Shown here: positions 1 through 32,000 of the stretch, in pieces | How positions within the stretch are numbered: position 1 is the stretch's first letter | Layout of the letters: the number at the start of each line of letters is the position of its first letter | DNA from: Candidatus Omnitrophota bacterium | Lineage (GTDB): Bacteria; Omnitrophota; Gorgyraeia; Zapsychrales; JANLHA01 | Assembly: GCA_963662715.1 (NCBI GenBank) | Contig: OY759724.1 | Location: 240,001 to 272,000 of the forward strand | Reading direction: 5' to 3' | Length of the DNA: 32,000 bases | Notes under the pieces: generated by a model | Databases searched by the model: none | Told to the model about the DNA's origin: nothing | The model's input: only the letters and a program-made list of their open reading frames with translations | Made by a program: the position numbers and the translations under genes

Positions 1-130
1 CGGAATCTGAATTCTGCACAACCTCGGATAAACGGGTATCGGTATCATAAATCAGGAATAACGGTGCGCTCCCAAAATGGGCAAAAATCTTGGATTTTAA
101 ATTTTCATTCTCTGTGACAGGGATAGCCAT
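1..130 (-). CDS. NifX/NifB-type (Fe-Mo cofactor-like domain) protein, C-terminal part cut by window edge
   Basis: Not in the ORF track because it runs off the edge. The reverse complement from the ATG at 128-130 reads MAIPVTENENLKSKIFAHFGSAPLFLIYDTDTRLSEVVQNSDS... The HFG-x-AP-x-F-x-IYD N-terminus is typical of Nitro_FeMo-Co domain proteins. It lies 27 nt downstream of the DUF134 gene. Confidence 0.55.
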   Translation of the reverse strand, partial: MAIPVTENENLKSKIFAHFGSAPLFLIYDTDTRLSEVVQNSDS

Positions 131-157
131 TCTCATAATATTCTTCTCTCCTTTGAA

Positions 158-469
158 TCATGACATTCTGACATGCATGACGGTATCGTTATTCCTGGAT
201 TTGATTCTTAGAGCCTTCCCGTTCAAAAGCGCATCAGCAATCTTCTTATGAGCTGTCTTAAGAATGTTGCCGAACGTCTGCCGGGAAATATCCATGCTTT
301 TGGCCGCATCTTCCTGATAAAGCTCTCCCAGATCAGCAAGCCGTAAAGCTTCCAGTTCATCCATGGTCAGGCAGACTTCTTCCATCTGAGCCACAGGAAT
401 GCCTCTTGGTTTGAAATAAGTGGCTCCCGGATGACAGCACACTTTTCTTGATTTAAACGGCCTGGTCAC
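158..469 (-). CDS. DUF134 / UPF0251 family predicted DNA-binding protein
   Basis: The 103-aa translation contains the family hallmark FKPRGIP...LTMDELEALRLADLGELYQEDAAKSMDISRQTFGNILKTAHKKIADALLNGKALRI, a sigma-70 region-4-like HTH. Confidence 0.8.
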   Translation of the reverse strand: MTRPFKSRKVCCHPGATYFKPRGIPVAQMEEVCLTMDELEALRLADLGELYQEDAAKSMDISRQTFGNILKTAHKKIADALLNGKALRIKSRNNDTVMHVRMS

Positions 470-568
470 TCACGCCCTCTGTTATTAGCATATGCCAATA
501 ATATCCCATTTAACGCACTCTGTCAACAGAAGGCCCAACATCCCTGAAGAACGGGATCAAAAAAGAAT

Positions 569-1210
569 TTAATCTTTCTGCCGGGAAGGCCCCTGCAGCT
601 TCTTTTTCAAACTCTCAAGACGCAGCTGCTGTGCCGGCTTCAATCGGCGGCTCTGCAGCATAAAATCAATCATAACCAACTGATACTCCTTATCAATAAC
701 ATGATAGTCCTGCTCAACGAGCAGAGATATAATGCTGTCAATATCCTCCCCGCGTCTTTTCGGGATTCCTAATAATGGCGGCAGATGATGAAAAGAAGAG
801 AACCTCAGGAAGAAAACTTCCAGGTCGACCTCCGGTTTTTGGACAGCCTTATCAAGATATTTCAGGCAGTCTGTCAATCCGGCAAGTTTCTTCTGCGGAT
901 TAAAAGCGAATTTAGCCTGCAGCCCCCGCAATGTTCCGTAATAAGCCAGAACAATAGCCGGGTATTCTTCCGGCTCCCCCGGGAATCTTTTCTGAATATA
1001 CGCCATCAATTCATCCGTCATCATTGAATTCTCTAAGGCTTGCGAGAGTTGTTCTTTTAAATAAAGCCGCGCTTCCCGGATATCGGCGGACACGGCCCCT
1101 TCCTGCCGGGGAAGCTGTCGGGGGCTGACCGTAGCCGCTGAAGACCTCACGACAAGCAAACTCAATATCCCGATCAACCATACCTTGATCTGCCCGTCAT
1201 ATCTTTTCAT
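569..1210 (-). CDS. hypothetical exported protein
   Basis: 213-aa ORF with an N-terminal hydrophobic signal-like segment (KVWLIGILSLLVVRSSAA). The rest looks helical. No family recognised. Confidence 0.55.
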   Translation of the reverse strand: MKRYDGQIKVWLIGILSLLVVRSSAATVSPRQLPRQEGAVSADIREARLYLKEQLSQALENSMMTDELMAYIQKRFPGEPEEYPAIVLAYYGTLRGLQAKFAFNPQKKLAGLTDCLKYLDKAVQKPEVDLEVFFLRFSSFHHLPPLLGIPKRRGEDIDSIISLLVEQDYHVIDKEYQLVMIDFMLQSRRLKPAQQLRLESLKKKLQGPSRQKD

Positions 1211-1316
1211 AAATGTCCGGTGTCTTCCCTAAAAAACATATATTACGGGCCGGCATGTTCAAAACTGAGCCCGACAAAAAATCCCGGCTCAGGGCCCATC
1301 TTCCTCTGTTTTGCAA

Positions 1317-1349
1317 AACGCCGCAACTTTGCTCAAAAGTTACGGCGTT
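1317..1349 (-). terminator. putative rho-independent terminator closing the rSAM operon
   Basis: Minus strand reads AACGCCGTAACTTT-TGAGC-AAAGTTGCGGCGTT followed by TTGCAAAAC. This is a 14-bp stem with one G-U pair, and the U-run partly overlaps the stem. It lies 36 nt after the stop of the 1385..1804 gene. Confidence 0.45.
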
Positions 1350-1384
1350 AAAATATCAAATTCCTTCGGCATTCCGGCTGTCAG

Positions 1385-1804
1385 CTATGATGATTCTCCT
1401 TTCGGACGCAGAAGAAACAAAACCAAAGCGACGATGAAAACAAAGATACCGTTCTGCCATATCCTGGCATAAGGGACATTGAAGGCCTGATGAATAGCAG
1501 GAGCAAAGGCGAATCTCTGCAGACTACGCAATAAAAGCCACAGGATATTTCCGTAGATAATCACCTTGTATTTAACCGGGTCTTTATACGCAAAATACGC
1601 CATAAAGGCAATCGCCATAAGGTAACACCCCATCATCTGCAGGATATAATATGTCTGGGGGCTGGCCTGGGTCAGCGTTGCCCCATACAAAGCAGCCCCG
1701 ACTTTCACCGCCAAAGGGCCGGAAATAAAGCAGATGAGGCCTAAGGCCATATTAACAACAAAGACCCATCCCAACATGAACCGAAGGACAAGATGTTGTT
1801 TCAT
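1385..1804 (-). CDS. small integral membrane protein (about 4 TM), last gene of the rSAM operon
   Basis: 139 aa, with four hydrophobic stretches visible (LGWVFVVNMALGLICFISGPLAV, YYILQMMGCYLMAIAFMAYFAY, IIYGNILWLLL, NGIFVFIVALVLFLL). It starts 61 nt downstream of the GH3 gene. Confidence 0.6.
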   Translation of the reverse strand: MKQHLVLRFMLGWVFVVNMALGLICFISGPLAVKVGAALYGATLTQASPQTYYILQMMGCYLMAIAFMAYFAYKDPVKYKVIIYGNILWLLLRSLQRFAFAPAIHQAFNVPYARIWQNGIFVFIVALVLFLLRPKGESS

Positions 1805-1865
1805 GATCCCCTCCTTTTTAATAGGGCATTTTGATAGATATACACTTATTATGACCTAAAAAATA

Positions 1866-3644
1866 TTATTTTAAATAAAAACCCGAAAATTCTCTGACAA
1901 GATCTTCAAAAGGCACTAAAGCGGCTGTTTTAATGTCTCCTAATTTCTGACCTTGCCCCTGACAAAAACGCAGATATTTCTCCTGAATACGTTCTTCCGG
2001 ATCGATAAGGAACAAACGGCACGGACGGAGCTGCCCCAGCTGACGGCAATACCGGTAATGAAAATTCTTCTGCAGTCTTTCTTCCAGGTCCTCAAGAACG
2101 CTTTCCAAATCCCGGTATTCCTGCGGCTCTAACTGTATCAATAAAACATACCTGGCCGCCTGCCGGGACGGGAATCTTTCCGGGATAACTGTGTAAAATT
2201 TGGGATGAAGAGAATATTTCCGGAAAATTTCTTTCAACTGCAGGTCAACGAAACAGGCATTCATTTTTTCTCCGAACAAATCTATAACCCGGTCTTCTTT
2301 ACCGACAAAACGAATGAGCGGGCACTGCCGGAAGAACCCGACCACCTCAATCACATCTCTTAAGCGGTAACGATAAAGTCCTCCCCCTGTCGTTATGACG
2401 ACCGAATATCTCCTGCCTTCTCGCAGTTCGTGGGCCAAGCGAATGCCCGGACTTTCCGGGGGCCCGGATGAGCCGGAACGATCGTGTTCAATGAATTCAA
2501 AAAAATGCGAATGAATCGCCAGGGCGCTTCCCGGATGCCCGGCGAGCGGGAAAGAAACAAGCCCCTCTGTTGCGAGCAAGCCTTTGGGTTGGATATGAAC
2601 ATGCGGGAACCATGTTTTCAGTTCTTCCAGGGCGGTCCCGGCATGCCCGTCGGCCCAGCAGCTGATCACGTGCATATGCGGCCAGATTCTTTTCAGCAAG
2701 ACCGCTCTTGCGGCAACGGGACTTTCGCTGTCAGGGAATTCCTTAAAAATATCAGCCAATTCTCCCGCTCTTCTCTTATCGGCTTTTAAATACCGGTATA
2801 GCGCGGCGCGGGTGTCCTGATCGATATCAATAGCAGGGTTGATTTGTCCCCAGCGGATATCCAGGATGAAATCCCCGGCATATGTCCCGATGCAGCCTAA
2901 CAACAAGGATAAAAAAGACGGATTCCAAACAGAAATGAAGGAAAGGTCTTTCTCCGCCAGCAGGAATAAAACCGTGACATAGCGGAACGCGTCAATATGT
3001 TTTATCCGGCTGACCTCCCCAGGGACAGCCAGAAGTTTTTCGATCAATCTTTTTTCAAAACCGCTTAAATAATCACTATCATGACGGAATCCGACCGGGA
3101 TACGGCTCTCCGGAGAATCAAACTCAATGGCCGGGCTGATGGACCAGTAAGCCTTCCCGAAAAGCAGCTGAGGATGCTGCCGGTAAAGATCATAAATCCA
3201 CGGCCGTATGCCGTTTAAAAATTCCTGCTTCAGGCTTTTGGTGTAAGGGATTAATTTTGACGCTTCTGCGGATCCACTGGAAGGTTCAAGCAAGAAAACC
3301 GGGTCCCCTGTCAGGACCTGCGGCTCTCCGGCCAGGATCCTTTCAATGTAAGGCATAAATGACTGATAGGTCGCTAACGGGACATGCGCGCGGAAATCCG
3401 GGATACGGCGGACAGCGGAAAAAGAATGCTCCGCCCCGAAAATTGTGGAACGGCTGCGGGCGATAATGCGCCTTAAAATATCTTCCTGCCTCTTGGCCAC
3501 GGCCCGGCAGCCGAACCCGAACCTCACGGCGGGGAGCCAGCAGATAAGGACCCATAAGCTGTTCAGCAAAAAATAATAAAGTCTAAGACAATTCAAGGGC
3601 GGCCACCTTTTGTTCAGGGAGATCCCGGGCCGAGGCCTCCGCAT
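1866..3644 (-). CDS. GH3-family acyl-adenylate-forming amido synthetase (bacterial GH3 auxin-responsive-promoter family)
   Basis: 592 aa of typical bacterial GH3 length and layout: FG..HSF...IPDFRAHVPLATYQSFMPYIERI, then SSGSAEASKLIPYT (the AMP-forming P-loop-like motif), then YRYRLRDVIEVVGF. The maximal ORF overlaps the upstream rSAM gene by 62 nt. A TTG at 3596 preceded by AAGGTGG is a more plausible start. Confidence 0.8.
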   Translation of the reverse strand: MRRPRPGISLNKRWPPLNCLRLYYFLLNSLWVLICWLPAVRFGFGCRAVAKRQEDILRRIIARSRSTIFGAEHSFSAVRRIPDFRAHVPLATYQSFMPYIERILAGEPQVLTGDPVFLLEPSSGSAEASKLIPYTKSLKQEFLNGIRPWIYDLYRQHPQLLFGKAYWSISPAIEFDSPESRIPVGFRHDSDYLSGFEKRLIEKLLAVPGEVSRIKHIDAFRYVTVLFLLAEKDLSFISVWNPSFLSLLLGCIGTYAGDFILDIRWGQINPAIDIDQDTRAALYRYLKADKRRAGELADIFKEFPDSESPVAARAVLLKRIWPHMHVISCWADGHAGTALEELKTWFPHVHIQPKGLLATEGLVSFPLAGHPGSALAIHSHFFEFIEHDRSGSSGPPESPGIRLAHELREGRRYSVVITTGGGLYRYRLRDVIEVVGFFRQCPLIRFVGKEDRVIDLFGEKMNACFVDLQLKEIFRKYSLHPKFYTVIPERFPSRQAARYVLLIQLEPQEYRDLESVLEDLEERLQKNFHYRYCRQLGQLRPCRLFLIDPEERIQEKYLRFCQGQGQKLGDIKTAALVPFEDLVREFSGFYLK

Positions 3645-4938
3645 AATACCTGACTAATCTTCTGGAGTGGTGGCGGAAACTGAAACTCGCGGGCACTGTC
3701 ACCCATGGCAAATGGGGATGAAAAAGCGTTCTTCGCATGATGGATTTCAACGAATAGGTATGCGTCCAGAGCCACGAGAGACCATTCTGCAGCTGTTCGG
3801 GCGTCATGCGTGCGGGCTGAAACACCGCGTGTTCATAATCATATTTGTCCCAGTCATGGTGAAGGATTCTGCCGCCGGCCGTTAATTCTTGGTAAACAGC
3901 CGTTCCGGGAAAAGGGGTGAAGATCGTATAACGCACCAGATCTATTTTGACTTTATTAACAAATTCCAGGGTCCGTTCAAAAACCGAAGGGTCGTCTTCG
4001 TCAAAACCCAGGATGATGCACGCCATAACTCCAATTCCGTAATCATGCAGTTTACGGACAAGCGTCTGATATTTCTTCACCTGATTAAACCCTTTACTCA
4101 TTCTCCGCAGAGACGCCTGGGAAATGGTCTCGAAGCCCATCAACAGCCCCCGGCATCCGCTCCGGACAGCCAGGGAAAGCAGTTCATCATTTTCCGCGAT
4201 CTTGACCGTTGATAAACCGACCCATTTCACCTGCAGCGGGATCATGGCCTCATATAAGCTTTTCGTATAATGCAGATCTTCCGTCGGGCTCGGGTCAAGA
4301 AAAATAAAAGGCCCTCCTTCCATGCTTCGCATTTCCCGCACGACCTCTTCAACCGGCCTCTTGTAATAACGCAATCGTCTGGCCACAGGGACAGCGCAGA
4401 AGTGACACGTGTTCGGACAGCCTCTTGTGGCCATGATCGTCTGGGTTGTTAAATACCGGTCTTTTTTCAATAAATCCCTCCGGGGGTGCGGAAGTCCGGC
4501 TAAATATGTCTCGGGCTGATCGTCATAATACTTTCTCAACTGCCCTTTCTGAAAGTCCCGCAACAGCCGCGGCCAGCTCTTTTCGGCAAAACCAATAACG
4601 ACACAGTCAGCATGTTCAGCCGCCTCCTGAGGCAGGACCGTCGGATGCACCCCGCCCAAAACAACCGGGATGCCCCCGGCTCTTATTTTATCCGCCAAAA
4701 AATATGCCCGGGGGGCGGTCGCAGTACACGCGCTGATGCCTACGATATCGGCGTCCAGGTCCTCAGGCAGTTCTTCGACCCCTTCATCGACAATCCGGAC
4801 AACGGCATTCAATTCTTCGGGGACCAGGGCCGCCAAAAGCGTCAAGGTCAACGGCGGGTAAAGAATAGACCGGGTAAAGCTTCCGTCCCGGAACCTGTAT
4901 GTCGAATCGTAAGGTAAAATAAGAACAATTTTCAACAA
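3583..4938 (-). CDS. B12-binding domain radical SAM protein (class B rSAM), paralog 4
   Basis: N-terminal Rossmann-like B12 module (IVGISACTATAPRAY...VVLGGVHPT) followed by the radical SAM cluster motif CPNTCHFC. The start is a TTG (4938, or 4935 with AAGGAG upstream). Confidence 0.85.
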   Translation of the reverse strand: MLKIVLILPYDSTYRFRDGSFTRSILYPPLTLTLLAALVPEELNAVVRIVDEGVEELPEDLDADIVGISACTATAPRAYFLADKIRAGGIPVVLGGVHPTVLPQEAAEHADCVVIGFAEKSWPRLLRDFQKGQLRKYYDDQPETYLAGLPHPRRDLLKKDRYLTTQTIMATRGCPNTCHFCAVPVARRLRYYKRPVEEVVREMRSMEGGPFIFLDPSPTEDLHYTKSLYEAMIPLQVKWVGLSTVKIAENDELLSLAVRSGCRGLLMGFETISQASLRRMSKGFNQVKKYQTLVRKLHDYGIGVMACIILGFDEDDPSVFERTLEFVNKVKIDLVRYTIFTPFPGTAVYQELTAGGRILHHDWDKYDYEHAVFQPARMTPEQLQNGLSWLWTHTYSLKSIMRRTLFHPHLPWVTVPASFSFRHHSRRLVRYYAEASARDLPEQKVAALELS

Positions 4939-4954
4939 AAGCTCCTTATGATTT

Positions 4955-5674
4955 TCAAACGACGCTTTCCCCCATCACCTTGTAGGCGGCACGCTTCAAA
5001 TTATCTTCGGATATTTCCGCCAGGCAAACCAGCTCATCACCCAGACCATAATGAGGATTTTGGTTTAAAAAATACCGGACGTGAGGATTCCGCCGTCTTC
5101 TGTCATCGATGTCCGCCACGCCTTCTTTTAATCGCTCTCTGGACTGCTCAAAATGAATGACGCCGGTTTCCGCGTTATACTGCGACCCGAATCTTGCGTA
5201 AGCCAAAGTGTCCATCACCTGTTTTTCAAAGCCAGGAATGACCTGACCATGGCAGGGATAAAATCTCTTAAAATACACCGGCAAAAACCGGTATGTCTTA
5301 TACCCCATGCTAATAAGAAACCAGTAAAACTTCGGGAATGAATATTTTCTCCGCAGAGAGAGCATAAACTCAAGCCACACTCTTGCCAGCTCGCTGTCAC
5401 CCCAGAATTCTCTTTCTATGATCGTGTCCCCGGAAAAGACCGCCCACACGTTTTGCCCGAGGACCTCCTCCTGCATTAACCGCAGCGTTGAAAATCCGCG
5501 GATACACTGAGTGTCCTTATCCCGCAAAAGAATAACCCAGTCCTTTTCTTCCATATCCCGGGAGAAATTTTCCGCAGAGACATTTTCAAAATACGCCGCC
5601 AGTATTTCAAACATCCTCTGCTTCTCCTGCGGCAACAGCTCGGCAATATTCACAACACGCCCTTGGAGTTTCAT
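4955..5674 (-). CDS. hypothetical protein, possibly an acyltransferase (GNAT-like) fold
   Basis: 239-aa ORF with GAGGGG 6 nt before the ATG, in tight operon spacing (32 nt from the upstream gene and 16 nt to the downstream gene). The strand-then-helix pattern (WVILLRD...IRGFSTL...AVFSGDTII...ELARVWLEF) suggests a GNAT-like core, but I cannot name a family. Confidence 0.5.
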   Translation of the reverse strand: MKLQGRVVNIAELLPQEKQRMFEILAAYFENVSAENFSRDMEEKDWVILLRDKDTQCIRGFSTLRLMQEEVLGQNVWAVFSGDTIIEREFWGDSELARVWLEFMLSLRRKYSFPKFYWFLISMGYKTYRFLPVYFKRFYPCHGQVIPGFEKQVMDTLAYARFGSQYNAETGVIHFEQSRERLKEGVADIDDRRRRNPHVRYFLNQNPHYGLGDELVCLAEISEDNLKRAAYKVMGESVV

Positions 5675-5706
5675 GGTCGCCCCTCAATCCGGCAAAGGTC
5701 CGGTTA

Positions 5707-7047
5707 TTAGGTGAAGGCAAAAATACCTTTTTGTTTCAATAACATTTTAATCCCGACATTATGCACCAGGAGAGGCCAACGGTAAGGCCCGCTCCTTTTC
5801 GTTCTGTGAAGAATGGACCGTAAAGTCATCATCTGGGCTAAAAGTTCTTCTATGGCTGTCTGCAAAGACCTGCTGCCGGAAAAATTTTCATTCCGAATAA
5901 GGGCATAAGGGTTGTGTTTTTTCAGCCAGAACTTTTCATCCGTAAGCAGCCGCCGCCGCTTCAACGTCCGGTAAACCGGGGTCCCGGGGAAAGGATACAA
6001 GGGATTGAGCACAATCATCGGCACGGAATGTTCCGTTAAAAATCTTTTCGTCTGCACGAAAGTTTGTTCATCATCTTCCAGGAACCCCAGAATCATTCCC
6101 AAAACAAGAATGATCCTGTGCTTCTCCAGCCTCCTTAACACCGCCGAAAAATCCTGCGCCGTGTTGAATCCTTTATTAACCGAATTCAACGATTCGTCAT
6201 TAATGCTTTCCAGCCCCACAAAAACGGAATAGCAGCCAGAGCGGGATGCCGAGGCAACAAGCTCCTCGTCCTGACAGGATTGATAGGAAAAATATCCCGA
6301 CCAGTGAATACGGAGCGGCCGAAGGCTCTCGAATAAGCGCATGGCCCGGTCTTTTGACGTTGTCAAATTATCATCAACAAAAACAAAAAGCGGCTGCCTG
6401 ATCCCCGGATAATCTTTGAGGAAGCGTTTTATATCCTCAACGACCTCCTTTATGGGCCGGTACCGGATCCCCCCCCGGTAGACCTCAGGGGTACAGCAAT
6501 ACGCGCAATGATTCACGCAGCCCCGCGAAGTTTCTAAAGGAATTTTAGTCCCGTAAAAAGCGCTGTACAACTTCAAATTCAACAAATCAAAACGGGGGAA
6601 CGGCATCTGCTGCATGGAAAAACGTTCCGGAGAAAGATACCGCTGTTTCACGCAGCCGGATGCAAAATCGTTCCAGAACGCATCCCAGGAGGTTTCGATC
6701 TCTCCGCAGATGACCGCGTCGGCGAATCCGGCCGCCTCATCCGGACAGAGATTGACATGGTAACCGCCCAAGAGGACGAAGACACCCCTCTTCCTGAATT
6801 CCGCAGCCACCTCATACGCTCTTTGAGCCTGCGGTGTTTTAACGGAAATACCAACCAAATCATAAGGGACATCAAAATCAATATCCTGCAGGGTTTCATC
6901 AATAAGCGTGATATCCGCTTCCCGCGGGAAAAAAGAAGCCAAATACGGCAGGATGAAACTGGGGCACAAGCCTTTTTTGTGCCTCGACTTGTAAAGCCTG
7001 CCGGTTTGAAAATTATAATGTCCGGGCTGAACTAAAAGAATTTTCAT
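5707..7047 (-). CDS. B12-binding domain radical SAM protein (class B rSAM), paralog 3
   Basis: MKILLVQPGHYN..., LVGISVKTPQAQRAY, VLLGGYHVN, and cluster motif CVNHCAYC. The ATG at 7047 has AGGAAAC upstream and lies 10 nt after the stop of the preceding gene. The track's 7140 start would overlap that gene by 83 nt. Confidence 0.85.
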   Translation of the reverse strand: MKILLVQPGHYNFQTGRLYKSRHKKGLCPSFILPYLASFFPREADITLIDETLQDIDFDVPYDLVGISVKTPQAQRAYEVAAEFRKRGVFVLLGGYHVNLCPDEAAGFADAVICGEIETSWDAFWNDFASGCVKQRYLSPERFSMQQMPFPRFDLLNLKLYSAFYGTKIPLETSRGCVNHCAYCCTPEVYRGGIRYRPIKEVVEDIKRFLKDYPGIRQPLFVFVDDNLTTSKDRAMRLFESLRPLRIHWSGYFSYQSCQDEELVASASRSGCYSVFVGLESINDESLNSVNKGFNTAQDFSAVLRRLEKHRIILVLGMILGFLEDDEQTFVQTKRFLTEHSVPMIVLNPLYPFPGTPVYRTLKRRRLLTDEKFWLKKHNPYALIRNENFSGSRSLQTAIEELLAQMMTLRSILHRTKRSGPYRWPLLVHNVGIKMLLKQKGIFAFT

Positions 7048-7057
7048 CGTGTTTCCT

Positions 7058-8164
7058 TTACAATGTCGCCAGTTCAATATAAGGGATCCGTGAATCCAAA
7101 CCTTGAAAATCCCTGTCGCCGTCGGGCCAGCAGGCAACATAAACCCGGCTGCCTATCTTCAGGTTCGGGAATACGGCAACGGATTTATTCAAGGGGTCGT
7201 TTTCGTGCAATCCGATCATCATAAAATCATAACCCTTATTTAAGAATTCCCCAGCGGCCTCACGCAACAATGCTGTACTGACTTCTTGCCGGTCCTCTGT
7301 CACGGCAAGCCAGCTGACATAAAAATACCGGAAAGAGTCTCCCGCCCGGGGCCACACAGGATAGCCTTTCTGTTTCGCCCAGAAATTATAGAGCGGCCGG
7401 ATGAATTTCATCCTGCCCTGATATTGATGCACAACAATCTGTTTAAAACGGCTTTGATCCCAGCAGGCGCAGACGCCCAGGATCCGGTTGTTTTCTACGG
7501 CAATAAGAAAATTTTCGATCTTCAAATCCCGCAACAACGGCCCCGACGTTTTAAAATTTTCCTTATCAAAGAAGGGGAAAAACTGCTTGCGGGGTCCCTC
7601 CCGGCCCAGATAGGCCTCCACCTGGTCCAGCATGTCCGGGGAACCTTTGGTAATCTTTATCCCCGTCGGAGGAAGTTTCTTATGCGCCAGGGGGATAACA
7701 TAGGTATTCAGCTGACCGATATCATGATAATGCGGTAAGCCGGCCCGGCCGGAAACCAGGACCTCTTTGACGCGGGTGTTGTCGGCCATAATTGTGGTGA
7801 GATAAATCCGGGCGCGTTTATCTTCATGCAATTGCTTTAAGAAATGATACCCGCGGCCTAAAATCAGCCGGTTCCGGCAAGCCCGGCTGATACGCAAACT
7901 CCCCAAATATCCGACCCGGCTCAGTTTCCCGTTGACAAAGACTTCTCTGACTGAACGGCTGGCCAAACCGACAATCTTACCCGCCGCCTGATCCCGGACG
8001 ACAATCGTCTGATTCCATACCCCTTCCGTACAGGCAGCCTGAAAGTAATTCGGTTCGCGGGTGAAAAGCAGCGAGACCTCTCCCTCCATAGGGGACGCCT
8101 GAAGCAGAGCCCTGAGCTGGGCATCATCTTTCTCGCGAGCCAATTCAAAATGAAAACGGGCCAT
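7058..8164 (-). CDS. GNAT-family acyltransferase-like protein, apparently two-domain
   Basis: 368 aa. The N-terminus (ELAREKDDAQLRALL...IVGLASRSV...GYLGSLRISRACRNRLILGRGYHFL) fits a GNAT core with an R-x-x-G-x-G-like CoA loop. The C-terminal half looks like a second degenerate acyltransferase-type domain. Confidence 0.65.
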   Translation of the reverse strand: MARFHFELAREKDDAQLRALLQASPMEGEVSLLFTREPNYFQAACTEGVWNQTIVVRDQAAGKIVGLASRSVREVFVNGKLSRVGYLGSLRISRACRNRLILGRGYHFLKQLHEDKRARIYLTTIMADNTRVKEVLVSGRAGLPHYHDIGQLNTYVIPLAHKKLPPTGIKITKGSPDMLDQVEAYLGREGPRKQFFPFFDKENFKTSGPLLRDLKIENFLIAVENNRILGVCACWDQSRFKQIVVHQYQGRMKFIRPLYNFWAKQKGYPVWPRAGDSFRYFYVSWLAVTEDRQEVSTALLREAAGEFLNKGYDFMMIGLHENDPLNKSVAVFPNLKIGSRVYVACWPDGDRDFQGLDSRIPYIELATL

Positions 8165-8174
8165 AAAATTATCC

Positions 8175-9500
8175 CTAATTCAATCCTTTCCCCAAAGGCA
8201 GGCCCTGACGTTTGTCGACCTCTCTCCCGGAGAAAAAATTATATAAAATATAGTTCCATAACATAGAAACACCGTGACAGTTGCTGCGGGCGTCAAACCG
8301 TTGGGATATGGACCGGACAGAATAAAACTGCTGCCTGGCTCTCAGGCAGGCCCGGGAAAGATCCTCGGCCGACATTTTCCGGGGATGGAAAGCCACATCT
8401 CCGAATTTGTACCGAGGATCGAGCCACCAGTTGTCAGACAACAACCGTCCCTCAGACTTGAAATGACGATACAAAGGTGTCCCGGGAAACGGGACAAGGT
8501 GATTAAACGCCGCCAAAAACATTTTCTGCTTTATCGCAAACTCCAGCGTTTCTTGAACCGTATCCAGGGTGTCTTGATCATATCCGAAAACAAAAGTCCC
8601 GTAAATCACAATTCCGTGGTCCCGGAATCTCTGCAAAGCCTGCTCATAGGATCTGTATTGCAGGTTCCATTGTTTTCCCATTTGCGTCAAATTCTTCTGA
8701 TCCAACGACTCAAATCCCATTAAAACCCCCAGACAGCCGCTGGCTTTCATAAGAGTCAGCATACTCTCGTCATTCGCCATATCAATGCTCCCCTGGCTGA
8801 TCCACTTGATGTTCAACGGGATCAGGGCCTGAAAGAGCTGTTTCGCCCGCTGAGGATCACAGGTGATATTATCGTCGACAAAAAAGACGATGCTCTTACC
8901 TATCTGCCGGATCTCCTCAATGATTTCAGGGATGGGCCGGGGCCGGTATGTATGCCGGAAGAAACTGCTTACAGAACAAAACTGGCATGCATAAGGACAC
9001 CCCCTTGCCGATTCAATAAGCGTAACGGGAAGATACGTCTTCCGGTTAAAAATCGTTCTCTTGGCCCGGCATCCTTTCAGGACAGGGGCATCGTTCCTCT
9101 GATAAACGGTTCTCAATTGTTTGGCCCTGGCGTCTTCACAAATCTGTTCCCAGATGCCTTCGGCCTCGCCTATCAGAATGGCATCCGCATGCCGCCCTGC
9201 TTCCTGGGGAACGAGCGTCGGATGATATCCGCCCAGAACAACCGGAACGCCCCTTTGCCGGTATTCCCGGGCAATATGATAACTTCTTTTCGCCGTATAC
9301 GTTTCTACGTTGACGGCGACGAGATCCGTGGCCTCATCATAAGGGATGGGCTCAATCCTGTCATCGTAAAACCGGACCTCTATATCCTCAGGCGTTAATC
9401 CGGCCAACAGGGCTAAAGCCAGAGGCTCCATCTTCCATGACCTGACATACGGTTCATGATTTTTCCTGCCGACAGCAGGCATGATCAGAGTGATCTTCAT
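8175..9500 (-). CDS. B12-binding domain radical SAM protein (class B rSAM), paralog 2
   Basis: MKITLIMPAVG..., LVAVNVETYTAKRSY, VVLGGYHPT, and cluster motif CPYACQFC. The stop lies 10 nt before the next gene's ATG. Confidence 0.85.
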   Translation of the reverse strand: MKITLIMPAVGRKNHEPYVRSWKMEPLALALLAGLTPEDIEVRFYDDRIEPIPYDEATDLVAVNVETYTAKRSYHIAREYRQRGVPVVLGGYHPTLVPQEAGRHADAILIGEAEGIWEQICEDARAKQLRTVYQRNDAPVLKGCRAKRTIFNRKTYLPVTLIESARGCPYACQFCSVSSFFRHTYRPRPIPEIIEEIRQIGKSIVFFVDDNITCDPQRAKQLFQALIPLNIKWISQGSIDMANDESMLTLMKASGCLGVLMGFESLDQKNLTQMGKQWNLQYRSYEQALQRFRDHGIVIYGTFVFGYDQDTLDTVQETLEFAIKQKMFLAAFNHLVPFPGTPLYRHFKSEGRLLSDNWWLDPRYKFGDVAFHPRKMSAEDLSRACLRARQQFYSVRSISQRFDARSNCHGVSMLWNYILYNFFSGREVDKRQGLPLGKGLN

Positions 9501-9536
9501 AAATACAAGCCCTTTCCGGCTCGGGATATTGAAACA

Positions 9537-10874
9537 TCAGGACATCCTCCTGCCCGGAGATATTTTTATTTCTGCGGGGAAACGGTCCTGATCAACGGAT
9601 AAACGATGGATATACAGCCTGTAAGCCAGATTGCCGACGAATTTAACCATAAAGGACCGGTCCAGCCCGCTGACTCTTTTCCAAATGGAAGGATATTGAA
9701 AAGTCTTCCGGTAAGCCCAGCGAAACCCCTGGTCGAGTTCCTGCGGGCTCATCTGTGAGGGCTGAAAAACAACGTGCTGCGTATCATAATAGGACCAATG
9801 ATTGTGAAGGATCCGCCCCTCTTCCTTGAGTCTTTGATAGGCCCTTGTTCGGGGATACGGCGTGTAAACGGCGTATCGCGGGATGTCGATTTTCAGTTCA
9901 TTGACAGCGTCAACCGTATCCTTGAAAACATTCCGGTCGTCATGGTCAAAACCGAACACAAAGCATCCCTGCAGAATTATGCCTTTATCATGAATTTTCT
10001 TAACCAGGTCCGCGTAATTCTGCGGACGGTTAAAACCTTTTTTTATCCCATACAAGGCTCTTTGGGAAACCGACTCGAATCCGATCAATAAATAAATACA
10101 TCCGCTGCGGCTCATCAACTCAAGCAACTCGTCATCCTGGCCTATCTCCGTTGTACATAAGCCCCCCCAGACTTTTTTCAAAGGGGCGAGCGCTGTGAAA
10201 AGCTCCTTCGCGTAATCCCGGTCTTCCAGCAGACTCACATCATTAAAAGCAATCCTCCGGGCTTTGATCTGCCTGATTTCGTCAATCACTTCGTGAACAG
10301 GACGCGTGTTCCATCCGAAAGGAACCGCACTGACCGCGCAAAAGTCGCAGGACCGTCTGCATCCCCGGGTAGCGAAAACGGTATAGGGATTCATGTAGCC
10401 CCACTGTTTCTGCAAGTCTCTTCGTGGACAGGGCAGGCCGGAAAGATGCGAGTCGTGAGACTCATATACATCTTTGAGTTTTCCGCAAGAAAAATCCCGG
10501 AGCAATTGAGGCCATGTCTGTTCAGCAAAACCGAGCACAATACTGTGGGCATGCTGTCCCGCCTCCTGAGGCATCAGGGAAACATGGACCCCGCCCAAAA
10601 CAACCGTCGCGCCCCGCCGCCGGAAGTGGCCAGCAAGGGCATACGCTCTGACAGACGTGCCCGTCAGGCAGCTTATGCCGACCAGATCAAAATCCTGCTT
10701 CAGCGGGACAGCCTCAAGGCTTTCATCTATAATTGTGACCTCGGCATTCAATTCAGGAGGGACCAGCGCGGCTAATGTCGTAAGCGTCAACGGCGCTTCG
10801 CGAAAAGACACCGCATGTCCCCCTATATTCATTTTATGGATACCGGCATCCGGCATTATTAACAAAATTTTCAT
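9537..10874 (-). CDS. B12-binding domain radical SAM protein (class B rSAM), paralog 1
   Basis: MKILLIMPDAG..., LVGISCLTGTSVRAY, VVLGGVHVS, and cluster motif CRRSCDFC. The track start at 10880 is a TTG two codons upstream of the ATG at 10874. Confidence 0.85.
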   Translation of the reverse strand: MKILLIMPDAGIHKMNIGGHAVSFREAPLTLTTLAALVPPELNAEVTIIDESLEAVPLKQDFDLVGISCLTGTSVRAYALAGHFRRRGATVVLGGVHVSLMPQEAGQHAHSIVLGFAEQTWPQLLRDFSCGKLKDVYESHDSHLSGLPCPRRDLQKQWGYMNPYTVFATRGCRRSCDFCAVSAVPFGWNTRPVHEVIDEIRQIKARRIAFNDVSLLEDRDYAKELFTALAPLKKVWGGLCTTEIGQDDELLELMSRSGCIYLLIGFESVSQRALYGIKKGFNRPQNYADLVKKIHDKGIILQGCFVFGFDHDDRNVFKDTVDAVNELKIDIPRYAVYTPYPRTRAYQRLKEEGRILHNHWSYYDTQHVVFQPSQMSPQELDQGFRWAYRKTFQYPSIWKRVSGLDRSFMVKFVGNLAYRLYIHRLSVDQDRFPAEIKISPGRRMS

Positions 10875-10923
10875 AGGCAACTCTTGTCGATATCTGTTAT
10901 CCCAACGGGGTGAAATCTTATAA

Positions 10924-10935
10924 TTGACATATCAA
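10924..10935. promoter_or_regulatory. 12-bp near-palindromic box TTGACATATCAA (candidate MarR operator) in the marR-rSAM spacer
   Basis: The exact 12-mer is repeated, as its reverse complement, at 11463-11474 in the marR promoter. On the minus strand this copy sits between TTGAAA and TATAAG hexamers, just upstream of rSAM paralog 1. Confidence 0.4.
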
Positions 10936-10951
10936 TCTTTCAATAAAAACA

Positions 10952-11425
10952 TCAGGCACTTTTAACTTCCGAAATCCATTTCATAAGCAGGGCATCAAAT
11001 GTCTTCTGCTCGGCTTTTGTCAACAGCGAACCCAGACGCCTCAGAACCTTCTGATACCCCGGCCAGACGCTGTCCAGCAGCCGGCCCCCTCTTTCGCTGA
11101 TTTTAATAATATTGGCTCTTCTGTCATTCTTGTTAGAGATACGATGCACCAGCTTCTCTTTTTCCAGCTTATCTAACAGCCGCGTCATATTCGACGGGGT
11201 AACAATCAAATGTTTGCTGATCTCCACCTGACTTATTCCACTGCTTCCTCCCTGATGCTTGATGGTCATTAAAACGTTGAATTTAGCCGGAGTCAGCTCA
11301 TAGGGCTTCAGGAAAGACGAGATTTCCCCGTTAATCAGATTATATAATAAGACAATACCGTATATGGCCTCTTCATGATACTTCCCCTGCCCGACTTCAA
11401 TACCAAACGACCTGAAATAGTCCAT
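10952..11425 (-). CDS. MarR-family transcriptional regulator
   Basis: Winged-helix region LTPAKFNVLMTIKHQ...ISQVEISKHLIVTPSNMTRLLDKLEKEKLVHRISNKNDRRANIIKISERG. The ATG at 11425 is 5 nt after AGGAGG; the track's GTG at 11431 overlaps that SD. Confidence 0.85.
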   Translation of the reverse strand: MDYFRSFGIEVGQGKYHEEAIYGIVLLYNLINGEISSFLKPYELTPAKFNVLMTIKHQGGSSGISQVEISKHLIVTPSNMTRLLDKLEKEKLVHRISNKNDRRANIIKISERGGRLLDSVWPGYQKVLRRLGSLLTKAEQKTFDALLMKWISEVKSA

Positions 11426-11445
11426 AGTCACCTCCTTTCGATATT

Positions 11446-11474
11446 AGTTTACAATACAATTATTGATATGTCAA
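11446..11474 (-). promoter_or_regulatory. marR promoter (TTGACA-17-TAAACT) with the TTGACATATCAA box overlapping the -35
   Basis: Minus strand reads TTGACA tatcaataattgtattg TAAACT, then about 9 nt, then AGGAGG. The 12-mer box spans 11463-11474. Confidence 0.5.
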
Positions 11475-11536
11475 CAATATTAAAGATATCAGACGCCTTA
11501 ATACACCAAAAGCGGGACGGATAAAAGGGCTGTCAT

Positions 11537-12535
11537 TTAAAGGGCGGGTGCCGGGGCGGCTTTACGGACAGCGTCAAACAACAAAACATCGACAAAAGAT
11601 TTCAACAATTCGCCTGCCGGCTCTTCCAACAGCAGAGAGTCGACCTGAGCATGGCAATAATCTCTCTTCTCTTTCAGAGAGGCCTGCTGATGAGGGGGGA
11701 AAACATCCTGGATATCTACAATGGCGCGGACCAGCCGGCCCATTTTATCTTTAGGAATCCCCATTTTTTCTGAATAGATATTCATCCACTGTTTATATTC
11801 GTTTAATGAATTTTGAATTTCCAGAGAATCCCCGCTCTTAATTGCGACCAACGCCTTCTCACTTAAAACAAAAGCATGCCCCTGATAACCGTTCTTAACG
11901 AGTTGATCATATCTTTCCTGTTCCTGATCCGGCATCCCGGGGCTGTGTCTCAGCTTCTTTAATCCCTGATAAAATTCCCCCTGATTCATCAATTGCGCCG
12001 CTTCCCGGAACATGCCCTGATAATCAGGTCCGGCCCGGCTTTCCCTTCTTAACTTTTCTACTGAGTCAACAACACTGACTTTGGACACGGCAAACCACTG
12101 AAGCACCGAAATAACAATCCCGAAAGAAATGATCATCGTCAGGCTGTTCCTTTTTCTTAAGGAACGGGCATCCCACGGGATCCGTTCGACCTGCATGGCC
12201 TTTTGCAACTTACCGCTCAAAGAAAAAAGCCTGGTTATAACGAAAAGGTTAAAAAGAGGGATACACGCGCCCACAAGCCAGGCGGCCGGAGCATGTGCCG
12301 TTAATCGGTTTTTGATCAGCAAGCCGCTGAGCTGACTGGTATATACAAGAAAATTAAAATAGATAAAGGATAAGCCGGCACTGAGATACTGCCATTCTTT
12401 CTGGGAGAATCCTCTCTGGATGGCAAAAAAGACGATAATAAAGACGAAAACCACGCAAAGGATCAACGCCTTGCAGAAATTCCTATGCGCATCAACATAC
12501 TGCTCCTTTTCCCTGGCCTCAAATTCCGGCATCAT
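11537..12535 (-). CDS. hypothetical membrane protein (N-terminal TM bundle, C-terminal soluble helical domain)
   Basis: 332 aa with several hydrophobic helices in the first ~150 aa. No family recognised. Confidence 0.55.
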   Translation of the reverse strand: MMPEFEAREKEQYVDAHRNFCKALILCVVFVFIIVFFAIQRGFSQKEWQYLSAGLSFIYFNFLVYTSQLSGLLIKNRLTAHAPAAWLVGACIPLFNLFVITRLFSLSGKLQKAMQVERIPWDARSLRKRNSLTMIISFGIVISVLQWFAVSKVSVVDSVEKLRRESRAGPDYQGMFREAAQLMNQGEFYQGLKKLRHSPGMPDQEQERYDQLVKNGYQGHAFVLSEKALVAIKSGDSLEIQNSLNEYKQWMNIYSEKMGIPKDKMGRLVRAIVDIQDVFPPHQQASLKEKRDYCHAQVDSLLLEEPAGELLKSFVDVLLFDAVRKAAPAPAL

Positions 12536-12575
12536 CGTCTCCTTTTGAACTCAACCAAAAAGGATACTATCATCT

Positions 12576-12998
12576 TTACGGGGACTGTGATTCAAGCCAC
12601 TGCTGAATTTTCTCTTTAATATCATCCCTGACTTCCCGCACCTTATGAAGGATTTCTTCTTCTGAGCCGGTAAACTTTGAAGGGTCAGGGAAACTCCAAT
12701 GAAGCCTGTTGACATCCCCGGGAAAAACAGGGCACTGTTCCGCCGAGGCTTCATCGCACACCGTGATAACATAATCATAGCTCTTCTTCTGCCGCATCAG
12801 ATCTTCGACACCGCGCGTTTTTTTCCCCCGGATATCAAGGCCTTCTTCTTTCAGCGCTTCTACGACAAAGGGGTTCAATTCCCCGGGGGCCAGACCGGCG
12901 CTGTCCACATCGAAATGCTCCCCCCCGCATATCCGCAACAACTCCTCGGCCATCTGACTTCTGGCGGAATTATGAACACAGACGAATAAAACTTTCAT
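12576..12998 (-). CDS. arsC: arsenate reductase, LMW-PTPase / thioredoxin-coupled type
   Basis: MKVLFVCVHNSARSQMAE P-loop (C-x5-R-S) plus downstream Cys residues (VITVCDEASAEQCPVFPG), typical of the Staphylococcus/Bacillus-type ArsC family. Confidence 0.85.
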   Translation of the reverse strand: MKVLFVCVHNSARSQMAEELLRICGGEHFDVDSAGLAPGELNPFVVEALKEEGLDIRGKKTRGVEDLMRQKKSYDYVITVCDEASAEQCPVFPGDVNRLHWSFPDPSKFTGSEEEILHKVREVRDDIKEKIQQWLESQSP

Positions 12999-13014
12999 TT
13001 TTCATATGATAACA

Positions 13015-13971
13015 CTAAATAATTACGGATTGAAGGAAATTAAACATATAGCCGGTCAGGATAATGGCTGCCGCCGTGATACCGAAAAAAATCATAATCA
13101 AGGGTAATCTCATCGCCCGGCGAAGCATGATGGCTTCCGGCAGGCTCAAGGCGGCAATGGCCATCATGAAGGCCAATGCCGTTCCCAAAGGGATGCCTTT
13201 TTGGAACAAAACAACGGCGATCGGAACAATAGCCGCGCAGCTGCCATACATCGGCACGCCTAAGGCTGTTGCGATCGGGACCGAAAAAATACCGGTTTTC
13301 TGGATAATGCCCTGGACGGCTTCCTGCGGAACGTAATTGTGGATCAGGGCTCCTATGCCGACCCCGATCAAAACCCACATCCAAATCTTTCTTGTAATGG
13401 AAAGAGCCTCATGCCAGCCGTAGGCTATGCGGCTTAAAAGCGATGGATAACGGACCGGCTTCTGGACCTGCTGCCTGGCGATCATATCCGCAACAAGGTA
13501 CGAGTCCAAATCCATCTTACCTAAGACAGCTCCGGCAACGGTTCCGATCAGCAGCCCGCTTAATACGTAGAGGAATGTGATTTTCCAGCCGAAAAACCCC
13601 AGCATCAAAACAACCAGATATTCATTAATAATAGGAGAGGTAATGAGAAAAGAAAAAGTAACCCCGAGGGGAATACCCGCTTCTAAAAAACCGAGAAATA
13701 TCGGGATGGACGAACAGGAGCAAAATGGCGTCATGGCCCCAAAAGAAGCGGCCAGAATATTGCCCGACAGCGCCCTTTTTTTGATCCACCCCTTAATTTT
13801 CTCCTGTGACAAGAAAGAACGGAAAAAGCCCATAATAAATATCATTGAAAAAAGCAAAAAAATAATTTTAATAGAATCATAAATAAAAAAATGAACAGTC
13901 TTGCCCAAAGATGATTCCGGAGAGAGCCCCAGGAGCATATAAGCGAACCAGTCAGCAAATGTCAGCAGCAT
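13015..13971 (-). CDS. arsP: COG0701 / ArsP-type permease
   Basis: 318-aa polytopic membrane protein with the family signature [14 protein letters not shown] and a second half containing [12 protein letters not shown]. It lies between arsR and arsC. Confidence 0.75.
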
Positions 13972-14114
13972 GACGGTCCTTTGTCCTGATCACCCTTCCC
14001 CCGGCAACAGCATGAATTTTTTGCCTTTTTTTCCATCGCCTTGTCCATTTTCTCCATAAAGCGTTCCAGCCACCCTTTTTGTTTCACCTCTGGTCTCTTT
14101 TCTTTATCCGTCAT
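13962..14114 (-). CDS. unannotated 50-aa Cys-rich small protein in the ars operon
   Basis: Hand translation: [55 protein letters not shown] lies 7 nt upstream of the ATG. Its stop overlaps the permease start (ATGCTGCTGA), which suggests translational coupling. It is below the ORF track's length cutoff. Confidence 0.5.
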
Positions 14115-14151
14115 AATATCGCTCCTTTTTTTAGGGTTATCGCAGAAAAAT

Positions 14152-14505
14152 TCAATTTCGGCAAAGCCTGCTCCGGTCGGCTGTTTTCAGCCTGACAATG
14201 TCCTTTTTTAAAACCGGGTCATCTTTCAACCAGCGGGCCAGACATTTCAAAAGTTCTTTTGTTCGGTCTGAATCACAGCACAAAATATAATTCGTCCAAA
14301 ACCCGTCCTTTTCATCCCTGATCAGTTCGAGTTCTTTCATTTTTTTCAAATGCCGGGAGATGCTCGGTTGAGTTACCTGCAGGACATAGGCCAGTTCACA
14401 CACGCACATTTTTCTTTGTTTAAGAAGACAAAGAATTCTTATACGGTTTTTGTCTGCAAAAATTCTGAATATTTTTTCAATCCCTTGCATCATAGAAGAA
14501 TCCAT
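14152..14505 (-). CDS. arsR: ArsR/SmtB-family metalloregulator
   Basis: Contains the CVCEL metalloid-binding motif (KMCVCELAYVLQVTQPSISRHLKKMKELELI) immediately before the HTH. Confidence 0.85.
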   Translation of the reverse strand: MDSSMMQGIEKIFRIFADKNRIRILCLLKQRKMCVCELAYVLQVTQPSISRHLKKMKELELIRDEKDGFWTNYILCCDSDRTKELLKCLARWLKDDPVLKKDIVRLKTADRSRLCRN

Positions 14506-14549
14506 ATAACCAATCTGTTATATATTATACCGAAACGCCTTTTTGTCAA
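14504..14549 (-). promoter_or_regulatory. ars promoter (TTGACA-16-TAATAT) and inverted repeat ATATAAC-N6-GTTATAT
   Basis: Minus strand reads cTTGACAaaaaggcgtttcggTATAATATATAACagattgGTTATATGgat. The 7-bp inverted repeat (14504-14523) touches the arsR ATG. No SD is visible. Confidence 0.45.
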
Positions 14550-14839
14550 GACATAAAAGCAACCGGCAACTTTCCGGGGAACAGCCCCCGGACTGAATAA
14601 CCGCAATCATGGGGACATGAAAAAAAATTACGCCTCTGACAATAAATCCCAATAAGACTGATAAGATAGACATCCACACAGACGGGTGATACAAAAACAC
14701 CGATATCCGTGATGAAGCAAGCTGACGGGATAATGTTTCTGGGCAAAGGGATGTAAAATCAGGGGATCGGAACAGCAGGTTATTTTCTGCCGCAGGTTCG
14801 GACGATTTCTCACCCAACCCGGAGGACAGACGAACGCCG

Positions 14840-15064
14840 TTAATTCTGGTCTAAACATTCACATTGCGGGCCGGAGAAGATGTCCCATTTAAAAGAATGC
14901 CCGTCATGGCCCTGTTCAATACAGCTCGCCTGACACTCATTAGCCCGGCTTTCCGATTCTTTATTTTTTATATAAGCAAAATGCAATAAATAAATAATAA
15001 CCGGAACAATTAAGGCAAATAATATTATTGTGCGCATGGAACCAATGGGGTTGTCTCTAAACAT
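14840..15064 (-). CDS. hypothetical small membrane-anchored protein with 4 Cys
   Basis: 74 aa, with one TM (TIILFALIVPVIIYLLHFAYI) followed by ...ECQASCIEQGHDGH...GPQCEC. No family recognised. Confidence 0.4.
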   Translation of the reverse strand: MFRDNPIGSMRTIILFALIVPVIIYLLHFAYIKNKESESRANECQASCIEQGHDGHSFKWDIFSGPQCECLDQN

Positions 15065-15214
15065 AGACCTTCTCCTCTTATTAAAGACAGGGATTTAAAT
15101 TGTTAACGGTGAAATATAGTTCATTTTATCAGCATTTTTTCTGCGCACCAATAAAAATCCCATTTAATAATCAGGAATCCATTGTTCCAAAACGATCTTC
15201 CGCGGAATGAAACT

Positions 15215-15234
15215 CCACGGCCTCACGGCCGTGG
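15215..15234. repeat. subterminal hairpin CCACGGCCTCACGGCCGTGG (tnpA 3' side)
   Basis: Perfect 8-bp stem with a 4-nt loop. A near-identical copy lies at 15740-15759. Confidence 0.8.
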
Positions 15235-15265
15235 TTTCTTAACTATTTTGACTGTGCAAACGCAG

Positions 15266-15694
15266 CTAAAATTCTATCTGCGTTTGTCCTCGGTCTTCCC
15301 GGCCTTGATATTCGATGTATCGCTTTATCGATTCTTCGTCGGCTCCAACCGTTGACACAAAATACCCTGCTGACCATATCCCTGCCTTTTTCACATACAT
15401 CTTGTCTAAAAACTTATATCGCCGCCTCATCAGCTTTGCTGTGTTACTCTTAATCAGATTTACTGCATGACTTACAGCCATCTTCGGCGGAATTGATGCC
15501 AAAAGATGCATATGATCTAAATCTGTATTTACTTTTTCAATGATGATCTCAGGATACCGTCTCATCACTCCCAAAACGCATCTTTTGACATACTCCGCCG
15601 AACCCCATCGCAATATCTTTCGCCTATATCTTGTACAAATGACAATATGGTATCTGGCATAGTAAACTGTGTGTCCTTGCTTCAAATATCTCAT
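15266..15694 (-). CDS. tnpA: IS200/IS605-family Y1 (HUH) transposase
   Basis: 142 aa: YHIVICTRYRRKIL, HUH motif DHMHLL, and catalytic-Tyr region GYFVSTVG. Confidence 0.9.
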   Translation of the reverse strand: MRYLKQGHTVYYARYHIVICTRYRRKILRWGSAEYVKRCVLGVMRRYPEIIIEKVNTDLDHMHLLASIPPKMAVSHAVNLIKSNTAKLMRRRYKFLDKMYVKKAGIWSAGYFVSTVGADEESIKRYIEYQGREDRGQTQIEF

Positions 15695-15739
15695 GCACCC
15701 ATTGTATCATACGCAACCAAGACCTCGGAAACGCTTCAT

Positions 15740-15759
15740 CCACGGCCTCATGGCCGTGG
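15740..15759. repeat. subterminal hairpin CCACGGCCTCATGGCCGTGG (tnpA 5' side)
   Basis: Same stem as 15215-15234 with one loop difference, in the same orientation. Confidence 0.8.
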
Positions 15760-15774
15760 TTTTTTCGCGATAAT

Positions 15775-15811
15775 AAAAAGGCCCCGGGGGAAACGTCCTC
15801 CGGGGCCTTTT
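15775..15811 (-). terminator. rho-independent terminator of the ferritin-like gene
   Basis: Minus strand reads GGCCCCGG-aggacgtttccc-CCGGGGCC followed by TTTTTATTA. It lies about 50 nt after the stop at 15860. Confidence 0.7.
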
Positions 15812-15859
15812 CAAGCGAAAAAATAACGATGCAGCTGAGAACAGCTTCTTCAATATGTT

Positions 15860-16351
15860 TTATTCAACTTTGGTTTGCATATCCTCCAGAATCGCCTCTA
15901 GGTCATCTTCATGCTCAACTTCATCTTCCAGAATTTCCAGGATAAGATGATAAGTGATCGGATCCTTACCTTCCACCATTTCCAGGATCTTTTTATATAC
16001 AGCGATAGCGCACTGCTCCCCCTTGATATTCTGCTTCACCAGAGTTTTGGTGTTAGGATCCGTGGGGTCATCATAGCCGCAGCCTGACTCCTTGATCAAC
16101 TGTTCGGGGCTCAAAAGCGGAGAACCGCCTAACTGCAGAATACGTTCAGCCAGCATGTTGGCATGTTTCAACTCCTCATCAGCATGTTCCTGCAATTCTC
16201 CGGCAATAATGCCTCTCATACGTCCGACCGCGATTTTTGAACCTACCCAGTATTGGTAAACAGCCAGCCATTCATCGGCCAGGGCTTTATTCAAGACTTT
16301 TATAAGTTCGTTAACATCGACCCCGACGATTGCTCTTCCTTTTGTACCCAT
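15860..16351 (-). CDS. ferritin-like / Dps-like (DPSL-type) diiron protein
   Basis: Four-helix-bundle signature: ELQEHADEELKHANMLAERI ... EDEVEHEDDLEAIL (E-x-x-H pairs). The ATG at 16351 has GGAGG 8 nt upstream. The track's 16366 start adds 5 residues and includes that SD. Confidence 0.8.
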   Translation of the reverse strand: MGTKGRAIVGVDVNELIKVLNKALADEWLAVYQYWVGSKIAVGRMRGIIAGELQEHADEELKHANMLAERILQLGGSPLLSPEQLIKESGCGYDDPTDPNTKTLVKQNIKGEQCAIAVYKKILEMVEGKDPITYHLILEILEDEVEHEDDLEAILEDMQTKVE

Positions 16352-16407
16352 GGGATTAACCTCCATTCTTTATACAGGTTATACATGTTCCTCTTAATTA
16401 GATTTTA

Positions 16408-16437
16408 TACTATATAGTAATAAATCCTATCTGTCAA
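16408..16437 (-). promoter_or_regulatory. ferritin-like gene promoter TTGACA-17-TATAGT with palindrome TACTATATAGTA over the -10
   Basis: Minus strand reads TTGACA gataggatttattacta TATAGT. A 14-nt stretch, ATTACTATATAGTA, is shared with the fur/perR promoter at 27756-27787. Confidence 0.55.
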
Positions 16438-16599
16438 CAAAATTATACATTCCGCAGGACAAAAACAACACACCCATAACAGCACGGGCCAAAAGACAGA
16501 TATCTCCATCAAGACAGTTTTATTTTAAAAAAGGCGGGAACCTATCGGCATGGGTTAGGAATCATTTCATCTTTATTATTTCCGATAATTATAAATTTT

Positions 16600-19500
16600 T
16601 TATTCTGCTAGCATAAGCTGCGCTTGGGCGGTTTCCTTTTTGCCGGCTTGATCCATAACAGATATCTGCACAGTCCATTCCCTGCCGCCTCTCAAATGTG
16701 ATTCATCAATACGCATAACCCAGTCATTCTGCGCCTGGCTTTTAAAAGGACCGCCGACCTTTTTAAACCGCTTGGCCTTTTTGCCCCTTCCCACACCTAT
16801 CGTAAACTCCTGAAACGGACCGCGCACGGTCGCAAAAACATCCACGTAATCGATCCTTCTCTTCCGCTCCTGTTTCTGTATCCTTAACTCATTAATCCTA
16901 ACAGTTATTAAACCTTCAGGAGCTGTTCTTAAGGCTTCTGAAGCATTTAATAAGCCGGCCCCGGACTGATCGTCCCAGCCGGGGGAATACATGTCAACGG
17001 CCGTGGCCGTGAGGATATCTTCAATCTGCTCGTTCGTAAAGGCAGGATTATGCGCCAGCATCAAAGAAGCGGTCGCAGCAACCATCGGGGAGGCAAAAGA
17101 CGTTCCCGATTGAGTATAATACAAAGCGTTGCTTCCTTTATACCGTCCTTTTTTAAATGAATCCACGGAACGCAACGAATACACGTCTTCCCCCGGGGCA
17201 AGTAACCCATTATTAGCCCCCCAGTTGGAAATTGGGCTTCTCTCCCCGTTCATATCCAAAGATCCTACCGGGAAAATCCCTTTGGCAGAAGCCGGGCCGT
17301 GTTCCGAGATATTCTCGTTCACATTGCCGCTGGCGACTGTTATAAACGCGCCTTGTTCATAGGCCGCATTGATGGCCGCCTGTTCCATTTCAGAAACACC
17401 GCGGTTCCCCAGGCTGATATTTATCACCCGGGCTCCGTGATTGACCGCATAACGGACCGCACGGTAAATATTAAGGCTTGTGGCCTCTCCCTCTTCGTCA
17501 GCAACTTTCAGAGGCATAATGACAGCCCCGGGATTAATGCCGGCTATCCCGATTTGGTTATCCGTTTTAGCCGCAATAATACCGGCCACAAATGTCCCGT
17601 GACCTTTACGGTCGGTCAAATCATTGCTATTATCGATGAAGTTCCATCCGTGCACGTCGTCCACATACCCGTTAAGGTCATCATCCCGACCGTTTCCGGG
17701 GATTTCATTCTCATTCGTCCAGATATATTCCGGGCCGTCGGGATGCGTCATATCCAATCCGGAGTCGATGACCGCGACCAGGACATTCTTCTCCTGCCCG
17801 TCAATAACATTCCAGGCCGAATCAGGATCCGACTTAGGCGTAAAGCCGATTACGGATAAACCCCATTGATTTTCAACATCTTTTTTCTTTCCCCCTCCCG
17901 ATATCTCTCCAAACCCCAAGTTCAAACCACCTTCCGGTTTACTGCCCCCGAATATCCCCAGGAGCTTTTTCTTTTTTGCCTTTTGGGGTCCCAGGAAAAA
18001 CGGATCATTGGGGGTCTCCAAAGAAACGGCCTGATTCTTTTTCTTCCTGCGCTGCTCCAATTCCGAAGGACGAGGTTCGACTATTTTGCTGACTAATGTA
18101 CTTACCGCCTGTTTTAATAGTCCCTGAGGAGCAACCTTTTGAATATATTCGACAATACTCTGGGCCTGGCCGGCTTTCTCCAAGGCTTCCAAAATCGCTG
18201 CCGGGTTATTCTTAAGCTCTTCCTGAGAAATATTCCTTGCCAGAGAACCATCAGCGCCAAAAACAGCAAGAGCATTCTCGCCATTTGTTTTCCCGCAGGC
18301 CAAAACAGGGCCGTCGACCTGAATCTGCCGGGACGCATCCTGCCCGTACTCAGCAGAACCTGCGCCCGTATCTCCGGATATTTCCGGAGGGGTCTTCCCA
18401 AAATTTCTAACAGTAAAGCCGCTGAAACAATCATCGGTGTAATGTCGTTTCTCTCCCAATCCCTCCGCAAGAAGGCCGGCCATATCCTCAAGGGTCCCGA
18501 CCGTAACCTTTCCGCCGGTCAAGGCAGCCAATTTTTCAATCTCTGCCAGTTCTTGAGCGTTGACTTTAGCTAAAGCCATAACTGATTTCGGCGAGAAATT
18601 TTTTAATGACACCGGATCAAAATCCTTATTTAAAACAAAACGTGGCAACAGCGTTTCTATAACTACGGCCGCATAGGTGGCCTTGAACTTTTTGATATCA
18701 AAACACAGATGACAATCTTCGCCGCGGGGGATACACATCTGGTCAAGAGAAGCCTCTTCCTTTCCTGCGCCGGGGTAGAGTGCCGGGGTAGGGGTTGCGA
18801 GGGGCATCTGCCGCGAAGGATATTTACACGTACCCGGACAGGGCCCGCTTCTTAAATGACGTTCCAGACAGGAATCCTGCTGCTGAAGCTTAGGCTCACA
18901 GGTATGGCAGAACACCCCGTGAACCATGGTCTCCTCGCATCTTTCTGTCTGCCTGCGACACGTCCCGGGGCATGGCCCCACATACATCTCGTATTCGTCA
19001 CATGCCTGATCAGCGAGTCTTTTAGGGATACACAGATGGCAGGATGCCTCATCGACATAAGTCTTCATGCATACTTCCGTAGCGGCATTACAGGCAGGAC
19101 AGGGGCCGGGCAACATGTCGCCCTTCTCACATTCGTTTTTGGCTTCCTTGGGAGCACGGCACTGGTAACAATACCCCTCGGCCACACAAAGATAAAGTTT
19201 TTGACAGTTTTCCTCCTTGCATAATCCGACTTTCCAGCCGTCATAACACTCGATTCCTTTTATTTTACACTCATGACACACAGCTTTTCCCACACTCCCG
19301 TCCACACAGTAATGGCCCTCATCGATCTTGCAAGAGCCGGGACAACTGCCGGGAAAAAGCTCGCATTCCGCGCAAACATCTTCCTGGTCATCCGTCCGTT
19401 CTTTACACTGATAACACGGGCCATCGATGGGAAGGCACATCTCTCCTTTCGCACATGTCCCGTCCAAACAAAGCCCCGGCACATAGCCGACCGGGCAGTT

Positions 19501-20388
19501 GACCGAAGGCCAGCATCTATGGCAGTTTTCCCCCTCGACGGAAAAATTATCACAATTTTCACCCGTTTTACACGAGCCAGGACACAGACCGGCAAACATA
19601 TCCTTTTTCTGGCACTTTGCGGCCTGCCCCTCTTTTATACACTCCCAGCACGGCTTATCAAAATCATCTGTTCTTCTGCGGACACACTTTCCTTTATCCT
19701 TACACACCGCCCAGCACGCGTCATAATCCCCCGGGTAGCCGAGGTCAGAACAGGTCTTTTTGGGGGCACAGGCATGGCAGGCCGCGCCGTCCACCGGGAT
19801 GTAGGAACACTTCTCCTTGGCCTTGCTACATGTCCCGGGACATGATCCCGGCAGCAGTTCACGCTGTCCGCATTTGGCTTTGTCTTCTTCCCCCTTTTTG
19901 ACGCATTTTTTACATTGAAGTCTATATCCCGGGGGGGTATAAGAAATACAGGCCATGTCCTTACGGTCGCAGGTACTGCAATGGGAACCGACATCATCAC
20001 CAAAGTCGTAACACGACTTGCCTTTATCCATCGAGAGACATTCGCAGCAATAGGTTCCGTCTTTTATAACAACCGTAGAACAGTACGTCCCGGACTCATA
20101 ACAGGAGGCTTTTTTCCCCTTGGCCTCACATTTTTCTTTCAGGGTTTTCCCTATACATTTGTCAGCCGCCTCATCACACTCCTGGCCGGATTCACAGGGG
20201 ATATCCAGCTTCTGATAACATTTCCCGTTAGCCGCACAAAATTCCGTCCCGTTACAAAACAGGCCGTCATCGCAGTCCGGATCATTCACACATTTTTCTT
20301 TGGACGCATGCTGATCCCCCCAGGAGTGGGCAGGACATAATAAAGAGGAAAAGAATACCAGGGATAATACCAGAAAGAATTTCTTCAC
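16600..20388 (-). CDS. secreted subtilisin-like (S8) serine protease with a long N-terminal array of Cys-rich modules
   Basis: GTG start with GGAGGG 7 nt upstream, and a signal peptide (MKKFFLVLSLVFFSSLLCPAHS). Residues ~33-563 are Cys-rich repeats. The S8 triad motifs are VAVIDSGLD (D875, nt 17764-17766), HGTFVAGIIAA (H930, nt 17599-17601) and SGTSFASPMVAA (S1096, nt 17101-17103). Confidence 0.85.
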   Translation of the reverse strand: MKKFFLVLSLVFFSSLLCPAHSWGDQHASKEKCVNDPDCDDGLFCNGTEFCAANGKCYQKLDIPCESGQECDEAADKCIGKTLKEKCEAKGKKASCYESGTYCSTVVIKDGTYCCECLSMDKGKSCYDFGDDVGSHCSTCDRKDMACISYTPPGYRLQCKKCVKKGEEDKAKCGQRELLPGSCPGTCSKAKEKCSYIPVDGAACHACAPKKTCSDLGYPGDYDACWAVCKDKGKCVRRRTDDFDKPCWECIKEGQAAKCQKKDMFAGLCPGSCKTGENCDNFSVEGENCHRCWPSVNCPVGYVPGLCLDGTCAKGEMCLPIDGPCYQCKERTDDQEDVCAECELFPGSCPGSCKIDEGHYCVDGSVGKAVCHECKIKGIECYDGWKVGLCKEENCQKLYLCVAEGYCYQCRAPKEAKNECEKGDMLPGPCPACNAATEVCMKTYVDEASCHLCIPKRLADQACDEYEMYVGPCPGTCRRQTERCEETMVHGVFCHTCEPKLQQQDSCLERHLRSGPCPGTCKYPSRQMPLATPTPALYPGAGKEEASLDQMCIPRGEDCHLCFDIKKFKATYAAVVIETLLPRFVLNKDFDPVSLKNFSPKSVMALAKVNAQELAEIEKLAALTGGKVTVGTLEDMAGLLAEGLGEKRHYTDDCFSGFTVRNFGKTPPEISGDTGAGSAEYGQDASRQIQVDGPVLACGKTNGENALAVFGADGSLARNISQEELKNNPAAILEALEKAGQAQSIVEYIQKVAPQGLLKQAVSTLVSKIVEPRPSELEQRRKKKNQAVSLETPNDPFFLGPQKAKKKKLLGIFGGSKPEGGLNLGFGEISGGGKKKDVENQWGLSVIGFTPKSDPDSAWNVIDGQEKNVLVAVIDSGLDMTHPDGPEYIWTNENEIPGNGRDDDLNGYVDDVHGWNFIDNSNDLTDRKGHGTFVAGIIAAKTDNQIGIAGINPGAVIMPLKVADEEGEATSLNIYRAVRYAVNHGARVINISLGNRGVSEMEQAAINAAYEQGAFITVASGNVNENISEHGPASAKGIFPVGSLDMNGERSPISNWGANNGLLAPGEDVYSLRSVDSFKKGRYKGSNALYYTQSGTSFASPMVAATASLMLAHNPAFTNEQIEDILTATAVDMYSPGWDDQSGAGLLNASEALRTAPEGLITVRINELRIQKQERKRRIDYVDVFATVRGPFQEFTIGVGRGKKAKRFKKVGGPFKSQAQNDWVMRIDESHLRGGREWTVQISVMDQAGKKETAQAQLMLAE

Positions 20389-20584
20389 GGCTCGCCCTCC
20401 GGGTTGGCGGGTTAATGATAAGGATGCTTTTATCCTCTCGGAGCAAGGGAAAGTCTCTCAAATATCATTTAAGCGGATTCAATTTAGAAGTCAACAATAA
20501 ATACTTAAAATAGAGACATTATGAAGAATGGGAATACAGCTGTTACGGAAGGATATGAAATAGAGCAGAGGTCATTCCTAAAGA

Positions 20585-21388
20585 TTATGGAATGACAATA
20601 TGGCTGAGGTCGTCTTCCGGCGGGGGAATTTTCATCTTCAGATTTTTTAAAGTTTCCACGATAACATCGGCAATAACGTAATTGCGGTACCATTTATGGT
20701 TGGCAGGGACAATATACCAGGGCGCCCAGTCGGTGCTCGTTTTACTTAAAACAGCTTCATAAGCCGCGATATAATCATCCCATTTCCTGCGTTCTTCAAT
20801 ATCCTGGATCCGGAATTTCCATTGTTTGTCCGGCTCTTTCAGCCGGGCCTCAAGCCTGCTTTTTTGTTCATCAAGATCAATATGCAGGAAAAATTTCAGT
20901 ATTGTCGTGCCCTCATCAACAAGTATGCGTTCAAAATCATTAATATGATCATAGCGCCGTTCCCAAATCTTTTGGGGGACCAGATTATGAACCCGGACAA
21001 TCAGAACATCTTCGTAATGGCTACGGTTAAATATAACGATTTCACCGTTGGCCGGGACGTATTCATGGACCCGCCACAGATAATCGCGGGCCAATTCTTC
21101 ATGGGTCGGGCTCTTAAAACTCGCGACTTTGACGCCCTGCGGGTTGACGCCTTCAAACACATGGCGTATCGTTCCGTCTTTACCTCCTGTATCCATCGCC
21201 TGCAAGACGATCAGAACTCTGTGCCGCCCCTGGGCATATAATATTTCCTGCAGCTTTCCTAATTTTTTATTCAGCTGTTTTAAAGCCTTCTTCGCCTTGC
21301 TTTTGTCCTCCGGGAAGCCGCTGGTATCGTTCGGGTCCCATCGGCCCAGTTTTATTTTCTGTCCCGGCTCAACAAGATATTTCTTCAT
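20585..21388 (-). CDS. ppk2: polyphosphate kinase 2 family (polyphosphate:nucleotide phosphotransferase)
   Basis: VLIVLQAMDTGGKDGTIRHV Walker-A-like motif, then YLWRVH...GEIVIFNRSHYEDVL, with a length typical of single-domain PPK2. Confidence 0.9.
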   Translation of the reverse strand: MKKYLVEPGQKIKLGRWDPNDTSGFPEDKSKAKKALKQLNKKLGKLQEILYAQGRHRVLIVLQAMDTGGKDGTIRHVFEGVNPQGVKVASFKSPTHEELARDYLWRVHEYVPANGEIVIFNRSHYEDVLIVRVHNLVPQKIWERRYDHINDFERILVDEGTTILKFFLHIDLDEQKSRLEARLKEPDKQWKFRIQDIEERRKWDDYIAAYEAVLSKTSTDWAPWYIVPANHKWYRNYVIADVIVETLKNLKMKIPPPEDDLSHIVIP

Positions 21389-21459
21389 AGTTCAAAATCC
21401 CGGATCTTTTCATGCATATTCAAAAATTTTTTCCCGACGCAGGGCTGTCTCGAAATGCA

Positions 21460-21894
21460 TCAGTTTTCAATCTTAATATCAAGGGGGTACGGATGTCCGT
21501 GGCCTGATTGACAAAATTCCTTGAGACTTAACATGAAAAGAGCCCATTTTGTATTACAATGGGCGTAAAAACTTGACTGGTCTTCCCAGCCGGATTGGGC
21601 GAAAAACAAGTCTGACACACCGTCCCGTTCTTCAATCTCAAAGGTCAGAATTGTTTCTTTCCACTCTTCCTCCCCTCCGACACATTTCCATTTCACAAGT
21701 TCGTGCGGACAGAGCTCCAGGACTTCCATGACCGGGCCGGTCTCCGGGAAACGAAAGGCGAGTTTTTTCCCTTCCCGGCTTTCTCCCTCGACATGTGCTG
21801 TCCACCAGCCTTTAAGGCCGTCAACCGTAGCGATAGCGTCATAAACTTTCTCGGCCGGAGCATGAATATTAATTTTATGAACGATGTCTGGCAT
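21460..21894 (-). CDS. SRPBCC-superfamily (AHSA1 / activator of Hsp90 ATPase-like) protein
   Basis: N-terminus I.INAPAEKVYDAIATVDGLKGWWT is typical of AHSA1-domain bacterial proteins. 144 aa. Confidence 0.75.
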   Translation of the reverse strand: MPDIVHKINIHAPAEKVYDAIATVDGLKGWWTAHVEGESREGKKLAFRFPETGPVMEVLELCPHELVKWKCVGGEEEWKETILTFEIEERDGVSDLFFAQSGWEDQSSFYAHCNTKWALFMLSLKEFCQSGHGHPYPLDIKIEN

Positions 21895-22062
21895 GATGAA
21901 ACCCTTTCTTTAAACAAGTTCTTATATAAATGTTATTCTGTTCTTCTTTCTTCTCTTTTCTAAAAAAGCCCTTCTAAATGAGGCCTATTTTCTCACAAAA
22001 CGGGCAATAAATCAAACAATACATTCAATGACAAAAATATGGCGTGCTCCCCCGCTCGGAGC

Positions 22063-23613
22063 TCAAGGCTCCTGCCCTGCCTGACTGAGACATTTCTGCA
22101 AATCATAAATTCTGATTTGATTCTCCCGGGGGTCGACATGCCGCCAAAAGCGGAGCGTTTTTCTTAAGGAAGGGTATGCATGTTCCTGCATAACCCTCTC
22201 AAACAAGCGATCGTTGAACGCCCGGAACGACGCCTGAGGCGGACACGTCCCTTCGACATAAGAAATTAATGTGGACGGCCTTTTCCCTTCGGAAATGGCC
22301 TGCTGCGCCAAAATCAATTTATGCGGGTCCGTTATGACAAACCGTATGCCCTGGCGAAGATAGTCTGCCAGCTGTTCTTCCTTCTGGTCATCAAGCAAGA
22401 TCAGAGGCCGGTGCGCTGTATACCCTGACAACATAACATGATTGGTCGCCAGAATGCCGGACTCGGGGGCATATTGCCCTAGCCAGTCCGCAGCCTTCCG
22501 GATGCCTCCCTGCCAGAGACTGACCTCCCTGAAAGTTTTATATCCGCCGGCCATCAGCGTCAATCCGAAAAAAATGATACAAATTTTTTTCCCGCGCGGG
22601 GACCTGACGGTTTCAAGCATATTGAAAAAAGCCGCGACAGCCGTTATGGAAAGAAACGGAAGAGCGGGAGAGATAACACGGGGAAATTTAAACACGGCAA
22701 CGGAGCTCAACCCCAGCTGAATAAGGATAAAGACGACAAACAAAAATGTCGGATACCGGCCTCTCAGGAAAAACAGGCTCAACAAGATCAGAACACCTAT
22801 CAAAATCCCGTCGTAGGAGGAGAGAAAATACCCGTAGGCGTAAAAGGCCCATGGATCAAAATGCCAGGAAGAGTATCTCTGCGCGTAGTACCGCAGCAAA
22901 CCAAAATAAGAAATGTCCGTAAAGGCATAAAGGCACATCTCAAACAGAGCCCACACAAAGCAGGCAGAAAGGCCGAACAGGGCCAAACGGCCGAGCATTT
23001 TCAGGAAAAAATTTTTCCCGGGACGCCAGTAATATCCTTCCATCATGATGATAAGAAGCAATACCGACGCCGTCCGGTAATGGATCAAAAAAGCGCACCC
23101 GAAGCTGAGTCCCGCAGCAAGCTGATAAAACAGCCCCTTTTTTATGCCTTCATAATATCCATAGACACTTAAAAGCACAAAAAATATAGCCCCGGCATCA
23201 GGGAGTATTAACCGGCAATAAAAAACATGATAGGACGACACCGCCAGAAGAAAAGCACTCAAAAGGCCGACAGCATGCGAACGGTAGAAGCTCTTCGCAA
23301 AAAAATAGACCGCGGCTATCGTCGCCAGGCCGCAACAGGCCGAAAGATATTTCCCGGCGAGAAAACAACTGGGGATGAAGATACGCAATGCTGCGATCAT
23401 AAGGATCCACAGCATTTTAAGGTCTATATAGCGAGGAGGCGCCAGCGATTTCAAACACCCCTTCTGAAGGGACAGCCTTAACTGGACGATACGGTTGGCG
23501 ACATGAGCCTCGTCAAAAAAAACAACACACTGTTCCGGCAATCCATAAAACCTGATAACAGCCCCCAGAAGAATAATAGCGATAAGCAAGAGTGATGGAA
23601 TATGTTTTTTCAT
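22063..23613 (-). CDS. polytopic membrane glycosyltransferase, GT-C / family 39 (ArnT/PMT-like)
   Basis: 516 aa with about 10 or more TM segments, an early loop with FFDEAH (acidic DE motif after TM1) and a C-terminal soluble domain. Assigned by architecture, not by a strict motif match. Confidence 0.6.
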   Translation of the reverse strand: MKKHIPSLLLIAIILLGAVIRFYGLPEQCVVFFDEAHVANRIVQLRLSLQKGCLKSLAPPRYIDLKMLWILMIAALRIFIPSCFLAGKYLSACCGLATIAAVYFFAKSFYRSHAVGLLSAFLLAVSSYHVFYCRLILPDAGAIFFVLLSVYGYYEGIKKGLFYQLAAGLSFGCAFLIHYRTASVLLLIIMMEGYYWRPGKNFFLKMLGRLALFGLSACFVWALFEMCLYAFTDISYFGLLRYYAQRYSSWHFDPWAFYAYGYFLSSYDGILIGVLILLSLFFLRGRYPTFLFVVFILIQLGLSSVAVFKFPRVISPALPFLSITAVAAFFNMLETVRSPRGKKICIIFFGLTLMAGGYKTFREVSLWQGGIRKAADWLGQYAPESGILATNHVMLSGYTAHRPLILLDDQKEEQLADYLRQGIRFVITDPHKLILAQQAISEGKRPSTLISYVEGTCPPQASFRAFNDRLFERVMQEHAYPSLRKTLRFWRHVDPRENQIRIYDLQKCLSQAGQEP

Positions 23614-23776
23614 GATCTCAGGTCAAAAACGCCCTCATCAGGCCATAGAGGGGCATCATGGCCAAGGCCCTCCGGCGCCTTAAATAAAGAATTGCTTTTA
23701 TCGAAACATCCTGTCGTTCGCCATGTTTTGGATTACGGGCAAGGCAGAATGACTTGCCTTAAAAAGGGCAGAAAAA

Positions 23777-24313
23777 TCACAATTTCAAGTCTCGCGCAAG
23801 GTAATTCGACCGGTGAAAAAAGCTTCTTATCTTATCCTGAATCATCCGCATACGCTCTTCCTGGACTTTTTTTCTTTCAATATACTGTCCGATTCTTTCA
23901 GCGACTTGCTGTTTGCCAAGCTCAACCTTTTCCCGGTATATCTCATAAGCTTTATTTCTGTCCACCATGGTTTCCTTCCAGGTCTTATAGGCGTCGGCTC
24001 TTTGTTCTTTTAACTGCCTCTGAATTCGGGCTGTGTTCTCCTGCATCCTTTTTACGTTCTGCCGGGACTCGCTCACTTTAAGGATGCGCTCCTCAACGGC
24101 CCGCTTTCGCAGCAGCCTCTGCACGACGCCGCGGGGCTGGTGAGGAAGCACACGGCGGGTCTTTTGGACTTTAACAGCATCTTCGGTCTTTTCTCTTTTC
24201 TTTTCAGGCTCAAAAATAATCCGGTGGACCTCGTCCTGAATCTCCGCCCGGGACTCATTAGGGGCAAAACCAAGCGCCATACTTAAGAGAACAATAACGG
24301 CAACTTTGTTCAT
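23777..24313 (-). CDS. hypothetical exported coiled-coil protein
   Basis: The ATG at 24313 gives MNKVAVIVLLSMALGFAPNESRA (a signal peptide) followed by a charged K/E/R-rich helical sequence. The track start at 24379 adds 22 non-signal residues. It lies 75 nt downstream of the MORN gene. Confidence 0.5.
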   Translation of the reverse strand: MNKVAVIVLLSMALGFAPNESRAEIQDEVHRIIFEPEKKREKTEDAVKVQKTRRVLPHQPRGVVQRLLRKRAVEERILKVSESRQNVKRMQENTARIQRQLKEQRADAYKTWKETMVDRNKAYEIYREKVELGKQQVAERIGQYIERKKVQEERMRMIQDKIRSFFHRSNYLARDLKL

Positions 24314-24388
24314 CGGGACCCTCTCAATGAAAATCACCCTTTTATCTTTCACCTTACTCCTGCCAGAGGGAAAAGTCAATATAAGGCC

Positions 24389-25558
24389 CTATTCATCATC
24401 AATAAGGATCCTCTCCCCTGTGCCGGTAAAATTCCCGTTTTTAAATTCCCCCTCATATTTTTTCCCGTTGGCATAAGTAAAAACACCGTGGCCATGGAAC
24501 ATATTATTTCTAAATTCCCCCTCATAAGCATGCCCCCTGGCATACATAATTTTTCCTTTCCCGTGACACTTGCTCGCCTTGAAATCTCCTTCATACCGGC
24601 TGCCGTCCGCATAAAACAGCAAACCTTCCCCATCCAGTTCCTTTCCTTTCACTTCCCCTTTATATTTGCGCCCGTCAGAATAAAGGATCAAAACATTGCC
24701 AGAGAGCTCCCCGTCTTTAAACTCCCCTTCATAAACAGTCCCGTCCGGATAAGAAAGGCTCCCTTTCCCGGAGAAAGCGTTATGATAATAATTCCCCTTA
24801 TACGTCCTGCCGTCGTTAAATTCCGTCTTACCTTTCCCGGACAACTCTCCGTTTTTAAATTCACCCTCATATTTTGTCCCGTTGGCATAGATCAACGTCC
24901 CCTCACCGTTCATGACATTATTCTCAAAATTTCCCTCGTAGACATTGCCGTTGGGGAATTCACATTTCCCGGGGCCGTCCAAATTCCCTTTTCTGAAAAA
25001 TCCCGAGATGACCGTGCCGTTACTGTAGATGAATCTTCCTTTGCCGTAATAAAGGCCGTCTTTAAAATACCCGTCAAATTTATCCCCGCTGTTATAAGTT
25101 ATTTTTCCCTTGCCCTCAAATACGCCCTTCTTGAACCCCCCGACGTACTGATAAGACGGGGTTGTCATAACACCATAACCATCCATAAGATTTTTAAAGA
25201 AATCACCCTTATATTTCGTTCCGTTCGGGTGAAGGTACACGCCTTCCCCGTCAGCAAGTCCGTTTTTGTATTCCCCGACATACCTCTCGCCGTTATGGCG
25301 GGCATACGTCCCTTTCCCGTGCATAAGGCCGTTCTTGAACTGGCCTTCATATTTATCCCCGTTCTTCCAGACCAACGTCCCTGTGCCATGCAAAAGTCCG
25401 TTCATGAATTCGCCTTCGTAGACAGCGCTGTCTGGCAGGGTGACTGTTCCGTATCTTTTATCAACAATTTCCGGGGAAGCCGGACGCACGGCACAGAAAA
25501 AGAAAAAAACAATTAAAGCTTTAAGATAACAAGGCTTACAAAGCATGCACAACCTCAT
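24389..25558 (-). CDS. MORN-repeat protein with N-terminal signal/anchor
   Basis: Fifteen consecutive ~23-aa repeats of the Y-x-G-x-[FW]-x-x-G-x-x-x-G-x-G type (YEGEFKNGELSGKGK... and variants) between about nt 24410 and 25420. The N-terminus is hydrophobic (LKALIVFFFFCAV). Confidence 0.85.
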   Translation of the reverse strand: MRLCMLCKPCYLKALIVFFFFCAVRPASPEIVDKRYGTVTLPDSAVYEGEFMNGLLHGTGTLVWKNGDKYEGQFKNGLMHGKGTYARHNGERYVGEYKNGLADGEGVYLHPNGTKYKGDFFKNLMDGYGVMTTPSYQYVGGFKKGVFEGKGKITYNSGDKFDGYFKDGLYYGKGRFIYSNGTVISGFFRKGNLDGPGKCEFPNGNVYEGNFENNVMNGEGTLIYANGTKYEGEFKNGELSGKGKTEFNDGRTYKGNYYHNAFSGKGSLSYPDGTVYEGEFKDGELSGNVLILYSDGRKYKGEVKGKELDGEGLLFYADGSRYEGDFKASKCHGKGKIMYARGHAYEGEFRNNMFHGHGVFTYANGKKYEGEFKNGNFTGTGERILIDDE

Positions 25559-25660
25559 TCCTAGAAATGCTCATAACAGAAAGGATATTAAAACTATTCC
25601 TGGATACATTGATTATAACATGAACTGAAGATTTCCGCAGATTATAAGGAATTTCATCAC

Positions 25661-26233
25661 CTACATCAACAAATGAGAGAGCAGAATCCTGACTCCGATC
25701 AAGATGAGGATCGCCCCTCCGATAATTTCAATCTTCTCCTCAAACAGCTCTCCATATCTGCTGCCCAGAAAAATCCCGATGAAAGACATAATAAAAGTCA
25801 TTATCCCGATAACGATGGCGGGGAAAATAATCCAAACACGGAGAAAGGCAAAACTGAGCCCCACAGCCAGAGCATCCATGCTGGTCGCGACGGATAATCC
25901 GAGCAATATAAATCCTGTCATTGCTTTTTCCGCCCGTTCAACGCGTTCAATTCTTACCGCTTCGTATATCATTTTTATACCGATAGCGACAAGCAGGCCA
26001 AAGGCAATCCAATGGTCAATATTCAGGATAAGGGAACGGAATGTGTGTCCCGCCCCCCAGCCGATCACGGGCATGACCATCTGAAAACCGCCGAACATCA
26101 CGCCGAACGTCAATGCTTTTTTAACCTTCTGTCTTTTTATAATCACGCCGGAAGCAATAGAAACGGCAAACGCATCCATGGCCAAACCCAAGGCGATGAA
26201 TAAAACAGAAGCTATGTCCATTTGAACGGGCAT
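25661..26233 (-). CDS. mntP: manganese efflux pump MntP (DUF204 family)
   Basis: 190 aa with two internal repeats, each carrying the MDAFAVS / MDALAVG motif, and six TM segments. Confidence 0.85.
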   Translation of the reverse strand: MPVQMDIASVLFIALGLAMDAFAVSIASGVIIKRQKVKKALTFGVMFGGFQMVMPVIGWGAGHTFRSLILNIDHWIAFGLLVAIGIKMIYEAVRIERVERAEKAMTGFILLGLSVATSMDALAVGLSFAFLRVWIIFPAIVIGIMTFIMSFIGIFLGSRYGELFEEKIEIIGGAILILIGVRILLSHLLM

Positions 26234-26403
26234 AATTTTCTTTTCATTTTAAATTGATTTTCTGTATCCCGGTTCCTAAATATCCGGTAACAGGCTGAAC
26301 TGAACTCACCCTTCCTGACTTCATCTCTATAATCTTTATCTCAATTTTATCAGGGCTTCGGGAACTGTCATCTTTTTTATATTTTAAATCAGCGCCCCCT
26401 TCC

Positions 26404-26448
26404 CAAACAAAAAGGGCATGATGACAATCCCTTGTCTCATCATGCCCT
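26404..26448 (-). terminator. rho-independent terminator after the peroxiredoxin gene
   Basis: Minus strand reads AGGGCATGATGA-gacaagggattg-TCATCATGCCCT followed by TTTTGTTT. Confidence 0.75.
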
Positions 26449-26469
26449 TATTCTTCAAAAACGAAAAGT

Positions 26470-32000: not shown

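Follow-up and report, generated by a model that had tools for sequence, protein, structure and literature searches.

A widely conserved bacterial gene cassette of GH3, GNAT-fold and B12 radical SAM proteins in an Omnitrophota bacterium, with a possible role in amide-lipid synthesis

Organization of the locus

The window (the whole 32,000-nucleotide stretch of DNA that was analysed) contains nine ORFs of interest, all on the minus strand: marR, followed by eight closely packed genes (Table 1). When the coordinates were re-derived, the eight co-directional, tightly spaced genes described after marR in the initial annotation were all recovered at the same positions, and every reported gap (36, 10, 10, 32 and 16 nt, then an overlap, then 61 nt) was reproduced. 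For marR, the likelier start is the ATG at 11425, which has AGGAGG upstream. The start of GH3 was revised to the TTG at 3596, with AAGGTGG upstream; this gives a protein of 576 aa, identical to a public protein (P0242), and an overlap of 14 nt with rSAM4. The terminator hairpin previously placed at 1317-1349 was borne out: its stem is 14 bp long and includes one G.U pair, its U run is only short, and a second hairpin, with UUUU after it, adds to the operon end (terminator fold z-score, -2.37). Searches of the window for Rfam families, a cobalamin riboswitch and tRNA found none.

Table 1. Genes and regulatory features of the operon, in window coordinates
Feature	Position	Strand	Description
marR promoter-like site	11446..11474	-	TTGACA, 17 nt, TAAACT
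marR	10952..11431	-	MarR-family regulator; Pfam MarR 51.9 bits
Second promoter-like site, marR/rSAM1 interval	10915..10943	-	TTGAAA, 17 nt, TAAGAT
rSAM1	9537..10874	-	B12-binding radical SAM, rSAM1/4 orthogroup
rSAM2	8175..9500	-	B12-binding radical SAM
GNAT368 (368-aa protein)	7058..8164	-	orphan tandem GNAT
rSAM3	5707..7047	-	divergent B12-type radical SAM
P239 (239-aa protein)	4955..5674	-	orphan single-GNAT fold
rSAM4	3583..4938	-	B12-binding radical SAM, rSAM1 paralog
GH3	1866..3596	-	acyl-acid amido-synthetase; Pfam and motifs
TM139	1385..1804	-	small polytopic membrane protein; hydropathy scan
Two terminator-like hairpins	1261..1349	-	1317-1349, and 1265-1292 then UUUU

Putative MarR control, specific to the source lineage

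The operon had been described as gated by MarR. A near-palindromic 12-mer, TTGACATATCAA, occurs only twice in the 32 kb, once at each promoter-like site: box 1 (11463-11474) covers the -35 hexamer of the marR site, and box 2 (10924-10935, in reverse orientation) lies within the spacer of the second site. Judged from sequence, the combination of a MarR winged-helix domain with a near-palindromic putative operator at promoter-like sites is that of a MarR-regulated operon, and in the source genome MarR would repress both promoters via the two boxes until a ligand binds. The proposed gating is, however, not conserved with the rest of the cassette: marR is missing from the closest relative locus (L021) and from the planctomycete loci, and recurs only in one Omnitrophota locus. 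The putative MarR control is a feature of the source lineage.

Protein families encoded by the operon

The four rSAM proteins had been annotated as B12-radical SAM paralogs with a Rossmann module and a CxxxCxxC motif, and the motifs as well as the Pfam domains were indeed found. All four match Pfam Radical_SAM and B12-binding, the B12-binding match of rSAM3 (29.1 bits) being slightly under the cut-off of 32.1, and they contain the cluster motifs CRRSCDFC, CPYACQFC, CVNHCAYC and CPNTCHFC together with the GIS/VNV and VVLGG[VY]H stretches. The class B radical SAM architecture, with an N-terminal B12-binding domain, a radical SAM core and CxxxCxxC, is therefore present in rSAM1-4. Their pairwise identity is 30-47%, and rSAM4 and rSAM1 (47%) are paralogs. 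The top NCBIfam matches were HpnJ, ladder_B12, BchE and PhpK, with 93-112 bits against cut-offs of 360-650. Because these curated cut-offs were not reached, membership of the hpn, bch, PhpK and ladderane families was rejected, the scores for HpnJ, BchE, PhpK, ladderane-B12 and HpnR being 4 to 7 times under the NCBIfam equivalog cut-offs. By family analogy only, the rSAM enzymes are putative methyltransferases, and cobalamin-dependent C-methylation would be their most likely chemistry; against this, the nearest solved relative by sequence, AprD4, is a dehydratase.

The presence of a GH3-family enzyme in the operon was confirmed by the three Pfam GH3 domains (157.7 bits for N, 73.8 for M and 34.3 for C; cut-off, 23.6) and by the nucleotide-binding motifs. 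Aligned to AtGH3.15, the protein keeps these motifs as SSGSAEASK, ATEG and GLYRYRLRD (reference motifs SSGT..K, YGSSE and GLYRYRxGD); motif 2 is degenerate, with the Glu retained. The best PDB sequence matches are plant GH3 structures (E about 1e-18), and a hydropathy scan revealed a conserved hydrophobic N-terminal helix in the bacterial GH3 subfamily.

The suggestions that the 368-aa protein is a two-domain GNAT-like protein and that the 239-aa protein may have an acyltransferase fold agree with their predicted structures (pLDDT 91.4 for GNAT368 and 94.0 for P239), both of which Foldseek matched to GNAT structures with probability 1.0, the former as a tandem-GNAT fold. The whole fold of GNAT368 is nearest to N-myristoyltransferases (TM 0.60-0.66) and to MAB_4324, and its C-terminal end, ...PYIELATL, is strictly conserved across the family. 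Pfam NMT gave no match for GNAT368, Pfam Acetyltransf_1 is matched by 11 of 22 GNAT368 relatives, and profiles of either GNAT family found no sequence relative among PDB chains. Both families are without a Pfam model. At 50% identity (E <= 1e-30), the GNAT368 family falls into about 1,870 clusters, and P239, the most widespread core member, has > 1,100 matches among 90%-identity clusters.

TM139, taken initially for a 4-TM protein, is a membrane protein with three strong hydrophobic segments above threshold in the hydropathy scan, while the fourth stayed under it. No Pfam family matched TM139, even at E = 10. A relative of TM139 has a weak match to DUF4345.

A conserved core with exchangeable tailoring genes

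The initial annotation had asked whether the GH3, GNAT-like and rSAM genes are co-conserved in other genomes, and they are, strongly and across phyla. A 7-sequence alignment served for locus scanning. GH3 was adjacent in 29 of the 31 P239-seeded loci, as was GNAT368, and all 13 GNAT368-seeded genome loci had both GH3 and P239 adjacent; these counts overstate independence, because several of the soil loci among them are near-identical. The cassette occurs in Planctomycetota, Omnitrophota, Nitrospirota, Chloroflexota and Clostridia, among others, and the adjacency is kept across at least six phyla. The view of an operon built round four rSAMs has to be modified, since these genes are co-conserved but accessory. 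P239, GH3 and GNAT368 form the conserved core, often with TM139; for tailoring there are two interchangeable gene sets, one of which consists of B12 radical SAM genes from two orthogroups. Of the 31 P239-seeded loci, 13 contain radical SAM genes, and most of the others have Rieske, FG-GAP, FA_hydroxylase, FA_desaturase, P450 and MatE genes; PAP2_3/PAP2_C genes are also found in variant loci. TM139 is conserved in the radical SAM and oxygenase variants alike. The oxygenase-type variants (FA hydroxylase, desaturase, P450, Rieske, MatE) come from soil metagenomes. The two sets would seem to split by oxygen lifestyle, a tendency only, because a Ktedonobacteraceae locus carries the radical SAM set.

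The rSAM2 orthogroup lies directly upstream of the tandem GNAT in most radical SAM loci and on the opposite strand beyond GH3 in six, and in one Dehalococcoidales genome (L014/P0366) a radical SAM of this type is fused to the tandem GNAT. By contrast, rSAM3 was seen only in the window operon and L021. Could the genes simply be unrelated units that have come to lie together by chance? We give this almost no credence: the neighbourhood conserved across at least six phyla and the rSAM2-GNAT368 fusion, which joins two of the components, stand against it, the spacing is consistent with translational coupling, and chance adjacency was rejected as incompatible with the conserved synteny.

In other loci, the genes on either side of the cassette showed no conservation. 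One Nitrospirae locus has an Aas/LplT-like fusion gene (MFS-PlsC-AMP-binding) that stops 4 nt short of the cassette, MatE or RND exporters adjoin several cassettes, radical SAM-SPASM proteins are encoded in two loci, and an M28 peptidase in an Omnitrophota locus.

The operon is a real, widely conserved and uncharacterised biosynthetic cassette. We found no curated family, solved structure or paper that covers it, and it is absent from two recent reviews, one on lipid radical SAM enzymes and the other on aminolipid pathways. In a full-text literature search, only the OlsH work and general reviews were related, OlsH being the only characterised bacterial GH3; one "GH3-like" match concerned a glycoside hydrolase instead. 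The earlier statement that the arrangement matches no characterised cluster holds, in that no curated equivalog model (HpnJ, BchE, PhpK, ladderane-B12, OlsH) reaches its cut-off.

What might the cassette make?

Our favoured reading, to which we give even odds, is that the operon represents an oxygen-independent form of a cassette for building an amide-linked (N-acyl) lipid, with radical tailoring. In such a pathway, GH3 would adenylate a free, probably long-chain, carboxylic acid and then join an amine or amino acid to the resulting acyl-AMP, by analogy with OlsH, which uses ornithine. With acyl-CoA or acyl-ACP as donor, both GNAT proteins would add more acyl groups. The rSAM2-type enzyme would partner GNAT368 physically, the rSAM1/4-type enzymes and rSAM3 would also act on unactivated acyl-chain carbons, and TM139 may hold the product in the membrane or hand it over.

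The families FA_hydroxylase, FA_desaturase and PAP2_3/PAP2_C comprise enzymes of membrane lipids; these neighbours and the Aas/LplT-like one point to lipids, and give indirect support to the earlier guess of an acyl-amide or lipid-like product. The conserved TM139 and the hydrophobic GH3 N-terminus point to the membrane, and the kept ATP motifs of GH3, together with the OlsH precedent, count for an amide lipid. The likeness of GNAT368 to N-myristoyltransferases counts for a lipid as well, but it holds only at the level of tandem-GNAT architecture, where MAB_4324 is an equal match, and to that extent it counts against. A further point against a lipid is that the operon contains no fatty-acid synthesis, ACP or acyl-CoA ligase genes.

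The product might instead be a soluble conjugate, exported as a signal or metallophore, for which GH3 would link an amino acid with an aromatic or short acyl acid as in plants, the GNATs would acetylate, and radical SAM enzymes or oxygenases would tailor. Aromatic acids are classical GH3 substrates, and Rieske/VanA-type oxygenases and P450s act on aromatic acids too, so the Rieske/VanA_C and P450 neighbours in variant loci suit this reading and count against a lipid. The plant structures as top PDB matches of GH3 and the MatE or RND exporters speak for it as well, and MarR regulators often sense phenolic acids. We nevertheless consider a soluble conjugate rather unlikely, given the lipid-type neighbours (FA_hydroxylase, FA_desaturase, PAP2, Aas/LplT-like), the conserved TM139 with the hydrophobic GH3 N-terminus, and the fact that OlsH takes fatty acids (PMC12493201).

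It is less probable still that a ribosomal peptide or protein encoded elsewhere is acylated and radically modified, with GNAT368 acting on a peptide N-terminus in the manner of N-myristoyltransferase and the B12 radical SAMs being C-methyltransferases as in proteusins. The fold and conserved chain end of GNAT368 and weak NCBIfam matches to RiPP radical SAM models would fit, and the radical SAM-SPASM and M28 peptidase genes of a few loci would suit a peptide and count against a lipid. However, no small ORF (20-110 aa) is common to 39 radical SAM loci, which counts against a peptide substrate, and for want of a conserved precursor the reading as a RiPP cluster was rejected. The gaps of the window operon (<= 61 nt) are, as had been noted, too short for a precursor-peptide ORF. 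Moreover, modules for leader recognition, proteolysis or transport are absent from the conserved set, and the oxygenase variants carry lipid-type di-iron enzymes.

To return to the amide lipid, a wider proposal, which we advance tentatively and would sooner expect to fail than to hold, is that P239, GH3 and GNAT368 with TM139 define a class of amide lipids, spread over many bacterial lineages, that has so far gone unrecognised. Where oxygen is absent, B12 radical SAM enzymes would tailor the lipid chains, and where it is present, di-iron, P450 or Rieske oxygenases would do so. The radical SAM route would give rise in anoxic sediments to novel lipids with methyl branches or cross-links, possibly orphan biomarkers. 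If it works as proposed, the cassette would be a second, mechanistically distinct GH3-dependent lipid or amide pathway in bacteria, after OlsHI. Its study would assign a function to two sizeable families without a Pfam model (GNAT368 and P239) and yield new class B radical SAM enzymes whose small substrate is defined. If the apparent exchange of tailoring sets round one core holds up, it would constitute a clean natural experiment on how a single molecule is modified in the presence and in the absence of oxygen.

Comparison with known systems

The closest precedent is the OlsH/OlsI ornithine-lipid pathway, in which a bacterial GH3, OlsH of Singulisphaera acidiphila, joins a fatty acid to ornithine (PMC12493201). 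The two systems share a bacterial enzyme of the GH3 family and its nucleotide-binding motifs (PMC12493201), the formation of an amide from a free carboxylic acid and ATP (proposed for the window GH3), an occurrence in planctomycetes, and a second acyl transfer afterwards (proposed for the cassette). However, the window GH3 is a distant relative, scoring 47.8 bits with the OlsH model NF052613 against an equivalog cut-off of 620. Neither the window operon nor the conserved set contains the OlsI alpha/beta-hydrolase O-acyltransferase; the cassette is also without the OlsG methyltransferase, and the partners of its GH3 are two orphan GNATs. No radical SAM tailoring is known in ornithine-lipid pathways.

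With the class B radical SAM enzymes of lipid pathways (HpnJ, HpnR/HpnP, GrsA/B, Gmm and the ladderane-cluster B12 radical SAM), which modify inert lipid carbons without oxygen, the rSAM proteins share the B12-binding and radical SAM architecture (PMC13459092). By contrast, the cassette has no hopanoid, GDGT or FAS genes, and none of those enzymes is linked to GH3 or GNAT genes (PMC13459092).

In its predicted structure, GNAT368 shares the tandem-GNAT fold of eukaryotic N-myristoyltransferase and of MAB_4324, a tandem GNAT from mycobacteria (full-length TM 0.59-0.66), although identity is 11-14% and there is no sequence-level PDB match. N-myristoyltransferase takes myristoyl-CoA as donor and an N-terminal glycine as acceptor; its catalytic base is its C-terminal carboxylate, which the strictly conserved chain end of GNAT368 recalls. 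Finally, the window GH3 resembles the plant enzymes AtGH3.15, JAR1 and PBS3 in its three Pfam domains, its conserved ATP motifs and its sequence match, but its bacterial subfamily is set apart by the conserved hydrophobic N-terminal helix, and its gene shares an operon with those of the GNAT and radical SAM proteins.

Organization of the operon

Nine co-directional ORFs were called on the minus strand of the window, at 1385-11474, and the intergenic gaps given in the initial annotation were exactly reproduced. A Pfam search returned no family for GNAT368 (a tandem-GNAT protein), P239 (a single-GNAT-fold protein) or TM139 (a small membrane protein). The four B12-binding radical SAM paralogs, rSAM1 to rSAM4, are 30-47% identical in pairwise comparison, and the CxxxCxxC motif and Rossmann-type stretches that had been quoted for them are present in all four. 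For the gene of the acyl-acid amido-synthetase GH3, the most likely start codon is TTG 3596, with AAGGTGG ahead of it; this 576-aa form is identical in sequence to a public protein (P0242). Two hairpins lie 3' of TM139 (1317-1349 and 1265-1292; fold z-score -2.37).

The operon is flanked by genes for a 332-aa (11537-12535, minus) and a 213-aa protein (569-1210, minus), both without a Pfam match. About 4 kb upstream lies an IS200-type Y1 transposase gene (15266-15694, minus; Y1_Tnp, 99.7 bits), and 16600-20388 (minus) encodes a 1262-aa protein with an S8 subtilase domain at its C-terminus, whose long N-terminal portion matches no Pfam family.

Genes of the operon and their Pfam matches
Gene	Position	Strand	Pfam
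marR	10952-11431	minus	MarR
rSAM1	9537-10874	minus	Radical_SAM + B12-binding
rSAM2	8175-9500	minus	Radical_SAM + B12-binding
GNAT368 (368 aa)	7058-8164	minus	
rSAM3	5707-7047	minus	Radical_SAM + B12-binding
P239 (239 aa)	4955-5674	minus	
rSAM4	3583-4938	minus	Radical_SAM + B12-binding
GH3	1866-3596	minus	three GH3 domains
TM139 (139 aa)	1385-1804	minus	

A conserved triad with exchangeable tailoring genes

With the window proteins as queries, we searched 20 GNAT368-seeded loci from genomes, 80 P239-seeded loci from metagenomes and single look-ups. Of the P239-seeded loci, 31 have 3 kb or more on each side; GH3 adjoins P239 in 29 of these and GNAT368 adjoins in 29, and P239 and GH3 both adjoin GNAT368 in 13/13 GNAT368-seeded loci. 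These numbers are partly redundant, as several of the soil contigs are nearly identical. The triad is combined with radical SAM genes in 13 of the 31. The GH3, GNAT-like and radical SAM genes are indeed co-conserved, and the operon reading of the initial annotation is supported, but the radical SAM genes are not its centre: the core of the cassette is the triad P239, GH3 and GNAT368, around which they form a swappable tailoring set. Carriers include Gemmataceae, Pirellulales, Sedimentisphaerales, Dehalococcoidales, Omnitrophota, Nitrospirae, Ktedonobacteraceae, a Clostridiales MAG and Sericytochromatia. The closest relative of the window operon (locus L021, 48-72% identity) shares its eight genes downstream of marR, their interleaved order and the chromosomal site; a 332-aa gene there matches the flanking gene of the window in length and position. 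TM139 relatives were found in 17 loci, with tandem duplicates in two (L034:4002-4833 and L054:1513-2347), immediately upstream of radical SAM genes.

Most of the remaining P239-seeded loci carry instead a Rieske/VanA_C oxygenase, FA_hydroxylase or FA_desaturase, P450 and MatE. They also encode a 940-1040-aa protein with an RnfD/NQR2-like membrane domain, FG-GAP repeats and UnbV_ASPIC (17/31 loci; for example L062:5799-8909 and L102:6129-8960). A few planctomycete loci have radical SAM genes as well as a desaturase and a PAP2_3/PAP2_C protein. Two conserved orthogroups, rSAM2-type and rSAM1/4-type, make up the radical SAM proteins of the cassettes; rSAM3 is restricted to the window and L021 among the loci compared. 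The rSAM2-type gene lies immediately upstream of GNAT368 in most radical SAM loci and beyond GH3 on the opposite strand in six; on a 352-kb Dehalococcoidales MAG contig (CAYVOV010000001.1) the two form a single 817-aa ORF (L014:8654-11107, protein P0366), which shares 48% identity with the window rSAM2 over its N-terminal part. At L022:10713-14296 (Omnitrophota), P239 and GH3 are separated by an M28 peptidase gene and two radical SAM genes that lack a B12 domain. At L107:14-3409 (Nitrospirae), an Aas/LplT-like 1131-aa fusion protein, made up of MFS, PlsC-type acyltransferase and AMP-binding domains, stops 4 nt ahead of the first radical SAM gene in the cassette.

Conservation of a small ORF was not found in 39 radical SAM loci, which speaks against a RiPP pathway; radical SAM-SPASM and M28 peptidase genes in a few loci leave that reading a low probability.

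Regulation

The near-palindromic 12-mer TTGACATATCAA has exactly two copies in the window, one covering the -35 hexamer at the promoter-like site of marR (11463-11474), the other reversed, inside the spacer of a further promoter-like site that precedes rSAM1 (10924-10935); two matches arose in 2/100 shuffles. The proposed MarR control agrees with this arrangement, but it is specific to this lineage: marR is absent from L021 and recurs in the same position only in one Omnitrophota locus (L022, 38% identity), where it also heads the operon. The 27 nt spanning the start codons of rSAM1 (10872-10898) and marR (11423-11449) are 78% identical, which suggests a putative duplicated leader or ribosome-binding region.

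Acyltransferases and proposed pathway

Structure models give a single GNAT fold for P239 (pLDDT 94) and a tandem GNAT for GNAT368 (pLDDT 91), and a remote relationship links the P239 core to the N-terminal half of GNAT368 (hhalign probability 81%). The best full-length structural matches of GNAT368 are N-myristoyltransferases and MAB_4324 (TM 0.59-0.66), and 11/22 of its relatives match Pfam Acetyltransf_1. The chain ends at the same position in 117/118 full-length relatives, with Leu last in 113 of these (...PYLELGxL). The catalytic base of N-myristoyltransferase is its C-terminal carboxylate, which the conserved end may recall; we consider this a lead only. The families are large (GNAT368, 1,870 representatives at 50% identity, E <= 1e-30; P239, more than 1,146 matches), and no PDB sequence relatives were found for either.

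The window GH3 keeps the nucleotide-binding motifs. In its subfamily (more than 3,235 matches, all named only 'GH3 auxin-responsive promoter family protein' or hypothetical), a hydrophobic helix with the consensus ANxLWxLLC is conserved at the N-terminus, ahead of the Pfam GH3 domain (window 3530-3596; also relatives P0243-P0281); this helix may be a membrane anchor.

What is observed is the gene associations; the chemistry is wholly inferred. GH3 would make an N-acyl amide, to which both GNATs would add further acyl groups; the B12 radical SAM enzymes would functionalise unactivated chain carbons, most likely by methylation, and TM139 would work in the membrane. Context points to a membrane lipid as product: FA_hydroxylase, FA_desaturase and PAP2 genes within variant cassettes, the Aas/LplT-like fusion, the conserved TM139 and the hydrophobic GH3 N-terminus.

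Comparison with known systems

The initial observation is confirmed and its interpretation supported, with refinements to the core, MarR control and the lipid product. As had been proposed, the cassette matches none of the characterised systems compared: the window radical SAM proteins fall far below the NCBIfam equivalog cut-offs for HpnJ, BchE, PhpK, ladderane-B12 and HpnR, and the cassette is absent from 2026 reviews of lipid-modifying radical SAM enzymes (PMC13459092) and ornithine-type lipids (PMC12971839) and full-text literature searches gave no description of it. OlsH, the only bacterial GH3 characterised so far, activates a fatty acid by adenylation and couples it to ornithine (PMC12493201). 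The window GH3 scores 47.8 bits with the NCBIfam model for OlsH, far below the cut-off of 620. The cassette would extend GH3-dependent amide or lipid biosynthesis and is a good experimental target.

Follow-up and report, generated by a model that had tools for sequence, protein, structure and literature searches.

In the window, by which we mean the whole 32-kb stretch of DNA analysed here, a 50-codon reading frame between an arsR gene and the gene of an ArsP-type permease is a genuine conserved gene and not a chance ORF. It belongs to a widespread, unnamed family of small proteins that is tied to one subfamily of ArsP-type permeases, and a conserved overlap of its stop with the permease start joins the two genes into one unit of inheritance and translation. 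The encoded protein is almost certainly a real, functional partner of the permease. That it acts as a cytosolic accessory or chaperone, the thiol tail of which captures a thiophilic substrate for the ArsP_1-type permease, is a plausible proposal that we consider about as probable as its opposite.

A small gene coupled to the permease gene

The gene comprises 50 codons plus TGA (13962..14114), with the ATG at 14114..14112 and the stop at 13964..13962, and lies on the minus strand, a detail that we add to the earlier note in which this frame was described. A Shine-Dalgarno motif, AGGAG, is located 7 nt 5' of the ATG (14122..14126, minus strand). The frame ends with the codons TCA TGC TGC TGA, inside which the window sequence places the permease ATG; the two genes share the 10 nt ATGCTGCTGA (13962..13971, minus strand), which form the junction for translational coupling. 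The earlier note had claimed a 50-codon ORF between arsR and an ArsP-type permease, preceded at 7 nt by AGGAG, overlapping the permease ATG with its TGA and carrying five Cys among its final 16 residues. All of this was recovered: the translation is exactly as claimed, AGGAG is found at 14126..14122 and the 10-nt overlap at 13971..13962 in reading direction, and the five Cys are seen in the translation. Its description of the ORF as hidden stands only in part, as the frame is indeed missing from the ORF track, but an identical 50-aa product had already been called in the NCBI/ENA protein sets; only an ORF track that applies a length cut-off would thus miss it. The closest relative is a called 49-aa gene of Ca. 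Velamenicoccus archaeovorus LiM, the product of which shows 55% identity and which is situated between HTH_5 and ArsP_1 genes, at approximately 1,387,940-1,388,089 of CP019384.1.

Searches with the single sequence were nearly blind to this family, a word-indexed search returning the protein itself only and phmmer over 1.84 billion representatives yielding 9 short relatives. We therefore turned to synteny, through which alone the family becomes visible. With the permease as query, 80 loci of different GTDB species were obtained, with identities of 62-74%; they are labelled as approximately 45 Omnitrophota, approximately 15 Planctomycetota-labelled MAGs, approximately 16 archaeal MAGs (Woesearchaeota/Nanobdellota, Methanosarcinales and Micrarchaeota) and a few others. 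A first pass detected a homologous ORF of 29-60 aa that ends 7-19 nt inside the permease gene in 68 of the 80 loci. After inspection of the misses, by which two further loci (L027 and L034) were added as carriers and two contigs cut inside the ORF were left out, the small ORF was present at 70 of 78 assessable permease loci from Bacteria and Archaea and truly absent at 8. The linkage also holds in the reverse direction: when the peptide pattern KLDKKME alone was searched against metagenome contigs, the permease followed directly downstream in 39 of 40 confirmed loci, the contig of the 40th stopping 119 nt past the small ORF, and the overlap measured 10-16 nt in 37 of the 40. Altogether, the small ORF is conserved in more than 100 independent loci from two domains of life. 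A profile search of 5.8 billion proteins retrieved at least 247 clusters, and the 120 clusters listed have lengths of 42-64 aa, lack a Pfam domain and bear 'hypothetical protein' as the only name given; the window protein matches the family profile with E=8e-13. For the family, we found no match in Pfam (window protein and 69 members), NCBIfam or the PDB, no paper in the literature and no plasmid-borne copy in PLSDB.

The overlap of the two genes is a constant feature of these loci. It measures 7, 10, 13, 16 or 19 nt in 67 of 68 loci and the relative frame is always identical; in the window, the stop of the small ORF overlaps the start of the PF03773 permease by 10 nt, in the family frame. An SD-like motif precedes 48 of 61 homologous small ORFs, compared to 10% in the background, whereas only 28 of the 61 permease starts have such a motif of their own. 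The frame is moreover under coding selection, as indicated by third-position wobble and by the ratio of nonsynonymous to synonymous change. Mean pairwise identity is 0.62, 0.76 and 0.39 at codon positions 1, 2 and 3, respectively, all synonymous codons are in use in the conserved Leu, Asp, Lys, Ala and Cys columns, and in the 93 pairs with unsaturated dS the Nei-Gojobori (NG86) dN/dS never reaches 0.5, its median being 0.16.

A chance ORF, or a purely nucleotide-level feature of the permease 5' region, can for practical purposes be dismissed. The shortness of the ORF and its Lys/Glu-rich, low-complexity composition would fit such a reading, but its conservation across both domains, the wobble and dN/dS values, the SD motifs ahead of its start and its annotation by independent gene callers, for example in Ca. 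Velamenicoccus archaeovorus LiM, all speak against it. We likewise reject a structured leader or riboswitch of the permease gene: the region has no Rfam match and folds worse than its shuffles (z=+1.62), and the junctions of 69 loci show no excess of structure (mean z -0.54). Selenocysteine read-through of the TGA is excluded because the small ORFs end in TAA at 35, in TGA at 17 and in TAG at 16 loci, and a programmed frameshift fusion is rejected because the start Met of the permease is unchanged where the small ORF is absent. The earlier note had named a conserved ORF upstream of ArsP-type permeases and purifying selection as checks of its proposal and a structured leader as its refutation. 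The forward and reverse linkage and the median dN/dS bear out the former two, and Rfam and folding lend no support to the latter; its further statements, that translation is coupled to the permease and that the product is no named ars component, agree with the overlap conserved across loci and with the database results.

Protein anatomy and the cysteine tail

The small protein is cytosolic, with one amphipathic helix and a flexible tail that carries two clusters of cysteines. Its family pattern consists of a helix, K-G-[FW]-[FLW]-x2-[LIMF]-x3-[LM]-D-K-x-[ML]-x2-K, and after it, close to the C-terminus, CC(C)...(S)CC. Positions K13, G14, L23, D24, K25, K26, K30, C36, C37, C49 and C50 are invariant or near-invariant, and the window protein retains K13, G14, D24, C36, C37, C49 and C50. 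With 69 homologues as input, AF2 predicts a single helix over residues 13-33 (codons at 14016..14078, minus strand) that includes the family-invariant Asp24, with a pLDDT of approximately 77-84 and disorder at both ends. The hydrophobic moment of this helix is 0.48, compared to 0.24±0.12 for shuffles. The window protein has a net charge of +5, the family a mean of +5.8, and the N-terminus is rich in Lys; neither a signal peptide nor a transmembrane or hydrophobic segment was found in the small protein. An invariant Asp inside a basic helix would suggest a specific protein contact. The tail holds 4 Cys in 40 loci and 5 in 26, its two clusters being spaced by 5-13 polar residues. In archaeal members, the protein is shorter, the tail reads CCCC...C and the overlap measures 7 nt.

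The first cluster, C35-C36-C37 (14004..14012, minus strand), lies outside the overlap; its two main aligned columns are occupied by Cys in 62 and 63 of 68 sequences, with both TGC and TGT codons in use. The columns of the C-terminal vicinal pair, C49-C50 (13965..13970, minus strand), are occupied by Cys in 68/68 and 57/68 sequences, respectively. This pair is encoded inside the first three codons of the permease gene, so that selection on the peptide needed to be told apart from the constraint that the overlap imposes. The overlap forces the codon following NNA to begin with TG, the base before TG is restricted to A or G because it opens the permease start codon, and the frequent K-G, 4-5 residues from the C-terminus, supplies an AAGG Shine-Dalgarno for the permease. 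Some of the C-terminal conservation is therefore set by the permease initiation region, which counts against the function proposed below. The second terminal Cys, in turn, demands that Leu2 of the permease be encoded by CTG or TTG. This codon is YTG in 58 of 69 loci, compared to 40% of the 3229 Leu codons elsewhere in these genes (p=6e-14), and in permeases without an overlapping small ORF residue 2 varies, being Ile, Val, or Leu encoded by TTA or CTT. The terminal CC is thus selected for itself, and conservation of the Cys pattern, on which the earlier note had also wanted its proposal judged, holds for CC(C)...(S)CC in its own right.

The operon and its genomic neighbours

In the window, the small gene is part of an operon on the minus strand with the order arsR, small gene, permease gene, arsC. 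Upstream of arsR, a promoter-like TTGACA-16 nt-TAATAT element (14522..14549, minus strand) agrees with the consensus at 10 of 12 positions and is, judged from this consensus match only, likely to be the operon promoter. The ArsR/SmtB-family repressor gene (14152..14505, minus strand; 117 aa) was assigned by Pfam HTH_5 (E=4.5e-17) and NCBIfam NF033788. Its product contains, as read from the window sequence, a CVC motif (KMCVCELAYVL) in the region of the DNA-binding helix, which we take to resemble the As(III) site of R773 ArsR. Downstream of the permease gene, an LMW-PTP-type arsenate reductase ArsC of 140 aa is encoded (12576..12998, minus strand; Pfam LMWPc E=7.9e-20; TIGR02691 E=1.5e-33, below cut-off), the sequence of which has a CX5R motif and the pair C81/C88; the CX5R and two further Cys presumably correspond to those of pI258 ArsC.

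The permease itself (13015..13971, minus strand; 318 aa) is a member of PF03773 (ArsP_1; E=3.9e-64, 217 bits) and scores below the cut-offs of the NCBIfam equivalogs SaoE and SO_0444. Its translation contains Cys84-Ser85-Cys86 (TPFCSCSS; 13714..13722, minus strand), the signature thiol motif of the family, and the protein thereby fits both PF03773 and the conserved cysteine motif of ArsP. Among SaoE/SO_0444 relatives, CSC is the most conserved motif (bioRxiv 10.1101/2022.07.06.499078). Neither Acr3 nor ArsB is encoded within the 32-kb window. As the two-gene module is placed inside an ArsR-controlled arsR-small gene-permease-arsC operon, arsenicals are likely to be the substrate in the window.

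Across the family, the picture is broader. We counted neighbours in 120 loci with a median length of 5.7 kb and found a DUF134 regulator in 37, ArsR in 31, LMW-PTP ArsC in 23, Acr3 in 18, Thioredoxin_3, ArsF-like and ArsG/DsbD_2-like proteins in 10 each, and ArsM in 2. At least one arsenic-type neighbour is present in approximately 45% of the loci, and that this share is only approximately 45% counts against an arsenic chaperone. Other loci have metal contexts, namely ZIP, NRAMP, RND, VIT1 and CorA; in Ca. Velamenicoccus archaeovorus, the closest relative is surrounded by VIT1, Metal_resist and CorA genes, and another family member adjoins an RND efflux system. With many members in non-arsenic metal contexts, the substrate may be thiophilic metal(loid)s generally and not arsenic specifically.

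At four loci, the domain is part of a larger protein. In two of them (L011 and L030) it forms an in-frame C-terminal extension of an LMW-PTP ArsC, the fusion ORF still overlapping the permease start, and in L030 no internal start is possible; in the two others (L033 and L095) it is fused to DUF5661. A search for a version fused to the permease, with concatenated profiles of the small protein and the permease N-terminus, gave one short match only, a weak negative.

Proposed function and related systems

The composition of the small protein, its linkage to the permease, the ars-type neighbours and the two ArsC fusions are the grounds on which we infer a role in metalloid binding or as a chaperone. 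In the mechanism that we propose, the helix and the basic N-terminus would dock the small protein onto the permease from the cytoplasmic side, or onto the membrane, and the thiolate tail would capture a thiophilic substrate, be it As(III) released by ArsC, trivalent organoarsenicals, Sb(III) or soft metals. By ligand exchange, the tail could then pass this substrate to the CSC motif of the permease for export, in a manner akin to ArsD feeding ArsA, or to the C-terminal CC tail of MerA. A more far-reaching version of this idea, which we put forward tentatively and hold to be somewhat less probable than its negation, would make the small protein the first chaperone, or substrate-capturing subunit, dedicated to a metalloid/metal permease of the secondary, non-ATPase kind: a helix-anchored thiolate 'fishing line' of approximately 45 aa in a translationally coupled two-gene module of Omnitrophota, Planctomycetota and DPANN/Methanosarcinales archaea, with ArsC fusions in some lineages that channel As(III) to the exporter and bypass the cytosol. 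Should this function be borne out, resistance to arsenic and soft metals would gain a further component, the route by which thiophilic substrates arrive at the CSC site of PF03773 permeases could be framed as a testable model, and the family would be a further case of functional proteins of fewer than 50 aa that annotation has missed or left unnamed.

The obvious point of comparison for the proposed chaperone is ArsD, the As(III) ligands of which are the vicinal Cys12-Cys13-Cys18, plus C-terminal CC pairs. It is to our knowledge the only arsenite metallochaperone described, and for ArsP, Acr3 or ArsB-type secondary permeases we know of no helper. ArsD, the first arsenite metallochaperone to be described, is, like the small protein, a cytosolic ars-operon protein that always adjoins its partner gene, and it passes As(III) to a transporter component (PMC6205960). 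With approximately 120 aa, a thioredoxin-like fold and an ATPase partner, ArsA, it differs from the small protein, which has 50 aa, a single helix and a secondary PF03773 permease as its partner. The window protein and the 69 members have no match to PF06953, and together with its length and its single predicted helix this confirms the earlier view that it is not ArsD. CjArsP, for which no helper is known, transports MAs(III) and Rox(III) out of the cell, whereas As(III) is not exported (PMC6205960), which counts against the chaperone reading; demonstrated export of trivalent organoarsenicals is confined to C. jejuni ArsP, the only one tested (PMC6205960).

Several other functions are conceivable for a short peptide of this composition. 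It might be a thiol buffer or co-substrate, that is, a phytochelatin- or metallothionein-like ligand that sequesters the metal(loid) or forms a conjugate handled by the permease, with no docking involved. Four to five Cys in a flexible polar tail, stoichiometric production with the permease and hosts that are mainly Omnitrophota and DPANN-type archaea, inasmuch as this may bear on low-molecular-weight thiols, would be in line with such a role. We nevertheless consider it unlikely, as a helix with an invariant Asp and a conserved K-G-F-F favours a specific protein contact over a generic sink, one peptide per permease would have poor buffering capacity, and a peptide of 5.6 kDa is an unlikely cargo for a secondary permease of 8-10 TM. 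The obligate linkage and the translational coupling would equally suit a subunit or regulator that does not bind the substrate but stabilises, assembles or gates the permease, like MntS, AcrZ or MgtS, and the Cys could in this case form a redox or thiol-stress switch, given the frequent thiol-redox neighbours Trx_3, DsbD_2/ArsG-like and TrxB. MntS, AcrZ, KdpF and MgtS, of approximately 30-50 aa, each act by binding a specific transporter; unlike the small protein, they are mostly membrane-spanning, none has a Cys-rich tail, and we know of none with a stop/start overlap that couples it to its transporter. This role, too, has a low probability in our estimate, because the ArsC fusions tie the peptide to the product of arsenate reduction and not to a generic redox state, and because vicinal CC pairs are typical ligands of soft metal(loid)s, as seen in ArsD, MerA and MerT.

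The overlap also invites the idea of a regulatory uORF or leader peptide without post-release function, at which ribosomes would pause at Cys codons when Cys-tRNA is scarce, or upon metalloid binding by the nascent chain. The stop/start overlap, the approximately one half of permease starts without an SD of their own, the clustering of the Cys codons in the last 16 codons and a conserved part of approximately 38 aa, which may correspond to the length of the ribosomal exit tunnel, would all accommodate it. It appears quite improbable, however, since purifying selection spans the entire amphipathic helix with synonymous change free, the domain is retained at the C-terminal end of fusion proteins with ArsC and DUF5661, no conserved RNA structure is available for remodelling, and the operon is already under the transcriptional control of ArsR or DUF134. 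Finally, the helical N-part and the Cys-rich C-part could be read as leader and core of a RiPP precursor that is matured by a radical SAM enzyme and exported by the permease, a layout also seen in SCIFF/ranthipeptide precursors; four B12-binding radical SAM genes are found 3-10 kb away in the window. We regard this as very improbable, because the permease is the sole invariant partner and no maturase is conserved, a B12-rSAM gene being present in only 6 of 80 loci, because there is no NCBIfam match to SCIFF or any RiPP family, and because, in the window, a MarR gene and the gene of an unrelated membrane protein lie between the operon and the rSAM genes.

The chaperone or accessory role that we favour has further parallels in proteins encoded beside related permeases. 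In cultured organisms, permease homologues of approximately 45% identity, annotated 'permease', almost always adjoin a Thioredoxin_3 protein of approximately 77 aa and often lie within arsC/acr3/arsF/arsG clusters. This protein, of the 'redox-active disulfide protein 2' type, is also a cytosolic thiol protein adjoining a PF03773 permease, but has a globular thioredoxin fold and one CxxC; as some loci encode both this protein and the small peptide, it is not a simple replacement. The GDCCVxC protein (NF041374) of the Sulfuricella pSCD ars cluster is likewise small and Cys-rich, is encoded upstream of and overlapping a PF03773 permease, and has a tail, ...GHSCCEGNKS, that resembles the ...KGSSCC of the small family. 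It differs in its 72 aa, its zinc-ribbon-like character and its CxxC pairs and GDCCVxC motif. The small family is not a member of this domain, a 58-position model, as judged by the absence of an NCBIfam match at E<=1 and an hhalign probability of 3.4%.

SaoC is a CC-COOH protein encoded beside the ArsP-family exporter SaoE, for which an interaction with heavy metals has been proposed (bioRxiv 10.1101/2022.07.06.499078). It shares with the small protein the CC-COOH end and the adjacent ArsP-family permease with a CSC motif, but is a secreted lipoprotein of approximately 158 aa with a signal peptide, encoded in a nine-gene locus. Membership in SaoC (NF040734) was rejected, as there is no NCBIfam match and the Lys-rich N-terminus is not hydrophobic, leaving the CC-COOH end as the only shared feature. 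DUF466 proteins, which end in RCC-COOH, adjoin CstA-type transporters (bioRxiv 10.1101/2022.07.06.499078); YbdD/YjiX of this family are comparable in being small and cytosolic, with a Cys-Cys-COOH end and a transporter neighbour, but are encoded downstream of a pyruvate/peptide transporter, without metal context. No Pfam match was found to DUF466 (PF04328), bacterial metallothionein (PF02069) or the FeoB-associated Cys-rich protein (PF12669). The precedents of Thioredoxin_3, the GDCCVxC protein and SaoC indicate that small thiol-rich proteins are repeatedly encoded next to CSC-motif permeases. Among these, the small family represents a new type, unrelated to the others and much smaller, and it furnishes a clean marker for one permease subfamily that is common in uncultured Omnitrophota and DPANN archaea.

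Fusions and neighbours of the small-protein domain

The domain formed by the 50-aa ORF also occurs in natural fusions, at the C-terminus of LMW-PTP ArsC in two related loci (L011, 2453-3010; L030, 1406-1963) and at that of a DUF5661 domain in two others (L033, 2606-2998; L095, 1440-1835); in all four, the fusion ORF still overlaps the permease start. Directly 5' of the small ORF, 37 of the 120 related loci carry a DUF134 protein in the place of ArsR (for example L051, 34-336). This neighbour, a protein of about 100 aa with an HTH, a Cys-rich N-terminus and a GGCC motif near its C-terminus, may be an uncharacterised thiol- or metal-sensing regulator of the small ORF-permease module. In one related locus (L008, ~3001-3030), the permease reading frame is broken at codon 8 by a stop (MLLKFAD*); either the gene is a pseudogene or the assembly is wrong here.

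Thiol proteins beside permease homologues in cultured bacteria

On plasmid pSCD of Sulfuricella denitrificans (L122), a 72-aa GDCCVxC-domain (seleno)protein (2190-2408) and a PF03773 permease overlap at the latter's start as annotated, both lying within an arsC-acr3-…-arsM cluster. The (seleno)protein continues past its domain into a C-terminal extension, GHSCCEGNKS, convergent with the …KGSSCC tail seen in the small-ORF family. At five further plasmid loci of cultured bacteria (L121 and L123 to L126), the 'permease' homologues, about 45% identical, consistently adjoin a 'thioredoxin family protein' of ~77 aa with a Thioredoxin_3 domain, a pairing that appears to be conserved; genes of the ArsF/ArsG family, ArsC and Acr3 are often found nearby.

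Other features of the window

An IS200-like Y1 transposase gene (15266-15694, minus strand) precedes the promoter of the ars operon by about 750 nt. A 74-aa ORF (14840-15064) weakly resembles small membrane proteins of the FeoB-associated Cys-rich and SA1362 families, at E-values (about 0.004-0.009) that are not significant. The minus strand also encodes a 1262-aa protein (16600-20388) with a subtilase C-terminus (Peptidase_S8, E=3e-52) and a Cys-rich N-terminal part, in which residues 1 to ~550 form repeats extremely rich in Cys (…GxCPGxC…CHxC…). On the same strand, the stretch 1866-10880 comprises a GH3-family (PF03321) gene (1866-3644) and four consecutive B12-binding radical SAM genes (3583-4938, 5707-7140, 8175-9500 and 9537-10880), an arrangement reminiscent of a gene cluster for tailoring or biosynthesis. 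Two ORFs without a Pfam match are interspersed in this run.

Follow-up and report, generated by a model that had tools for sequence, protein, structure and literature searches.

A tandem array of six-cysteine modules at the N-terminus of a predicted secreted S8 protease of Omnitrophota

Closest described systems

Subtilases fused to tandem Cys-rich repeats of variable number are found among the eukaryotic proprotein convertases, such as PC5/6, PACE4 and furin, whose repeats anchor the enzyme at the cell surface or in the matrix. Small six-Cys domains, such as EGF-like domains and knottins, are likewise used in tandem, as beads on a string, in secreted proteins. In bacteria, three further systems can be compared: the mycosins (S8 proteases associated with type VII secretion, TIGR03921), the widespread eight-Cys repeat CxxDxDCDDGxFCNGxExC of Planctomycetota-type secreted proteins (P0001–P0006, one of them named Planctomycetota), and an Omnitrophota lineage of "S8 family serine peptidase" proteins with an N-terminal Cys cassette and a mid-domain (P0007, from a named Candidatus Omnitrophica MAG, P0042, P0070 and P0078).

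The gene described here lies in a stretch of 32,000 nucleotides (the window) and is predicted to encode a secreted subtilisin-type protease of an Omnitrophota bacterium. The ORF at 16600–20388 encodes 1262 residues, as an earlier sequence-only reading had proposed; it lies on the minus strand and has a GTG start codon, and its product is identical in sequence and length to the database protein P0141. Clustering at 90% identity leaves this protein on its own, and it is its own representative in a 50%-identity library. From the N- to the C-terminus the protein comprises a putative signal peptide, a Cys-rich array (residues 33–562), a mid-domain of about 230 residues, a Lys/Gly-rich linker, the S8 domain and a C-terminal domain (Table 1).

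Members of the Omnitrophota lineage can be aligned with the window protein over the whole of the mid-domain, linker, S8 and C-terminal domain, at 39–52% identity, and the same six-Cys modules stand immediately upstream of the mid-domain. In typical members there are one to three modules, which an EF-hand-like acidic region or a FecR domain often precedes, whereas the window protein has eleven six-Cys modules plus an eight-Cys unit, lacks the EF-hand-like acidic and FecR regions, and is devoid of the canonical long-loop (26-aa) Y-type module. The convertases offer the favoured functional analogy, a subtilase with tandem small Cys-rich repeats. However, their repeats lie at the C-terminus behind a P-domain and differ in Cys pattern, while the array is N-terminal. 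No Pfam furin-like or growth-factor-receptor repeat model matches the window protein at E<=1, and its catalytic domain is nearest to bacterial mycosin-like S8 enzymes, not to kexins; the likeness to convertases is at most convergent. The likeness to mycosins is in turn confined to the catalytic domain, for which TIGR03921 is the top NCBIfam model (186 bits, under its cut-off of 278.75); unlike mycosins, the window protein has no C-terminal membrane anchor, and there is no ESX context in its neighbourhood. EGF-like, knottin and other small six-Cys domains share the size, the six Cys and the beta-hairpin core of the modules, but the latter end in C-x2-C, lack the hallmark C-x-C of EGF and have no Pfam match. 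Finally, the eight-Cys repeat corresponds only to the first unit of the array, which has the same pattern and 32–57% identity to the multi-repeat P0001–P0006, and is the only part of the array with homologues in a word-indexed search. No Pfam or NCBIfam model covers this widespread but uncurated repeat, of which P0012, also an array-bearing protease, has one copy.

The cysteine-rich array

The array is made of twelve modules, one eight-Cys CDDGxFCNGxExC repeat and eleven six-Cys units of about 30–38 residues, joined by linkers of 5–10 residues and sharing the framework C-x8-11-C-x2-4-C-x5-7-C-x5-11-C-x2-C. The sequence-only reading had placed the region correctly (residues 33–563, nucleotides 18700–20292). 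All the module sequences that it quoted are found, at residues 173–207 through 507–562, in the order that it gave (A-B-A-B-A-B-A-A, then an A copy with an insert), and its B modules do end in C-[YW]-[QE]-C. Its count of at least 80 Cys was too high, since there are 75 in this region (78 in the entire protein), and it had missed the three modules upstream of A1.

Table 1. Features of the protease, from the N- to the C-terminus (window positions; HMM, profile of the named module subtype)
Feature	Residues	Position	Strand	Basis
Putative signal peptide (MKKFFLVLSLVFFSSLLCPAHS)	1-22	20323..20388	-	Read directly from sequence
Eight-Cys unit (CVNDPDCDDGLFCNGTEFC...CDEAADKC)	33-78	20155..20292	-	One copy of widespread CxxDxDCDDGxFCNGxExC repeat
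m1, degenerate six-Cys, ends CCEC	87-117	20038..20130	-	Cys spacing 8,6,10,0,1
m2, six-Cys, two CxxC (C-x10-CxxC-x6-C-x11-CxxC)	126-162	19903..20013	-	Cys spacing
A1, mid-loop, C5-His	173-207	19768..19872	-	midH HMM 24.0 bits, E=2e-8; pattern match
B1, mid-loop, aromatic after C5, ends CWEC	213-250	19639..19752	-	midY HMM 29.2 bits, E=5.5e-10
A2	259-292	19513..19614	-	midH HMM 25.3 bits, E=8e-9
B2, short C4-C5 loop, ends CYQC	298-328	19405..19497	-	short HMM 38.9 bits, E=4e-13
A3, extra Cys C342	339-374	19267..19374	-	midH HMM 15.4 bits, E=1e-5
B3, short subtype, ends CYQC	381-410	19159..19248	-	short HMM 26.2 bits, E=4e-9
A4, CPAC replaces CPGxC	420-453	19030..19131	-	midH HMM 21.3 bits, E=1.5e-7; spacing 9,2,6,9,2
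A5	463-497	18898..19002	-	midH HMM 25.5 bits, E=7e-9
A6, 30-aa Pro-rich insert in C3-C4 loop	507-562	18703..18870	-	Six Cys, spacing 9,3,30,6,2
Mid-domain, family-conserved	564-~790	18019..18699	-	Homologue alignments
Lys/Gly-rich linker	~791-860	17809..18018	-	10 K/R and 13 G in 70 aa
Peptidase S8 catalytic domain	867-1145	16954..17790	-	PF00082, 178.1 bits, E=3e-52
C-terminal domain	1146-1262	16603..16953	-	Family-conserved; homologue alignments reach last residues

The apparent periodicity is genuine. The framework is matched nine times without overlap, whereas 20,000 composition-preserving shuffles gave 0.26 matches on average and never more than 4 (about 35-fold enrichment), and C[HYWF]xC occurs nine times against a shuffle mean of 0.78. 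As none of the shuffles reached the observed framework count, the periodicity is far beyond chance.

Profiles of module subtypes (among them midH, midY, short and long-loop Y), built from non-window proteins only, match nine of the eleven six-Cys modules with E values from 1e-5 to 4e-13. The A modules and B2/B3 give significant cross-scores (12–19 bits, E 1e-6 to 9e-5), which makes them homologous variants, and the single framework common to A and B argues for variants of one module and not for two unrelated kinds. On these scores the recurring Cys-rich modules, earlier divided into two types, fall into three subtypes of one family: A1–A5; B2, B3 and A6; and B1. The proposed B type thus holds for B2 and B3 (B2 scores only 2.2 bits with the canonical long-loop Y profile), but not for B1, which reaches 7.5 bits with the short profile that matches these two and has 8–9% non-Cys identity to them. 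The final A copy, A6, contains the Pro-rich insert that had been noted, but its framework is nearer to B2/B3 than to A1–A5 (short profile 23.9 bits, E=2e-8; midH only 4.1 bits). B3 closely resembles CFDGWSLGTCQANSCPEGQICISEGQCHQC of P0012. The match of m2 to the mid-loop profiles is weak (7.2 bits, E=0.004), and its variant predominates in the arrays of P0110 and P0078, while m1 is counted as a member by position and Cys number only, because no subtype profile matches it significantly. It is important to note that A3 holds seven Cys, which makes the total of the array odd and leaves at least one Cys unpaired.

The A modules are 21–36% identical to one another when Cys columns are excluded, and no DNA repeat longer than 26 nt is found within the array, which on these grounds reads as old and selected. 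With the modules as query, Pfam and NCBIfam gave nothing at E<=1 and a PDB sequence search gave 0 matches at E<=10; a Foldseek search of the AlphaFold module model against PDB gave no significant fold match (best E=0.49, TM<=0.32). The A/B modules correspond neither to EGF-like, Dickkopf-like or myxococcal Cys-rich repeats nor, in spacing or sequence, to the eight-Cys repeat. They are a real but uncatalogued type outside any named family, as had been suspected.

Relatives, downstream domains and export

A search with the C-terminal 699 residues (564–1262) yields 1,441 homologues at E<=1e-20, the named ones almost all from Omnitrophota; these residues define a large, mostly Omnitrophota S8 family. 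Contrary to what had been implied, the modules are not unique to the window protein: many Omnitrophota S8 proteases carry them at the N-terminus (57 of the 121 proteins examined), mostly with one to three copies each. Full-length members with the mid-domain have 7–18 N-terminal Cys, equivalent to one to three modules, and a few relatives carry 9–18 modules. Expanded arrays are present in P0012, P0078, P0110, P0127, P0128, P0135, P0138 and P0139, and arrays have been expanded independently in other proteins. All full-length array-bearing proteins retrieved by a profile search have both the mid-domain and S8. All six Cys are in register in 191 of the 212 modules detected in relatives; the other 21 are misaligned or truncated, with no true Cys loss, and the family alignment shows no variation in the Cys columns. 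The His after C5 is invariant in the 34 aligned H-type modules, which is stricter than a role in packing requires. Array copy number differs between lineages, much like that of surface-protein stalks.

The Lys-rich linker had been thought to follow the array directly, but the conserved mid-domain intervenes. All 57 homologues with an alignment of 180 residues or more have this domain; it opens with a hydrophobic strand (AAVVIETLLPRFVL) and contains two conserved Cys, C654 and C698, and its invariant columns include CF and GP..ACG (alignment of 30 of the 57). Its AlphaFold model has a mean pLDDT of 70, rising above 90 at model positions 130–190 in an alpha/beta core that is predicted with confidence, and neither a PDB fold match (best E=0.46) nor a Pfam match was obtained. 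The linker (pLDDT 51–60 where modelled) separates the PNDPFF and QWGL motifs, which normally open an S8 domain together, and holds a conserved KKKKLLGI motif (family consensus PNDPLY...KKKKK..G). The S8 domain is complete, as had been stated, with the triad D875, H930 and S1097 in the motifs VIDSG, HGT and GTSFASP. The C-terminal domain has no Pfam match and no hydrophobic tail or sorting signal.

Regarding export, the first 22 residues comprise two Lys, a hydrophobic core and an A-x-S site, and signal peptidase I likely cleaves after AHS, as judged by eye. The N-terminus has no twin-arginine motif, its lipobox is non-canonical (SLLC), and no further hydrophobic segment, CxxCH, anchor or sorting signal is found in the protein. 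The homologues likewise begin with signal-peptide-like sequences. The genes around the protease within the window give no functional hint; Dps, MntP, a Fur-family regulator and a peroxiredoxin (metal and oxidative stress) are encoded nearby, which is proximity and no more.

Possible roles of the array

We favour, with moderate confidence, a reading in which a short cassette of a Sec-exported S8 protease was amplified into an extracellular region that disulfides would stabilise and that would serve as a stalk or for targeting. The N-terminal 530 residues would be a non-catalytic, beads-on-a-string stalk in which each six-Cys unit forms a compact knot, probably with three disulfides, an irregular N-terminal loop being packed on a C-terminal beta-hairpin that bears C4, C5 and C6. 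An old tandem amplification of a cassette of one to three modules, just upstream of the conserved mid-domain, may have produced the array, and its stalk or targeting role is proposed by analogy.

The structural part of this reading draws on an AlphaFold model of A2+B2 (28-sequence alignment, pLDDT 84). A beta-hairpin closes each module, preceded in A2 by an irregular N-terminal part. In the strand registry, read by eye, C4 stands directly across from C6 in A2 and in B2, and C5 and C6, which are separated by three residues along a single strand, point to opposite sides. The non-significant Foldseek neighbours are all small disulfide-rich extracellular domains (ICK toxin, EGF-like, MIT1, follistatin), with 7rz3 double-ICK, 1z1y Pvs25 EGF, 1imt MIT1 and 7pfp uromodulin at the top. 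The data lean to disulfides over metal binding. It seems rather unlikely that the modules are metal sites, most probably of structural zinc, in a metal-stabilised or metal-sensing array whose C2/C3 and C5/C6, or Cys together with the conserved His, would chelate metal acquired after export. The six Cys conserved throughout would suit such sites, as would the invariant His of H-type modules, the additional conserved His in the canonical H-type modules of relatives (CDSHAC, VEH), the zinc-ribbon-like pair of CxxC in the m2/P0110-type variant and, by mere proximity, the metal and stress genes mentioned above. In addition, many Omnitrophota are thought to be anaerobes, in which disulfides may be harder to maintain. 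Nonetheless, the C2–C3 spacing among homologous modules is 2, 3, 4 or 5 residues, poorly tolerated by knuckle geometry, and this favours disulfides over a zinc knuckle. In 125 of 128 modules C5 is followed by His, Tyr, Phe or Trp, with Tyr, Phe or Trp in about half of all modules, which fits aromatic packing better than a metal ligand. Moreover, C5-x-x-C6 lies within a regular strand, with oppositely faced side chains, and not in a turn, and no zinc-ribbon, rubredoxin or other metal-site family was matched in Pfam/NCBIfam at E<=1. The Sec-type, not Tat-type, signal speaks against pre-assembled Fe-S or similar cofactors, although not against zinc.

A second alternative, which we regard as unlikely, takes the array, alone or with the mid-domain, as a removable pro-region, an intramolecular chaperone or tandem protease inhibitor that would keep S8 inactive until autoprocessing (compare I9 propeptides and Kazal/antistasin-type inhibitor repeats). 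S8 proteases normally need an N-terminal propeptide, and Pfam detects no I9 in the window protein; everything upstream of PNDPFF...QWGL, the usual start of mature S8, is non-catalytic, and the conserved basic KKKKLLGI could be a processing site. Protease inhibitors are common among small six-Cys domains, follistatin/Kazal-like folds appear among the weak Foldseek neighbours, and one homologue has a serpin gene about 5.5 kb upstream. However, orthologues have anywhere from 1 to about 18 copies, unexpected for a stoichiometric chaperone or inhibitor of one catalytic domain. Family members without modules and mid-domain (FecR- or Plug-fused, and short forms) retain the same S8 domain, and no inhibitor family was matched in Pfam, NCBIfam or the PDB sequence search. 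It is the mid-domain, not the array, that invariably adjoins the linker, and which is thus the better pro-domain candidate.

Much less probable is that the modules dock a second six-Cys secreted protein, forming with it an effector complex against other cells. At four of seven homologue loci, large proteins of one family (1183–2323 aa, 30–54% identity) are encoded directly upstream of the protease on the same strand, from overlapping to 127 nt from its start, each with three six-Cys units ending in C-[FYTI]-x-C and a partial fourth, and one such locus comes after PilM, PilO and a T2SS-C-like gene. The proposal that Omnitrophota are predators or parasites (PMC10066038; 10.1101/2023.11.21.568195) would agree with this. 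On the contrary, the partner is absent at the other three loci and has no homologue in the window (tblastn E>=2), and its units are unmatched by the protease-module profiles (<=7 bits), the likeness being in framework only. Lastly, the idea that the modules just reflect the composition of a Cys-rich, low-complexity stretch, or a misassembly of repeats, has nothing but high Cys content in its favour and is refuted by the shuffles, the independent profiles, the invariant Cys columns and DNA copies too diverged for assembly collapse or expansion, the identical protein being on record from a 3.36-Mb contig.

On the favoured reading of a stalk or targeting region, the array would act as a protease-resistant extracellular spacer that may hold or direct the catalytic domain away from the producing cell, for example onto a substrate or the surface of another cell. 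The array represents an undescribed accessory domain attached to an ordinary enzyme.

The protease and its domain layout

The sole long open reading frame at this locus encodes an S8 protease of 1262 amino acids. The identical sequence is already present in public collections, where it is the single member of its 90%-identity cluster and its own representative in the 50%-identity library. Peptidase S8 (PF00082) is the only Pfam domain of the protein, scoring 178.1 bits (cut-off 21.8) and covering positions 2-288 of the 288 in the profile. The catalytic triad is intact: D875 (in the motif VIDSG), H930 (HGT), and S1097 (GTSFASP). This near-full coverage and the canonical Asp-His-Ser motifs bear out the complete S8 catalytic domain that had been claimed from the sequence alone. 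The top NCBIfam model is the mycosin equivalog TIGR03921; nonetheless, the protein differs from the mycosins in that its 186.3 bits fall under the curated threshold of 278.75. Residues 1-866 gave no Pfam or NCBIfam match at E<=1. The c-type cytochrome motif CxxCH is absent from the whole protein, the motif present being C-H-x-C, and inspection of the sequence revealed neither a twin-arginine motif, nor a further hydrophobic segment, nor a C-terminal sorting signal.

Between the cysteine-rich region and the catalytic domain lies a mid-domain that accompanies the modules across the family, with invariant CF and GP..ACG motifs. Its AlphaFold model averages a pLDDT of 70; the beta-beta-beta-alpha core exceeds 90, and a beta-alpha-alpha element makes up a second part. 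The fold search of this model against the PDB returned no significant match (best E=0.46). An I9 propeptide was not found upstream of the catalytic domain, either as a Pfam match or as a significant PDB neighbor of the mid-domain model. The following linker is rich in Lys and Gly and holds an insert of ~40 residues that splits PNDPFF (PNDPxF) from QWGL, two motifs usually adjacent at the start of the mature S8 domain. The family-conserved motif KKKKLLGI within this insert could be an autoprocessing or interaction site.

Features of the protease, its surroundings, and the homologue loci (window positions in nucleotides unless marked aa; L numbers are homologue loci, with P numbers for homologue proteins)
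Feature	Position	Strand	Description
S8 protease ORF	16600-20388	-	GTG start
Eight-Cys unit	aa 33-78		first unit of the array
m1	aa 87-117		degenerate six-Cys unit; matched significantly by none of four subtype HMMs
m2	aa 126-162		degenerate six-Cys unit; mid-loop types, marginal, 7 bits
A1-A5			best subtype mid-loop/His; 15-25 bits, E 1e-5 to 7e-9
B1			best subtype mid-loop/aromatic; 29 bits
B2, B3			best subtype short-loop; 39 and 26 bits
A6			best subtype short-loop, 24 bits (4 on mid-loop/His); 30-aa insert in C3-C4 loop
Mid-domain	aa 564-~790
Linker	aa ~791-860 (17809-18018)	-
S8 catalytic domain	aa 867-1145
GH3/radical SAM cluster	1866-10880	-	co-directional GH3-family adenylating enzyme, four B12-binding radical SAM proteins, two ORFs without Pfam match
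MarR regulator	10952-11431		beside GH3/radical SAM cluster
ArsP-type permease and phosphatase/ArsC-like gene	12576-13971	-	adjoining genes; the phosphatase of low-molecular-weight type
IS200/Y1-type transposase	15266-15694	-	about 900 bp downstream of protease, just past Dps-like ferritin
Dps-like ferritin	15860-16366
PMT-like glycosyltransferase	22063-23613
MORN-repeat protein	24389-25558	-	389 aa, 237 bits
MntP manganese exporter	25661-26233
1-Cys-type peroxiredoxin	26470-27183
Fur-family regulator	27317-27787
Partner gene, locus of P0138	L004:2424-5975
Partner gene, locus of P0040	L005:1194-5969
Partner gene, locus of P0135	L007:30-7001
Partner gene, locus of P0070	L008:208-6873
PilM, PilO, 138-aa protein	L005:1-1197		directly precede partner-protease pair
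YceI-family gene, then TPR-rich protein	L002:3521-5606		follow P0012
YceI-family gene, then TPR-rich protein	L004:10885-14738		follow P0138

A six-cysteine module in the array and its relatives

The protein contains 78 cysteines, one of them in the signal peptide, 75 in residues 33-563, and two further on; the earlier figure of at least 80 for the cysteine-rich region was thus slightly high. When this region is cut after each module-ending C-x-x-C, it yields units of exactly six cysteines (A3 has one extra) with the common framework C-x8-11-C-x2-4-C-x5-7-C-x5-11-C-x2-C. The nine units described in the sequence-only reading were all recovered in the order claimed (A1, B1, A2, B2, A3, B3, A4, A5, A6), and upstream of them two degenerate six-Cys units and an eight-Cys unit were also found. 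The periodicity withstood comparison with 20,000 composition-preserving shuffles of residues 79-563: the framework was observed 9 times against a shuffle mean of 0.26 and a maximum of 4, C[HYWF]xC 9 times against a mean of 0.78, and GxCPx(1-2)C 6 times against 0.10. At the DNA level, repeats do not exceed 26 nt and occur only at the G-x-C-P-G-x-C codons, and the A units share 21-36% identity when the Cys columns are excluded. The shuffle excess, the short DNA repeats, and this low identity together indicate that the array is old and maintained by selection, and neither a recent duplication nor an assembly artefact.

A word-indexed homology search with residues 33-569 gave six weak matches, all confined to residues 33-78, and left the impression of an orphan array, later overturned by the search with residues 564-1262 and by the N-termini of the relatives. 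The six proteins (P0001-P0006) match at E values from 5.5e-6 to 2.5e-3 in a search of 5.8 billion sequences, share the same motif, and are tandem arrays of an eight-Cys repeat, 'CxxDxDCDDGxFCNGxExC...CDExxDxC'; one of them is annotated as Planctomycetota. On the strength of these matches, residues 33-78, and only these, are considered one copy of a widespread eight-Cys 'CDDGxFCNGxExC' repeat, for which Pfam and NCBIfam hold no model.

The search with residues 564-1262, limited to E<=1e-20, returned 1,441 proteins. Dozens of proteins of about 1000-1100 aa make up the best matches; they show 39-52% identity over 97-100% of the query and, where named, are S8 peptidases of Candidatus Omnitrophica/Omnitrophota. 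Together with the mostly Omnitrophota matches of the neighboring peroxiredoxin, this makes an origin of the window in that phylum very probable. The mid-domain, linker, S8 domain, and C-terminal domain align end to end with this Omnitrophota lineage, and the conserved mid-domain columns are present. In full-length relatives with the mid-domain, the N-termini usually carry 7-18 cysteines and one to four CxxC motifs, arranged as the same six-Cys units. A framework scan recovered 128 such units in 57 of 121 proteins, with His (57), Tyr (51), Phe (16), or Trp (1) after the fifth cysteine (C5). In most relatives a single His-type unit precedes a single Tyr/Phe-type unit whose C4-C5 loop has 26 residues, and when the window pairs A1+B1, A2+B2, and A3+B3 are aligned to 25 relative pairs, 11 columns are invariant. 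In canonical homologues (e.g., P0009, P0015, P0060, P0134, and P0138) an acidic region, conserved in many relatives, precedes the Cys cassette; it contains an EF-hand-like DxDxDGxIS motif (weak EF-hand Pfam matches) and a lone CWxC, both absent from the window protein.

HMMs built from the window's own A and B copies did not detect each other. Pooled H-type (His after C5) and Y-type (Tyr) alignments gave only 49% probability in hhalign. Because of this weak comparison and the lack of cross-detection, four subtype HMMs were built exclusively from non-window modules, grouped by C4-C5 loop length and the residue after C5. They match 9 of the 11 window six-Cys modules at E values from 1e-5 to 4e-13; six-Cys modules that end in C-[HYFW]-x-C just ahead of the mid-domain are thus a trait shared by the window protein and the Omnitrophota lineage. 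The alternation described by the sequence-only reading is real, and its two types become three subtypes by these HMMs. The short-loop subtype is also found in ten relatives (P0007, P0008, P0012, P0014, P0017, P0127, P0129, P0137, P0138, and P0139). On the short-loop HMM, A1 and A2 each reach 19 bits, while the mid-loop/His HMM gives 16 bits for B2 and 12 for B3; these significant cross-scores, better evidence than the hhalign comparison, indicate that the A and B2/B3 units are homologous and represent variants of a single domain. The array is not simply an amplification of the canonical pair of the family (H plus long-loop Y), since B2 and B3 fit the short subtype, with no more than 1-2 bits on the HMM of the canonical long-loop Tyr units, and B1 belongs to a third one. 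Relatives hold mixed cassettes beside the mid-domain, P0138 with a similar alternation, and amplification of a short cassette of several modules may cautiously be proposed.

When 1.84 billion cluster representatives were searched exhaustively by HMMER with the profile of the H plus long-loop-Y pair (E<=0.001), 24 proteins were found, which is a lower bound because the window protein itself was caught at only E=3.7e-4. Every full-length match carries the mid-domain and the S8 domain. Copy number among the related proteases ranges from 1 to about 18, with independently expanded arrays in P0127 (15 units), P0128 (18), P0138 (14, in H-Y-H-Y order), P0139 (14; its sequence ends inside the mid-domain), and P0135 (9). 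P0128 has 1404 aa, 124 cysteines, and a tail rich in Pro, Ser, and Glu, in which neither S8 nor mid-domain is detectable; it may be either a truncated gene model or the sole array protein found here without a protease domain. Within these searches the module was limited to proteases from a lineage that is mostly Omnitrophota, and a scan of a genome collection for close loci returned only a distant Tenacibaculum S8 protein.

Predicted fold, probable bonding, and possible role of the module

The A2+B2 pair was modeled with AlphaFold2 from a 28-row pair alignment (mean pLDDT 84, pTM 0.60, no residue below 50). Each modeled module comprises an irregular N-terminal segment and then a beta-hairpin, with strands at 22-29/32-39 and 61-66/70-75. 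Strand registry, read from the secondary-structure string, would place C4 directly opposite C6 in both modules and would turn C5 and C6, which share a strand at a distance of three residues, to opposite faces. Foldseek found nothing in the PDB at E<=0.001. The top neighbors had TM<=0.32 throughout: a double-ICK toxin (E=0.49), Pvs25 (EGF-like), MIT1, the EGF of uromodulin, and follistatin. EGF-like entries reached E=0.85-5.7 and TM 0.25-0.28, in a method that performs weakly on a two-module model of such a size. A sequence search of the PDB with residues 172-500 gave no match at E<=10. The predicted fold looks like that of a small disulfide-rich extracellular domain, outside any assignable known family. 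This agrees with the earlier statement that the modules fit no named family, as no counterpart exists in Pfam, NCBIfam, or the PDB. EGF-like, Dickkopf-like, and myxococcal repeats, against which that novelty had been set, likewise gave no profile match in Pfam or NCBIfam: no EGF-type Pfam match appeared at E<=1 in the whole protein, and neither the Myxococcus cysteine-rich repeat TIGR02232 nor the Dickkopf N-terminal PF04706 matched at E<=1 in the whole protein or in residues 33-162. The framework also differs from EGF-like domains in lacking the EGF-type C-x-C.

The proposed working is as follows. The signal-peptide-bearing, catalytically complete protease would be exported by Sec, its modules would fold as three-disulfide knots, and the array, rigid and resistant to proteases, would serve as a spacer or for targeting. 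By analogy, the array may be functionally comparable to the Cys-rich repeat domains carried by PC5/6 and PACE4. Disulfides are favored over zinc because the C2-C3 spacing varies (3 in most window modules, 2 to 5 family-wide), because the residue after C5 interchanges among His, Tyr, Phe, and Trp, because C5xxC6 lies within a strand in the A2+B2 model, and because the signal peptide is of the Sec type. In zinc ribbons or knuckles, by contrast, two CxxC (or CPxCG) knuckles of unvarying spacing would be expected at the hairpin turns, and no zinc-ribbon Pfam match was obtained at E<=1. Paired Cys losses, sought as a clue to the disulfide partners, were not found, as no module truly lacks a Cys and all six are strictly conserved. 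That the modules are instead metal-binding sites is unlikely; the reading draws on the His after C5, invariant in 34 aligned H-type modules, on a further conserved His in relatives, and on the fact that many Omnitrophota may be anaerobes. A role of the array as a pro-region or inhibitor is likewise a rather unlikely alternative to the disulfide-knotted spacer.

Gene surroundings and a putative upstream partner in homologue loci

The window neighbors include no conserved or functionally linked partner of the protease. Upstream of its gene lie PPK2, an AHSA1-like protein, the PMT-like glycosyltransferase, and the MORN-repeat protein, and downstream a Dps-like ferritin and an IS200 transposase; MntP, the peroxiredoxin (whose named best matches are mostly Omnitrophota), the Fur-family regulator, and the B12-radical-SAM/GH3 cluster lie farther off. 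No link to the protease was found for the ferritin, MntP, peroxiredoxin, or Fur genes. The GH3/radical SAM cluster could serve lipid or natural-product modification, and the ArsP/ArsC-like pair is probably for arsenic resistance. The MORN protein consists almost entirely of these repeats, an architecture that is probably uncommon in bacteria. PMT-family glycosyltransferases are also found near P0012, and the window too has its PMT-like gene.

In four of seven homologue loci examined, the S8 protease gene is directly preceded, on its own strand, by a gene for a large protein, the four products belonging to one family; no homologue of it is found in the window. These partners have 1183-2323 aa and 30-54% identity between members, and no Pfam domain was found in them. 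Three six-Cys units, each closed by C-x-x-C, are present in every partner, along with a long helical middle and a conserved C-terminal domain of ~280 aa with the motifs KPMSSKAKTAK, HGDYDLHG, and QHGGQDDWVPDP, which may resemble those of EF/CyaA/ExoY cyclase toxins. The top Pfam match of this domain is PF03497, at E=0.19 only, and a PDB sequence search gave no match; its faint resemblance to nucleotidyl cyclase toxins of this type is a putative one. The partner units score at most 7 bits on the protease-module HMMs, and therefore the resemblance is confined to the framework. In one locus the genes preceding the pair are PilM, PilO, and that of the 138-aa protein, which has weak T2SS-C/T2SS-B similarity; they may point to a connection with a type IV pilus or an apparatus like that of type II secretion. 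A broader proposal, quite improbable at present, would make of the six-Cys unit a new superfamily of extracellular domains restricted to Omnitrophota. It would form a common surface-binding or docking stalk of secreted effectors, borne by the protease and, in diverged form, by the partner whose gene precedes it in many genomes, with its faintly cyclase-toxin-like C-terminal domain, and amplification would tune array length so that the stalk reaches or recognizes the host or prey envelope.

As an enzyme the protein is ordinary, since secreted subtilases with several domains are common; its class and the design of a subtilase with accessory repeats are already known, and the family stands in databases under generic names. 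The novelty is the accessory module, a compact domain of six cysteines for which Pfam, NCBIfam, and the PDB offer no counterpart, and a search of open-access papers and bioRxiv for Omnitrophota protease, subtilase, and cysteine-rich found no description of the family. Current understanding is not overturned; the module makes a solid case for an entry as a new domain family, whose definition would annotate blank regions in hundreds of metagenomic proteins. It would also provide a scaffold that is small, probably very stable, and of a new fold class. For the organisms themselves, it would offer a handle on the extracellular display of hydrolytic enzymes by ultra-small, possibly predatory Omnitrophota, and the linked upstream partner family may widen this picture to an effector pair.
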